The notes below the pieces were generated by a model. The model ran no database searches. It was not told the origin of the DNA and saw only the letters and a list, made by a program, of their open reading frames with translations. A DNA stretch of 61,459 nucleotides, counting the filler, from Hausera hauseri (taxonomy: Eukaryota): the NCBI GenBank assembly GCA_046269625.1. It is 10 parts of 10 records of this genome, joined end to end, with 100 filler letters (N's around TTAATTAATTAA, not from the genome) between each part and the next. Parts side by side here need not be neighbours in the genome. Positions count along the whole stretch, not along the records: positions 22,303 to 26,946 come from JBJURY010490798.1; positions 27,047 to 33,568 come from JBJURY010091321.1; 8 more parts are not named here. One strand, written 5' to 3'. The translations under genes and the position numbers were made by a program. Positions 1-61,459 of this stretch are shown piece after piece (the stretch's first letter is position 1; every line of letters begins with the position of its first letter).

Positions 1-197
1 ATCTCGTTTCGTTTTGTTTGTTGTAAAAAGTCGTGTTCGACGACTACGACGACGAGCTCATGGTTGAGTACTACTACTACAACTACTACTCACAAGTCAC
101 AAGGGGAATGATTGTGATGAAAAGTCACACATATTATATTGTTTCTCATGATTTGTTCGATAAAAGCAACAGCAATATAATAATGCACATATATATT

Positions 198-515
198 TCA
201 AAAAAGTGATTGTAATGTAAGCCACAATAAGCAGTAATGTCCACACAGTGTAGCCATTGGATGTTGATAACGAACTCGATTATATTCAACCCGGTATGAT
301 GATTGCCGTTTAATTCGAGAAACTAACGACGATGTATAGTAAGATCCGAGCGGATCGAATACTCTGACGACGTTGGTCGAATGATGGACGTATACAGCAA
401 TCCAGTGTTCGTCCGGCAACGATGAAGTGTGTGTATTGACAATAAAGCCATTACTTTGTCGTAAATCACACGGCACACTGTCCAGTGGAAACACGCCACG
501 AAATTTCACGCCCAA
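198..515 (-). CDS. Adenain-like cysteine protease of a Maverick/Polinton
   Basis: Catalytic pattern EHWIAV...FDPLG...RYQ...CGHYC; lies directly downstream of the capsid gene on the same strand. Confidence 0.85.
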   Translation of the reverse strand: MGVKFRGVFPLDSVPCDLRQSNGFIVNTHTSSLPDEHWIAVYVHHSTNVVRVFDPLGSYYTSSLVSRIKRQSSYRVEYNRVRYQHPMATLCGHYCLLWLTLQSLF

Positions 516-642
516 GAGCAGTTTTCTTTAGTGACTGAGATCGGTAGAGCTAAATGTAAATTAAGTATAATAGTAATAGTAGTAATAAATTAGTTTATAA
601 TACGACGACGAAGAAGAAAAGTTGAGACACAGCGGATTTTAT

Positions 643-1847
643 TTATATAATGACGGCTTTGTTTTTCGTTATTTCAACTTCGGCATCAAATACACCGTAA
701 GTGTACATTACAGTAGATTGCTCCAACGCTTTGGCAAAGTGAACCTCAAGTTGCAGGTTCTCCTGCTGAGGTAGTTGAGTCTGTTCAACGTCATAATCCG
801 GAGCCGGCACGAAGGTGAAGAATGGATAGGTGGACTTTAACAAATTTATCGATATGCCATTGTTGATGTTTTTGTTGAGCAAACCCATGTTACGCACAAT
901 AGTTTGCTTATATGTGCAAACAAAATTATTAGATTCAAAGTCTTGTTTGTATGTCTCAACGAAATCCGCATTCTTGCCAAAACTGATGAAATTCACATTG
1001 TTATGGGTAAACGTTTCCGAATCGACGGTATAACTGCCCGTTTGTTGAACAGTCGTTTGTTGAACACAAATTTCGACAATCGCATGTCGCCAAACAGTAC
1101 GTCCTTGTAAAACGTTGTCGAACCTTTCGGTATGGTGTATCTGTACGTTGTATCGGGTAACAGGCATTTTGCGTTTCCAAGCCCAATTGATGTCCCATGA
1201 GCACAGATACACGACGCACGTATAATCGTGCCTCGGTAATTTTCAGTATGGGTTTGAGATTTTCAACGGCGGTTTTCAAAGAAAAGACTGTCGCTACGTT
1301 TGAGCCAAATCATGGCTTTAACAGCGGGCAGTAGGTATTTCGGCTGATCGAAAAAGTCAAAGTACAGCGGTCCACACATTGTCAGTGCTTTTGATTCTGC
1401 CACCCATGCCTGACGGTTTGCGGCTGTGGCATCATATCCGATGGTTTTCGTCAAATGAGTCGTTTTCGTGTCAGCGCTGTAATTCAGAGCCGTTTCAATG
1501 AGTGCTTTGATACTGTATAGACTGGTGTTGCCTTCGATTTTGACGCTGTTCAGAGTCAGTGAAGCCTCCTGGAACAATGTGAGGAAAAAGTAATTGGCCG
1601 GTGTGACAGTGTCTGTTGCAGTGAGAACCGTTGACGAATCCTTTTTAACAATGACTTTTACATAGGGTAACATATCGTTCAAATCGAGGTATTCATTGTC
1701 CGATGCCATAATGATGAATTGAATGTCAGTGTTATCATCTGTTGAAACCGAATCAACGGGGTAGATTTCTCCAAATGCCGCATTGTCAATAAAAACTTGT
1801 GACGCCGCTTTGTCAAATATACACAATTCAGATTTTGCAGATGCCAT
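643..1847 (-). pseudogene. Maverick/Polinton major capsid protein, frameshifted
   Basis: N-terminus MASAKSELCIFD...IYP...EYLDLND; middle GPLYFDFFDQPKYLLP and ITEARLYVRR; C-terminus LQLEVHFAKAL; split over ORFs 1263-1847, 1001-1279 and 643-1212. Confidence 0.85.
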
Positions 1848-1849
1848 AT

Positions 1850-2214
1850 CAATCGGAAATCGTACGATGACGACGTTTGTTTATAGCTGATGAGCTCGAT
1901 GATGCTCTACGTTTTTGTTTTCTCATCAAGCCACTGCCAGCAAATTGTTTCTTGACTGATTCAACGACTCTCGGTGCAGCGCTTTTTATTTTGGACAAGG
2001 CGTGTTACTTCAATGATGGGAAAATCGATTTGTTTTCATATAGTACGTCCTGTGATGTTTTTGTTGACACAGCACCGATACCCTTTAACACTAGAAATGC
2101 TAAACGTGACAATGTACGCAACCATCCAGAGTTATACTGTTTACCAACGAAATACGGCAGTTCCCCACCCTTCTGGGGTTTACTGTAAATGGAAACGATT
2201 TCAGAATCAATCAT
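1850..2214 (-). pseudogene. Small Maverick core-like protein (QxGG/GW motif)
   Basis: YSKPQKGGELPYFVGKQYNSGWLRTLSRLAF followed by a frameshifted basic tail; typical position between penton and major capsid genes. Confidence 0.6.
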
Positions 2215-2460
2215 GTTGTTGTTGGATTCGCCGGAAATGAAGAGTTAGACTGGTTGTGGTACCGTACGCAAATTCAATAAGGTAGTCCGCGTCACATCTG
2301 ATATTCACTTCAACATTGTTATTAATTCCCTCAGTGCAACCTCCCATTGTCCAGGACAAAAATCCAAAGGATTGTTCCAATCTACAACATATTCACTGGC
2401 GGAATTGTTCGGACAAGTCGTCGGACAACTGTTGCTCGGCAACACCATGTAAATACTCAT
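2213..2460 (-). pseudogene. Penton/minor capsid gene 2, internally deleted
   Basis: N-terminus MSIYMVLPSNS...WEVAL joined directly to C-terminus NVEVNIRCDADYLIEF...TLHFRR; the homologous copy at 31035-31939 is much longer. Confidence 0.75.
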
Positions 2461-2509
2461 GATCTCGATGATGATAATGATGATGGTAGTGATGGTGACG
2501 CAGTTTGTT

Positions 2510-3010
2510 TATTGTCGACGTTGACGACGTCGAAAATGTAATGTCAAATGTGTCGTTGACTAGAATAGAAATTTAATGGGTTCCCAAAATTCATCAAACA
2601 TATACACGGAAATACTGTGCACAATATTGTGAGATGATGATAAGTACATAAGTCTGAACATAATAACGCGAACAGTTTCACCCGATGATGATGATTTGTA
2701 CGTGTCAGAATCCAGTTCGATAGAAGACAGCAGTTGTTTGCTTTCTCCACCAACGAGTACGGATTCGGTTAAGTCTGTAAAAATGTTGATTCGGGGAAAT
2801 GCTCCATAGAGTTTTGGTTTGTATTTGGCAACAATAGATCGTCCAACAATGTTTTGATAAAATTCGCGTTTTGAAAACCCGGATTCCAAGCAAAATATGT
2901 AACATTGTCATGGAGTGTAATCGAAATATGACCATCTGCGTTTATTTCATGTCTTTACGGCTAATGTAGCCGTTTTCTTGAAGTACTCACACAATTCCAG
3001 TTCCTCTTCC
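2510..3010 (-). pseudogene. Penton/minor capsid gene 1, C-terminal half
   Basis: NIFTDLTESVLVGG..KQLL...MYLS...HSISVYMFDEFWEPIKF; highly similar to 31991-32490. Confidence 0.75.
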
Positions 3011-3093
3011 ATTAATAAACCTTGTAATATAATATATGAGCGGAGGACTGATTTTGACTTAGTCCACTTTACTATAATATAGGATTCCTCATT

Positions 3094-3800
3094 AGTAGGA
3101 GGAAGTGAGCACTACACCGCACTTCTCTGATTGGTCAGTCGACCAATGTGCACCCTACCACACTTCTTGTATTGGTCAGTCAACCAGTTTCCCCACCTGG
3201 TTGGCTATTTCGAGCATTTCAAAACTTTTCTCATGACCCCCCCCCCCGCGGGCACAAGCCCTGGACATCGGACCGACTCAAGTCGGTAGAGCTCGACGAG
3301 CTGAACAAAAGTTTATAGCGGTGCGGCTTACAGAAATGTAAGGGAGAAGCGCTAGAAGAGAAAGAAACAAAACAGGAAATGCTCACGTGTAACGCGAAAC
3401 ATGTCGGTAGCACGGAGAAAATGTGTACAAAGGATAAATCGATATTGCCAAATCCAATGAACACGGTTGCAACTCAATCAGACCATGGGAACATGGGGAA
3501 AAATTTATGGGAAAATTTCAAACGGGGAAAATTTCCCTTTACACAAGTCAAACGGTGAGGGAAATGGGTTCACCACATAGCCCATCAGTAGTTGAGCATT
3601 TCATATTATAACCGCCTCACGAACAGACGAAAGAATAGGGGTGAAAATGGCAACCGAACAAACAACCGAACCGAAAAAACGCATTGTTAAAAGTCTATGT
3701 CACAATCATATAGTAGGGGAAAAAAGAGAGTTCTAGACCAGTGAAGGGGAGAGGGATCCACCCACCCACCAATTGACCAATCACAAGCGGCTTGCACGCT
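3094..3800. repeat. Probable Maverick terminal (TIR) region
   Basis: Begins AGTAGG, contains several GATTGG/CCAAT boxes, and is clearly homologous to 29611-30170 and 30172-30727. Confidence 0.6.
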
Positions 3801-4384
3801 GATTGGTCAATTCTACAACGGCGAGTTCAGTGGTGTGGTTGGTTTTTGCGTGTCGCAAAAGACAAAGCCGGGAAATGGAAAAGAACAAAACGAACTTTTT
3901 GCAGAAGCAAAACTTGAGCAGGGATGGATAGGAGAAAGTGTAGAGTAGAGTACGGGCGTTCTAATAATGTGGGTAACATGGGGTTTGCATGTTTGCGGGA
4001 AAAGTGGGAAAGTAGGTAAAGAGAGGAAAAGGCGGAGCCGATGAAAACTCAGGTGAATTTCAATGGATCCATTGATGATAGCGCGGGTAAATGAACGGTT
4101 TGTGATCAAATCGACAACGGCAAGTTCAGTTGTGCGGTCGGTTTTGCATGTCGCAGAAGACAAAGCCGGGATACGACGACGAGTTGACACGTTCAATGGT
4201 GAAGCGTAAAGTAAAACAAGCGTGCGTTACGCACCAGATATGCCTGCATGCAAAACGAAATAATGAGTTGTGACGTAAAGCGTGTACGTGTGTGTTGCAA
4301 ATGGATGTCGAAGTGATGGCAATAATAACGCATGTGTAACAAAATACTGTATTTCTCTCAAAATAAACACAAAGTACAATCATT

Positions 4385-4527
4385 GTTCATCCAAGTGTCT
4401 GTAACGTTAGCCTCAGTAAGCAATAATGTCCACACAATACGGTCAGTGGTTGTTGATAATGAAATCGATTGTATTCAACACGATATGACGATGGTGATTG
4501 TCTTTCAATTTGAGAAACTAACGATGA
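4385..4527 (-). pseudogene. 3' end of a second adenain-like protease copy
   Basis: Nucleotide similarity to about 200-335 (taatgtccacaca...tgttgataa...tattcaac...gagaaactaacga). Confidence 0.7.
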
Positions 4528-4627
4528 NNNNNNNNNNNNNNNNNNNNNNNNNNNNNNNNNNNNNNNNNNNNTTAATTAATTAANNNNNNNNNNNNNNNNN
4601 NNNNNNNNNNNNNNNNNNNNNNNNNNN
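4528..4627. other. Artificial contig linker
   Basis: 100-nt N/TTAATTAATTAA/N with stops in all six frames; identical linkers at 12536-12635, 16660-16759, 22203-22302, 26947-27046, 33569-33668, 41810-41909, 50113-50212 and 54211-54310. Confidence 0.97.
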
Positions 4628-4770
4628 ATAGCACTCTTCTTCCCTGTGCCCTCTATTGTGACATCTATTGCATTTTATGTTTATGCAATTTCGTCTTATG
4701 TGTCATTGCTGACCGCACCCATAGCATATTATGGGTTTTCTTTCCGGGCAATTCCTGTTAATGTCATTAT
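4628..4770 (-). pseudogene. gag: Gag nucleocapsid fragment with two CCHC zinc knuckles
   Basis: Manual translation IICYGCGQQ*HIRRNCINIKCNRCHNRGHREEECY. Confidence 0.75.
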
Positions 4771-7699
4771 TGTTGGTGGATGGGGATTTGTTTGTATTGT
4801 TTTTGTTTAATTTGACTTCTATATCTTAGGTATGACTCCTATATCCTGGGTATCTCATCCTTATAATGTAAACCCTCATTATTCCCCAACATATAAAACC
4901 TGAAGGCGTGTTCGTTCGGTGGCGGTCCGATTACTAAAGTAACCTGCGCCTGTCAATTTCAAGTAGTTCACTCTAATATTCAATCTTCTCTTTTGTATAT
5001 TTCATTTCAGTCATTATGCTCCTATTCTAAATATGTTCCACCTTAATTCTTGGAGAAAACCATAAACATATTCATTGAACTATAGACGTAGTGCAGTCAT
5101 ATAGTTTCAAGAAATATATAAAAAAATATAATTTTTCACGACACAACTTGATATATAAACACATCCTTGGTTAGAATCGGAAAATGCATCATACATCACT
5201 CCGAAATTATTGCATATTTGGTTTCCATTTTTAATTTATGTTCTTGAAATCTGTCAATATATAAAGGACACTGCGTAAGCTCTATCGATTCATGTCTAAT
5301 TCTAAATGTCACTGAATTTATCAGAAACGACCCGTATTATTCGATAAATATAATGCCTTATTGTGTTGATATTTGTTGGTGAGGGCACCTTTCCATATGT
5401 CACCTATAAATCGCCACAACAAGCATTATTCTTCAAGACATTCTGTCTTATATATATAGTAAGGCGAATATACGACAGTACTGTCCTTGGTACACACTCT
5501 CAAAACTCTGAGTCCCAATATTCACACAGCATAACACTATTGCTCGTTCAATGATCAGATCGAACGTAAACAAGTTTTCTGTCATAATGTAATTATCGAA
5601 GAAAGCATACCGCTTTAATTTTTTAATTAATGGGCTAAATAATAGATACTGAGTATTCTTGAAATTGATATCATTATCTAAAGAAATGAATATGAATCCG
5701 ATAGTCATAACATTAACTTGCAAATATTTCATTATTAATCAATTTGATAATTTAAAGATTCATACTTATAAACTTCCAACAGTATATTCACTATTAACCT
5801 ATTCTGGATCAGCTTGGCTATTAGACGTATTTTATCAGTCATTATCTCTTTCTATCAACATTTTAATATAACACTTGTTTCTCTTTTCTCTAATTATTCA
5901 TGTACACAATTAATTTAAACTCAATCTTAACGATACCATTTACTTGGAGTCAAATACTCCTCATAGAACATTCCTTATTTCAATTCATTATCTCTTGCTC
6001 ATCGTATTCATCTAACAACTATTCAAAACTAATCTTACTACTATTATTATTCCGAGTATAAATTAATAGTCTACTAATCTCGCTTATGATGGTACAACAT
6101 AATATTAGAACGATCATCAATTATACAACGAATTTCACAACTCAATCATTTATACTGGATTACGACAATCTCACTCCTGTTCATATTTATTCTCAAAGAT
6201 AATCTCTGTCTGTAATTAAATTCAGTTAATTGCCTCAATCCCGATTGGAGGTCTTTACATACTTATCCTTGAATTATCATCATCAATTCCTGGTATCATT
6301 TATAGTTCCATAGGTTTATTGTTTCTTTCTCTGCCGTGATTTTATAATCAGAATCAACTGGACCCTTCTTCAGTTAATTGCCTCAATCTCGATTGGAGGT
6401 CTTTCACATCTGACATACCTTAACAAGCTTCCCATTTCTGATACAGTGTTTATTCATGATTTTGACGGTTTATAGTTTTCTCTTCTCGCCGTTATCACGC
6501 ACTCAGAGCTAAAAAGGTTAATGCTGGAATGAAGGCGAGCATCATTTGCTATCTTCCGTAACAAATTCAGCTCATATATATTTCAATTAAAATTTATTTA
6601 TAACACAAATATCGTAAATCAATAAAATTCATCGGCGGTACTTGTGGTTACAAACGACAATTGTATTTATATGTTATGAATTGAAATCTACATCTATATA
6701 CCTGTATTTCTTTCATGTGTCATCAAGGAATCATTCGTCGTATCGGACATCGTTTTTATGATTCAATTACGTAGTTGCTGACTGTTGATAATGGCTATAA
6801 TTTTTCAATTTTTGATCCCAATCGTCTTCTATTGACAATAATACCCTACGAGATAAGGTATCTGTATATCTATAGTCACCAATTGCCTAATATATACTAT
6901 TAAGGACAACAATAATTATACTGGTGACTAAAACGAACCTATAAAGGAGAGGTTCACGTTTAGTCTTCACGATAATTCTCAATAATATTTTGTAGTATAT
7001 CGGTTTTTGTTGTTTTTTTGTCTTTTTGTCTCCGTTTATATAGTGCTAGTGTTCATATCTATGTAGTCTGGATTTCTATTTTTAACTTCTTAATTCTAGA
7101 AAAATGTCTGTGAACCGACTACTTCACAATAATCAATTTTCACAATTGATTTCTATTATTGTGCTTTACCATTGTCATTTTTAACTTCTTCAACAATGCC
7201 AACCATTCAATTTTAGAAAAGCATTTTCTACTTAGTGCTTATTCAACTGTTGCAAATTTAAGTTAACTATTTCGAAACATTTTAAACTTTTCTTTTATGA
7301 TTTAACCGCCTGGGGATCACATAAACATAATATAAAACAGATTTCAAAAATACCCATCAAGGGGGTTCGACAAAGTATAAAGACAGTAAAAATAAAAGCA
7401 AGAAATATAAAATACACTTCTATTTCACTTGTTAAATATCAATATTAAATATCAAAATTCCATCAAAGTAATTTACAATGTCAGTCGAGATTTTTTAATG
7501 TCAAATTGTTTATATCAAATTTTTTCTCATTTGAATTGGATTGAGCTGGAATGTCTGAAATTATGAATTGGATTAAAAGGATCTGATCTGTACGGAATTG
7601 AATTGAGGGATCTCCATGTATAATACGAAATTGAATTAAGGGATCTCCATGTATAATCGAGAGATCATTAAGAAGAGATCTCATCATTATTTCCCGCAG

Positions 7700-8403
7700 C
7701 CAAAACATCTTGGTACTTGTTGGTGATTGCATGTCCGGCTTGTATGCCCGTCTTTCTGTCATGACCAACATTTTATCATTTTCTTTGCCTGCGTATTGTG
7801 CTGTTTGAAACCCCTTCTTTTCTGTCGTGGTTTGGCAAATTTGTGCACTACCACATACCGATAACTCCGTCGACCATCTTTAGTATATTCTCTGACTGTA
7901 TTTATATCTTCCGTCGTTTTTGCCACTTCGTGAACTTTCTGTATTTTCGCTTTGATTTGTTCTACGTTTTTTTCGTCACTGCGGTAGATTTCTTTTCTCA
8001 TCTCTCTCATCAGTTTCTCTGCTAGAGTTTCCGTTGTTATTTTGTGGCTGAGGATGCCCTTCACCAGCTGTTCGATTTTGTTGAAGTAGGCGGCCGGTTC
8101 GGCCCCATTCATTCTGTAGTCCAATGCTTCCCGCAGATCTCCGCACAGCGTTGTGGGTTTTGCAAAGGCTTTTCTCAACCGATTTTGGTAACCTTTCACC
8201 TTCTCGCTCACCAGCTGGTATTTTTCCAGTTCTTCGTCCGCCAACAGGCACAGGACCGCGGTTTCCCGATCCGACTCCGACATCTTTATGAAGTCGAAGT
8301 ATCTCTCGCATTTTCCAATAAAGGTTTCCACGTTGTCACCTTTCTGGAATTCTTTTGGCATCAATTTCTTCTCGAAAAAGTCTCTTGAAGCGTGGTTTGC
8401 CAT
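7700..8403 (-). pseudogene. gag: Ty3/Gypsy-like gag
   Basis: PKEFQKGDNVETFIGKCERYF helical capsid-like region; ends in a stop-interrupted knuckle CWS*QKDGHTSRTC; follows an LTR. Confidence 0.7.
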
Positions 8404-8452
8404 GTTAGTAGATCGCGTTTATATCATTCAGACCACAACGTCATTCGATGAT

Positions 8453-8657
8453 TGTAAGATTGAATTCTGCATAAGAAATTTATTATAAAAGTTTGTATAA
8501 CAATTAGCTCATTCACTCATTAAATGATTCTTCTTTTCAACCTGATTTTGAATTTCCTGAATTTATATTGGCTGTTTAATGATTTAACATTGAATTAAAT
8601 TTAAGACAAATTATCTTACAAAGAAACATTTCTCACTGTCATTCAAGGTTTCTTACA
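8453..8657 (-). mobile_element. 5' LTR (about 205 bp) of the gag at 8403
   Basis: TGTAAGA...TCTTACA 7-bp inverted termini, internal TATAAA and AATAAA, about 50 bp upstream of the gag ATG. Confidence 0.6.
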
Positions 8658-8674
8658 ACAAATAATCAATTAGA

Positions 8675-9180
8675 CATGAAAAACATAATGCCGATTAATA
8701 ATATGAAAAAACTTTTTTGCCAAAGTCAAATTAACGCAAATAAAGATATTAACTGTAACAGCATTTCTCAATGTTCAAATCTCCCCCGCCGCCCCCAACT
8801 ATGTTAGAAATTTTCAATTCGAACAAATTTTTCGTTGCTTTTCATTTAATATTCAATTTTGATTGTTTTCTTAATGTCCTGTAAAAATAAACATTATACA
8901 TGTAATATTCAACCTGTAGTATGTGATCATTCGTATGCATAAGAAAAATTTTTAAATGAAGGACTGGCAAAACTTTAAAAATAAACATTGAATCGAATAT
9001 TAAAGGACTTTAGTGTAAGAAAAGAAACGAAAATTTGTCAACGGTAAAAATTTCTAAACATAGTGGGGAAGATTTGAACAATGGCGAAGTGATGTCACAT
9101 TTAAAATCTCCAATTGCGTTATTTCGATTTCGTTGGGAAAGGGTTTTTTCATATTATTAATCAGCGTTATATTTTGCACG
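8675..9180. mobile_element. MITE-like element with long imperfect inverted arms
   Basis: About 8675-8880 aligns with the reverse complement of about 8960-9180 (gattaataatatgaaaaaac...taacgcaa...tgttcaaatct...actatgtt). Confidence 0.6.
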
Positions 9181-10628
9181 GCTCTGATAATTCTACCTGA
9201 CTATCATCTCAACATAAGTCATGATCTTCAGTGAGCTACATATTTTCCCATAATATGCCCAAATATATTTAAAAAATCATATTAATGAATTCGTGAATTC
9301 GCCAGTACTTGGCGAAGGTTCATTGCGGTCATAAAATGATTTAGCCAAATGGAATTATACTCATCTAAATGGCACCGTGTTAAGATATTTAATACATGCA
9401 TTAACAATGAAATATAATTCTTAAAAACATTCCTTTATTTCCAGCATTCAATTAAAAATTCTCCTATCCAGACCAAAAGAACTCCATTGCAAAGAATGTT
9501 CCAAACCGATTATGTATTACTGATCGAAACAAGGGCAATAATTTTGTTAAATATGAAAATTGCTCCAAATGCTGGATTTAGAGAATTGTTTAATTGTATT
9601 GTGAACGTGCATTAACTTCATCATCTACTTAGACGCTGAATATAATCCTTAAATGAGTTGAGGATTTAGTTGCAAAGTTGTGAAATATTGACTTAACAGT
9701 TAAACCTCCAACATTTTTAATCTGTTCAGGAACAATACAATACAAAATGGATGATGGATAAATTCTGTGAAGTTGCCAGCCACTTTTTGACTCTTCATCG
9801 TACTTATGTTATGTTATGTTATAACCGGAGCACAAATTTCTTTTGTACACAGTCCAAGTCGTAATAACTAGTAAACTTATTTAGTTTGACTTGACACGAA
9901 ACCGAAAATTATTAAAATTGTTCTACACACATATTTGGATAAAACTTCATTAATCCTCATTGATCCTAACTATAATAACTATAATTTTACGTGGAAAATG
10001 TAGCTACCAGTAACATATCCTTCAAAACATTTCTATGTAACAAACTGAGGCGATTTGTTTCAGTTTACTTGACTTTTATTCACGCCTTAACAACTGCACG
10101 TTTGATACAATACTCTAGCGAACGAAAAACAAGCTTAAGGAAACTGCAAAAGGCCATCCAAGTTTGTTGTACATTTGTGCTTTGTGGGATGGTCAAAAAA
10201 GTATTTGGATTTTTGTCATATAAAGTCATGTAATTGTTGCAGTATTTCGAACTTGTTCAAATTACCCCCATTACGTTGAGGGTTTTTCTTTCCTTTTCTC
10301 CAACTAATGTTTGATTCTATATATATAGATAGATAGATAGAAAATGCCGGTTATGACAGAAAATAACAAATCGTAAAAACCACATTTAGCATCTATTAAA
10401 CGAAACAACAATTAAATTCAAGCTAGTCTGAATTTTAATAACTGATGTCGTCTTAACATCTAATAATTAATAAACATCTATTGCGTTTACAAAATAAATC
10501 TTTACAAAAATAATACTCGATATATAATATTGACACAGAAATAATTTCTGACAACACATTCTATAAACATCAAATAAAAAGATTTGCACATGAAGGAATA
10601 ACACACAAAAGTCAATTGGAATACCTCT

Positions 10629-11985
10629 TCAATACTCTTTACTTCTGCACCAATATTCAAAAATGTAATTTAGATTGCTAAATGCCGGTCGATCTTCTGG
10701 ATGAATATCCCAACACACTAACATGCCTATATGCAATTCATTAGGATAAAAGACTTTTCCTCCGGCAGGTTTTAGCAATCGATATCCTTTACGGACTTTA
10801 TCTAATACTTGATTATTGGTTTTCCATCTTAAGGAGTATATCCATGTGACAATTTCATAAATCAACATACGAAATGACCAAACATGAGATTAGACACAGA
10901 TTCGCCCCTTCATTACTGCTTTGAGTACGATCCATTTTATTGGGAATTTTGTAATATATTATATAATGAATTTAATCATAATATCATATTCAGTCATATA
11001 TCATCAGTTATTGACCCCTGTTCGATATTTGATGGCAAGGATAAATTCCGATTTACCATAATTAGACTTGTCCATCAATTGTTGTCCATTGGTATGTCGT
11101 AAAAAATTCAACAAAGACCCATTTACCATCAACTCTGTTATCATGAAATCAGGCTGTTCACCTGATTCAGTCCAAACACCCAATAAGTGAGCAGTTCGCG
11201 GATGATTAAGTTTATCTATTGATTTAGCTCCTGCGTAAATCGACTTCTGTAAGACAATTGTTATCCTTAAAAACCATACTGAATCATGTTACCTATCTAC
11301 AGAATTCCGTTTCTGTTGTTTAACAGCAACTGCAACTGAATTATTCCAATTAGCCAAATACACTTCTCTAAAGCTTTCATAGACTAGATTTCGTTCTAAC
11401 CGAATAAATTCTCGGTTAACTTCAAAATCCTTAAATTTAATAGGCGGATTATATCATTATGGACACGGCTGAGATAATTTGCAACAAAGACCGTCTGCGT
11501 TATCTGCATTACGAATAATCAAATATAAATCGCATAAATATTAATTTTATAATACTGAATGAGGCTGCTAATATTGGCAAATAGTTTTCTCTTACTAATA
11601 TAATAGCCCATGTCATTATCCATTCTGTTTATTCGGTAGTGTTTTATAACATAATTACCATCAAATTCCATATCTCCCACCGATAACGCATAACTTCCAG
11701 ACTCTGGTCTAATTATATAAGTACTAACTGTATGGTCTAGTCCATACAATGTCTCATCAGCCTCTTTTTGTGAAATATTGTACCATCCTTCTAAACTTGA
11801 CTGAGACCCATAATCAATAACTACATAATTGCAGGGAATATATGCTTGTTTCCTCGATACAGTGTGCAACGCAAGCCACCATGGTTCGAACATATCTGAT
11901 AATATGTACATTAAATCACCTTTACTGAATTCTAAATCATCAGTATGCCGGGATTCATAGGAAAATAAGGCTCTCGCAAATTTTT
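10629..11985 (-). pseudogene. Src-family tyrosine kinase (SH3-SH2-kinase) pseudogene
   Basis: SH3 ARALFSYE...DLEFSKGD...WW...YIPCNYV; SH2 WYNISQKEA...GSYALSV...IKHYRI; ADGLCCKL linker; VAVK; CWDIHPEDRPAF; stops, frameshifts and probable short introns. Confidence 0.88.
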
Positions 11986-12116
11986 ATAAATGACATGGGT
12001 GACTTTGGAATTTAAATTTTTTCATATCTTAAACTACATGATAAATGGGAGTTCTGGCCCAAAACCCTGTACCCGACTTTAAATTAATACGTTAAACAAA
12101 AGTGAATGTCACTAAT

Positions 12117-12280
12117 TGATGAACCGGTACTTATTTATTGTACCCTATGGGGCGAATCCGTGAGTATATAGTATTCTGGATTGGGTGAATCGGAAATTAG
12201 TACTTATCCAGTACTGGGTGAATCCGTTATTATAAAGTTTCCCAGATTGGGCGAATCCAAAATTATTTTTATTATCCCGC
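12117..12280. repeat. Degenerate 33-bp periodic array of GGGYGAATC
   Basis: Motif starts at 12150, 12183, 12216 and 12249, with a degenerate copy at 12117. Confidence 0.7.
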
Positions 12281-12635
12281 AAATGTCACATGAGATATTA
12301 TGAACAATGTATTTAAAACAACAATAATTTTATTAGTTTTTTTAAAATGTCTTTGGCCGACGGCAATCATTTAGTTATTTGTGAATTATGCTATAAGAAA
12401 ATAATATAATGAACATTTTTACAACCATGTTTTTTTACTTTTAGAAGTTACTAAAATCATCAACACTAATATTATAATGTACCAAAAAATAAAAAAATAA
12501 TACTTTTTACTTTCAATTTACGAAACAAACTTAATNNNNNNNNNNNNNNNNNNNNNNNNNNNNNNNNNNNNNNNNNNNNTTAATTAATTAANNNNNNNNN
12601 NNNNNNNNNNNNNNNNNNNNNNNNNNNNNNNNNNN

Positions 12636-12915
12636 ATAAGATTCAGCTGTCTAAAGTCCATGCATATTCTGACATCGTTTTTGTCTTTCTTCCATATGCA
12701 TATCATTGGTGTATTCCATGCTGAGTTACATGGCTTAATAATGTCGTTTTCCCATATGTTTCGGATGGTATCGTCAATCTTTTTCTGTAGGTTTACTGAT
12801 TGCCTGTGATGTTTGATATTAATCGGCGCTTCTGTCATGTCTATTCGGAGTTTGATTAGAGGTGTCGGCCATGTATATCTCTGGGTATTTCTGTATAATG
12901 TTGAGTAGCTCTGTG
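12636..12915 (-). pseudogene. pol: Ty3/Gypsy reverse transcriptase N-terminal fragment
   Basis: IIKPCNSAWNTPMICIWKKDKNDVRICMDFRQLN. Confidence 0.85.
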
Positions 12916-12947
12916 TACTCACTCACCTAAAGTGCTTCCTTCGTTCT

Positions 12948-13815
12948 TGTAAAGCATTGCTTTACAAAATCAAAGATCAAAAATATTCAAATACTAAAAA
13001 AATCACGAAATCGCCCATAGGTATAATCATTACCAAAAACATGTGGATTTAAACCCGTTTGTTTAAATCCACAGATCAGTAGTAGAGTTGAACTTTTCAA
13101 AAAAGAGGAAATCCACAACTTCACTAAATCCGCATCGTTGACATCGTCGTCGTCAGCTGCAGACGCCGCTGCAACATCGTCGTCATTGACGATAACAAAT
13201 AGAACGGTCGATCTGCCGATGTTACCCGATCTACTCGATGATTCAGCGATACTGATCATTGACGATGGCAATTACTGAAATTAAGACGAGCCCGTCATTT
13301 ATCAATTCGTTATGGAACTTGTCCATCGGCTCGACTAAGTCAAGTGGTCTCCTCACAACCGACGAAAGCTCATCAGCAAACGATTTCTGTCGGTCATACC
13401 GTCATAAATACCTCATTGTTTTCACATGGTGGACAGATCCGTCAACAGTAATTCCCATCTTAACTATCATATATCAAATACAAATTCAATCGAATGGATG
13501 AAAATATGAACGCAGATAATTTCCTGATCAATTTCTTTAACATTCTTATTATATTCATTTAGCTTTCTGCAGATGACTACACGCGACGCAAGAACAAAAC
13601 AATTAAACAGCGACAGCATCAGCCGTGACGATGACAACGTCAACCGAAATGAAAATTCACGGAAATGTTGTCTCAAAACAGACGAAACAACATCAACCAA
13701 ATAAAACGTGGCGTCAAGGACATTTCCGCCAACATTTTACACGGTGTCGAGTCCAACTTCACCTACACACGACGTCGAAATCACTCCGTCAACCTATATT
13801 TATTAAAATAAACCT
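12948..13815 (-). mobile_element. Probable truncated LTR
   Basis: Ends in a TTTACA hairpin like the LTR at 14736 and has a similar AT-rich/GC-rich layout; interrupts a pol region. Confidence 0.4.
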
Positions 13816-13816
13816 T

Positions 13817-14735
13817 CTAATCTAAAGTTGTTGTTTCCCACATTTTCACCAGTTGTTTTATCGACTGCATTTTAGTACTTGTATTTTGAGACCTATACAA
13901 GGCTCTTGCCCAATATAAATCATCTAAAGTCCTGTTGACTCGTTCTTGATTAGTCACCTTACGGCCGAAATTGGCTTTCGGTTTGTTTGTGTCTTGTTGT
14001 AATGTTTCTGCTTCCGTGCGCTTCCATTCCAGTTCTATTCCGAATGGCTTTTGCAGGTAATCATCGCCTATTACTTCTAGGCACAATTTCGACACTACCA
14101 GTAATGTTACGCGTCTCCTTATTCCCTTGATTTCTACGTCTGTTGTCAGTGTACCCAGGCAATCTAAGTGGCTATTATTCGCACATCGTAGAGTGGTACC
14201 CGATTTCTCTGTGTGTGTTTGCCAGTTTATCCCCAGTCTTCTTGCTTATGACGTTTACCCTGTCACCGTGTCCAATAAACAATTTTCCCATCTATCTTGT
14301 ATATTTAACTTGATTCCTGGTGGCTCATTAAGCTTCCCGCATAATATCTGTTCGACATACAATTCTTCTAGCGTGACAATCTGCGTATCCTTCCCACTTT
14401 CCTCCGTTCCGTTGAAGGATACTTTCTGGAAATTTTCCGTTTTTATAAATTTCGTACTTTTCCTGTGTCCTTTCATCCATCACTATATATCCATGTCCCT
14501 TTCTTCTTAACCCATCTATACTGTTTGATATACTACTACTATTATACATAACGATATTTTGGGAGACTGAATCTATTGTAGTGCTCCGATTTGCTTTATT
14601 TCTATCGAGACTTTGCCTTTCAGGGCAACTGGTTTCTGTTCCGATTCTGTTTCTTCTACCTCTACATTTGCAACTTCCCCGTCTTTGTTCAGATTATCCC
14701 CTTACCTTCTTTTGACGTTGAATGTATTCCTTCCC
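13817..14735 (-). pseudogene. Ty3/Gypsy gag-protease junction remnant
   Basis: GIKLNIQDRWENCLLDTVTG aspartic-protease-like motif among fragmented ORFs. Confidence 0.55.
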
Positions 14736-15759
14736 TGTAAGGTTTTACCTTACAAAAAACACTAAAATTTATATTTAATCACTGATTCAACCCAAGTAAA
14801 CACAAAAATACAAAATCAAATATCAAAACAAAATCACGGATTCGTTAAACACCAAAATTTTTTCACACACGAAACTACACAAAAAATAAAAAAATAAAAA
14901 TTCAAAATCTGGATTTCAAGTGACGAAGTAACCAGCATTTGCAAAATTAACACTATTCAAAATCCATTTGTTTGAATCCATAGTTCAAAAAAGAGCAGAA
15001 TCATTCAAAATATCTACAAACATGCCATAAATATTGAACACAGTGACCAGGTTATCAAAAAACGGTGTATGCATCACCAAAGAAGGCATGAAAACAATAC
15101 GAGTCAATATCGTTAGTAGTAGTAATGGAACGAGAACTCACGCGACCAGAACAGCGAAACCCGGGGAACCAATCGTCAGAGAAGACACTAGGATCCTCCT
15201 AGCCGATGCAGCCATCCAACCAGACACCACAATTGGCGAAAGGAAGACCGTATCGATTCCGGCGTACCGCATCTCGAAAGTACTCCGACCATCGCACGCC
15301 GGAGCGGAAAACATTACCGACAGGCGTACTGCCTCGGCGGAGCAAACCCGATCAGAAGATCAAAAACACAGCCCGGCGAGACACCATCTCCCGTGGAAAA
15401 CGACACCGCATCCGGGACCGTCAAGTTCCGTGCCGTTCTTATTCTGATTACCATACGGTGCGAGTCTTGGCCGCGGAGGCATCCACGCCGTCCACGTCAT
15501 CGCCCAGCTTGGGTAGGGTTGGAAAATCCCCGTCCCCGGGTATGTACGCTGAATCAGAATTTGATCGTTTGTAATTGCTCATCGAAAATTAACAAGTTGT
15601 TGAAAAATTTTATTGTAATCCAAATTATTTATTTTGGAACAAATTTTCCAAATTCAAATCAGATTTTTAATATTACATTTTCAAATTAAAGTTTTAATTT
15701 AAATTTAAAAATGTTTCTAATTTAAATTCAGAATTTTTGTTCTCAATTATATCCTCACA
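14736..15759 (-). mobile_element. 3' LTR (about 1 kb) of a Ty3/Gypsy element nested in another element
   Basis: Minus strand TGTGAGG...CCTTACA, immediately preceded by the polypurine tract AAAAAAGGGGGA (15760-15771) and by integrase. Confidence 0.75.
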
Positions 15760-15774
15760 TCCCCCTTTTTTAAG

Positions 15775-16659
15775 AATCTTCGTAGCTTCTGTACGTTTCT
15801 CTACAATGTTTGGCTATCTTCATGTCGTAGTACGTATCACCTGCCGTAAACTTTCTCAATGATCATGTACGGGCCTTCGTATTGGTCTTTCTACTTTCTT
15901 CCGGATTATTCCCGTACCAGTATCTGATCCCCTACTTCAAACGTCATTTACACTGTGGGTCCTTCCTGACTTTCTGTGTTCCTTGCTTCTGTTCGTTCTT
16001 TTTGTCCATACCATCTTTCTCTATATATCTTTCTGATAAATATTATCTCTGCTGGACTCTTACCTGTCGTCTTCTGGACTGTCGCATTCAACGCAAATTC
16101 TGTTTCTGGTAGTATGTCCTCCCAGTCTCAATTTTTCTGATATCGTGGCATTTATGTATTATCGGATTGTTCGGAATTGTCTCTCGATGATACAGTTTGT
16201 GTTGTGGTGGTATGGGCTCGAATAGCATATTTTATATTCATTGATGACGCCATGTCTTTTATCAGTTTCCACTCAAATGCTTTTCCGCAGTCTGTATGTA
16301 TTTCTTTTGGCGCTCCATATTTGAAAATCCATTTCTTTTCTATCTCTGCTCTGATGGATGCTTCATCCTGCATCGGTATAGCAATTACGGTTAGGTATCT
16401 ACTGTACTGATCTATCATTGCTAAAATGTACCTTTTTTCTCCATGTCTCCTTCATTGATCCACAGTTATCTATGTATACTTTCTCGAATGGCTCGTTTGC
16501 TGATAGGTTCATTGTTTCTTCCTTTGTGCTCGTTGTCAAGGTTTTGCTTCGCTGACAGGCTTCGCAATGTGTAATTACTGTTTGGACTGCTTCTCGTAGG
16601 TTGTCCATGTCATAGTTACTGTCAATGTATTTTATTACCTTTTCTGATCCTGCGTGGGA
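15775..16659 (-). pseudogene. pol: Ty3/Gypsy integrase
   Basis: HAGSEK...CEACQ zinc finger; PFEKVYID; IDQYSRY; YGAPKEIHTDCG; C-terminal EGPY. Confidence 0.88.
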
Positions 16660-17289
16660 NNNNNNNNNNNNNNNNNNNNNNNNNNNNNNNNNNNNNNNNN
16701 NNNTTAATTAATTAANNNNNNNNNNNNNNNNNNNNNNNNNNNNNNNNNNNNNNNNNNNNAAGTCGGCGGAAAGATGTATTTCATCAAAACACATACGCGT
16801 TTTGCCGTGCAGCAAATTCATTTGGATAAGAAGTGATATATGGAAGTTTTGTTTAGTCCTGCGTACATTACATCCATAGGAAAAATAATTGAAAACATTA
16901 TTTTTCAAAAAGCGTATTCTAGCATCTTTTTACGGAATTCCATCAAAATCTAATATATCTAAAAATAGCATCTGTGCACTATGGTAGTATGGCTGTATTT
17001 CCAGCATTAGCTTCGAGGGTTACCTTGAGGGCTATCCATAAGGGTTGACTGCAGACTCTTTCTCTCGAGAGGACCGGTCTCCCCGCGTAGGTAGTTGGGA
17101 TAGCAGGGGGCGGGAGAGGGAAAATAGGAAAATGAAATAAAAAGTGAAATTGTGGTGCCCACAGCGACCGGCGCCCTCTCGCCCATTTGGTTGGGCACGG
17201 CCGGGCCTCCGTTGCCGTCTCATCGGGCCCATAGGCAGGCACCGATCTTCCACCTCGAAACGGCACAATATTATCGCGACAATAAACAA

Positions 17290-17600
17290 TAATAGCCTTC
17301 TTAAAGTTTATAAAGCCTATGATAAGGAAAATAATAGACCATTAACAATGAAGCAGTACATCATTTCATTAAAAAACCTTAGTATAACAGAATCGAAGTT
17401 ATTTGGCAATGAACTCATGTCGTTTTGGAAGCTTCAAGATTCTGGTGGTCAACACTCTAAAATTGTTCAGATGTACGGCATGTACACTCATGGTAGCAAA
17501 TTTATTTTGGCATGGAACTTATGAAAGAATCTTTACGCGATTTAATCAATCATAGCGTGTTTTTCAATGATAATGTTATCATTTCTAACTATCACAATTC
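17290..17600 (+). pseudogene. Ser/Thr protein kinase N-lobe fragment
   Basis: KVYKAYDKENNRPLTMK...ELMSFWKL...HSKIVQMYGMY...WELMKESLRDLI; no catalytic loop follows. Confidence 0.65.
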
Positions 17601-17639
17601 AATAATATATTACAACAAACGTCAAATATCATCCCAAGG

Positions 17640-18125
17640 TCAAAAATCACAACATGACGAAATGTTTCGAAAATCATGTCATACTTTAGTTGATTTGTCG
17701 ATTTCGCGAAACGGACTATTCAGAAAATTATTTATTGAAATTCTGCAGAATCTCCACATTTCAACGAAAAACAGTGAATCATTATCAATTTCACATAACA
17801 AGCAGACCCTTTTGAACTCGATTAGCATTTTAATTGAGGAATTTTTGTCAAAATTTGCAAGGCAATATGGCAATATGGTTGATTTTTTTTCTTTTTAAGT
17901 TAAAAGTATTTCGGAACATAAAGAAAACTTAAGAGTTATTTGATTCTCTATTTAACGTTTCAATTTTGTTAGAAAAAATTATAACATTCGTCACATTTGT
18001 TCTTAAAATTGCGTACGGATTGGTCAGGCAGATGAGCATTGACGTGACATCGGTTCATTTCGAAATATCAGTGGCCTATCTCAACAATAAACTTTTCAGC
18101 TGGATTATGGAAAACGGAGGATGTC
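17640..18125 (+). pseudogene. Bcl-2-family-like fragment
   Basis: BH2-like YLNNKLFSWIMENGG, degenerate BH1-like LEKIITFVTF, helical upstream segments. Confidence 0.5.
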
Positions 18126-18719
18126 AACGACAAAAGACTGCGCCGATTCATTATTTCTCCGAGAACAAAATGAACTAAGAACACTTTGGAGTTGGATTGT
18201 AGAAGCCGCAAATAACAGTCATTATCCGGACAATTAGTCTTCGGGCAAAAGTGAATCGGCACACAGGTACAGTCGATTGCATACGTGACACATTCAGCGT
18301 CACAAGTACTCCTGCTGTTAAATTGATGTTTCAAGTGAGAGATTCTGTCAGTCAAGAGCAAGAAGTCAGATGGAATAAGCTATTCGATCCTCGCCCATTT
18401 CCTAAATACACACATGACTGTCGGCATAAAAAATTTTTTTCGCTTGTGGTTGGCCATTTAAGAAAACAATTGAAAATTGGCGACATATTTGAAAGGATTG
18501 CTGATAAAAAAGGGCTACAACCTTGGCTATCGTGACTCTAAATTCTAACGTTACCTTACAGTATCTCAGACGCGCGTCCAGTGACAAAGGTAATCCAACA
18601 ATTGTTACAATATATATTAAGTGGTGTATGAATGCTTTAATTACATTTACCTATAAAAATTATTTTGCTCATTCCCCACTGTTGCAGTCATTGGTAACCA
18701 TGTCCGGCGAAGCCCAACA

Positions 18720-19335
18720 ACTTGTCTTTAGAGTTGACCACTACGCTGAACTACAACAGGGGTCATCGGTCACTACCTTTTCGCATTGCCGCAGTATTGG
18801 CTTCCAATCATTTATTACCAGGTGACCAAAGCTATGCGACGTATTTAAATGATTTAACTGGCGTAAAATTAAACTATATCCTTGGCATGCAGTTCCTTCA
18901 CGGTTGCTACGAGCCAACTTTGTTAATTTTGTATGAACCTATCGAAACAATTATACGACATGCACTCACACGAAAGGATACATGTTGTATGAGAACATCA
19001 TCGAATCTACAAAAACGTACCAATCCACTTACACGGCATTTAAAAACTCTGCCTCATAATTGTTTTAAAATTGTCCATACACCACGACCTATTGGCGGGG
19101 CCATTATCTTATCAACAAATATTGGCATTTGTTTAAATTCTTGCGGGTTTCGCTTAATGAATATGCCAAGAAAACTACAAATTTCCCATTAAGACATACG
19201 ACTTTATTCAAACCACTTACATTTGATTGCTGCGTTCGTCAATTTATAAATACCGAACAGCTCATAGTTGCTACTAAGACGGCAGAAGCATTTATTGTAA
19301 CATTGATTCTGAAAATGGATATGAGGATGGTTATT
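18720..19335 (+). pseudogene. CPSF1: CPSF1 (CPSF160) internal fragment
   Basis: MQFLHGCYEPTLLILYEP...RKDTC...LPHNCFKIVHTPRPIGGAII...VSLNEYAKKTTNFPLR...LTFDC matches the CPSF160 N-terminal propeller. Confidence 0.85.
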
Positions 19336-19357
19336 GGTCCACGCACTGAAAAACAAT

Positions 19358-19572
19358 ATAAAACAGTTTTTAAACTAGGTATAAATAGGCAACCACTGGT
19401 TTTTCTTCCAGGTTCCGAAATGGCACAAAGTAACAAAGGTGTTATGATGATATCAAATACTATTACTATAGTTGAACTATCCGAGTCCCTATGTAAGTCC
19501 TTCGACATTCTAGTTCTTAAAGGAAATTTTGCGCATTTGTACTTTGGAATGGGATCTTTGAGGCGGAATTCG
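19358..19572 (+). pseudogene. Alpha-tubulin C-terminal fragment
   Basis: FKLGINRQPLVFLPGSEMAQSNKGVMMISNT...KSFDILVLKGNFAHLYFGMG versus alpha-tubulin FKVGINYQP..VPGGDLAKVQRAVCMLSNT...KFDLMYAKRAFVHWYVGEG. Confidence 0.75.
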
Positions 19573-19903
19573 GTCACCCCAAAATTTGGAGTCCACTGCG
19601 GCGGGCTGAGGTTCCGTCTGTCAACCCTACACCGGTCGGTCAGGCAGCGCCCTTCGATTCAGCCCCGCAACACGCCCCCAGGCACACTACTTCTCCTCTC
19701 TATCTTCCTTTTCTAAATGATAAACACACACACATATTACATTGCCTTTACATATTGTAACCATTCGTAACTTCATTTCTTTCTTACTCCACTCTTCCGA
19801 TTTTTATCTTACATATAACGGTTCTATAATACTCCTCACTGGAACCCTACCATCTTTCTCAACCCACACTTGCCTCCACATACAATTCCGTACCCGTGGT
19901 GGC

Positions 19904-20812
19904 ATGAACGCATCGCCAACCATAGACACCACGGATAAAACCACCACGAAACCAAAACCTGTTACATTGCTTCAAAAACCCATTCCTACTACTGCTAACA
20001 ACCTCTCACCTATTACCTCTTCCGCTCCTTTCCCTCACTGCACCGAATTCTTTATTGACAACCAAGGCTCTAGAAAAACGTGGTTGCAATTCCATCAACT
20101 ATGGCTACAGGCAAATAATATTACTGATTCTTCAACCAAGGCACACAATCTTTTCTTCTTACTCCCTAATAACATCAAAACGCGAATTCACAACATCATC
20201 GAAATCTTTGAACTTCCTGATCCATATCTCCAACGCTTCAACGCCGTTCTTAAGATCACAGAACCCTCTATGGACACGATCATACAACGTTTCTTCCACG
20301 ACAATGCTATAGGCACACAACGACCATCAGAATTCCTACGTACCTCTTTGGCACATCTACATACCCTCGGCGTCACTAAAGAACACAATCCAGACCTACT
20401 GCGCCACTATTTCCTCAATGCGTTACCTATCCAAATCCGGGCTCTACTTACCGTGGTGGAGGACTCCACGGCTCTTGAGAAATTGGCCGAATTAGCCTAT
20501 AGGACACAGGACGTTCTAGAATTAAATTCTCCACCAGTTGTTTTGGCAGCAGTTGCCGCTAACAATATTCACACCAATAACACACCAACAATCAACAATA
20601 TTAATAATAAATTAAACGAACTCTCTCTGTCCCACCGAGGGGATTTTGTTTCTGAGCGCGTTCGTTCTGCGTCTAGAAACCGCTCACCATCGTCTGCGTG
20701 TTCGTCGATCTGCTATTACCACAGCAGATTTAACACTAATGCTCAGAAGTGCTGCCTAGGGTGCAAATTTTATAACAAGAGTTTTTCCTCGGACACCGTT
20801 GTTTGCATCTAG
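19904..20812 (+). CDS. gag: Gag, CsRN1-type
   Basis: RPSEFLR...FLNALP capsid region and ICYYHSRFNTNAQKCCLGC CHCC-type motif. Confidence 0.8.
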   Translation: MNASPTIDTTDKTTTKPKPVTLLQKPIPTTANNLSPITSSAPFPHCTEFFIDNQGSRKTWLQFHQLWLQANNITDSSTKAHNLFFLLPNNIKTRIHNIIEIFELPDPYLQRFNAVLKITEPSMDTIIQRFFHDNAIGTQRPSEFLRTSLAHLHTLGVTKEHNPDLLRHYFLNALPIQIRALLTVVEDSTALEKLAELAYRTQDVLELNSPPVVLAAVAANNIHTNNTPTINNINNKLNELSLSHRGDFVSERVRSASRNRSPSSACSSICYYHSRFNTNAQKCCLGCKFYNKSFSSDTVVCI

Positions 20813-21019
20813 CACACAAGGTTCAAAAACCAAGCTCGAAAATGCACTTCAGGCTGCACTTTCAAATCAAATACGAACGACGGACGTACTACCTTTCCTT
20901 CTAATAGTCGTCCTAGTTCATCCTTTCAAAAAACTAAGTTCGCCGCCAGAAGTCACGGCAAACTCTGGAAAAGGCACTACTTCACTTTCTGAACGCCAAC
21001 ACGTCTCTTTTGCTGTCTT

Positions 21020-21330
21020 TATTCTAAAGGCTGCAATCACCGATCCTACAACGCAATCTGTTGATTTCCTCATTGATACAGGTGCAGTGATTTCTTTATT
21101 ACCACAAACCTTTCCTGTAAAAAATTTCACATTCAGAATTAAGCCCTTATACACTGCTTCAGGCCAAACGCTGCACATTTTTGGCATGGCTAAATTATCT
21201 TTCATCTTACCAAAATTTCCTTTTCCTTTCCACTGGCCGTTCACAGTCGCTAACGTCCAGACAGCAATTCTAGGATCCGATTTCATATCACATTATAATT
21301 TATTGGTTGACTGCAGTCAGCGATGTTTGA
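21020..21330 (+). CDS. pol: Retropepsin aspartic protease
   Basis: FLIDTGAVISLLP...AILGSDFISHYNLLVD. Confidence 0.85.
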
Positions 21331-21769
21331 GGAACGGCACCACTGGCGACATCTCTGGGCATGTCAATAGCATTTCAATTACCGCGTGGTCGACCGGGAC
21401 GCGGAGGTCAATCTTAGAAAGTCAATGAATAATTTAAATTTTTATAACAATAATTCAATTCGTAAATTTTTAAATAATAATATTGATATTCGATAATATT
21501 GATGTCGATAATTGTGGTACTACCACCAACGTTAATTCTTTCGACGAAATCACTTCACCCAACAACATTTTTAATTCGACCATCTTACATCAAATACCAC
21601 TTGACTGACATCATCAAACAACTCACACATTGCATCCGCTACTACTCAAGCCGTTTCACCACTTTCACCGCATCTCTCACAGTTACCGACAACTTTACAA
21701 CAATTTGTCAACACATCATGTCCACGCGTACTTAAAAAATATCGTACGTTTACTCCCGCAAACAGTACT

Positions 21770-22202
21770 TTGCACCATATAGTTACACAGAATCAACGAC
21801 CAATACGCCAAAAGGTACGACTTCGGTCACCTCGACGTAGGCAGGCCGTAGAAGCCGAATTCCTTGAACTAAAACGTTCTGGTATAGTACGCCATTCCAA
21901 ATCTCCTTGGTCATCACCTTTCCACGTTGTACAAAAAACGGTACTTTTAGACCATGCGGTGACTACCGACAGCTGAACAACTTGACTGTCATGGATGCGT
22001 ACCCTTTACCAATCATCAAGGATATCTTGCATCCTCTTAATTCAACCATCATCTATTCGACCATTGATTTAACAAAAGCATACCATCAAATACCGGTGGC
22101 ACCCGAAGACATAGGAAAAACTACTGTCACTACTCCTTTTGATCTCTAGACTACCTGTTTATGCCATTCGGTTTGCGGAATGCCGCACAAACTTTTCAGC
22201 AG
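21770..22202 (+). pseudogene. pol: Reverse transcriptase, N-terminal part, frameshifted
   Basis: SKSPWSSPFHVV; RPCGDYRQLN; IDLTKAYHQIP; MPFGLRNAAQTFQ. Confidence 0.9.
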
Positions 22203-22302
22203 NNNNNNNNNNNNNNNNNNNNNNNNNNNNNNNNNNNNNNNNNNNNTTAATTAATTAANNNNNNNNNNNNNNNNNNNNNNNNNNNNNNNNNNNNNNNNNN
22301 NN

Positions 22303-22670
22303 ACGATAATCTTTTGTCCGTAGACATAGACATTAAAATGTCGTAGTGCTTCTTTTACGGCTAATGTTTCTAGTTCGGTAACTGAATAATTCTTTTCGGC
22401 CTTCTTTAGCGAACGTCCTCCATAAGCTATTGGATGTTCTAATTCTTCGTCTTCACGTTTTTGAGCTAATTCATACCCTATACCTTCTTTGCTTGCGTCT
22501 GTTTTAATTATGAATGGCAGGTTAAAATCTGGATATCTTAAAACTGGTTCGCTTGTCAAAACTTTCTTCATTTCGTCAAATGCTTTTTGTTCCACTTCTG
22601 TCCATCTCCACTTAGTTTCTTTTTTGAGTAGGCGATATAGTGGTGCGTTAATTTTTGAATTGTCCGGCAC
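22303..22670 (-). pseudogene. pol: RNase H (Ty3/Gypsy)
   Basis: PFIIKTDASKEGIG...HPIAYGGRSLKKAEKNYSVTELETLAV. Confidence 0.92.
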
Positions 22671-23388
22671 GTAAGTGGCGTAATACCCACATAGGCCTAA
22701 CCAGTGTCTTAACTCTTTGATTCTGCGGTTCCATACATTCGGATATTTTATCTAGCAGGGATTTGTCCGGTTTTGTTTCTCCTTCTCCAACTATATGTCC
22801 GAGGTACGATACTACGTTCTGTGCCCATTTACATTTCTTTGGGTTCAGTTTTAGCCCTGCTTGCTCTAGCCGCATGAATGTATCTTCATTGTCCTTTAAG
22901 TGTTCCTCCTCCGTTTTTGATGCTATCATCACGTCGTCTATGTACGCGAATGCATGATCAAGTCCCATGAGCATCTTATTCATCATTCTCGTAAAAATAG
23001 ATGGGCCTGTGGTGATGCCGAAAGGCATAACATTAAATTCGTATACGCCATCGTGTGTCTTAAACGCTGTTTTATATCGATCTTCTTCAATCTCCACTTG
23101 CCAGTATCCCGATTGTAAGTCGAGTGTGGTAAACCATTTCGCTCCTGATAGTCTGTGCAAAGCTTTTTTTACTGACGACAGGGGAAATGAGTCTTTTATC
23201 ATCAGCGTGTTTAGTGCCCGATAATCTATACAAAATCGATGTTTTGTAGTTCCTTTCTTTTTAACCATAAGTATAGGTGAGTACCATGATCGGTAGCTTG
23301 GCCGAATTATATCGGCCTTTAACATTCGCTCTACCTCTTTAGTTATTTCTGGTCTCAGTGAATGGGGCGATGGGCACCATTTCGGCAT
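22648..23388 (-). pseudogene. pol: Reverse transcriptase (Ty3/Gypsy)
   Basis: RFCIDYRALN, LDLQSGYWQV, MPFG, YIDD, YLGH. Confidence 0.95.
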
Positions 23389-23494
23389 TTTCTGTTCTTT
23401 TAGATGGATTTTATCATTCGAACCGGTTTTTTCCTTAATGGGATTGTTAATCTTAGAGCTTTTGCTCTGCCTATATCTTCCTCATTTTGTGCGA

Positions 23495-24260
23495 TTACTG
23501 AACGGTATTTACATAGTAATTCGTAGAATTTGCAGTACGCCTCAGGCGAGAATTTGGTTTCAATGTGAGTGGAAATTCAGCACACTTATATGGCTTTTCC
23601 TCTATCGTTACTTCCGATACTCTGTAAGTGTGACCTAAAGTAGTGTTAGCGTGCAATCTTACGGGGATTGGTGCATTGTTCGCTAATCTGATAGGTATTC
23701 GTCCCGTCACTACTCTACATAGAATTTTGCTAAACATAAGGTTTGGATTGATATTCTCTTGAGGTTCGAAATATACTGGTAGGTCTTCGCCTTGACGAAT
23801 TTGTTTAAAAATTATCATTTCAGTTCTGGGCTGGATGTCCTCGTCTACTGGAATCCATACTTCGCCTGATTTCCTTTCCTTTATTACTTTTGTCCCTTTA
23901 ATTGGTTCGAGTTCAATTAATTTTCCGTTATGCACATCGATTGCCATACCTGGTATCTGTTTCAGTATATTACAACCTAGTACTACATCGTCTGTCAACT
24001 GGTCCATTTCCGCAAATTCATGTTGAAATGCTTGATCCATCATATAAACAGTAGGAGTCCATTTAAACTTCAGCTTCAATACCTGCCCGAAAGCTCCTAC
24101 ACTACCTTCGTCTGATGATAATGGTGGGCATAGTTGTTTCCGTAATGTGGTCGGTATCGATTCGTATTTTATAAACGATTATTCTTATCCTGTGTCCATT
24201 AAGGCGTATACTTCCCAATCATCGATGTGTATTTTAGCGAAAGGCCTCCCTTCTGCTACT
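23495..24260 (-). pseudogene. pol: Aspartic protease plus dUTPase-like linker domain
   Basis: RPFAKIHIDDWEVYALMDTG ... DVVLGCNIL, then IQPRTEMII...IPIRLANNAPIPVRLHANTTLG. Confidence 0.75.
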
Positions 24261-24959
24261 GTTCCGTAGCAATTTGACGCTACCTTTGTCTGTTTTATAG
24301 TAGAGACTTTGTGTCCATTTATCGTTATTTCTGGCGATGAGAGGATGTTTTCCCTTAACTGTCTTAGTTCTCCGTTTGGGTATAAATTATTATTTGCCAT
24401 ATCATGGGCGCGATTGTCAATGCGCGGTTCCTGTGGTAATGAACTCGAGGTTGAGCATAATTCTGGGTTCTCCCAGATCGCCGATTTTGATTCTATGTGA
24501 CGCGGTATCCTTTTCGAATACAATATCCCGTGGTTGTTTTCTGTTGATCTTTGGTTCATGGCATTCAATTTTCATAGTTCTCCATAATGTTTCGTTTTTT
24601 CGTAAGGATCCTCATAATTAATAGGTTTTTGGTAGATTCCGGAGTTACACGATATGATCGATTTACGATCACAATCTTCATATATTGGTGCGGTTGATGG
24701 CATAATAGGTAATGGCTCATAAATTAATGAATACATATCGTGCATCTTACTTCTAAAACTCACTTCTCCTCCCTTAGGCTCGTCATCATCTGAATCATCC
24801 TTTCGTGTTACTATTTTCTTATCTTTACGTTTATACAAAATCGAAGGCTTTCCTCGCCGTTTGTGATTATAGTACCCGACGTGGCGTTTTACGTTATTCT
24901 TCCATCGATTTTTGTCGTAGGCCTTGAGCATTTTCCCAAAAGGTGTTATATTTGCAGTC

Positions 24960-26750
24960 AAAATTTTACAGGAGAATCCTGTTAATGTGAATATTTCATA
25001 TACGTTGATGATGGCTTAGATCACTGCTTTAATTAGCTGGACTAGAAAGTAAATGGCTAAGAATCCAGATGCGGCTTGTCCGAAAATTAAAAATCTTCCC
25101 CATATCTTATACAATATTTCCGAAGTTACTCTCTGATATAGTGATTAGCGCCGAGTAACGACTCTCATTTTGCTTGAAAGCGAGTATCGTCAATTACCAT
25201 TGACATGGCCAAATTTAGTTCATACGTTCTTTGTCTCGGAAATGCCAAGAACTGTCTAAAGGCTTCTATGTCCTTTGGATTATAAATTCCTTTATTGACC
25301 GTGTCTTCGAACTTCTCTTCTGATAATCCTTTGATTAGATTTGTTCCGATTAGCTTACTAGGGGCTGCAGCAGCGCCTGCATTAGGCAAACTTATCCAGT
25401 CGGTTCCGCTACGTCAAAACATAGGTTCACCTAGGCTCGTTTTGTATTCCTGCAATATTGTTGGTTCTGTTGAGTTTGCCAATAATACTCTGGTTAGTGG
25501 CATCGCTAGTCTTGGCATATTCTCATAGATAATCGGTAATTCTTGCATGCATTTTTTCTCTTCTACGTTGATCGGTACGTCTCTTTTCTCACATTCGTAA
25601 GTTAATAGGACTTATCCAGTAACTCGTCCAAAAACACCTTCTTTCGTCGGTATATTTGGTGATGCCAATTTTGGGTTGACGAAAATTAAGGCCAGTTTGG
25701 TTCTTATGACTTCAGTATCTAATTTGTAGTCATTCGTTATCATTTTGTGGTATAGTTCTGCTATTCAGATTTGTCCTTTGTAATAGAAATAGTCGTCTCG
25801 TTTTTTGAGATAATCCTCAATCTGCATGTCTTACGTTTTTAAATCATACGTTTTTATATTAACTTCGGTTTCTGTTACGAAAAATGCTTCGTAGTTTGTG
25901 GCATACTTAACTACTTCGCAGAGTGTTAACATATCTTTTATAATGAACTTTAACCCATGCGCAGCCGATATCAATATCGTTGGAGTCGGTTGTTCTATTA
26001 CGTCTTCCCTCGATCTGGTATTAGTGTGTATTTTATTTGTATAACGTTTTCTGGTAGTCTTATTAAACTTTAACACTTTGATTTTAATGAAATTACATTT
26101 TCTTTTGGAAAGTGGACTGCATACAACGACTGAACTTAAGAATGTATAAGCTCCATCTTGTATGTAACATTTTTATTTTCAGTAAATAGTTTAGTAACGC
26201 TATAAAATATCGCCTTTAGAGATCTTAACTCGGTTTCGTAAAAATCTACAACTACTATTCATTCTTCTATTCTTTTTCCCATATCGTATTCCGCTTCGGC
26301 TCAGTAACCGGTGTGCATATTTAATTTTCCAACTGCCACTTTGTAGGTTATAATTATCTTTCATTCTTGGGCTTCCAATTCCATGTTATTCCAAACCATT
26401 TTACCGGTTAACCGGGCTCCTAACCAGTGCTGTCTATGCACATTCATCGGGATTAATGGTTTAGTTGGCTTGATTACTGAAGAATGCCCGTGCATATTAC
26501 CACAATGAAAAACGCTGCGAGATCTTTGTATCATGCATTCCGTTGCATCCATTGCGGTTAATTGTCGTTGTTCATATAATATATACCTTTTTTCTGTTCT
26601 CTCGAGCTTATGGGGTCTCGCATCTTCGCATGTTTCCAAGTCCATTAAGGAATATTTCTGACCCATTTTGAATTTGTCACAGTTGTATATGGTAACTGCC
26701 CCTAACTGTTTTACTAGCACCATTATCGTCAGCGAGTTGATTAACCAACT
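24960..26750 (-). pseudogene. env: Envelope glycoprotein, chuvirus-G/herpes-gB-like (class III)
   Basis: Signal-like SLTIMVLVKQLGA; IYNCD...YSLMDLETC...EC..QRSRSVFHCGNMHGH; KCMQELPI...PLTRVL; GIYNPKDIEAFRQFLAFP; transmembrane WGRFLIFGQAASGFLAIYFLVQLIKAVI. Confidence 0.8.
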
Positions 26751-28429
26751 GGATTCGTTTCCTTTATGCAGAGAGATATTTCGTATCATGTCGTCTAAGT
26801 TATTTATTCCTTTTATCTTGTCCTCTTTTTCGAATAATTTAGTCCATTTAATTTCTTTAGGTATCCTCCTCGCGTCTCTACCATCCCGACTTCTACATCA
26901 CTTGATGATTGAAAAGTTGAATTATCCATATTTATTATAAAAGTTGNNNNNNNNNNNNNNNNNNNNNNNNNNNNNNNNNNNNNNNNNNNNTTAATTAATT
27001 AANNNNNNNNNNNNNNNNNNNNNNNNNNNNNNNNNNNNNNNNNNNNTGCATTTCAATAATAATTCATTTTGCCGAGCCGTCGAACAATTGTGGCCTGAAG
27101 GCAGGAGATTGAAATACAATATTTTTGAAATATAATACTACACCAACAGTTGGACTATCAAACATGATATCTGTACATAATTGTGATTCACAGTTTTTGG
27201 TATTGTTGATATAAAAATGTATCGTTTCTTGACGTAAGCTTGTAAATTATACCCACGATGACAGAACTATATAAGCTGCATCTGGATCTGAAAAATGACG
27301 CAGGTTTATTTTATAGAAATTGTATCTGTAATTGTAAATGACACTATTCATCGTATAATTTGTTGATTGAACTTAAGAATACAAGTGATCGTATTTCCTT
27401 TTCGTTGTTCTTTTGGTTTGGAAGGTACCGTCGTAGTTAATAACAATAATTTTCCTTCATTTCCCATAAATCACGTAACCTTATATCGGGTTCTGCCGTA
27501 TTGTTTGACAACTAAATAAAGTTTGTAGCCTTTAAGTCAAGCTTAGTGGCTTCCACGGAAAGTAATTATTGAGGTTAAGTGGCAAATAAATTGAGGCCTT
27601 TGGGAGTAAACCCAGTGGTCCTTAGGGAATTATTTGTATTCACGAGTAAGGCTAAAGCAAGTTTTATTGGAGCTCCGTCTCGGTAATTCAGTACAAAATA
27701 AAATCCAATAGTTAAAGGCGGTTGACTTAGGTCTTTGGGAGTTAACAATATGCAATTTTAAAAATCAAATATTCTAATGTATCGATAAATTTTTATTGCT
27801 GAATAAATGGCATGAGTCAAGAGTATTATCATTAATAACACTTTCATCGTGCTCATTTCATCATTTTCTGCTACTCATTGACGTCGGTGGTAGACAAATA
27901 GTTAACCGCCATGCATCGTTTTTCAAATGTGCTATGTATTTGTTTTGTCCGAAATATATTGTTTGTGTGTTTGTGCTGAAAATTTGTGGAAGTGTATTTG
28001 ATATTCTTTGTTCAATATGATTCATCGTTGCTCTCGTTTTGTGAACATTGTGTATGTTGTCTACAATTTGACAATAAATTGGTTGTGAAAAATTTTCATC
28101 CGTGTATCATTTCAGTTGAAGTAAATATAAACGTCATTTTGGTGAATTCAATGTTTGGTGCATTGGTGGATAGTTATCTATCAATTTCCTTTGAAAATAA
28201 TTGTCTACAAACAGTAAAACTCAGGCATGCAAGAAAATACATTTAATTTAATTTTCAACAACCATGCAACGATAATTGTTTTCGGGGTCTCTCTCCGGGA
28301 GCCTTCTACTACCTTTTATTCCATTGCCCTCCTTGAACAAATGAAACGTTTTATTTAACAGAAAACAATTGATATGAATAATATTAATGATCATAAATAA
28401 ATTACATTTATCTGTCCAATTGTCTTTCA

Positions 28430-28815
28430 AGGTTTTCCAACAAGATTCAGCAATTTCCTTCGTCTTCATACTAACCATTGAAAATATTTCTTCCCAGAAA
28501 AGTGATTTTGTTTCGCCTTTTTATTTAATGCGAATTTTAAGATTACCACTGTCATTAATAACATTAAATGTACAATGTTTCATATTGTCTTGCGCCGATG
28601 GCTCTTCAAATTTACTACCAATGAGTCTTCTGATATCAAATACGGTATTATTGAGGTTCATTGCCGCTTGATCTTTTACAGTATCACTCAGTCTTTTAGT
28701 ATCCGTGAAGGCAACATAACTTGAGTTATTCGGTTTCCTTGATCATTTATGATTATTTCATGTTTGCCGTGAACGCAGGAACATGTCGTTCCAAGGTTAA
28801 TTCCAACAACGGCAG
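28430..28815 (-). pseudogene. hsp70: Hsp70 N-terminal fragment
   Basis: [12 protein letters not shown]...[16 protein letters not shown]...[23 protein letters not shown]...EEIFSMV..KTKEIAE. Confidence 0.88.
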
Positions 28816-29610
28816 AAAGCAAAAGGTTATGGTATGAAAATTTAAATTTTTATTATCAAGAATTTTATTGATTATTATTTCATATTAACAATATTTGAGT
28901 GGCACTTCTGAACTATATGCCTATTACATTGAAGTACGCCTAATCAATAAATGAAATATTAATGATTCACATCTATAAATATTTTCTTAAAAATGTCTCG
29001 AGGACAGAAGCTTTGGAGTTCTGATTTTTTGTCCGCTGTCATTCGATATGAATAACTATATCTGATGGATATCTATTTAAATTTGGCATAGAATATTTTC
29101 TAATCACTGTTGATTTCGTATCAAGAAATTTGGGGTTTAACGCACTGTTACTGTCTATTTTTTATTTACATTCATTCTAATTTTAGCACAAACAAAACCA
29201 AACAAACAATGTTTATTAAACATATAGATACATTATATACAATTTCATTTTTAATCCAAACTTCAATTGAAACATTTTTTAATTTTTGTAACTAATCAGG
29301 TTTATCCAACTTTCAACTTACCTTCGGCATGCATATTGGGAAAAATTTAATATGAAATTAGATAAATCAAGAGTAGAAGTTTTAATTATTTGGTACCGTA
29401 TTTACTGATTGATGTTTAAATGCTTTTTAATGCACTAAACAATGAAAATACTGTTCTTTAGTGGCGTGTCGAAAGTGAGAAAGAATTTATTGCCCAATAT
29501 CTTTTCTTTTTAGGGACATGCAAAATTTTCCAATTTTGGTCCTTTTTTTATGAAAAATTAAACCGGAAGAAATTTAAAATTTGTAAAAATATTATTGTGG
29601 GAACCGTATA

Positions 29611-30727
29611 AGTATGTAGAAGTGAGTTCTCCACCGCACTTCTCTGATTGGTCCGCCGACCAGTTTTCCCCACCTGATTGGATATTCTGAACATTTCACT
29701 AAAATTTTCTCACGACCCCCTCCAGCAAATGAGGTCGAGCAAAGAGGTTCGGACCAGGTGGTATCGATAGCGCGTGACAAGGTGAGAAAAAGCTAACACA
29801 GGTGCCGCTTACAGAAATGTAAGGAAGAGGCGCTAGAAGAGGAAGAAGCAAAACAGGAAATGCTCTACGTGTAACGCGAAACATGTTGCTAGCACTGAGA
29901 AAATGTGTACAAGGGGTAAATCGATATTGACGATTGCAATGGACACTGTTGTAAGTCGGTCAGACCATGGGAACATAGGGAAAAATCGATGGGAAAATTT
30001 CAAATAGGTAAAATTTCCCCATGTTTAAGTCTGCCGGTGATGTAAATTGGTCTAATATATTGCCCATACGCTGGGGAAAATTTCATATTATAGCCGCCTC
30101 ACGATCAGACGAATGGATCGGGGTGAAAAATGCAATCAAACGAACCAACCAACCAAAAAAGCTCAATGTAAAGTCGGTAGGTGGAAGTGTCCTCTCCTAC
30201 CCACTTCCCAAAAAGTGATCAGATCGAGCTGAAAACCAGTTTTCTCTACCCATCTCGCAATTCTGATCATTTCACGTTTTGTAGTCGGAGACCCCTCATC
30301 CGGAAGCACATGTCACCGGCGGAAATCGGTAGAGCTGGATGAGGCGAGAAAATTTTTCTGGCGAGGTGAGAGTCAAAAATATTACTGGGCGGCGCTAGAA
30401 GCAAAAGAAGCAAAACAAGAATTGTTTTATGAGAAACAAGACATGAGTTACGAATTGCGCAATGTTTGGCGCAAATGTCAAATCAATGTCGGGGAATCAA
30501 ATGCGCACAATTTCAACGTTGTCTGACCGTGGGAACATGGGGAAAAATTGATGGGGAAATTTCAAACTCTAAAAATTTCCCATTGTTCAAGTCTACTGGT
30601 TGTGGAAATTGGTAGATCACGTAGTCCATCAGTAGTTGAGCATTTCCTATTATAGACGCCTCACGATTAGACCAATGGATCGGGGTGAAAAATGCAACCG
30701 AACCAAAGAAACGCATTGTTAAAAGTC
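29611..30727. repeat. Maverick terminal region, two diverged tandem units of about 560 bp
   Basis: Units 29611-30170 and 30172-30727 share blocks (gctagaag, accatgggaacat, ggaaaatttcaaa, gcctcacga, ggggtgaaaa) with each other and with 3094-3696. Confidence 0.65.
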
Positions 30728-30813
30728 AAAATCATCATTATCGTTGTAAATGTGTTCGTTTGTAGAAAAATCGTGAATTTTATTTTGTACGACGACGAAC
30801 AAGTTACCATGAG

Positions 30814-31034
30814 CATATTCGGACTCACCGCAATGAGTTGAGTGTGGAAAAATTTCGGATTGATCCGGTTTCGGACACCTACATATTCGGACTCACCGCA
30901 ATGATTTGAGTGGGGAAAAATTTCAGACTGATCCGGTTTCGGACACCTACATATTCGGACTCACCGCAATGAGTTGAGTGGGAAAAAATTTTGGACTTAC
31001 CCGGTTCCGGACACCTGCATATTCGGACTCACCA
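30814..31034. repeat. 68-bp tandem repeat, three units plus a partial
   Basis: catattcggactcacc starts at 30814, 30882, 30950 and 31018. Confidence 0.92.
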
Positions 31035-31939
31035 AAAAATTGCTGCTTTCCGGATAAATTGCACGGAGTAGCGGTACACGTACTCCACCAACCAAAATCG
31101 GTTCGGTCACGTTCACGTAAATGTACATTTGACTTAGTCCCGTTTTCAGTTTGGGTTTAAGTGTTGCAAGATGTGCCACCGCGGCAGCCGTCGATGCCTC
31201 AAACCGCTGTTTTTCAATACTCAATATCATGGCCAAAGCTTTGTCCAATGAAATGTCGACAGTTTCCTTAGCCAGTTCAAATTTAATGTACCCATTTGAA
31301 TCTGACTCGAAAACTTTAAATATCGCCTTGTACTTTTGATTTGAAGAAAAAAAATGTTAAGAGATGTGCTACAGATTCGCAATAGACATTGTTTCCAATC
31401 GATACATATGACGCTGACACCCTTTATGTTATATAGGTAAATTTCACCGTTGTCTGGTAATGTACGGGACATAATCTTGGGCCAACTACATATTCACTTT
31501 TAATATGTTTACCTTTGTACTCTGTATTTTTGAATTCAAATTTCTGCGCCATCTCAGAGGACTCAAAGGTAACAGTTAATTCAAAATCTGCCATAAAATG
31601 TAAGTTTCGATCTAAAATAAAAACACCGATTTTGCCGTGTAAACCGTAATTTGCTTCGGTCGTGCAAATGGTCGATTCTGCAACTGTTATTTTATTATTA
31701 GTATGTGTCAGAGGACAAGAATGTGTTTTGGTTTTAGTAACAGTCTTGTTATATGTTATTTTCATACTACATTTCAATGTCACCGGTGCGTAGGGAAAGT
31801 TAAATTCCGTCAGTGCAACCTCCCATTGTCCAGCAGATAAATCTAAAGGACTGTTCCAATCTACAACGTATTCACTGGCTGAATTGTTCGGACGAGTCGT
31901 CGGACAACTGTTGCTCAGCAAAACCATGTAAATACTCAT
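31035..31939 (-). pseudogene. Penton/minor capsid gene 2, 3'-truncated
   Basis: MSIYMVLLSNS...WEVALTEFNFPY; later MYIYVNVTEPILVGGVRVPLLRAI. Confidence 0.8.
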
Positions 31940-31990
31940 GATCTCGATGATGATGATGATGGTGATGATGGTGATGACGCAGTTTGTTTA

Positions 31991-32490
31991 TTATCGACGT
32001 TGACGACGTCGATAATGTAACGTCAAATGTGTAGTTGATCCAAACAGAAATTTAATGGGTTCCCAAAATGCATGAAGCACATACACGGAAATACTGTGCA
32101 CAATATTCTGAGACAATGATAAGTACATAGGTCTGAACATAATAACGTGAACAGTTTCACCCGATGTTTTGTACGTGTCAGAATCCAGTTCGATATAAGC
32201 CAGCAGTTGTTTACGTTCTCCACCAACAATTACGGATTCGGTTAAGTCCGTTAAAATGTTGATTCGGTGAAATGCTCCGTAGAGTTGTGGTTTGTATTTG
32301 GCAACAATAGATCGTCTAACAATGTTTTGATAGAATTCGCGTTGTGAAAAACCCAGATTCCGAGCCAATAATTCATTAAAGGCAAAATATGTAACATTGT
32401 CATGTAGTATAATCGAAATATGACCATCTGCGTTTATTTCACATATCTTTACTGCTAATGTAGCCGTTTTCTTACGTACTCAATTCCAGT
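31991..32490 (-). pseudogene. Penton/minor capsid gene 1, C-terminal half
   Basis: LGF...NILTDLTESVIVGGERKQLL...FRPMYL...THLTLHYRR. Confidence 0.8.
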
Positions 32491-33412
32491 TCCTGAATAC
32501 GATATACATCGGTTTTCTCGGGCAGTACCTGCAGTTCCTGTTCGTAGAATTTACCACATATTTCCTCACCGTTTTCATTGTCTAAATCGTACATGGCAGG
32601 TGTTTGTTTTGTGTTGATTGCCGAAATACGGAAAACCTCGTCGCTCCAATTCTGATTGAAATTCTTAATGAATGGCGTCGCTCTTATTTTCGAAATACGT
32701 ACATAATCACCGATTTTATACTTGGGACGACGTTTAGTTGATCGTCGTCGGTTTTGATAAAGCCATATGTCCAAATCATCGATTACGTCAAGCGGCCGTA
32801 ATCTATTGATGCCACGATGTGTCGAATGATTGTAGGCATGAATAATATCCGGCTGTACATCTACCCAGCGTTTGTTGCCTTGCTTCGTAAAGAATTTGTT
32901 TAGGCGACCGCGCAATGTTCAATTAAGTCTTTCAACGAGTACAGCCTTGTATTGGGAAAACACAGTAATTGTTTACGCCGAATCGTTTCAAGGCTGCTGC
33001 AAAATGGGCGTTGTAGAATTCCTTACCCAAATCCGTTTGTAAATGTTTCGATTGTTGTTGTTGTATTAATGTCTGGACATCGTCGGCAATCTCTACCGGA
33101 TTTAGATTTCACAGCAATCGCACGTGCAAAACGACTAAACACATCAATACATGTCAGCACGTACCGATACCTATCGTTGATGCCGGCGTACGGAATCATT
33201 TCCATCAGATCCATTTGTCATACATTATTTACACTGGCAGCACGGTGTGTACGAGTTGGAAACCGCATTCTTATCGATTTGTTTAGGCTGTATGCTAACT
33301 GTTTCCCGAGCCAACGTTGGATCTGTTGCCGAGTCTGTTTGACAGTCTTTGCCAGTTTGTCGACGATAGTATAACCGACGGGATTACGCGGGTCGAACCA
33401 CACGTCGCCCAT
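32490..33412 (-). pseudogene. Maverick/Polinton retroviral-like integrase
   Basis: WFDPRNPVGY; QMDL; YVLTCIDVFSRFA; YNHSTHRGI; GDYVRISK...NWSDEVFRI...GKFYEQELQ. Confidence 0.92.
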
Positions 33413-33668
33413 CTTTACCGTCGATGGTGTCGGTTTTCCTTTCAGTACAATAATTAGAACGAAACGTAAATGAAAGATTCGGTAAACTGGAACAGAAAGA
33501 TGAAAACCATGCACCCATATCGTCGAATCATTATATACTCACCGTCATTGTTTATACTATCATGTTGTNNNNNNNNNNNNNNNNNNNNNNNNNNNNNNNN
33601 NNNNNNNNNNNNTTAATTAATTAANNNNNNNNNNNNNNNNNNNNNNNNNNNNNNNNNNNNNNNNNNNN

Positions 33669-33960
33669 CAGGCTACAACAAAAATGATGCCTACCACCAG
33701 CTAAACAGAAAAGAACAGGTGACTATATTCAGACTCTGCACAGGACACAGCAGACTTAAGAACCACGTGTTCAATAGACCTGATGAACGTCATTGCAGCT
33801 CTGAGAAAATGACGACTGAACACCTGATGCAGGAATGCCTATTAAATGAAAAACACAGAAAAGATTCTGTGTCTGTCCTCAATTGACTGTCCAAGACATG
33901 CTGCATGGAAGAGGTCGAGACCTCAAGATAGCCGCCGCCTTCTAAAATATTCTGAAGGTG
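33669..33960 (+). mobile_element. Non-LTR retrotransposon 3' end (I/R1-like)
   Basis: LNRKEQVTIFRLCTGHSRLKNH...TTEHLMQEC C-terminal zinc-knuckle region. Confidence 0.6.
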
Positions 33961-34929
33961 TAGAAGAAGAAAACTCTGAATTTTAATCATTGGTTTATGA
34001 CATTCATACTATTTTGTTTTATTTATAGTTTTCTTTGCTCAGATACTTTTTTTAAAATCTGAGCTGTGGGGTGACAATAATTCAGGGTAGCATATGTATT
34101 TTGGTAATATGGTACTCATTTTTATTTAATATTTATCAAATGCAGTTCTGTATAATTATTGATATTAATAAAGGTTAACGTGTTAATGAAATTTTAGACA
34201 CAGTGTTGCTTCCTAAATTTTAATGTACTGTAGTTGATTTTTGTGTTAAATGGTAGCATAGAGTCAGTACCTCGTGGTGTTATTAGCTTGTGAACTGTAA
34301 GTTAAACTTGGATTGGACAACTGTGTTCTTATGATGGTATGGGCATTTGAAATATTGTTGACCTCTTTCATGCCTCATGACATGGCTTATCCATTGCCAT
34401 CTTTTCCCTTTTGTATCAAGCATGATATCATTCATATTTGATGTTTATCTAATTCTGTCATTGCGTGTCCTGTAGTCCTGAATAATGCATTTCAGATATG
34501 AGGGGAATAAAATCTAGGACACCTGGCAATAGCACTCATATTACAATGAAGGTGATACTTACAGTTTGACATACTTAATACAATTCTTATTGTCGTTTGA
34601 TACCTGACATATACAGTTATTACTGGTGTGCTCTCTGGTACAACAAATGTTTATCTCCTTTCAGATCTGTCGATGCCTACTTGTTAGCTAATTCAGATTG
34701 TGTGGCCTAGCTATTTTCATCTCCTTCTACTGCCTGACTACCCAAGTATAAACAGTGTCTTCTATGGCAGGCCACAGCAGCTTATTAAAACTGCACAGAA
34801 CCACATATTGGCATCAAAGTCAACAAGAGCTAATACTTGAGATAGGAAGACATGAAAATGTTTAAAATGAAGACTGGACATGACAGAGTAAAACTGAATC
34901 TGAGATGTGTATTCTGAAAAGTGTTGTTT

Positions 34930-37345
34930 TCATGGCGGTAGATAGTCTGTGCTAAGTAAATGTTTGAAAATTGCCTTGTTAAAGGAGCAGCCTGTTGGTA
35001 AACTTTTGATGGAGTGTGGGAGGCTGTTCCATAGATGTGCACCAGAGTACGAAAGGCTCTTTTTGTAATGTTCAATCCTGGGTTTGGTTAGTATGAGCTG
35101 ATGCAATCTGCGACCATCTCTTCGGCTGGTGTTAAACAGTGGTACCAAATAACAGACGGAGTGGTTAGATAGAATTGTGTGTGTAAATTTGGCCTTGTAG
35201 AGAAAGCGTTTTCTAAGTGGTAATATTTTAGAAACCACTTTTTTCCTGGTGTCATGTTTAAGGTGCTTGTCAGCAATAAGGTTGACTGCTCGTTTGTGTA
35301 AAGAACACATCCGTTTGGTGGTAGATGCAGAGCAACCGTCCCAAACTGTTGAACAATAGTCTAGACGTGATTGGATATGTGAGGTGAAAAAAAAGCTGTC
35401 TTGTATCGTCATCAAGGAAGCGTTTCATTTTTGCCAGTTGGTATGTTTTCTTAGATGTGTTTTTTTTTTTTTTGTTAATTGTTGAACATGTGAGTGCCAT
35501 GTTAAATGTTGATCTATCGTCAATCCTAAAACTGTGTGTTCTGTGACGTGTTCCATTGATGTATTCTCAGTGTGGAGATGAAGCATTTGTTTTGGCATGC
35601 TCTGGAGTTTTTTGTCTTGTTGTAGTAAGCATGGATTTTGTTTTCGAACTATTTAGAAGCATGCGATTTGTTTTGCTCCACTTGATTATATTATGTACAT
35701 TCACTTGAAATGTACTTTCTAGTGAGTCACTATCCATTTCACTTGTGTACATGGTGCAGTCGTCAGCAAAGAGGTCACATGTTGTGTTTGTGCAGTGAAG
35801 TGGCAGATCATTGACATATAATGAAAAAAGCAGAGGCCCAAGGATAGAGCCTTGAGGCACGCCAAATTTTATGGTTGTTCTCGGAGATATCAAATAATTA
35901 TAACAAACTTGCTGGTGTCTGATTGAAAGAAAAGATTTGAACATATCTAATGGTTTATGACCCAGGCTGAATGTTTTTAATTTTTGCATAAGGATGACGT
36001 GGTCAACCATATCAAAGGCGTTCTTGGAAATCAATAAACACGGCACCGCACACCTTATAGTCAATAATACTAGACAGCCAGTTGTCTACTATTCTGGTCA
36101 GGGCTGTGTGACATGAATGTTTTGGCAAGAAACCTGATTGATTTTCAATCAGAAGACCGTTGGATGTTAGGTGTTGGAGTGTAATGTTGTATATGTGTTT
36201 TTCTAGTGGTTTAAAAAGAGATGATAGAAGACATTTTGGTCTATAATTGTTAGGATCGTTTAATGAGCCTGATTTATGTAACGGGTAGACTTTGCCAATT
36301 TTAAATGCAGTGGATAAGTAGTTTTTGGCTATGCATTGATTGTGAATATATGTTAGAGTATCACTGATTATCGGTGCACCATGGTGCAAGATTCTGTTGC
36401 TAATACCATCCAGACCTGAGCAGTTGTTGTTCTTTAGCGCCAGAAGGTATTTATAAACTTGATGGACTGTTAGGAAGGGAATGTTCTCTAGCGTTGGCGT
36501 GTTACATGTTTTATTGAAGCAAGTTTTTTTTTGACCGTTATCATAAGTGACATAGGGTTGATCGAAGATTATATATTTCATTAGTAAAGTGGTTACTAAA
36601 ATGTTGTGCCGTGAGAGTATTTTTAGTTGAGGTGTCTGCTGATTTTCTTTTGTGTGATAGAGTGTTTATTGCTGTCCAAATGTTTTTGTTGTCTGATGTG
36701 TCATGGATCATGTTAAAATGTTTAAAGCTTCTGAAGCGTACTGTGATATGCTCTTGTTTGGGTTATTTAAGTCCTCATTTTGTCCACGTGCAGCATGTAG
36801 GATAGTGACTGTACATTCTGTGATGTGTGCTGGATATGTTGTGTAAATGTGATCGATTAGTGTGGAAGATGTTTCTGTAACCCTGGTTGGCTGATTGACT
36901 ATTTGTGTTAGGTTGTATGAAAGAATGATGTTATTCTATATGTTGTTTTGTTTGTAAAGGTCTATATTGATGTGCCCTAGGAGAATAATTTCTTTTGACG
37001 AGTCCCAGACTTTGTTCAGCTTCAGTGAGAAGTTGTCAAACCAAATGGCTGGGCATTTTCTGTAGAGATAACAAATTAGAATCGAACTTATGTTGGGAGT
37101 TTTATTTCTAGCCAAATGCACTCATCATCAATAGGTTCCAGGTCGAAGCGACGAGTTGCCTATATGGATGTCGAGACGTAGATGGATATACCAGCCTCTA
37201 GTTTTCTGCAAGGATCTCTACGGATTATATTGAAACCATTGATACTAATATCCTTGTCTGTAATGTTATCGTTTAATCGAGACTGCGAGAAGCCGAATGT
37301 TTGAAAGTCAAGAATCAAGACATTTGTTATTTCCGAGAGCTTACC
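34930..37345 (-). mobile_element. CR1/L2-type LINE ORF2 (APE endonuclease + RT), degraded
   Basis: NYRPKCLLS, NQSGF, AFDMVDH, GVPQGSILGPLLFSLYVNDL, LFADD, SRLDYCSTVW; upstream IILLGHINID and SETR-like endonuclease motifs. Confidence 0.9.
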
Positions 37346-38080
37346 TCCTAATAATCAGTGCTGGGATCAGCTTGCTCAATATGTTTACCTTAGATTGAGA
37401 CCCACAGTTTAGAAGTCTCTGTCTTGGTTACAGCTAACTGTTAAAATTATATCTTGTGAATAATATTAACAATTTTATCTTGCCAACATTAATGAACATT
37501 CTGTTGACTGTGCACCACGGTTGTGGTACATTTAAATGGCGCTGTAGAAGAGACTTACAGAGTAAATGTCTGTGCCAGCTACAGTCAGAGTTATATCATC
37601 AGCAAACATAAGATTTTCATCACGCGGGAGTGTTAACAGAATGCCATTAACACAAAAATAGAGCACCTGTTACTGAGCCATGTGGGACGCTTATTGATAA
37701 AGGATGGGGTTGTAATAAGATGTTAATACGAAGAAAAACGCTGTGTTCGGTTTTCAAGAAAGGACTGAACCACTGAGATAGCGTCAAGATACAATTTTAG
37801 TTTATGTAAACGCATTCTGTGGTCTATTCGTTCAAATGCCTTGCATAGATCTATCAACAGAACACCATTAATTTTATTACAGTTTATGTTCGAGTGACCT
37901 GTGTCAGTGAGTTTGGTTAGTAGAGACTGGTAAGAGTGGTTACGTCTAAAACCTGATTGATTCTCATGTAAGAGATTAAATATCATTGATAGAAGTCTGC
38001 ATATGGTTATAAAGAGTCGCTCGAGAGGCTTGGATATTGCAGAAGAAAGTGAAATCCGTCTATACTCTTCTGCAAGTTCA

Positions 38081-38340
38081 GGAGCCGCGGTGGCATAGTG
38101 GTTAGTGAGCTCCTCTGCCGATCGTGTGGTCGTGGGTTCAGTCCCAATTGTGGGCACTGAATTATTTTCGACCAAAACTGTCAGTGGCACACCCAGCCTC
38201 ATAAATGGGTACCGGAGAAATCTCTGAGAAAGTAAAGGCTGACACATAAAGCAATCATGTACCCGTGTCAAGGAAAAATAGGAGACTAAATCTACATTTG
38301 CCTGTACGCCTTATGTAGGCGTGTAATGGACTTTACCCTG
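38081..38340 (+). mobile_element. tRNA-derived SINE
   Basis: A box TGGCATAGTGG, B box GGTTCAGTCCC, CACCCAGCC..AAATGGGTACC core; target-site duplication CTGCAAGTTC at 38070 and 38341. Confidence 0.8.
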
Positions 38341-39183
38341 CTGCAAGTTCGGGGTTGCCATTTTTACAGATTTGAATCTCAAGCCTTCCCTTTAAGTGGT
38401 CTGGAAATAACTTTTGGACAATACATAAGGTATATATAGACTAAGCTACCACAGAGGAAAGGTGGTGGCGTCCCTACTCACAAAGCCGAAGCCTTGAAAA
38501 ATGAAGGCACTAACACTTCCTTACCCTACGGCATATACCAATGCTATGGGAGTGGTTTTTTTTAACACAGAGGCTGCTAGATGCAGGATTGTTGGTGAAA
38601 TTCAATCCACACGACAACATTTCTTGAGAGGCAGACTTTGATTAAAGAGATCATTTCTGTGACTGAAAGGAAAGGTAGTTCTGGAAGGTCAAGGCCATTC
38701 AGTTTGAACTGAATAAATTTGTAATGGACATTGTAATCCTAGAGAGGACAGTTTGTTTCTGCGGCTTTTATGTTAGATGAAAGGAAACAACGAAAGTTAT
38801 CGGCAGGGAGATTAATAAAATGTCAGTGTTTGTTTTGGTTTGGTTCCTGTATATTTTGTATTCTGAGTGGTCCTTTATTTTCTTAAATTAGCCTCCTTTG
38901 CGCTTCATGGCTAAATATTGAGGTAATCCAGGGTGGTATAGATTTGGACTGCACACGTTTTGCACGCAGCGGTGTATGACAATCCAAGACTGTTGTGAAG
39001 GTTTTTAGCCATATTTTCAAGGTCTCGTTGCAGTGGATGACCTATAAGTGTTATGGAAGAATGCTAGGCAACAGAAAAACAGATTCATTAAAAATTTGTG
39101 AGCGAATGATTATGAATAACTTGTTCGCTTAATTTGGGGATGCGAAGTCCTTTCTTAGTCCCCACGTACAATATATGGGTAGT

Positions 39184-39616
39184 TTAGTTTAGTCTAGTCG
39201 AAGGGTCAACATCTACGGACACGGATAGATCCATAAGTGCTCCGTTCTCCTCCATTCTGGAGGATATCAGCTCAGTCCGCTTACTCAGCTGCACAGGCGA
39301 GGACCCTGTAGGTTAATATATCTAACTTTTTTTTTTTTTGTATAGGAATTTTAACCACATTTTTACCCGGGTAGCGGCCGAAGGCCTACTCTTTTTCGAT
39401 TTCCATCTACCAAGGGATCTTTTACGTGCGAAACGTTCACACGGAACCTCAGAGTTTATCGTCCATCTCCGATAGGACTAGGCGTCGGTCTACCTACACA
39501 TAGACCGGGGACAGCGTTATAGGTTTTTCCCGCCGCCGAACTCGCAATCTCTCGATCACATGTTCGTAGCGGTAAGGGTGAACACGCCACTGTCCACTCG
39601 GCCACGCTGTCGCCTT
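39184..39616 (-). mobile_element. tRNA-derived SINE with Deu/Nin-like central domain
   Basis: A box TGGCCGAGTGG; GCACGTAAAAGATCCC...GAAAAAGAGTAGG core; (CTAAA)n tail; TSD AATATATGGGTAGT at 39170 and 39670. Confidence 0.75.
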
Positions 39617-41149
39617 ATATAAATATATAAAAATATAAAAATCTATAAATATATATACCCATATATATAAATATATGGGTAGTGATCGGTAAGGCCACAG
39701 ATGGGAACACTGTAAATGTTGTAGGGTTGCTGATACAGATATTATCTGGACACCCTGTCGACGATTCTGGTCGGTAATGTTATAATCTGTTGTAGATTAA
39801 ACAATGTGTAAAGATGTTCCCAGTTTTAATTTTTCTTCGAGGCATCAATATTAAAATCTCCAAACATTATTACTTCACGAGAGGTAGTAACAACAACATC
39901 CATCATGTCTGTAAAATGATCATATCATCTTACTCTCCTCAGTATTCCCATAATTAATGAATATCAAGAGAGGAAGCTGTGTGTAGGAGACGGAGGCGAA
40001 CTTCTATAATCATAACCTCAGGACATTCAAGACCAAACAGTCCCGTAGTTTTGATAACTTTATATATAAGCTTACCCGAGTCTGTAGTTTAATTGTTGGA
40101 TCTCTGCGATGTAGATTATAATTAGCAATTTAAAATTCTGAGCCTTGTTTTTGATAAACCAAAAATTTGAAAATTATTCTTGTGATTATGTAATAAAGTG
40201 TGCAGCTAGTCAGTTTACTATTGTTACAAAGATGTAAGGTGTCCTATTCTAAGTCCATGCTGATTTGGATAGTTTTGATTGGTTCTGCCATGATATTTTA
40301 ACGTTAAATCGACTACGATTTTTATTAAGATATATCAAACTGGATTTTACGGTCACTGGTTTTTAGAAAAGAGAATGACGGGGAGGACTGAGATTCTACC
40401 TCCGACAACTTTTTCAGTTTCTCAGGGGTGAGAGTGGGTGAGTGAGCGATTCAATAGTCTAATGATTCTAAACAAAATAATGAAAATGTAACGGCATATA
40501 GTGGTGATCTTGGGATTATGCTCTAGTGGTTAGGTCACAGAAGGCTAACCACCAGCTGTTTTCACGCAGGAACAAAGAGGTTCTATTGTTGGAAGCTTTA
40601 TTTTTACTTAAGGAAAAAAAACCCCTTATATCAGTTCTGGTTTATTTTGTATCAGAGGTTTCCTATGCTTCTGCTGCAAAGAAACCATTAGCTGAAATTC
40701 TAGTGAATTGTTTTTCTGCCACTTGTAGTGTCGATTATTTGCCGAACTGCGATCGACGATTGTGCTGACGTGTGAGTATACAGACAGTGTTTGAAATGCC
40801 TTACAGCACACTCAATGTTAAGTCCCTTCGGCAGCAACAGCGTGAAGCAAGTTATTCAGTCCATCAAAGAATTACTGAATAATTATCCACGGCTGTACCG
40901 AGTTGGACTGGTTCAAGAGCTACGACCACGCGATTCAAACAAAAAATTCTGGAGCATTGCAAATAATTGTGTGAAGTTTAGTAAGCACTTGTCAGAGTTA
41001 GTGCATGTCATATAAAACAAGCAAACTTTATTTTTAAAACGTTTAGAATTGGGCGTGCAGTCCCGTCTTACATTCTGCCCTTTCTTACATCATTCATACA
41101 GGCTGCATTCCATTATATAAGTGTGCATAAAATATCATTGGCATTATTT

Positions 41150-41809
41150 AGACTATAAGACCACTAATAATAATACAGACAACTAATATAGAAGTCACAG
41201 TAATAACTGAAAATGAAAAGAATGAACTCAGCTTAAACACACACAAAAAAAAACAGTAATGATGACAGCCTCTAAGAAAAAAGAGCCACCAGTTTTCAAT
41301 GTAAAGATAAAATCGACAAAAGTAAAACAAGTGCAGAAATTCACATACCTTGGAAATTCCTACAACATCAGATGGCAGATGTGACACAGAAATCAAAAGC
41401 AGAATTGCACAGGCAAAAACAGAATTCCAGAAAATGAAAATCATATTATGTATGACAGATCTGTCATTAACATTGAGAAAGAGAGTCCCGCAGTGTTATA
41501 TCGAACCCATACTAATGTATGGCTGGGAATCTTGGATACTGAGTTAAAAAAAAAATGGAAAATTCTTTAAAAGCAATGAGATGTGGTTTCTCAGAAGAAT
41601 GTTGAAAATCCCTTGGACAGCAAATAAAGCAAATGAAGATGTTTTACAAGAAGCAGACGCAGAAAGAATGCTTATCAGTAAGATGAGAAAGAGAAACATC
41701 TATAATTTGCCATATTTTAAGAAGAGAAGGTTTGGAGAACTTGGTCACCACAGGCAAAATACCAGGAAATAGAAGCAGTGGACGGCAAAGAATGAAGTGT
41801 CTGGATGGT
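41150..41809 (+). mobile_element. RTE-clade LINE 3' fragment
   Basis: FTYLG...DGRCDTEIKSRIAQAK...ILMYGWESW...EMWFLRRMLKIPW. Confidence 0.85.
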
Positions 41810-42029
41810 NNNNNNNNNNNNNNNNNNNNNNNNNNNNNNNNNNNNNNNNNNNNTTAATTAATTAANNNNNNNNNNNNNNNNNNNNNNNNNNNNNNNNNNN
41901 NNNNNNNNNCTGATGTCTTCGAAAGCTTCTGGTATGTGACCCTTAAGAACCACAAGTTAGATCCAGGCAATTTCTTTATAGCTCCGGGAATGAGTTGGGC
42001 AGCTATGCTGCGCTATACCGCCATAAGGG

Positions 42030-43990
42030 TCATTCCCGGAGCTATAAAGAAATGGCCTGGATCTAACTTGTGGTTCTTAAGGGTCACATACCAGAAGCTT
42101 TCGAAGACATCAGTAAGCAACCGCACATCTGTGATGAACTAGATATCTCTGTATTCCCCTATTGTCCTGCACTCAAAGGTCTGCCATACCCTTTGGGCGT
42201 GATCATAATCAGCATCGCTAATATGACTCTATGACAACTGACTACAGACGTCCTCCTTGGCTGGTAATACATCTTCATATAGTGCTTTCCATGACGTTAT
42301 ATAGTCATAGGGGAACACTCCTTTCCTCTTGACTAGGTCAAAGTTAGTTGGAAAGAACCACTTCGTCTCCTTGAGTTCTTCTGCAGGGAGGTTCTTCACT
42401 AAACTGTCCAGTAACGAGCTCATTAAGCGGAAGCTCTCTATAACTCGAAGTCTAATGCGGCCCACATGCATCATGAAGGTGATGTACTTCTCCTCACTAT
42501 TTGGAATCACGTCAATGTTCCCCTCAATATTACCCAATTCTCGAACAATGAAGTGGGAATCGTATACATTAAGACTGTGGAATACAACGGGAACATATGT
42601 ACATGTCTTGCAGCGTACGTTGCAATTGGTGCACGTTGCAGTTCGGTATATGTCTGTAAAATGGCAGTGATCTCTAACTTTGTGATTGTCCCAATTGAAT
42701 GGCATTCTGCATAAGTAGCATGTTGATGCTTTGTGCCATTCACATTTTTCTTGCTGTGACATCACCATGTAGCCCTTATACTGCTGCAACAAGTCTTCAA
42801 GTTTGTGAGCATACTGTTCAAGACTCTGCATAAAATGTGCTGCTGCATTTACACCCCTGTATAGGTAGGGTTCTTTGTCCAGTCCATTGGCATATATGCA
42901 GTATGATGATAACTTATGGTACCGTTATGCTGTAGTACTGCTTTGCTGTGGATTGGGGCTGCAATTATGAACTGGACTGAAGATGGCTTCAAAGTCACAA
43001 TATATGACAATCGGCACTTTCTGCATCTTCTCGAACTCCTTGAATTCCAGGTAATCCTCGTTGGAGAATTCTACTCGGATGCAATAGTTTGTATTGCTGT
43101 AGGTCTTGTGCTCCTCCAGCTTTTCTGCGGCTGTGTCTCTATTAAAATGGGTAAAGCATCTTTTGCATATTTCCATCCCAGATTTATGCTTAGATATCTG
43201 GGATCCTACGAGGCGCTCAAAATTTTTGATCCAGATGAAATGCCTTGTTTCTCCATCATCTAGCAGGAGCAGATCCCCATGATCCTCCAATTCCTCCTTG
43301 CACACATGTAAGGGATAAAATTTGTCCTCCTCCAATCTGAAGATATTGATGGAGATGTTGTTCACGCTTTCAAATTTCACGACTTCATCTATGCTCGGAG
43401 GGAAAGAAGTACAGTTGAAGTCGTATGTGTGCTGCACTTTGTCACATATATACAAACTAGGGAAGCATTATGTTGATCCTGGACTAGTTTTGACAAAATA
43501 GAACACATGAAGCACATGCTGTCCTCATTATGGACATTGATGCATGCCTTTTTCTTTACTATCCATTCAGGAAGCGGTATGTAGGAGTTGTCTCTCATCG
43601 GAGAATAATTGTGCACATGCACAAGTAACCCATTTATTGTTGCTAAAGTCCAACCACTCTTCTTGTTCTGGCTTTCTTCGGGTTCGCGGATAATCCTGAC
43701 ATAGTCCTCTGTAATGAAATCCTTAATGTTAGAGGATTTCAATAGTGGCCTGTTTTTTGTCTTGTAGGCTGTACTAGACAGCTCGCCTTTGACATTAGTG
43801 AAGGTGGCTTCTAATTTGAATTTCACCTTAAGGGTCTTTAGCTCCAACAAGTTGTCCTGGAGAATTCCTGCTGCCTCCTCCTTTAAAGATTCCAGGAATT
43901 CATGGAACGATGTCTGCCCCACTGCTGCTATGAAGTATCACCGCACTTTGCTCTTCAGTGCAGCTACATAAACTGGCCGCTCTCTTTGGC
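42030..43990 (-). pseudogene. polB: Protein-primed family B DNA polymerase (Maverick/adintovirus type), N-terminal half
   Basis: KSGWTL; YIPLPEWIVKKKACINVHNEDSMCF; VIYCDFE (Exo I); KVRDHCH endonuclease-VII-like insert; FHSLNVYDSHFI (Exo II); RKGVFPYDY. Confidence 0.9.
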
Positions 43991-44162
43991 TTTTTGATGG
44001 AGCATCTGCTGCTACTTCTGATATGCATTTTAATCCTGCATCGGGCCTTGCTTCTAAAGAATGCTGTACAACTGGCTGTGCTGTCAAAGCAGGCTGTGCT
44101 GCCAAAGCAGGCTATGCTGCCAAAGCAGCATGCTGCTCATAAAATATGACCTTCTTTGACTT

Positions 44163-44393
44163 CTATGTGAAGTCAGTCAAATGATGTTTGTGATCTTCAT
44201 AAAACTGTATGTATTCTCCATCATATATAGCCTCACATCCTGGGCAGATATAATAGAATATCCTATTGAATTTGTGTCCATAATAGCTCCTCATGGTATT
44301 GTGGCAATTCTGAGGGTTGTGTATTGCACATGAGCAATACACGTATGAACTACATCTTTGATTTTCATTTGGCACGAAAGTCGTTATTGGCAT
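44163..44393 (-). CDS. Small Cys/His-rich protein (76 aa)
   Basis: Intact ORF with IHNPQNCH...YYICPGCE...HKHH; paralog of the adjacent ORF. Confidence 0.6.
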   Translation of the reverse strand: MPITTFVPNENQRCSSYVYCSCAIHNPQNCHNTMRSYYGHKFNRIFYYICPGCEAIYDGEYIQFYEDHKHHLTDFT

Positions 44394-44408
44394 ATTTGCA
44401 CTGAATAT

Positions 44409-44630
44409 TTATTTTTTCGACTTGGTGAAGGAAATGAAGTGCTGTTTATGAACATTGTAAAAGTCTTTATAATTGGATTGGCACACTACCTCACATGTAA
44501 GGCATATATAATACTGAACCCTGTTGTATAGATGGCCAAAGTACTTCTTCATAATACTGTGACAATTTTCAGGCTCGTGGATTTGAGCCAAACATTCGCT
44601 GTAAAGTTTGAAATTGTAAAAATCAACCAA
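44409..44630 (-). CDS. Small Cys/His-rich protein (about 73 aa)
   Basis: IHEPENCH...YYICLTCE...HKQH. Confidence 0.6.
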   Translation of the reverse strand: MVDFYNFKLYSECLAQIHEPENCHSIMKKYFGHLYNRVQYYICLTCEVVCQSNYKDFYNVHKQHFISFTKSKK

Positions 44631-45789
44631 TTATTTTGAGGAGCACAATTAAAAAAACCACCATTCGTTGAAGTGATTTTGGAAATAATGAAATATATTG
44701 CCATATCACCATATACTCCCCGCTTATTGCTCAGTTTTAATGCACTTTTGTTTTAGTGCATCAATTAAATTAAATACAAGGCGGTGCCCAATTCAAATAG
44801 GTCTTCCTATATGGGGAATCGAATGACGTCTTTAGATTCTTCGAATAATGCATGATTAACCTAGTTTTCGAGTTCGAATAGCTATGTATTCGACTTGTAA
44901 GCTCGAATTCGAATATCGTATGTCATATTCCGATTCGACATATATGCTTTCCTATCCCACCCCGTTTATAGATTTGCCGATTTCCGCTTCACTGGGATTT
45001 ACATGCACATATTGCTTAATTCAAAATATTGATTTTATATCTATATATTACATTTTCATGGAATAATTTTTATGTATAAGGGGGTGTTCATATATAAGGA
45101 ATCGATTGCCACTGTTAGATTTTTCGAATAGTTCGATATTCGATATTCCAGCTCGAAAATTTTCGAATTTCGAATATCTGACTTGAGATTCGAGATAGCC
45201 ATATTCGATTTCCTATCTGTCCCCGCTAACTATATTACAGAATTTTGCTCCCTTAGGGCCTAAGAAACATATGTGGGTTCGCCCTCAGTTGCATTTTGGA
45301 TTTTTATTTTATAACGGAAAGGCCTATGCGGGTTCTCCCTCACTTGGGAATTATTCGAAAACCAATCAATATATTTAAATTCTAACTGCACATTGGCACA
45401 GTCCCTCATGTGTGCTACCGATTGTACCTGGTGCCGTGCCCTAATCATCAATATTGGGATTATCGGAAATACGATATTATTGATTTCGCACACTTGCACA
45501 TGCGCTGCACAACTTCACTGTACACCACTCCATGTGCACTGATGTGCACTATCGACTAGCACTTTGTCCCGATAGATTCGATCAATACTGCACTGTGCAG
45601 CAATCGATTTGTCAAATTTGCAAAAATGAGCTTAGCAACGGTGCCTAACGGTACCGTCGCCTAGCACACTACCGATCCATAGTGCTCCGCATGCACTATC
45701 GATTGGCACATGTGCAAATTGATTTATCGATTACCCGCCCCCCTTGCCCCCACGAGTGGTGAGGGACAACCCGCATTTTCCCCAACTAT

Positions 45790-46842
45790 CATGATATTAC
45801 TTCTGTTTTGTTCTTATACATCAGGCATTTGGAAGATAAAGGGTATACGCAATGTCAAATAACTCAAAGAATGAACATTTCCCAAAGTGTCGTTTCACGG
45901 ATATTGTCTGGTAAACTTTCATCAAAATTCAACTCGGGAAGAGTTAAGTGTACAATTACAGGGACCACAGGGTCATAATAAGATTTGTCAAGAATGCATT
46001 TATATCATAGAAGGAAATTAAATCAACGTTGCCAGAAGAATGTCATGTTTCATCTCGGACTATTCGCAGACGTCTGGTTGATGCAGGATTACACTCAAGG
46101 AAACAGGCTAAAAAGCCACTCTTAAATGAATTACAGAAGTATAAACGTTTGATCTTCTGTTGACAAGACAAAGATTGGTCGCCCGAACAGTGAGCTAAAG
46201 TCTGCTTCAGTGACGAATCCTGCTTTCAACTCATGACGTCCCTCACGAAATCTGTCTGTTGACCTAAAGGCCAACGTTATTCAACGCAATTTACTGTTCC
46301 AACCGTCAAACACCCTGACTCAATGATGATTTGGTCATGTTTTGAAGCTAAAGGGAGAGGATCAATCTGGTTTTTTCCTAAAAACGCCAAAATGTACTCA
46401 GGGAATTATATTGAATGTCTCACAGAAAAGCTTCCCAGTATGTAAATTTTCAACAAAATTCCGCACCATGCCATGTGTCAAAGCGGTCTATGGCATGACT
46501 TCGACCAAATAACATTTGTTTTCTGGACTGGCCGGGTTCCAGTCCAGATTTAAACCCCCTGGAGAATTTATGCATGGAATTCAAAAAAATTGTAGCCGCA
46601 CAAAATCCCAAAAGTGGAACAGATTTACGTAGAATTATTGTGGAGTCCTCGTACACAAAAATCACTCCAAACTATTGTAGAAAGCTTACTGATTCATTAC
46701 CAAGGTGCATCAAGTCAGTTATTAGTGCCAATGGTGGTAATATCAAGTATTAAAACAATTTCATTGACGTTTCTGTATTTCATTGTGTTAATTAAAAATA
46801 AATGCTTTTATGGAAATTATGCTAATTTTTTGACCACGACTG
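45790..46842 (+). mobile_element. Tc1/mariner transposon remnant
   Basis: KKPLL, FSDES, TVKHP, APCH, WPGSSPDLNPLENL; right end TTTTGACCACGACTG followed by TA. Confidence 0.85.
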
Positions 46843-46957
46843 TAATTCAATCTAAATTCCACCAAGTATGAAAGTAACACATTAGATTAGTTTATTTTTG
46901 AACAAAAACATTCAGTTTGCCAATATTTTGTCGATTCACAATCACATTTACAATCAC

Positions 46958-47030
46958 AGTGATTTAATTCAGACCGGTTCAAATTAACATTTGAGTGATT
47001 TAATTCAGACCGGTTCAAATTAACATTTGA
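46958..47030. repeat. 36-bp direct tandem duplication
   Basis: gtgatttaattcagaccggttcaaattaacatttga occurs twice. Confidence 0.85.
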
Positions 47031-48090
47031 TCAACAATAGACTGATTTAATCAACTTGATCGTGTCATTTTTCTTAATTTTGTGTCATTTTTCTTAATTT
47101 TATTTGAATTCTTTTAACATTTGGAATTTTGTTTTGACTTTCTTATCAAATTACGTATTCTGCAGAAGAACATATATATATAGTGATATTTCATTGAAAA
47201 AGATAGTGATCGTTCATAAATTTATTATGTACAAGTTCAATTCATGTGAGTATCTTTTATATTGTATCTTTTAGCTCTTTTAGTTATTTGTCTTTCATAA
47301 AAGTTATTTCACCTTTATTTAATATATCAGTATTTCTATCTGTGTATTTTTCTCATTGAACATTTAAGTAATCACCAAGTAAAGTATATTTGGTAGTAAG
47401 GAAAATAATAAATTGGGGACCCTGTACGTTCTTTTTACCGGACAGTAAAACCCGGTAACTTAAAATCACATAAATAAGGGGGAGTGACGTCGGTTTGCCC
47501 CTGACGAAGCTCACACCATAAGGTTAACTAAACTAAATAAAAGAAAAACAACCCACAGGTTGTTATAGACTGATTCAATAATAAAGTGATCTGGAGGAAG
47601 GAGAAACTCCTGATCAGAGTGAGTAAAACATAAGTTTACAATCATAAAATCAATCTTTTTATATCAATAAACTTATCAGTATTAACTTTTCAATGAGTAA
47701 CTACAAACGATCCAATTCTACTTCTGCGGACATACGAAGGACGGAGATTTTCTAATCCTCCCGAAGCTGGGCGACGATGTGGACGACGTGAATACGCATG
47801 CAGCCAACATTTCTTTTGAAAGAACAATGCTCATTTGGTATTGGCCTACATGCGCTGATACTAATTTCTATTCCAAGATCTGTCATTTTCCATTGCTTTA
47901 ATTTCGATGTTAAGCCGTTTTTTATATCACGTTCAATGACTGGGAAATTAAATTGGCCTTCATTACTATTTCTTATAAAATCTTCAATTATGTTTGATAT
48001 AATGATAATTACATTCCATATTTATAGTTTCATACCTGTATGTGTGCGTATATTGATTGCGTGCAATTTAATTGACTGTCATTTTATTGG

Positions 48091-48552
48091 ATGAAATTTA
48101 CTATAAATAAATTGTTGATATTCATTTTAAATGATATTCAAAGTTCATTTTCAAAATGGTATGATTACTTTTTGCACATCATTACTTTTTCATGGTCATT
48201 TAGCCTTGCAATTTCAATTATTGTACTAGTGACGTACGTTCGCCAGAAACATGCGAAGAAACAATGTCAAAATACTACTGTAGAAATTGACGGGTGTCAA
48301 TTTTATATATGCCCAACCTGTCAAGTGATTTCCGGCCTACAATTCAGTGCGTTTCGACAACAACATAAAATCATCTGTCATACTTCAGGAAACCGAAAAA
48401 ACTATCGTTCGAGAACACCAGATGATAAACATGGCCAAACAATTTGCATCAGACAAACAATTTCCAACAACATCATCCAAACAATTTCCAACAACACATC
48501 AACCAGCCAAATAGACAATCAAACAAGCCAAACGGCCAAACAACCAGACTAA
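48091..48552 (+). CDS. Protein with a Cys/His motif upstream of the second PolB
   Basis: HAKKQC...FYICPTCQ...FSAFRQQHK, preceded by a hydrophobic stretch; start uncertain. Confidence 0.45.
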   Translation: MKFTINKLLIFILNDIQSSFSKWYDYFLHIITFSWSFSLAISIIVLVTYVRQKHAKKQCQNTTVEIDGCQFYICPTCQVISGLQFSAFRQQHKIICHTSGNRKNYRSRTPDDKHGQTICIRQTISNNIIQTISNNTSTSQIDNQTSQTAKQPD

Positions 48553-48604
48553 ACAGTCCATTCCCATGAAAAACCAAAAACTACAAAATTAAACTGTAAA
48601 AAAT

Positions 48605-50112
48605 ATGAAACGTAATGTACATCCTGTCCTTGCTAATAATTACCTGAGTTCGTGTTTTGATGTTGCGCCCGATCTTATTTCTACTCGACCGCCTGAAGAG
48701 ATTCTGACTACTTTGCATATGTACATTTCTCAGTTTCCATCTTGTAAGGTTCAGTACGGTCTTGAAATTCTTTTTGAGAATGCTGAGAGTGACTTTAAGG
48801 AAGCTTATATTTCTCATCAAGCCGTGCCTTATGAGCAGTCTTATCCCAAATCTGTTTCTGATAATTTACAAGAGTAAATAGGGAATTTTGCTGAAATGGG
48901 TAATGGGTGGAAGGTAGTTAATATATTGAAATACTGTTTTCATACAGTCAAAACTAGCCCACTACCCTACTTGTCTGGTAAGTCCTATATTCCAACACCT
49001 GACACTTTAAAAAATGCAATGGCCGTTGTTAATGTACAGAATGAGGATAGTTTATGCTTCCTGTACTCTATTTTGGCTGTAACCAAATATTCTTCTTTTG
49101 ACAGTCATAGGTATCGAGTTAGCAATTACATTCCTTATTTAAACCAGCTGAAATATTCTTTGGATGACATGCCGAAAAAATGTTCAATATAGGTAAATTT
49201 GAGAGGCCGAATCCACAGTTGTCAATTAATGTATTTCTGTTTCACGACGAGGATGATGTGGATTTTGATGAGGACATAGTAAAAAATCCATTCGTTAGTA
49301 TTTTGTATCGCAGAAAAAATTCCAATGGTACTGTAGTCAACTTTCTGATTTTGGAGAATGATAATCACTTTCACTATGTTGCTATACCCAATCTGAATCG
49401 GCTGTTGAACGTACGGTCTAAAATTATAAGAATTCAATGTAAACATTGGTATGAAAAACGTTTACATGTGTTTAGGCTTGACACATCATATTTTGAGCAC
49501 TTACCCATAAGCAATTCTTCAGCCAAATGCACAACCTTGTACAAAATGTCGTAAAATAAGTTTTGTGAGTTTAAGGACTGGGCTAAACCTATAAGCCCAC
49601 CTTTCGTCGTATATGCTGACTTCAAATCGGTTCTGTGTCCTGACAATAAAGTCAAGCATATTCATTTGCCTGCTGCAGCCGTTCTCTTGTTAGTAACACC
49701 AACAGGTATTGAATATAGCCCATTTGTATGTGAAAATTCCATAGATGAGTTTCTGGCCTCTTTATAGGATATTGTTAAGAAAATTATTTTCCGCTGGGAT
49801 GAAAATACCAAAAAGCCAATGATCCTATTAACACCAGCTGAATGGTACGGTTTAAAAATGCCACATCATATTATCTTTGCCATGAAAATGGTTCACAATT
49901 TGTTAGGGATTACTGTCATGTTGCAAATAAATTCTTACGCACTGCATGCAACAAATGTAACTTAGCACGACAGATCAGATACAACTTACCAGTCATATTT
50001 CACAATTTGCGTGGATACGACTTGCATCATATTTTGAAACATGCATTAAGTAAATTCGGAAGTTGGAAATTAAGTATTATTCCGCAAACAACAGAGAAGT
50101 TCCTAACAATAA
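48605..50112 (+). pseudogene. polB: Second Maverick-type PolB, N-terminal part
   Basis: GNGWK; GKSYIPTP..LKNAMAVVNVQNEDSLCFLYSIL; FVVYADF; VRDYCH...ACNKCN; IFHNLRGYDLHHI. Confidence 0.88.
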
Positions 50113-50212
50113 NNNNNNNNNNNNNNNNNNNNNNNNNNNNNNNNNNNNNNNNNNNNTTAATTAATTAANNNNNNNNNNNNNNNNNNNNNNNNNNNNNNNN
50201 NNNNNNNNNNNN

Positions 50213-50570
50213 TTTACCGGTTATTCGAGCTTATAAACAGTGTTGTCTATCTACGTTCATTGGGATTAATGGTGTCGTTGGTTTGATTATTAAAGTATCA
50301 CCATGCATATTACCACAATGAAATACGCTGCGGGATCTCCGTATCATGCATTCCGTTGCGTCCATTGCAATTAATTCACGCTGTTGACAGAGTACATATC
50401 TTTTTTCTGTTGTCTCGAGCTCGTGAAATCTCGTATCTTCACATGTTTCTAAATCCATCAGGGAATATTTCTGACCCACCTTGAATTTGTCGCAGTCGTA
50501 TATAGTGACGGAACCTATCTACTTTACTAGCATCATTATCGTCAACAAATTTATTAGCCAATTGGATTCG
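50213..50570 (-). pseudogene. env: N-terminus of a second class III env copy
   Basis: GQKYSLMDLETCED...DATECMIRRSRSVFHCGNMHG, closely similar to 26400-26750. Confidence 0.85.
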
Positions 50571-53500
50571 TTTCCTTTGTTCGGGAGATATTTTGTATCA
50601 TGTCCTCTATTTTATTAATCCCTTTTGCTTCCTCCTCCTTTTTGAATAATTTAGTCCATTTTATCTCTTAGCTGCCCTTATTGCAGCTTTTCTGGCTAAC
50701 CCAATTGTCTTGTCGAATTCATTTTCCGGAGAGGGTTAGTTCTTACTGCCAAATATATCAAGACTTTCCTTCATTCTTCCATTATATTGTCTGTGATAAT
50801 TCTATCAAATACTGTTTCATCAGGGATGGCGCTTTTAGATAATTTGAATCGTGAAATCTTCATTGTCCGGTCTAGATTATATATTAGTCTTTCCATCTCG
50901 GATAATAGGTCACCTTGGAGTCCAGTATAATTGACTATCCTAATTAAATCTATCATTAGTTCAATTAGTTCAATTAGTTCTTCGTTATCTGAACTCGGGG
51001 TTGATACCGATCGTTGTCTCAATTCCCTAATTAGGTCTGCATTGTAATCGATTTCTTTTATTTTTCTCGGTCTTCGGACCGGTCGCTTTAGTTTCATTGG
51101 TGGTAAGATTTCACTTAGAGGAACTAAGTTTTTATCGTATTGCGGTTTGTCACCATCAGTCTGTAAGTATTCAAAATACATTGCGGCATCCTGAATCCCC
51201 ATGATTCTTCCGGACGCAATGCTCTGTATGTGCCTTTCTCATGGCTTCATCTTTGGTTTGCTTACTGGCGATTATTGCTATTATTCAATTTTCCTCGAGG
51301 GGTATGATCCCTACACCTGTCAAGGATTCTAACTCGTCTAATATCCTGCCCCTGAAATAGAGTCGATAATTAACTCCTTTCCTACCGTCATTATCCATTA
51401 TCCGCTGTTTTATATCCCCAACGGTGGTATAAGTAGTGCATTCAAATTCCTCATTGTCCATTCCTTCGGATGATACTTTCACTTTTAATTTCCGCTTCTG
51501 GTTTATTTTTCAACAGTTTGGCATATTCTCTTATTAAGAGCTTGGGTACAGCGTTGTATGCGGTGTTTTCACTGGATAGCTTGGTCAAGGTTGGAAGCAA
51601 TCTCCTTAACCTATCTTCACTTATGTTTATTTTCAAAGCACTGCTCAGTTCCTTTTCAGCTAGTGTGGGATCAAGTAACATTTGCACTTCGAATTTCGTC
51701 TTGTGGGTACCAATACGTGACTGATAAATTTGTATTGGAGTTCTTTGGCTTTGCTCGTTTAAACCCTGAAGGTATTTATCCTACTCGGCCTCATTCTCTG
51801 CGTCAGATAATTCGTAGTTCATTAATGCCGCGTGTCCAACTTGGACTCTTTCGCGTAAGTCTCTTATCTGCGGTTGGAATGTTTTCATTACGGGTATCCT
51901 AAATCCGTCTCCGCTTCCGCAAGCTTGTAGTATTAATGTTATTAATCGGCACATTTCTTCTGGTTGTATTAGGGCTTTTTCCTGATAGCTAGTCACTTCT
52001 GCGATTCTGTCCCTTTGCCATCTTTGTATAAATTCCGTTTTGTCGTTCATTTCGGATTCCGTAAGGGAGTACTTGTTCTTGTGTACTTCTGTTTCTCTCA
52101 GTAGTTCGTTTAGTACGCGCTGTCTTTTTTCGGAGTGTAACCGGGTCTCTTTTACTAGACGTATTTAATTTATTAGCCGTCTGGCTACTACTTCGTCAAT
52201 TTCTGCCATTTCTGTTAATAGTAGGATTAATTTGTGCGTTTGATTTAATACCTCGGCATCCGGGTCTATTGCGTCCATTAGCCTGCCTATAAACTTGGCT
52301 TCGTCGCCCGTCAACTGAAGAAACTTCCTAATTTCCGTTAGTTAGGTGTAACAATGTAGGTCGAAACCTGGCGTCCATTCTACTGGATTCTGTAAATATT
52401 GTAGTGTTTGCGCCAGAGCAATCCGGTAATCGCTACATACTTCTAATGTTTCTATTTTCTGTGATGAGATTTTCTTCAGCGGTTTCTGCATTAGGTTCTG
52501 TATCCCTTCCCAACGGATGTTCGCTAAACTTCGCTGAAGATCACTTATCTTGTTTCTTTTTCTGTAGAATTCCTTTTCTTTTATCATACTATATATCTCT
52601 GTTAGTGTCGTTCGATCTTGGTCCCTACTCATAAATTCAAGTTCTCGGAATGATTCGAATTTAATTCGCAATCTCGCTTCGCTTTTCATCGTACCAATAT
52701 CTAGTAACATTTCTTCCAATTTGTGTCTCATTATAGACTCAACCACAGAGAATTCTCTCAGTCTTTCATTTATTACTCCTGCTATGGAAGGTAACAAGTC
52801 TACCCACTTTCTTATTTGTTTAGATATTGCTGGTTTAGAGCGGATTATTTCGTCTAATGTCCCAATAGCTTCTTTTAGTTCGTGATCTGGCCCTCGTACA
52901 AATTCTATGATCTGTTTCATGTAGTTGAATTCTTTATACTCGCCTAATTCGAGAAGACAAGCGCGTATTATTCTCTGTGCTTCTATTCTTTCAGAGTGAA
53001 CTACACCGCTCTTAAAGTTGTTGATTTTGGTTCGCATTTCATTTTCTTTTTCAATACGTATTTTTAAATCTGGGTATTTTTGAGGGCTATCCTTTATCAG
53101 GATGCACATTGCCATCAAATGGGAAATATCGATTGGGTATATGCCCAATATCATTAAGTCGGCATCAGTCAATTCATATACTGGCTTATTATTAAGATAA
53201 GAGATTATCGCATCTTCGATCTCATATATCAATCCTTCTAAATTACGTCTTACGCGTTTCAGTTTTGGGTTGTCTTTTAGTGCGTTTAATAGTCATTGCG
53301 CTTGATTAACCTGATCGAGAAACGGCTTATTTCTATTCCACCATATTTTCGTAAAATCGATCCCACTTTTTGTCCACAGTTCTAATTTATTTTGCAAACT
53401 TCTTATCAATTCTTGCGGCTTCTCTTGGAATTCATAAGTTGTGTCCTCCTTTTTCTGAGAACCAGGTTTAAGCTTTTTATATAGCTTCTCTATGAATTTT

Positions 53501-54210
53501 TGTTCTTTTCCGGAGATATACAACTGTTTGCTCATCTGCTGGAGTTTTTGTAGGTTCTCCTGTAGCCTTTCGGGATCACTCAGTGCGTTTCTTATTTCGG
53601 TTATTTCGTTTCCATTTTTCCAGGATTTTCTAATCTTTCCAAACTTGACCGGTTTTCCCCTTCTGGTTCCTCTTCGCTAAGCGGTATTTGACAGACTTCA
53701 TTAATTTCATCAATATTTGAGATATATGTTGTTTCAGGAACGTCTTGAGTTATAACAGAAGTATTCAACTCCGTTTCATCTCTTAAAGTGATGATGAAAT
53801 CATTTTCCTTTTCTAAATTCTTTTTAATAGGGGATCGTGAACGAGTTCTCGACCTCCGCCTAAGTGAAGGACTTTTACCTCTATTTTTGGTTATCTTGAG
53901 TATTAGTGGACCAATGAATTCGCTCTTAACCTCGTCTGTTGTTTTGTCCTTATCTTGAGACGTGACCTCGGTATCTGCGTCCAAGTCTACACTTGAAGAC
54001 GTAGTTGGATTGTCTTCTTCCTCCGCTTGACTTAGGTTTTTCTTTCTGGCCATGTTAGTATTTCCAGGCGCTATAGCCTTTTCGTACTTGGTTTTCGGTT
54101 CTCTTAATCCATGGTAAACTTCCATTTGCTGCAACTTTTCTTCGTATTCCTTCCTGGCCTTGATTACTTGTGGATTATTATACTCACTTATACTTCTTAC
54201 ATACCTTCGC
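50570..54210 (-). pseudogene. Long fragmented coding region upstream of env (same family as 22303-26946)
   Basis: Continuous run of minus-strand ORF pieces; 50570-50665 is homologous to 26750-26860 (WTKLF...KGIN..DMI). Confidence 0.65.
51285..51482 (-). CDS. Ubiquitin-like domain
   Basis: TTVGDIKQRIMDNDG...YRLYFRGRILDELESLTGVGI versus ubiquitin TIENVKAKIQDKEG...[21 protein letters not shown]. Confidence 0.7.
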   Translation of the reverse strand: MKVSSEGMDNEEFECTTYTTVGDIKQRIMDNDGRKGVNYRLYFRGRILDELESLTGVGIIPLEEN

Positions 54211-54964
54211 NNNNNNNNNNNNNNNNNNNNNNNNNNNNNNNNNNNNNNNNNNNNTTAATTAATTAANNNNNNNNNNNNNNNNNNNNNNNNNNNNNNNNNN
54301 NNNNNNNNNNAGCAAACCCTAATGGAGTAATTTACACCAGATGGACCAGCAGAATTACGTCCTATTTAGGACTGACACATGTTGACTTGTTACAGAACGA
54401 AGCAGGTTATTTAACAGATTATTTAATAGACCTACCAGCGGAGGAAATCCCAGTGACTAGAATGCCTTGCTTGCAATACCTCATAAAAATACATGAGCAA
54501 ATTACCGATATAAGCCAGCACTTAAAGAAAAGGAGGAATAAATTTATAGGTCTCGTCAGAGATAAGATACCTGGGCAGAAGTGGATAAAATATTAGTAAA
54601 CGAAGTCTACTGATTTCAAATTTCACACCAAAAGGAGAGTCAATTACAAATGAAAACTCGACCGAACCGGATAATCAACGAAGTATCGAAGCTGTTTTAA
54701 TAAACCATCAAAGCATGAAGCCAAAACTTAGCTAAGTAGTGTTATTTTTATGTATCTTAGCACTACGCATGACGAGCGTATTGGTATAATCAACAGCAAA
54801 ATCCACAAAAACGGTGAGACAATCAGCAATCGGTTACATTAGGCAGCCACCTCCGCAAAGAGCCAAATGGATCTAATATGGCCTTATAAATAAGAACTAA
54901 TAAATATATTCCACGAAACCATGAAAAAGCTATACTAATAACCATCAATATTTTCACGATTATA

Positions 54965-56351
54965 ATGGTCACAACTTTATGTAAGTATAAATTCCTATGT
55001 ATATTACCCATGTATATAACAAGTTCATTGGTACAAATAACGTCAACACCTCAATTCAAGTTATATCTAATCTCAACTATTTCTAATAAACAAGGATCAC
55101 ACACCATATTCCGAGATTATGCGAAACTACCAGAAAATACGAGATTCGAACTAAAAGATAACCAACGATTCATATTTAAGGTTTTCTCCATCCATTATAA
55201 CCCCGAGAAGAAATGCTTGATAATAACATATGTAAATAAAGCGACAGGACGAGAGAAAGAAGCTGTGATATTGTTTGAATTATATAGACCAATTTGTGTT
55301 GCACATTAAGAAATAAAAGGAAACAAATGCTGTCACCTCTCTCAAGGATACACCTATTCCTGAGTATTTCAAGTATCAGAACTCATAAATGGCTTAAGTT
55401 ACAACATTACCATGAGACAAACTATGCTTGTTACGATACCCGTGGAAATAACACACACTATGCCAAGAAAAATAAAATCCAAAATGGAAAATATAACAAA
55501 GGAAAGCAATAACAAATCAGTCGACATTCCATACCGCCCGATACCTGAATACGATAAGTCAATAAGTGCGGATGTAGAAAATTCTGTAGGACTCATGGGA
55601 ATAATATCTCTAATAAAAATACCCCTTATATTATAACCTGCACGACAAAATTAAAAAACGAAGAAGATTATACCTAAAATATCCCAGTCTAACGCCGTAA
55701 ATGAATTGTACACCAGGTGACGATCGTCAGATATTGCTGACCATCCAGTTACCATCTATATGCTCCTATACATTCTGGATAAGCGCCACACATTTTGACG
55801 CTTTTAATGCACCATTACGCGCATCTTATGATGATGTAAAATTTCCCTTACGCATTAAAACAATTCCATTCAACCATTTACATATTTCGTTTCACCTGAA
55901 TGACAACCATGTCATGTTTAATTTTCTTGCTTAAAATTATACGGTTTCATTCAACGATGCTACCGCCACCTGTATTCTACTCACGAACACATCCATAAAA
56001 TGCGATCAACTTAGACCCAGCTACCTCTAAAGGGTACAGATAATATGTCAACCTTATGAACCGTCTCTGAAACAAAAAAAAATAGCTTTATGTTACATAA
56101 CTACAACTGAAAAACAACATGCTTTCCGTACAAAATCTCAGAAAAAAACCAGAAAAAACGAAGTATTAACAAAAATTAGGTCACGAAATACAGTAGCAAA
56201 TCTAGACCACAAATCATTATTACTGGTAACTATTATACCCCCTCTCGCAGTCACAATTATTTTAACACCCGTACTAATTTTATGCATCAGAGAACGGCGG
56301 CTGTCTAAAAGCACTACTCTACGTGTAAATTACGATTTAGTAATGGATTGA
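54965..56351 (+). pseudogene. Type I membrane protein, paralog A
   Basis: Hydrophobic N-terminus, beta-rich ectodomain fragments, transmembrane LLLVTIIPPLAVTIILTPVLILCI followed by RERR. Confidence 0.55.
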
Positions 56352-56399
56352 CAAATAAACGTCTCAATATTGATGGCGCAAGGCCCAACGTAACAAGAG

Positions 56400-58067
56400 T
56401 TGGCTCAAAACCTCGTCGGACGATTTTACCCTTAAGCATATTAGTTTTCTGTATACCAAACTCTTTAACCCAACCAACACCAAGCGCTCAAAAAATAATG
56501 ACAAGCCTGTCCAGACAGGCATTACCGGATATATTCTAAGATTTTATCAAGTTTCTGAAAAGAAACCATAAAACAGAACCATGGGATATTCAAAAAACTG
56601 CGTCAGAAAACTTTTCATCCAATATAACCATAAGAGAAAGTGTATACTTATAAAATTTCCTCCAAACGAAACAAAACAGAAAATATCAGGAAGAATGGAG
56701 AACATTAACACTTTACATGCGATCTAAATAGTGTTTACTTCTACTTCCGCCTATAAAGAAAACTGTTGTAAAGTTACCAAAATATCTATTTATTCAGTAC
56801 AAATACATATATCAAGAAGGAAGGATCTACTTCTCAACGAAAACCGGCCAATTGGAATAATGATACCCACAGAGCAGAAGACAGTTACACTATACTTAAC
56901 AGACAATTCACAGGAACAAAAAGAGCAAACCAATATTGATAGATTATTCCTACAAGAAAGAATATTTATAGGCTAACCTAACTATAAGACGTAGTGCCTA
57001 CCTCCATCACCAAAAACAACATCCATTACTCCGGGGAGCACAACCAGTCAACCTGCATATTTGCACGTCTAGATCAGGAACACTCACTAATATTCACCAT
57101 GTTTCGTCTTGTAAATAGTATATGGAAATGCACAGTAAAAGGAATCGAAAGAAAGGCACCAACCATTCCATACACTTCTGCCATTATAGACAATCAACGA
57201 ATTAATGCAAAAATATTTCATGAAAACGAAATTTTAGTAGTAGCACCCCAAATCGGTAGAGCTCCCTACGTCCTATCCTGCACTGCGAAACGTTATAGGG
57301 AGAAAGTGTATATACTAGAAGTCACGAGTGCACGACCCCCGATATAATGTAAGAAGCATGACAACCGACAAATAATTCTAACAATACATTTACAATTTTC
57401 TTGTCCAAATACCTATTGGTTGAGTAGTTTTCGCTATTCAGTACATAAAAAAATTCTTTACCTGATAGCAAGATTACAACAGACCCCGGAACAAATCAAA
57501 ATAATTCCATTTAGACCACGGAATATTTATCTTCAAGTGGTATCTGACCGTGTAATGTTCAATTAACCTAATCCCGATTTTATTTTCGCATTAGAAAACG
57601 CCAATGACGCTTGCTTTCTAGTCACCAGCACCTACTCTGAATGTACTCAATTAATATCCGGTTAGTCTTATTTAGCCCACATCCAGCTATATTACTACAA
57701 CCCATTACGAAAACCCAGAACAGTTGCATTATTAGAAATCAATACACTCAAAAGAGGAGTAAATTCACTATTCCGATTCGCAACGCTCGAAGAGATAATG
57801 AAAAGAGGAAAATTCATTTCTAGAAAACCTATTATTTCACCTAAAGTTAATCAAACACCGACTGTCATATCACTGTCATTCGAGCCAATAAAGCAAGCCA
57901 AAGCCAATTATAATATATTCTTACTAATAATAATAGTAGGACCCACCGTCGTAACACTTGCAATAGCAGCAATCCTTGCTACATGCTTTCATAAGAATAA
58001 ACACGAGAAAACAGATATGACCCCTTCTAGAGTAACACCGATAACAAGCCATTCGAAATCCCTTTGA
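56400..58067 (+). pseudogene. Type I membrane protein, paralog B
   Basis: ILPLSILVFCIPNSLT signal-like segment; ectodomain homologous to paralog A; transmembrane IFLLIIIVGPTVVTLAIAAILATCF followed by HKNK. Confidence 0.55.
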
Positions 58068-58906
58068 CCAGTTTTGAATATGATTTCGAAATTTACAGCG
58101 ATGACAAATGGTTATCAATCATCAAGGAAGATGAGTACTACCCTTATGTAGAAAATAACGAAGAACAAATCCTATCAAAAACTAAACGTTACTTGTTAGG
58201 ATGCGCCGACGAACCAGCTAACTCAATGGACTATACAACAGTAAACAACGCCGGAACAATTTAATTAATGTTAGCAGTAGCATCAGGAAATGAAAAGAGA
58301 GCCAGAGACGCCATTACCCAACTAGATTATGAAGCAGCTGAAGCGCTGAAGTTCCAAGTTACGAACGGCGACACCATCGTTCATCTAGCCATTATGAGCG
58401 AGTGTCCTGATTTCTTTATACTCATGCTCATCCAGTCACAAGCACCCTTACATTTACCAAACGTGGATGCAGACATTCCCTTACTACTCGCTATACGCCA
58501 TGGTCGACATAACCTTGCAACACCAATATTCGATTATTCCTACGAAAACAAAGCGTTTCAAACCATTTTCCAATCACAATTACGCAGTATCTCATTGCAC
58601 CACGCCATATTTTTCAAACGGTTCCTCTTACTGGAAACCTTCCTGAATAAAAAATTCGCCAACAGAACATACCTATTCGACGTAAACTACGCGCATGGCA
58701 CTTATGAGAAGACTCTTCTCATAACTGTGCTTCTAACTCGTACATATGGGGCAGTATCCATCCTGATGCGCCAACCAGATATCCATCCAGAAACCGACAA
58801 TTATGGAAACCTGACGATCAATGACGTACTGATACGGAATCCCATGATTAGCTCCTTCGAACGTGAATGCCTACTAGCTATCATGCGTTGCGATATCGTA
58901 GTATAA
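58064..58906 (+). pseudogene. Ankyrin-repeat protein (one in-frame stop at 58262-58264)
   Basis: NNAGTI*LMLAVASGN; NGDTIVHLAI; DADIPLLLAIRHGRHNLA; SLHHAI. Confidence 0.8.
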
Positions 58907-60504
58907 ACATTCTTAGACACATTACCAACTTTATCCGTGTGTATATTTTAGTATGACTGTCTAGCACTGTGTATTATCATCATTGTATTCTTAATTACTG
59001 ACGTTCCTTATCTTCTACAATTACTGACACTATCTTATAACAATGTACATAACTCATGACCGATATAGTATTGTATGTTGTAGTTTTATTTAACTTATAT
59101 TTGATTAGTGAAAATAAATTTTTTCATCGTTTTTTGTATTAAAACTGAAAATGGAGCTTTATAATGATTCGCGGACTTTTTATGACGCATTGGGGTCCTA
59201 GCTGAGTGCAGATCAATTGGTTTATACTTTTTTCAATCAAACAGCTATCCCAAACAACGTAAATCTGAAAAACTCCAACTGTACCCCAGACAAATGTGTC
59301 TACAACAAGCAACAATTGACATCACCATTTCATTATCCCAATTAATCCTTACCGATAAACCAAGAAAATTCGACATTATAGACATTTACCTCGTAAACGG
59401 TAAATTAACTGTCAACATCAATTACAGTGATCCTATCTTCGACATAAATAAGGAACTGTCAAAAAACTGTAGTGTGATTATCACTATCCCTACAGTGGGA
59501 TGATTGTCGTGTATATTTTCTTTAACCAATTCACCGTGGAAGTAACCCAGCCAAAACTCAAATCTACCAATACATATACCCAAACCACTTTCATCAATAA
59601 ATGAATATATTTCAACACCAAAAGGACTAACTCTATCAGATTTAGAACCATTATTCGCCTTTGTATCCTATAATTACGTCACCATTTAACCCAATATGAC
59701 AAATATCCACCAAACCATCATCGACATTGTTATACAGATTATAAAGCGAAATTTTATTACAAATGTATCCAAGACATAAAGTCATCGACTGGAGAACACC
59801 CTTTACAGACATAACAGACAACCTTACCTTGTATAAAATAGATAACGAAGACTTCGTACCCCTTATACAAGATATACTGAAGCATAAATTCATTATAACA
59901 ACACAAATAGATGTACTTTTATGCTCATTTAAATTACTCGTTACTTACACCAATGGCTTCTTAGACCTTAGCCATCACCCTATCGCCTCCATTTTCTCGG
60001 CAGATGCACTAATAATAATTCGCCTAAGTGATCAATTATTACATATTAGTACCATTCCTATGTATACGTCCCGTTAGTACAAGACAATCTACTTAGACAA
60101 TTGTATAACTATATGACAAACTCATTTAATATTGAAGATATTGCTAATTTTATCGATCTTAATACCATTAAATTACATCTCAATTAATTCTACTTATTTT
60201 CAGATTCCTTCGAATTCATGGAATGCCGAGTAATTCTTGATGTAGTATACCGACTTACACCGTATCTACACATGCTATGTCTGTATTTCATGGATCAAAC
60301 CAGACCCCAAGCAAACCAAATGTCGTATTGTCAAATCTGTTAATCTGAAATTAAATATCTCATCATGCATAATGCTTATCCATTGATTCTGACAAATCTC
60401 TACTCGACGCCAAAAAATTCGAAACCGTCGAACCTACCAATCACACCACATATTACTACACTTGGGATGTGTCAGTCCCTTTCTTTGTTCCATATTTCCA
60501 GCTC

Positions 60505-60595
60505 CACACATGTTGTTTATGCCGTAAACCCAATAAAACAGCATACCAATTTAGTTGTTGTAACACCGAATGTTGCTCAAATTGTTACCAAATGG
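60505..60595 (+). pseudogene. RING-like Cys cluster
   Basis: TCCLCRKPNKTAYQFSCCNTECCSNCYQ. Confidence 0.45.
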
Positions 60596-61109
60596 AGTCC
60601 CACAACGACACTTAATTTAGAGTATATGCTATTTCTGTCTTCAATTTATATATTCCTACTTTCACCATCCTAGAACAGCCCTCCTTACTGTTACTAATAC
60701 GCCGATTACTCAATTACTTCCAACGAGATACTTTTGATTAGAACAAATCATCTGCCAAAATCGAATTCCCAATCCACCGCTTTAGCCCATCCATAATAGT
60801 TTGATCACCACCAATCGTATTCCAAATATTCTTGCCTCATATAAACATTACATCCCTGTTGCTTCAACCGTTATCAATACCACATCCTCGTTATCGCCCG
60901 AACGAACATTAGACTATTACAAACATTGCCAGTACCTAGACTCTTAATAACTCCAATACTAACTATATTTCATAGTCCTCTACTTCCCTCCTCATTGCAG
61001 CAAGATTGGTTCTCAGTTTTAAATTGATGCTCAATCAAACTCATCTCCCACCTAGCCCCACCAGACCTTTGGGAATGACGGCAAATCCTATTCTACGACA
61101 AACTTTCAA

Positions 61110-61350
61110 CGTATGAATACACTATTTGCCTCACTGAGCGTACAACTGTGATCCAATTTTAGTGCAACCATAACCTATGCGCAACTTGCTTCAACAAACT
61201 TCGATCTCAATTCCTACAATCAATCGACCAAAGTGATGCACTCGGAATGACCTTCCAAAACGGCATCTCATGTCCGTACTGTCGTCAACCATCAGTTTAT
61301 TACCAATCTTCCTACACCTACGACAACCGTACTCAACGTCTATGCCACTG
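61110..61350 (+). pseudogene. RING-HC finger domain
   Basis: EYTICL...F*CNHNLCATCF...ISCPYCRQ. Confidence 0.7.
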
Positions 61351-61431
61351 AGTCAGCCCTGTGAATGATGCGACATTAACAATCAAACCCCAAAACCTCT
61401 GTTTCATTGATGTCGGCACCCAGAGTGGTCC

Positions 61432-61459
61432 AGAGGATCGAATCCTTTTTCAAAGGGGG
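61432..61459 (+). promoter_or_regulatory. Putative polypurine tract of an LTR retrotransposon
   Basis: GAGGATCGAATCCTTTTTCAAAGGGGG at the very end of the contig resembles the Gypsy pre-3'-LTR sequence. Confidence 0.45.

What the first reader, a model, noticed from the sequence alone, without database searches (positions are those of the whole stretch)
22303..26946. Ty3/Gypsy element with a class III (chuvirus-G/gB-like) envelope placed upstream of pol, apparently in one polyprotein
Seen: on one strand of one contig the order is upstream coding sequence, internal signal-like peptide, Cys-patterned glycoprotein, transmembrane segment, about 230 aa of linker, protease, RT, RNase H. The env frame is open upstream of the signal peptide. 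After the transmembrane segment it runs (past one stop) into ORF 24572-24961, with no LTR, PBS or Gag in between. Known: env in retroviruses and errantiviruses follows integrase; this glycoprotein family is known from chuviruses and some BEL/Pao and Gypsy elements. Inference: an X-env-pol polyprotein would leave Pol attached to the cytoplasmic tail of the fusion protein, which would be an unusual way to package the enzymes.
Basis: partly seen in the sequence, partly recalled or inferred. Interest (0 to 1): 0.85.

Follow-up and report, generated by a model that had tools for sequence, protein, structure and literature searches.

The report
Decayed Burro-type envelope-before-polymerase retrotransposon
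This is a broken copy of an animal jumping gene whose membrane-fusion (envelope) gene lies in front of its enzyme genes and was likely read with them as one long protein, a rare layout already published for the Burro elements of flatworms.

Summary
On the minus strand of one 4,644-base contig lie, in order, a signal-like segment, a chuvirus-type glycoprotein (Pfam PF24664, three collinear pieces), a transmembrane segment, a coding linker, protease, RT and RNase H. The copy is dead: at least 14 stops and about five frame changes. Thirteen natural relatives carry env, protease and RT in one stop-free protein; the most complete (L002) reads Gag, ubiquitin-like, env, protease, RT, RNase H, integrase. 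A relative's predicted env fold matches herpes gB and chuvirus G. A second copy in the window has the family's helical plus ubiquitin-like module before env. Env and RT trees of the relatives agree, so a nested insertion is unlikely. The layout is published: planarian Burro (env in frame between gag and pol, PMC6431247) and GAG-ENV-POL elements of nematodes, bryozoans and flatworms (PMC13524379). This is a divergent new member (about 30% env, 50% RT identity to relatives). The freshest lead lies in the relatives: a second predicted membrane protein, possibly fibronectin-III-like, after integrase in the same polyprotein. The scan's earlier notes held no match.

The parts
26870..26946 (-). Contig end that is not shared with the second copy and resembles sequence in front of a gag-like ORF on another contig; possibly a piece of a different repeat
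   Evidence: blastn 74% over 81 nt to window 8413-8493; sequences side by side
26745..26857 (-). End of the upstream coding region, in frame with the signal-like segment
   Evidence: frame translation; shared with the second copy
26688..26744 (-). Internal signal-like hydrophobic segment, followed by the family's YxC start of the ectodomain
   Evidence: hydropathy 1.66; same segment in relatives
25130..26687 (-). Class III (chuvirus G / herpes gB type) ectodomain, broken by stops and frame changes
   Evidence: Pfam PF24664 in collinear pieces; 24-33% identity to intact relatives; fold of relative P0008 matches gB and chuvirus G
25007..25129 (-). Membrane-proximal WGRF motif and transmembrane segment (one stop inside it)
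   Evidence: hydropathy 2.35; WG[KR]F motif in all 18 relatives examined
24254..25006 (-). Coding linker of about 250 codons (predicted cytoplasmic tail), same frame as the transmembrane segment and the protease, one internal stop
   Evidence: stop counts and chance estimate; no repeats; covered by contigs of other copies in both runs
23954..24253 (-). Retroviral-type aspartyl protease (DTG motif, two stops just after it)
   Evidence: Pfam RVP E 6e-5; stops
23407..23953 (-). Protease-to-RT spacer homologous to that of the relatives (the position where Burro has a dUTPase-like domain)
   Evidence: tblastn to P0003, P0028, P0031; no Pfam dUTPase hit
22726..23370 (-). Reverse transcriptase, YIDD motif, Ty3/Gypsy type
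   Evidence: Pfam RVT_1 E 2e-36; best solved relatives 4ol8 and Ty3-G Gag-Pol 7q5b, E 7e-43 and 5e-42
22303..22721 (-). Connection and RNase H, cut by the contig end before integrase
   Evidence: Pfam RT_RNaseH_2 E 1e-35
50213..50669 (-). Second copy of the env N-terminus on another contig, 81% identical over 458 nt
   Evidence: blastn; Pfam PF24664 E 1.4e-7; mismatches 18%, 8.5% and 30% at codon positions 1, 2, 3
51264..51660 (-). Helical module followed by a ubiquitin-like domain upstream of env in the second copy, in the same order as in the relatives
   Evidence: family profiles E 1.6e-4 and 6e-3, each best of 60 frames; Pfam ubiquitin E 0.006, below its cut-off
51661..54210 (-). Long, decayed coding region of unknown kind further upstream in the second copy; no Gag seen before the contig ends
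   Evidence: frame translation; no useful Pfam or Atlas match

Best explanation
The contig is a decayed copy of a Ty3/Gypsy retrotransposon whose gB/chuvirus-type envelope gene lies before protease, RT and RNase H, and whose active ancestor likely encoded one Gag-accessory-Env-Pol polyprotein of the Burro type. Shown: the domain order, the shared frame from transmembrane segment to protease, the decay, many related copies in two sequencing runs, and the single-ORF layout in natural relatives. Inferred mechanism: translation starts at Gag in the cytosol; the internal signal segment sends the ectodomain into the ER and signal peptidase would cut Gag and the accessory domains free; the transmembrane segment stops transfer, so that protease, RT, RNase H and integrase are made in the cytosol, tied to the envelope tail. 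Since Gag is then no longer fused to Pol, the envelope tail would be what brings Pol to the budding site, and the element's own protease would release it there. Gag, Env and Pol would be made one to one, without a frameshift. This copy makes none of it.
For: Collinear Pfam hits and coding linker. phmmer with the env-tail-to-protease frame gave 27 hits; of the 16 scanned, 13 carry PF24664 and 11 of those 13 have a protease after it in the same chain. Thirteen relatives have env, protease and RT without a stop; 12 of them reach integrase. Gag marks precede env in L002, P0022, P0035 and P0036 (Pfam zf-CCHC, Ty3_capsid). Spacing fits: ectodomain start to WG[KR]F is 529 codons here and 528-544 in 12 relatives; protease to YIDD is 418 here and 402-409 in 13. 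Predicted fold of P0008: all 40 listed PDB rows are herpes gB (best E 1e-9; Z 8.5, rmsd 6.4, 218 aligned), best viral rows chu-like G (E 3e-30). Env and RT trees of the 13 relatives share their supported groups. The window RT is sister to that clade among 136 RTs (SH-aLRT 91). The second copy has the helical plus ubiquitin-like module and third-position bias. Same layout in print.
Against: No intact copy of this very family was seen, so one ORF is inferred from relatives at about 30% (env) and 50% (RT) identity. The search allowed only proteins of 1570-4997 residues and so favours fused forms. The window's RT and env are long branches; under the mixture model the RT joined two env-less-looking rows (91/80) inside a 19-row set with the env clade (95/86), and only 11% of bootstrap trees made window plus env clade one group; the RNase H tree was unresolved. 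Some relatives are stored as split pieces (P0014/P0029, P0022/P0007, P0027/P0030, paired by equal contig length). No Bcl-2-like domain, Gag, integrase or LTR was found in the window copies. The P0008 model is only moderate (mean pLDDT 59, TM-scores 0.1-0.3). Topology rests on hydropathy, not on SignalP or DeepTMHMM.
Confidence: 0.8

Rival explanations
1. Env and pol are linked in one element but are separate reading frames in this family, and Pol is made by readthrough or frameshift at the stop in the linker.
For: A TGA stop lies in the linker at 24574. I could not read whether other copies share it: a contig of run X1 spans it (24485-24790) but its letters there were not listed. The family is distant from all intact relatives.
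Against: The copy has at least 14 stops scattered through env, linker and protease, so one more is expected from decay. None of the 13 relatives has a stop between env and the first protease.
Confidence: 0.08
2. The polyprotein is real but the envelope protein serves as a membrane anchor for assembly inside the cell or in extracellular vesicles, not as the fusogen of an infectious particle.
For: No particle, RNA or protein evidence was obtained here. The eLife paper treats copy number as sign of expansion, not of infection.
Against: The whole ectodomain of about 530 residues is kept at constant length in 12 relatives and shows third-position bias between the two window copies; an anchor alone would not need the class III fold (inference).
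Confidence: 0.09
3. Chance neighbourhood: a chuvirus-derived glycoprotein gene or another element's env and an ordinary Gypsy pol were brought together by nested insertion or misassembly.
For: The assembly is fragmented (10 contigs in the window), the contig's first 90 bases look foreign, and no listed contig spans the whole stretch. Summed depth is far higher over RT than over the linker, which env-less copies could cause.
Against: Frame continuity from transmembrane segment to protease, no repeat at the junction, matching spacing, the same fusion in 13 relatives, and both env and RT point to the same set of relatives.
Confidence: 0.03

Closest known systems
Burro (GYPSM1) giant Gypsy-like LTR retrotransposons of planarians, as described in PMC6431247 (section 7 read in full)
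   Same: Env in frame between gag and pol in one polyprotein; env similar to fusion glycoproteins of mononegaviruses; ubiquitin/SUMO-like domain before env; in my relatives also Bcl-2-like (P0008, P0036) and ankyrin domains (P0028, P0036) and CCHC Gag.
   Different: No Bcl-2-like domain detected before env in the window's second copy; MATH, BIR and ankyrin not seen in the window; host not shown to be a planarian; no Burro sequence was available for a tree; size and LTRs unknown.
GAG-ENV-POL 'ancient errantiviruses' with HSV/gB-type ENV in Nematoda, Bryozoa and Platyhelminthes (Chary and Hayashi, PMC13524379; part 1 of section 5, section 14, passages and rows of supplement 1 read)
   Same: Ty3/Gypsy pol, gB-type env, env before pol; multi-copy families (up to 215 copies listed for Schmidtea mediterranea).
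   Different: That paper treats the three parts as ORFs and does not use the word polyprotein. It says these elements are not one clade, so the order alone gives no lineage. Their sequences were not compared.
Nematode endogenous retroviruses of Sacco et al. 2022 (paper not held; seen only as cited in PMC13524379)
   Same: Env and pol in flipped order. A continuous gag-env-pro-pol frame is my recollection of its abstract, not from a call.
   Different: Not compared; nothing ties the window to a nematode.
Anakin BEL/Pao elements of mosquitoes with a chuvirus glycoprotein (Dezordi et al., PMC7642597; search listing and passages in PMC10084718 and PMC12440569)
   Same: Same glycoprotein family.
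   Different: BEL/Pao rather than Ty3/Gypsy; the window RT is closest to Ty3-type RT among solved structures.

Membership tests
Ty3/Gypsy (Metaviridae) | RT of Ty3/Gypsy type | tested here: met
   Best solved relatives are 4ol8 and Ty3-G Gag-Pol (150 and 147 bits) ahead of 8r0s (112) and retroviral RTs (70 or less); nests among Gypsy-type pols in trees. No BEL or Copia RT was in the trees.
Ty3/Gypsy (Metaviridae) | Pol order protease, RT, RNase H, integrase | tested here: met
   Protease-RT-RNase H with no integrase between protease and RT; integrase follows RNase H in 12 relatives. The window contig ends before it.
Ty3/Gypsy (Metaviridae) | Flanking LTRs, primer site, target-site duplication | not testable with these tools
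   Contig too short and no genome held; L001 and L002 show no LTR pair either.
Class III fusogen, chuvirus G / HSV gB type ENV | Ectodomain of the PF24664 family between a signal segment and a transmembrane segment | tested here: met
   Three collinear hits, each above the Pfam cut-off; hydropathy.
Class III fusogen, chuvirus G / HSV gB type ENV | gB-like fold | tested here: met
   Tested on natural relative P0008 (28-36% identical to the three window pieces), not on the broken window copy.
Class III fusogen, chuvirus G / HSV gB type ENV | Trimer formation and fusion activity | not tested
   No trimer model was run; activity needs the bench.
GAG-ENV-POL errantiviruses (PMC13524379) | gB-type env placed before a Ty3/Gypsy pol | tested here: met
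GAG-ENV-POL errantiviruses (PMC13524379) | Gag upstream of env | tested here: inconclusive
   Met in relatives; not reached within the 3.5 kb upstream in the second copy.
Burro elements | Env in frame between gag and pol in one ORF | tested here: inconclusive
   Met in relatives; in the window the frame from transmembrane segment to protease is shared but broken by stops.
Burro elements | Ubiquitin/SUMO-like domain before env | tested here: met
   Second copy: Pfam E 0.006, family profile E 0.006 over 79 of 83 positions, preceded by the family's helical module. Weak but concordant.
Burro elements | BCL2-like domain between the ubiquitin-like domain and env | tested here: inconclusive
   A profile of five relatives found nothing in the window, and neither did Pfam or a pairwise test; the region is decayed and divergent, and several intact relatives lack a Pfam hit too.
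Burro elements | RT clade shared with planarian Burro; planarian host; size over 30 kb | not testable with these tools
   No search returned a named planarian sequence; Grohme 2018 not held. A Src-family SH3-SH2 piece points to an animal host only.

The most novel reading that the evidence does not exclude
These elements are enveloped viruses of invertebrates that build their whole particle from one multi-spanning polyprotein, in the manner of flaviviruses, with a two-part entry machine: the gB-type fusogen before pol and a separate fibronectin-III or Ig-type attachment protein made from the tail behind integrase. Nine of 12 relatives that reach integrase have a signal-like and a transmembrane segment after it, the enclosed domains are weakly homologous to each other, a low-confidence model of one matches mostly FNIII structures (best E 0.003), and P0040 has an Ig domain there. 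The window's family would be a deep new branch of this group, possibly in a host phylum where it is not yet described.
Probability: 0.25. Interest if true: 0.7.

Novelty: new member of a known kind. Interest (0 to 1): 0.3.

Why it matters
The layout itself is known, so the finding mainly adds a divergent family. It matters modestly because it widens the set of Burro-type elements and because the single-ORF layout makes a clear, testable prediction: once the signal segment is cut, Pol is tied to Env and not to Gag, unlike in the usual Gag-Pol scheme. If the membrane protein behind integrase proves to be an attachment protein, these retroelements would have a two-component entry system, which my searches did not find in print.

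Tried and rejected
No whole genome is held, so other genomic copies could not be read directly. A word-index search with the env-tail-to-protease frame among longer proteins found nothing (0 of 2545 candidates); HMMER on the same query did. No RNA holder was listed. The Atlas gave only low scores (0.76) for the long upstream frame of the second copy and gave no answer for the post-integrase domain. Pfam found no informative family in the post-integrase tails of L001 and L002. The single-sequence model of the L002 tail has mean pLDDT 38 and no match at E 0.001 or better: a lead only. A Bcl-2-like domain before env in the second copy looked possible by eye but failed three tests. A primer-site-like motif near the contig end occurs once, as chance would give, and was dropped. 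The RNase H tree was too short to place the window. Rows left out: 5 of 141 RT rows were too short for the tree; one search used 56 of those 136; P0020 (env, protease, part of RT) was not counted among the 13. Depth was not used as copy number. Literature: 'gag-env-pro-pol' gave 0 papers; Sacco 2022 and Grohme 2018 are not held, and their text or figures may already describe the post-integrase membrane segments. Of the eLife supplements only matching rows of file 2 were seen; figures were not available. Earlier scan notes: no match by words, sequence or place; one search listed two notes on other element types that did not bear on this reading.
Full report
Setting. The window is ten contigs joined by spacers of N; the finding is the whole contig 22303-26946. 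No genome is held. A broken Src-family SH3-SH2 sequence elsewhere in the window points to an animal; the phylum was not determined.

Observation. Three-frame translation of the minus strand and Pfam on single-frame pieces give, in order: PF24664 Monjiviricetes_fusion in three collinear pieces (profile 11-159, 259-499, 532-632 of 653; all above the cut-off), aspartyl protease, RT, RNase H. Hydropathy marks a signal-like segment at 26744-26688 and one transmembrane segment at 25063-25007. The transmembrane segment, the linker and the protease lie in one frame; over 24185-25015 it has one internal stop, against 19 and 26 in the other frames (chance 3e-8). No repeat of 25 nt or more lies in the contig. 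The copy is dead: 14 stops in the env, linker and protease frames and about five frame changes (near 26100, 25135, 23570, 23400 and 22722, judged).

It is a family. Contigs of two public runs cover all 30 bins of the stretch (16,304 and 1,421 contigs laid at 80% identity or more); pieces of other copies cover the linker (24270-24584 and 24485-24790), but no listed piece spans the whole stretch. A second copy lies in the window (50213-50669, 81% over 458 nt). Between the two copies mismatches are 27 of 152, 13 of 153 and 45 of 152 at codon positions 1, 2 and 3, the pattern of divergence under selection on the protein. The second copy extends 3.5 kb upstream as decayed coding sequence and holds a helical module (E 1.6e-4) followed by a ubiquitin-like domain (E 0.006), as in the relatives. 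No Gag and no Bcl-2-like domain was detected there.

Intact relatives. HMMER with the env-tail-to-protease frame against 1.84 billion proteins gave 27 hits. I scanned 16: 13 carry PF24664, and 11 of these have a protease after it in the same chain. Cluster look-up added P0028 (4844 aa) and P0031 (3003 aa). A search with the env of P0001 among proteins of 1570-4997 residues gave 12 hits, all with env and protease and 8 with RT; that length window favours fused forms. A metagenome scan gave 2 loci from 31 candidates, each with one long ORF (3426 and 3703 codons). In all, 13 natural sequences hold env, protease and RT without a stop, and 12 reach integrase; some are near-copies (P0001/P0033, P0037/P0038). 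L002 reads Gag with two CCHC knuckles, ubiquitin-like domains, env, two proteases, RT, RNase H, integrase and a tail. Bcl-2-like domains precede env in P0008 and P0036 (Pfam E about 0.001, below cut-off), and ankyrin repeats occur in P0028 and P0036. Spacing matches the window: 529 codons from ectodomain start to WG[KR]F against 528-544, and 418 from protease to YIDD against 402-409; WG[KR]F to first protease is 301 against 130-264. Against this, three pairs of stored proteins appear to be split pieces of one contig each, so not every copy is continuous.

Fold. P0008, a natural relative 28-36% identical to the three window pieces, was modelled with 17 sequences (mean pLDDT 59; core strands near 90). 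All 40 listed PDB rows are herpesvirus gB (best E 1.4e-9; Z 8.5, rmsd 6.4, 218 aligned); the best viral rows are chu-like glycoproteins (E 3e-30). Global TM-scores are low (0.1-0.3), as the domains are not well placed relative to each other. The class III assignment is met for the family.

Trees. The RT is closest to Ty3-type RT among solved structures. Among 136 RTs the 13 env-bearing relatives and three pol fragments form one clade (98) and the window is its sister (91) on a long branch. With the mixture model on 56 rows the window lies in a 19-row set with that clade (95/86) but pairs with two other rows (91/80), so its exact place is unsure. Env and RT trees of the 13 relatives share their supported groups, and the window is the most distant row in both. 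Env and pol have therefore travelled together, and the window's family is a deep branch.

Mechanism. Shown: order, frame, decay, family, single ORF in relatives. Inferred from hydropathy and general knowledge of membrane polyproteins: Gag and accessory domains in the cytosol, an internal signal cut by signal peptidase, a lumenal gB-type ectodomain, one transmembrane segment, then cytosolic Pol. Cutting at the signal would part Gag from Pol, so Pol would reach the budding site on the envelope tail and be freed by the element's protease. A second, weaker hydrophobic stretch after the transmembrane segment stayed under my threshold; I read it as lying along the membrane, since crossing it would put Pol in the lumen. 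Many relatives have two or more protease domains between env and RT; the window has one.

What follows integrase. The window ends before it. In 9 of 12 relatives two hydrophobic segments enclose 200-400 residues after integrase; L001 and P0040 show part of this pattern and P0034 none. These domains are weakly similar to each other. A single-sequence model of the L002 domain is poor (pLDDT 38), yet most of its best matches are fibronectin type III structures (best E 0.003); P0040 has an Ig domain there (E 1.5e-5, below cut-off). This is a lead for a second surface protein, not a result.

Prior art. [quoted passage not shown] Chary and Hayashi (PMC13524379; part 1 of section 5, section 14, passages, supplement rows) report GAG-ENV-POL elements with gB-type env in Nematoda, Bryozoa and Platyhelminthes, not monophyletic. 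Sacco 2022 and Grohme 2018 were not held. PMC10084718 (passages) and PMC12440569 (first fifth) cover chuvirus glycoproteins in BEL/Pao elements; PMC8532177 (passages) shows BURRO1 transcripts in planarians. Searches for the post-integrase surface protein found only the 2019 review or nothing.

Verdict. Real, correctly read, and a new, divergent member of a known kind: it works like a Burro-type GAG-ENV-POL element. Strict membership of Burro is open, as host, Gag, LTRs and a shared RT clade could not be tested and the BCL2 test was inconclusive. Interest 0.3; the two-part entry machine is the reading worth following.

Noticed in passing
L001:10617-12107 (+) and L002:12085-13473 (+): Both intact relatives carry, after the polyprotein, a separate ORF with an RNase T family exonuclease domain (Pfam PF00929, E 1.4e-5 and 1.1e-3): perhaps a captured host nuclease gene.
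   Followed up: partly
L001:4745-5350 (+): An extra signal-ectodomain-transmembrane module sits between two proteases, before RT, and is similar to the post-integrase domains of other relatives.
   Followed up: partly
P0022, P0028, P0034, P0035: Several aspartyl protease domains in tandem between env and RT, and one more after integrase in some relatives.
   Followed up: partly
P0002: A complete env-pol polyprotein is filed at NCBI under a Flavobacteriaceae metagenome bin; likely an animal contig binned by mistake.
   Followed up: no
window 198-527 (-) and 42229-42924 (-): Weak Pfam hits to adenovirus-type protease and to protein-primed DNA polymerase B, as in Polinton-like elements.
   Followed up: no
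window 10629-11983 (-): Pieces of a Src-family kinase gene (SH3, SH2, kinase-like stretches) with few or no introns and broken frames; possibly a processed pseudogene.
   Followed up: partly
window 19724-22202 (+): Another Gypsy-like element: gag-like ORF, protease-like frame and start of RT, no env seen before the contig ends.
   Followed up: no
window 18203-19716 (+) and 28430-28850 (-): By eye, decayed stretches resembling CPSF1 and HSP70 (labels recalled, from no call).
   Followed up: no
window 35567-38310 (-): Three further RT fragments (Pfam RVT_1).
   Followed up: no
window 51661-54210 (-): About 850 codons of decayed coding sequence of unknown kind in the second copy, upstream of the helical module; no match in Pfam, in the relatives or in the Atlas.
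   Followed up: partly

Follow-up and report, generated by a model that had tools for sequence, protein, structure and literature searches.

A long in-frame region between Gag and env in a Burro-like Ty3/gypsy retroelement family of the Hausera hauseri assembly

The 3,998-bp contig JBJURY010829749.1 (G000:C829749) of the Hausera hauseri assembly is, at a probability that we put at roughly 85%, a 5′-truncated and decayed piece of a high-copy Ty3/gypsy LTR retroelement in which capsid, zinc knuckle, a long region X, env and pol are read in one frame, with X likely serving as a membrane-anchored, host-modulating extension of Gag and not as its replacement. The contig fills positions 50213–54210 of the window, the whole 61,459-nt stretch of DNA that was analysed, and is read on the minus strand. 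The window consists of ten short contigs with N44-TTAATTAATTAA-N44 spacers in between, so that nothing links the feature to anything upstream in the window, and since the feature is exactly one contig, its 5′ end is a contig end and no biological boundary. The features discussed below, in window coordinates and all on the minus strand, are as follows.

50213..54210, minus: whole contig G000:C829749, a decayed internal fragment of a Burro-like Gag-X-Env-Pol Ty3/gypsy element, with spacers at both ends
53640..54209, minus: start of X, an acidic low-complexity region (residues 453–649 of the natural frame P0005), ~40 codons past the off-contig Gag CCHC
53829..53861, minus: RS-rich tract RRRSRTRSRSP, conserved in copies
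51820..53643, minus: ~610-aa all-alpha module in the AlphaFold2 model, family-specific and without a recognised relative (dN/dS 0.13)
51266..51700, minus: short helical block and ubiquitin-like domain (PF00240) without a C-terminal GG, the stretch being interrupted by one frame change and one stop
51062..51088, minus: motif that we take to be AT-hook-like, its GRP core found in most copies shown and altered in the window copy
50640..51050, minus: divergent helical domain, probably Bcl-2-like by joint profile, with the C-terminal end WTKLF (likely a BH2 remnant) and with frame changes in the window copy
50644–50658, minus: WTKLF, within this pre-env domain
50510..50560, minus: hydrophobic internal signal-like segment at the X/env boundary, the sole hydrophobic peak ahead of the env transmembrane segment (TM) in P0005
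50213..50509, minus: N-terminus of a class III (Monjiviricetes/gB-type) fusion glycoprotein (PF24664), the domain cut by the contig end
22303..26946, minus: second contig of the same family, with WTKLF, env, linker, protease, RT and RNase H

Gag just upstream of the contig end

The original prediction described more than 1,100 codons upstream of env without a recognisable Gag, and offered as explanations either a highly divergent or replaced structural protein or a large accessory region with the true gag further 5′. We count ~1,216 codons ahead of the env signal segment (minus strand, 54209–50560), a span that in the window copy is interrupted by six or more frame changes and eight or more in-frame stops. 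All the features that had been read from the contig (RS tract, acidic stretch, long helices, ubiquitin-like domain and WTKLF) are present, and no zinc knuckle or capsid was found inside it, as had been stated.

Judged from sister copies, the contig starts 119 nt past the Gag zinc knuckle. Our survey returned 19 other loci, 18 of which match the contig 5′ end, 5 without upstream DNA and 13 with it. A nucleocapsid region lies upstream in all 13 of the latter and a Ty3/gypsy capsid region in each of the eight copies with at least 1 kb upstream, while an intact CCHC is present in seven copies and ends 119 nt before the contig start in six. The single zinc knuckle of the family is recognised by Pfam (E 4e-7) and resembles HIV-1 NC (E 5e-5). 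The capsid scored alone is weak (PF03732, E 0.003; dArc2, E 0.71); in a profile comparison the Gag of the present family matches that of family B, a sister family in the same genome, with Prob 97.8%, and the family-B Gag itself matches the dArc2 capsid (E 1e-8) and scores above the cut-off for Ty3_capsid. Only ~67 codons precede CA, with no evident matrix. Gag is intact and normal, with capsid and CCHC upstream of X in the same frame, and its seeming absence is a contig-end artefact. The suggestion of an accessory region with the true gag further 5′ is borne out by these sister copies, in which the standard Ty3/Gypsy CA that the prediction had named as evidence against itself lies just upstream.

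The family is a high-copy one: in an own-genome DNA search, 39 other contigs match the feature among 40 of 854 candidates scored, the best matches being 81–89% identical. Positions 50213–50669 match the second window contig (22303–26946) at 81% identity over 458 nt (E 1e-124). The claim that the X-env junction exists in two diverged copies therefore holds for the match itself and fails for the notion of two rare members, as one high-copy family accounts for both window pieces, each an ordinary copy.

Reading frame, pol and LTRs of the element

In one natural copy an open stretch of 2,268 codons extends without interruption from ahead of Gag as far as the env TM. CCHC and X share a frame in 14 of 16 sequence-distinct copies, X and env in 58 of 64, and no stop is common to more than 18% of copies at any position across Gag-X-env, or to more than 20% across pol and the tail. 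The first shared stop (5/6 copies) follows an FN3-like-TM tail behind integrase, where ORF1 continues through a second signal peptide, an FN3-like ectodomain and a TM (L044:5470-9600, L052:7952-9505, L051). With lengths added from overlapping copies, ORF1 comes to ~4,100 aa, in the order CA-CCHC-X-signal-env-TM-PR-RT-RH-IN-signal-FN3-like-TM.

Across overlapping copies, pol runs RVP, RVT_1, RT_RNaseH, Integrase_H2C2 and rve, which is the Ty3/gypsy (Metaviridae) order, and in a similarity ranking the best match of the RT is the Ty3 RT 4ol8 (E 4.7e-61), those of caulimovirus type and of retroviruses ranking below it. A segment of ~150 aa between PR and RT has no Pfam match at E 0.1. ORF2 encodes an exonuclease region like that of ISG20L2 (E 0.007), together with a RING finger (E 1e-7). 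The unit is bounded by an LTR of ~690 bp with TG..CA ends, followed by TGGCGACC, which resembles a primer-binding site (PBS), and preceded by a purine tract resembling a polypurine tract (PPT); the pattern for a tRNA gene matching the PBS was found 0 times. The genome holds 131 exact LTR ends, and the unit is ~16.5 kb as the sum of lengths seen in overlapping copies, no examined contig holding the whole element. By pol order, RT, capsid and CCHC, and LTR with PBS- and PPT-like sites, the present family is a Ty3/gypsy (Metaviridae) LTR retroelement.

At five loci (L143 on G000:C274396, L158 on C151088, L180, L194 and L199) head-to-tail junctions share one LTR, with RING end, PPT, LTR, PBS and gag in succession. 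Thirty of the 131 LTR ends were fetched, and the 13 with enough upstream DNA comprised 3 tandem, 4 3′-LTR, 2 5′-LTR and 4 solo-like cases. The shared-LTR junctions may be real tandem arrays or the result of assembly collapse; none of the contigs compared with the tandem LTR junction spanned it. A search of sequencing runs listed no RNA holder.

Region X and its counterparts in sister families

X covers residues 413–1664 of the natural frame (~1,250 aa) and is made up of the acidic/RS tract, the ~610-aa all-helical module, the ubiquitin-like domain, the AT-hook-like motif and the divergent, probably Bcl-2-like domain. It is under purifying selection: computed against 12 loci of the same subfamily for those parts of X that could be computed, dN/dS along X is 0.12 (acidic), 0.13 (helical), 0.10, 0.04 and 0.05 (pre-env domain), values that are rough because dS (1.2–2.3) is near or past saturation, being saturated for the ubiquitin-like domain and, against the second subfamily, for most regions.

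From 141 natural stop-free stretches, AlphaFold2 models residues 641–1250 as all-helical with pLDDT mostly 80–95, dipping to ~60–75 at residues 61–120, and the rest of X at 30–65 (~55 in the pre-env domain); a single-sequence fold of X gave pLDDT 33 and was unusable. Of the fold check that had been proposed, structure prediction gave a confident model for the helical module, and the Foldseek comparison, made with the whole 1,045-aa model, listed no capsid, nucleoprotein or matrix fold. The 1,045-aa model of X had no match at E≤0.001 in Foldseek pdb. One unnamed match in Foldseek viral (E 3.4e-4, TM 0.08) was set aside as not meaningful. All that VIA-align returned were generic bundles of three or four helices (Z≤9.7), weak spectrin-like ones (Z ~8) among them; capsid, N, M, Bcl-2 and ubiquitin folds were not among the matches listed for the whole 1,045-aa model, an outcome that excludes none of them. 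The ESM Atlas gave no usable match for the helical module or the pre-env domain, word-index protein searches of X came back empty, and other protein sequence searches found one 150-aa unnamed ENA fragment at 33% besides polyubiquitins. Within the helical module no internal repeat exceeded Prob 4.4%. As modelled, the module is a confident, conserved and family-specific structure without a recognised relative, and a literature search, which did not extend to most subscription papers or Repbase, found no description of it or of the present family.

Five further Gag-X-env-pol families occur in the same genome (L223, L270, L271, L277 and L278). Searched with the Pfam Bcl-2 model, the genome yielded at least 127 matches among 150 scored, several of them in the long ORFs of family B, which reads Gag-CCHC-Ubl-AT-hook-Bcl-2-signal-env-pol (Ubl, ubiquitin-like domain); four more families with the same layout were found by env search. 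The order Ubl-(AT-hook)-Bcl-2-like-signal-env is kept in all five, and the distance from the last CCHC to env is 590, 603, 939, 1,112 and 1,265 aa in them and 1,271 aa in the present family. Family F has three CCHC. The helical module has no match above Prob 6% among the inserts of the five families. The Ubl block is homologous to that of family E (Prob 98%) and of family D (87%). The Ubl itself, scored on sister copy P0001, matches PF00240 at E 1.2e-4 and 22.2 bits, below the 25.4 cut-off.

The family-B domain matches PF00452, above the Pfam cut-off in several copies, as well as host-like Bcl-2. For the pre-env domain of the present family, there is no Bcl-2 match in Pfam at E≤1, a direct profile match to host-like Bcl-2 reaches Prob 0.25%, and matches to single families stay at or below 2.2% (up to 1.1% in the reversed control). 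When 14 sequences of the other five families are combined in a joint profile, the domain aligns with it over 116 columns at E 3e-4, with a score of 28.9 against 14.1 ± 2.0 in shuffles, reached by none of 60 block shuffles, and WTKLF falls on the GGW..F end. The pairwise chain runs from host-like Bcl-2 to B (81%), B to F (95%), F to E (84%) and E to D (93%), and the joint profile against host-like Bcl-2 reaches Prob only 7.9%. By position and transitive homology, then, we consider it probable that the pre-env domain is of Bcl-2 origin, with WTKLF likely a BH2 remnant; such a remnant can escape Pfam.

A Ubl-Bcl-2-signal-env cassette is thus common to at least six families in one assembly, the Bcl-2 assignment in the present family being the probable one just given, and the stretch preceding it varies from ~590 to ~1,270 aa. 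A tentative idea, which we hold possible without favouring it, is that in Burro-like elements an exchangeable cargo slot separates the nucleocapsid from this fixed cassette, and that here, in a flatworm lineage other than the planarians, the slot is filled by a conserved 610-aa all-helical protein of undescribed fold that acts as a host-directed effector or as a second layer of the particle.

Place among known elements and possible function

Burro/GYPSM1 are giant gypsy-like LTR retrotransposons of planarians (PMC6431247, citing Grohme 2018 and Jurka 2007), and the accessible part of that source gives them a 4,873-aa ORF with Gag, Smc, MATH, Ubi/SUMO-like, BCL2-like, an in-frame mononegavirus-type env, PR, dUTPase-like, RT, RH and IN. 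The present family shares with them one giant ORF with a typical CCHC-bearing Gag at its N-terminus, a Ubl, a Bcl-2-like domain (here by joint profile) and an in-frame mononegavirus-type env that follow one another from Gag to PR, a further segment separating PR from RT, a RING-type accessory domain, and a long helical region where Burro was annotated with Smc or midasin-like (PMC6431247). It differs in having one CCHC where 2–3 are described, an ORF1 of ~4,100 aa against 4,873–5,140 aa, and a unit of ~16.5 kb with a ~0.7-kb LTR against more than 30 kb with an internal region of up to 25 kb, the LTR length differing as well; Burro-type MATH, BIR and ankyrin have no Pfam match in the scanned segments of the present family, the ~150-aa segment without a Pfam match stands where Burro has a dUTPase-like domain, the Bcl-2 domain is eroded beyond Pfam, unlike that of Burro, and the Burro host is a planarian whereas the present family comes from a mixed assembly (all for the parts of PMC6431247 available). 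The layout is therefore one already published for Burro, to which the present family adds a further family; as it appears to work like Burro and departs from it in two traits, size and CCHC number, we name it Burro-like, by likeness of layout.

GAG-ENV-POL errantiviruses with an HSV/gB-type env have been reported from Platyhelminthes, Bryozoa and Nematoda (PMC13524379), and share with the present family the gag-env-pol gene order and a class III env (PF24664). By eye and unaligned, our env resembles the six Smed_errantivirus env fragments shown in the accessible part of that source and is identical to none of them. The errantivirus GAG was predicted in the 5 kb preceding env, roughly the length that Gag-X takes up here, and the passages available do not describe what lies from Gag to env (PMC13524379). 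Troyka, as described in the available part of PMC12440569, was rejected as a match, having CG..CG ends and no env.

The env N-terminus matches PF24664 at E 3.7e-9 on the paired copy and 1.7e-65 on C427696, and Gag-X-env has only two hydrophobic peaks, one at 1669 (the signal) and one at 2229 (the env TM). From general polyprotein topology, we would expect host signal peptidase to cleave behind the internal signal. Gag-X would then stay in the cytosol, tail-anchored by the hydrophobic remnant of the cleaved signal, and env would lie in the lumen, with Pol carried on the env cytosolic tail until the element's protease frees it. In cellular Bcl-2 proteins the domain lies ahead of a hydrophobic membrane-anchoring tail, and a Gag-X anchored in this way would place its Bcl-2-like domain before a membrane anchor in the same manner. 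That domain would likely damp or modulate apoptosis, the Ubl, non-conjugatable for want of a terminal GG, could be a spacer or a module for interactions, and the 610-aa module might, as a guess, act as a scaffold within a cargo slot that is not the same from one family to the next. For structural studies of the ways in which these elements may deal with host cell death, the helical module is a reasonable target.

The proposal that X is itself a replaced or very divergent structural protein, a nucleoprotein or matrix captured from a negative-strand virus along with the Monjiviricetes-type env and standing in for Gag, could draw on the mononega/chuvirus type of the env and on a helical module that is large, well folded in the model and conserved. 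It is largely refuted and we regard it as very improbable: a normal CA and CCHC stand upstream in frame, Foldseek pdb and viral returned no nucleoprotein, matrix or capsid match to the 1,045-aa model, with only bundles from VIA-align, and the helical module is undetected in five sister families whose env belongs to this type. Still less credible is an unrelated insertion or dead filler in the window copy. The many stops and frame changes of that copy might suggest it, yet X sits at the same place, in frame, in dozens of copies of two subfamilies and is under purifying selection, which refutes this reading.

Doubtful, although much closer to consideration, is a mainly structural X, a helical spacer or second shell layer linking capsid to membrane in the manner of a matrix, with the Ubl and Bcl-2-like folds as inert assembly domains. 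The shortness of Gag ahead of CA, the predicted membrane anchor at the end of X, the weak spectrin-like matches and the eroded BH motifs are consistent with it, whereas the wide range of insert lengths among families (~590 to ~1,270 aa) without detectable insert homology is unlike a core structural layer, and the sister families retain a recognisable Bcl-2. A membrane-anchored, host-modulating extension of Gag thus remains our preferred reading of X.

The assembly is mixed, with at least six distinct COX1 genes (L290–L296), one of them with a vertebrate-type code pattern. One broken COX1 copy has AAA at two conserved Asn sites, as in a flatworm/echinoderm-type code, and we take it to be a flatworm-type remnant; the other COX1 group assignments are likewise our assumption. 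On the neighbouring, unlinked contig of the window, an ankyrin-repeat ORF (58265–58906, plus strand; Ank_2, E 1e-4) is possibly the accessory region of another element. Elsewhere in the window, a fragment at 42229–42924 (minus), which is presumably Polinton-like, matches DNA_pol_B_2 (E 8.5e-4) and Endonuclease_7 (E 0.007), and three RVT_1 fragments of other retroelements lie at 35567–38310 (minus). Repeats common to two contigs, 79–93% identical, occupy 2324–3709 and 29608–32473, and a 68-bp tandem repeat is present in three copies at 30814–31033.

Follow-up and report, generated by a model that had tools for sequence, protein, structure and literature searches.

The 3′ end of a probable giant Ty3/Gypsy retroelement with membrane, ankyrin and RING coding in Hausera hauseri

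The contig and its linkage to an LTR element

What kind of element carries membrane, ankyrin and RING coding on a single strand and stops at a purine run? The question is raised by the last part of the window, the 61,459-nucleotide stretch of Hausera hauseri DNA analysed here. Positions 54311–61459, bounded by N linkers, are the complete contig JBJURY010035668.1 (G000:C35668, 7,149 bp). The initial annotation had placed all of its coding on the + strand and called that strand A/C-skewed, and both descriptions hold: there are eight stop-free frames of at least 100 aa on the + strand and none on the − strand, with base fractions of A 0.357, C 0.224, G 0.140, and T 0.279. The contig ends in TTTTTCAAAGGGGG (61446–61459, + strand), a T-run and the initial part of a polypurine tract—in sister copies the LTR begins a few bases past the contig end. 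It had been argued that an LTR broke the assembly exactly at this tract; the position is confirmed, but the stop is weak evidence alone, since the assembly comprises 909,086 contigs and 34 sister contigs continue past position 61459.

In our view the contig comes from a high-copy Ty3/Gypsy LTR retroelement that carries an envelope, and is the 3′ end of one decayed copy; that it belongs to an LTR element is almost certain. The best explanation as a whole joins this 3′ end to a map of about 34 kb and to the tail of what is likely a single frame of ~9,200 codons; we give it a probability of roughly 0.85. The initial annotation had proposed the 3′ cargo region of a large Gypsy-like element, with an LTR start expected downstream and an integrase upstream, and the linkages found are of this kind. 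The polypurine tract lies directly 5′ of TGT in 26 of the 34 sister copies, and one contig (C51108) carries, in order, a RING frame 70% identical to the end of the finding, the tract, 3,152 bp running from TG to CA, and a primer-binding site. This site is the exact complement of the 3′ end of the host tRNA-Met(CAT) (ARAGORN), usually follows the LTR end (CA) after a spacer of 7 bases, and can be recognised in 21 of 29 contigs when up to 2 mismatches are allowed; exact matches number 112 genome-wide against 0 for the control. Upstream, the natural contig C388811 (15,762 bp) carries both an integrase and bases 1–832 of the finding.

The contig walk also yielded Pfam matches to RVT_1, rve, Integrase_H2C2, aspartyl protease, RT_RNaseH (E 3e-31), Monjiviricetes_fusion for env (PF24664, E 4e-21), BIR (E 1.3e-8) and, weakly, Retrotrans_gag (E 7e-4). 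The pol order is protease, RT, RNase H, integrase, as in Ty3/Gypsy; the RT motif YIDD occurs in 4 of 5 mapped RT frames, and the integrase D, D and E motifs lie at map 14.5–14.8 kb. The family is high-copy, as had been anticipated, with 376–2,913 first-look candidates per query, and is present as hundreds of decayed copies. The proposed link to the window's other env-pol contigs failed—env is only 24–29% and RT 51% identical—and by these identities those contigs belong to a different family.

The LTRs themselves are 2.1–3.2 kb long, and their ends vary widely among copies. No contig holds both LTRs; one 5′ LTR, compared with the 3′ LTRs of other copies, shares short blocks only with them (74–86% over 35–90 bp). 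An LTR of 350–400 bp was rejected, that length being only the conserved start of a longer LTR.

A probable giant reading frame with membrane and ankyrin parts

Within the contig, 54311–58906 (+ strand) probably represents the last ~1,530 codons of a giant gag-env-pol frame that is tiled by the sisters' overlapping open frames and ends at a shared stop (58904, common to 16 of 18 copies); in this copy the frame is interrupted by stops and frameshifts. It includes hydrophobic segments, signal-peptide-like and transmembrane-like, at approximately 54730–55030 (+ strand), whose hydropathy peaks are common to 5–6 copies; the hydropathy suggests a signal peptide. Membrane segment 1 (55030–56300, + strand) has a beta-rich ectodomain and a transmembrane helix at about 56225–56300, while membrane segment 2 (56430–57990, + strand) has a signal-like segment, a beta-sandwich-like ectodomain and a transmembrane helix at about 57915–57990. 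The two had been described as paralogous membrane proteins, and their paralogy is supported by 24–36% identity with a best E of 6e-15. The ectodomain matched no Pfam family; its best ESM Atlas score was 0.80, and its model (mean pLDDT 52) gave Foldseek E values of 0.05 or worse and a best Z of 5.0. Segment 2 had 0 relatives among 1.84 billion representatives, and 40 pattern matches to the ectodomain in metagenome contigs yielded 0 confirmed cases.

Ankyrin repeats follow at 58265–58903 (+ strand), in agreement with the initial annotation (Pfam Ank_2, E 1e-4 in this copy and 2.6e-11 in a sister). As they continue the frame of the second transmembrane helix in sisters, they are likely the cytoplasmic tail of membrane segment 2. 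The annotation had treated the contig as separate, tightly packed, intronless genes; since sister copies read through from one part to the next, neither the membrane parts nor the ankyrin repeats form genes of their own, and on the evidence of these frames they are likely the tail of one reading frame of ~9,200 codons, of which ~5,400 extend beyond the integrase.

The strongest competitor accepts the same element and holds that the region behind the integrase consists of separate accessory genes with their own signal peptides and subgenomic RNAs. We consider it unlikely. The signal-like segments are compatible with it, and so is the published layout of Burro, whose ORF1 has only 4,873–5,140 aa with accessory ORFs alongside (PMC6431247). 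At least one copy is open in 850 of 913 map windows, leaving 63 without any, and a graph of the open frames broke the giant frame at three junctions where sampling was thin; one of them (map 20.9–21.2 kb) was covered by only 2–3 copies. However, the stops at the thin junctions differ from copy to copy on inspection by eye, whereas true frame ends are closed in all of 10–18 copies. Natural copies also stay open between the integrase and the second protease and between a transmembrane helix and the signal-like segment that comes next; sister L005 does so from the last transmembrane helix into the ankyrin repeats. Open copy-windows make up 38% on the coding strand against 4.4% on the other.

Toward the 5′ end of the proposed single frame, a relative (P0026) is uninterrupted for 1,963 aa across the gag-to-env part, with env (PF24664) and then the protease within one open frame. 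An Arg/Asp-rich region lies downstream of gag, and the CCHC knuckle (CX2CX4HX4C) is absent from every mapped frame and from P0026. Directly 5′ of env is a motif that we take to be BH2-like.

The 3′ genes and the length of the element

Behind the shared stop lies a non-coding spacer (58907–59150, + strand) without codon-position bias. It contains AATAAA at 59113 (in 14 of 18 copies) and then a T-rich tract—possibly a poly(A) site or a splice acceptor. Gene 2 (59151–60187, + strand) has its ATG in 16 of 18 and its stop in 21 of 21 copies. Described initially as an unknown region, it does exist, but shows a resemblance to an RNase T/DEDDh exonuclease in its C-terminal half: the ESM Atlas score was 0.94 over 192 of 256 features, with RNase_T accounting for 29 of the 30 matches listed. 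Pfam and Foldseek matches were not significant, and no PDB sequence matched; the model (pLDDT 49) gave a best Foldseek E of 0.31, with 3'hExo first and SDN1 and ISG20L2 lower. The exonuclease-like domain is likely inactive.

A candidate intron of 54 bases, in frame and spanning the gene 2 stop (60150–60203, + strand), has GT in 16 of 20 and AG in 18 of 20 copies at constant phase. It may join the last two genes, which makes the intronless description doubtful for them; among the joints listed for one run, which yielded contigs only, none skipped it, and no loose end was listed at 61459. The RING gene (60204–61459, + strand) comprises a RING, a Cys-rich segment, a Pro-rich linker and a second RING, and its frame runs through the polypurine tract to a stop that, in sisters, lies a few codons inside the LTR. 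The RING fingers first annotated here are thus present, as two of C3HC4 type in the last frame, and recur in sisters. Substitutions in this gene by codon position are 0.079/0.071/0.322; such a third-position excess is seen among copies in the cargo, against a flat spacer, and the cargo was therefore likely selected during the element's activity.

Overlapping contigs place these parts in one order: LTR end, tRNA-Met primer site, RING cluster, BIR/RING, gag-like region, env, protease, RT, RNase H, integrase, second protease, 11 hydrophobic segments, ankyrin repeats, stop, gene 2, RING gene, polypurine tract and LTR. The internal region, from primer site to tract, measures about 34 kb (34.0 kb on the composite map), and the total with LTRs 38–40 kb; on this map a length above 35 kb is highly probable. 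One copy, counted in favour of this element, joins map 9,232 straight to 26,970. The map is a chain of five contigs with overlaps of 360–1,600 bp at 75–81% identity, no contig spanning the element, and at such identities subfamilies of unlike length could be mixed in it. The primer site is bridged to BIR by one contig only, and the 5′ RING cluster has only 36 candidates.

A composite of related subfamilies, with the real elements shorter (Burro-sized) and modules shared by recombination, is accordingly the next reading to weigh, and is somewhat less probable again than separate accessory genes. Overlap identities of only 75–88%, the variable LTR ends and the occurrence of deleted, duplicated and inverted copies would fit it. 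Against it, C388811 is collinear over 14 kb of the element, excluding a private 1.7-kb insert, and C77771 over 7.5 kb; two independent tilings put the integrase 13.0 and 13.1 kb from the finding, and most map positions are several contigs deep.

Large DNA viruses typically carry ankyrin, BIR and RING genes, and the window holds contigs that are presumably Polinton-like, but it is barely credible that the genes come from an endogenous virus of that kind, or from the host, and adjoin a run of purines unrelated to them: this reading is refuted by the physical linkage to integrase (C388811) and RT and by the tract–LTR–primer site succession of C51108, the copies are decayed and number in the hundreds, and no DNA-virus core genes occurred among the frames scanned along the contig walk.

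Proposed life cycle and known systems

In the life cycle that we propose for the giant Ty3/Gypsy element, an RNA of 36–37 kb would be reverse-transcribed from tRNA-Met and the tract and then integrated. Two aspartic proteases and the host signal peptidase would cut the polyprotein, releasing the enzymes and a series of membrane-anchored products; the final one would be a type I membrane protein whose tail consists of ankyrin repeats. Spliced transcripts, or RNAs of their own, would serve the flanking BIR and RING genes, whose products might inhibit apoptosis and work as ubiquitin ligases, so that the host cell stays permissive. Such processing and host-modulation roles seem to us slightly better than an even bet.

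With a little more confidence, we favour the view that this is the longest described LTR retroelement: a 38–40 kb, envelope-carrying Gypsy element with a two-protease polyprotein of ~9,200 residues, a retrovirus-like agent equipped to control its host as a large DNA virus is. Its membrane proteins would be chained and cut by signal peptidase, the chain ending in an ankyrin tail, and both ends of the element would carry IAP-like, RING and exonuclease-like genes. If this is true, the internal region known for LTR retroelements grows from about 25 kb to about 34 kb, and their longest polyprotein nearly doubles. RNA viruses in the 36–37 kb range are described as relying on a proofreading exonuclease (PMC6211748); the family, with its hundreds of copies, would therefore be a natural test of the template limit of reverse transcription and packaging. 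The likely selection on cargo would likewise allow the idea of Burro-like elements as "evolutionary tinkerers" to be tested one domain at a time.

The kind of element, the env position and the BIR and ankyrin cargo are already in print. The planarian secretory cell nidovirus, PSCNV (41.1 kb RNA, a single ORF of 13,556 aa, ankyrin cargo), is an analogy by description only; its genome is positive-strand RNA, and it has an RdRp and a proofreading ExoN (PMC6211748). The GAG-ENV-POL Ty3/gypsy errantiviruses of Nematoda, Bryozoa and Platyhelminthes (Chary and Hayashi, PMC13524379) share env before pol, but are described there as three-ORF elements, and neither "Burro" nor "ankyrin" occurs in the main text. 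Among the matches listed in literature searches of titles and abstract starts, some of them incomplete, no LTR element was larger than Burro; the sizes and layouts of Burro-2, -3 and -4 bear on the claim to be longest.

The closest likeness is to Burro/GYPSM1 of dugesiid planarians (PMC6431247), judged from its published description; the Burro sequence was absent from the search results, where the best RT was 55% and the best integrase 38% identical. As described, both place env in the frame after gag and before protease, with matches to mononegavirus-type fusion proteins; they also share the PR-RT-RH-IN order, a giant polyprotein and very high copy number; and BIR, RING and ankyrin cargo, with a coiled coil near gag. 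Burro has BCL2- and ubiquitin-like domains before env and a dUTPase-like one between protease and RT; MATH/TRAF, BCL2-like, ubiquitin-like and dUTPase-like domains had no Pfam or PDB match here, those of Burro having been found by HHpred. Its gag has two or three CCHC zinc knuckles, unlike the one mapped here. In contrast to Burro, with an internal region of up to 25 kb (over 30 kb in total) and an ORF1 of 4,873–5,140 aa (PMC6431247), the element described here has an internal region of ~34 kb and a likely frame of ~9,200 codons, in which a second aspartic protease follows the integrase and 11 hydrophobic segments follow in turn.

A decayed 3′ end and its family

The window strings short contigs together via 100-base linkers, and the stretch at 54311–61459 (+ strand) is one entire contig, G000:C35668. 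The features that the initial annotation had described there are present: a base skew, ankyrin and RING content, coding on one strand (eight frames of at least 100 aa on + versus none on −), two paralogous membrane segments (24–36% identity) and TTTTTCAAAGGGGG at the contig terminus. Many stops and frameshifts interrupt this copy. Its family is large—searches returned 376 to 2,913 first-look candidates each, which are not copy numbers, with identities mostly of 72–91% among the 40 candidates scored per search; copies here are distinct contigs of a fragmented assembly. The proposal that the contig is the 3′ region of a giant Gypsy-like element is supported as a whole, but two corrections are needed.

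The expected extension into an LTR is borne out: a purine tract followed by TGT occurs in 26 of the 34 sister contigs reaching past 61459, and downstream of the tract their first 350–400 bases are conserved, with divergence beyond. The RING frame crosses the tract and ends a few codons into the LTR. Contig C51108 carries, in one natural piece, a 256-codon RING frame (70% identity to the last 744 bases of C35668), the tract, a stretch of 3,152 bases that opens with TG and closes with CA, and behind it a primer-binding site; the contig belongs to a subfamily further removed and may contain an insertion. The 5′ LTR of contig C21974 matches the 3′ LTR starts in short blocks, implying an LTR of ~2.1 kb.

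Upstream anatomy and size

The anatomy of the element, the order of its parts, its priming signals and its family of copies are shown by the contigs. A walk upstream, in six steps via overlapping contigs, reached integrase, RT, env, gag, BIR and the primer site; the predicted upstream integrase lies at one end of C388811 (15,762 bp), with bases 1–832 of C35668 at the other. Pfam matches comprise RT, RNase H, integrase, a second aspartic protease in frame after the integrase, and a fusion protein of Monjiviricetes type that shares its frame with the first protease; BIR, RING and a weak gag are matched as well, as are further RINGs downstream of the primer site. The primer site is the exact complement of a host tRNA-Met(CAT) end and has 112 exact matches in the genome versus 0 for the control, a count that takes in related subfamilies. 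Among 29 contigs from one search, 21 have YAACA and a spacer, usually of 7 bases, ahead of it. As follows from retroelement biology, tRNA-Met and the tract would prime reverse transcription, and integration and protease processing would be expected.

Several RING frames form a variable cluster between the primer site, which they follow directly, and BIR (L245:505–2700, L247, L256, L334:8900–10000); the first RING comes after an acceptor-like T-rich AG. About 8 kb behind a primer site of the family, L334:900–1733 (− strand) holds an uninterrupted 278-codon frame, which we take to resemble the AAA ATPase p97/VCP.

Chaining coordinates over five contigs (C848747, C151311, C77771, C388811 after removal of a 1,738-bp insert private to it, and C35668) puts primer site and tract 34.0 kb apart, with 75–81% identity at the junctions. 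Including LTRs the element would total 38–40 kb, a composite of five contigs; no contig of the walk spans the whole, and primer site to BIR is spanned by one contig only. A second path over four other contigs agrees on the integrase-to-C35668 distance (13.0 versus 13.1 kb), and one copy joins composite-map position 9,232 directly and in frame to 26,970, independently linking the pre-env region to C35668. Natural copies also carry rearrangements (L062, L085, L089, L078, L139, L333): deletions of 4.3 kb and 17.7 kb, the latter in frame and located at a short shared motif; a duplication of 3.2 kb; an inversion; an LTR start followed by repeated RING sequence; and a pair of primer sites separated by 3,424 bp.

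A probable giant reading frame and flanking genes

The membrane and ankyrin parts had been taken for separate genes; open frames across copies favour a different reading. An ATG at map 3,824 (four copies listed) and, in 16 of 18 copies, a stop at window 58904 enclose ~9,200 codons. Of 913 windows of 240 bases across map 3,900–31,300, 850 have at least one open copy, and the open share of copy-windows is 38% versus 4.4% on the opposite strand. Windows without an open copy fall where sampling is 2–10 copies; in four gaps checked by eye the stops vary from copy to copy, unlike the true frame ends, which are closed in every one of 10–18 copies. A relative protein, P0026 (1,963 aa; 49–71% identical to the family), is uninterrupted from the gag region through the end of env. 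Given the open-window counts, the copy-specific stops and P0026, a single polyprotein whose tail comprises the membrane and ankyrin parts is the best reading. Eleven hydrophobic segments follow the integrase; signal peptidase may cleave at such hydrophobic cassettes, and the terminal product would be a type I membrane protein with an ankyrin tail.

Within the polyprotein a domain is repeated two to three times (map 18,156–18,600 and 22,678–23,125, partly near 20,634; L151, L124, L128), with 65–70% DNA identity between repeats and no Pfam family. Two segments between gag and env (P0026 residues ~330–800; L228:680–1552), which have no Pfam match, have the look of further degenerate exonuclease domains.

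Gene 2 (59151–60187), between the ankyrin stop and the RING gene, resembles RNase T exonucleases in Atlas (0.94; 29 of 30 matches), a likeness not recovered by Pfam, PDB or Foldseek; its catalytic motifs appear lost. Its stop is present in 21 of 21 copies, the RING gene continues in the same frame, and the first RING cysteine lies upstream of any ATG. The stop lies between a GT (16 of 20) and an AG (18 of 20) that share a phase and stand 54 bases apart. The cassette, described as intronless, may contain a 54-base intron joining gene 2 and the RING gene—only suggestive, since of eight conserved GTs in the vicinity two have this phase—and readthrough of the stop is the alternative. Differences from C35668 by codon position are 0.171/0.098/0.272 for ankyrin and 0.079/0.071/0.322 for the last RING, against 0.195/0.179/0.210 for the spacer, so the cargo was likely under purifying selection. 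If expressed, the flanking genes would be made from spliced or separate RNAs and could have anti-apoptotic and ubiquitin-ligase roles.

Other elements in the window and known systems

Linkage to the window's env-pol contigs is not supported, since those contigs represent a different family. This second Gypsy family, with env before pol, occupies 22303–26946 and 50213–54210 (− strand); its env is 24–29% and its RT 51% identical to those of the C35668 family. The window also holds what we take to be frames of Polinton/Maverick type, resembling capsid, integrase and DNA polymerase (1–4527, 27047–33568, 41910–50112), and, presumably, an SH3-SH2 kinase-like fragment together with remnants of LINE-type RT (11519–11983 and 34930–38310). 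The second family has a ubiquitin-like domain (E 6e-5) at 51285–51509, upstream of env, as is also described for Burro.

The planarian nidovirus PSCNV (PMC6211748) offers an analogy only. According to PMC6431247, Burro/GYPSM1 has an internal region of up to 25 kb, a total of over 30 kb, an ORF1 of 4,873–5,140 aa, gag and pol with env lying in frame between them, and BIR and ankyrin, with decaying fragments noted in one dugesiid. Excerpts of PMC11410931, PMC13238120 and PMC8532177 cover the over-30-kb figure and Burro expression upon loss of SMEDWI-2. PMC13524379 reports flatworm elements of GAG-ENV-POL order, and Burro is not named in the excerpt. We label the C35668 family Burro-like rather than Burro because, unlike Burro/GYPSM1, it has no CCHC knuckle and is longer, and because the comparison is by description, not sequence. 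Burro/GYPSM1 is the nearest known system, and the C35668 family works in the manner of Burro—both have in-frame env between gag and pol, BIR and ankyrin, and, for the C35668 family on its composite map, a total length above 30 kb.
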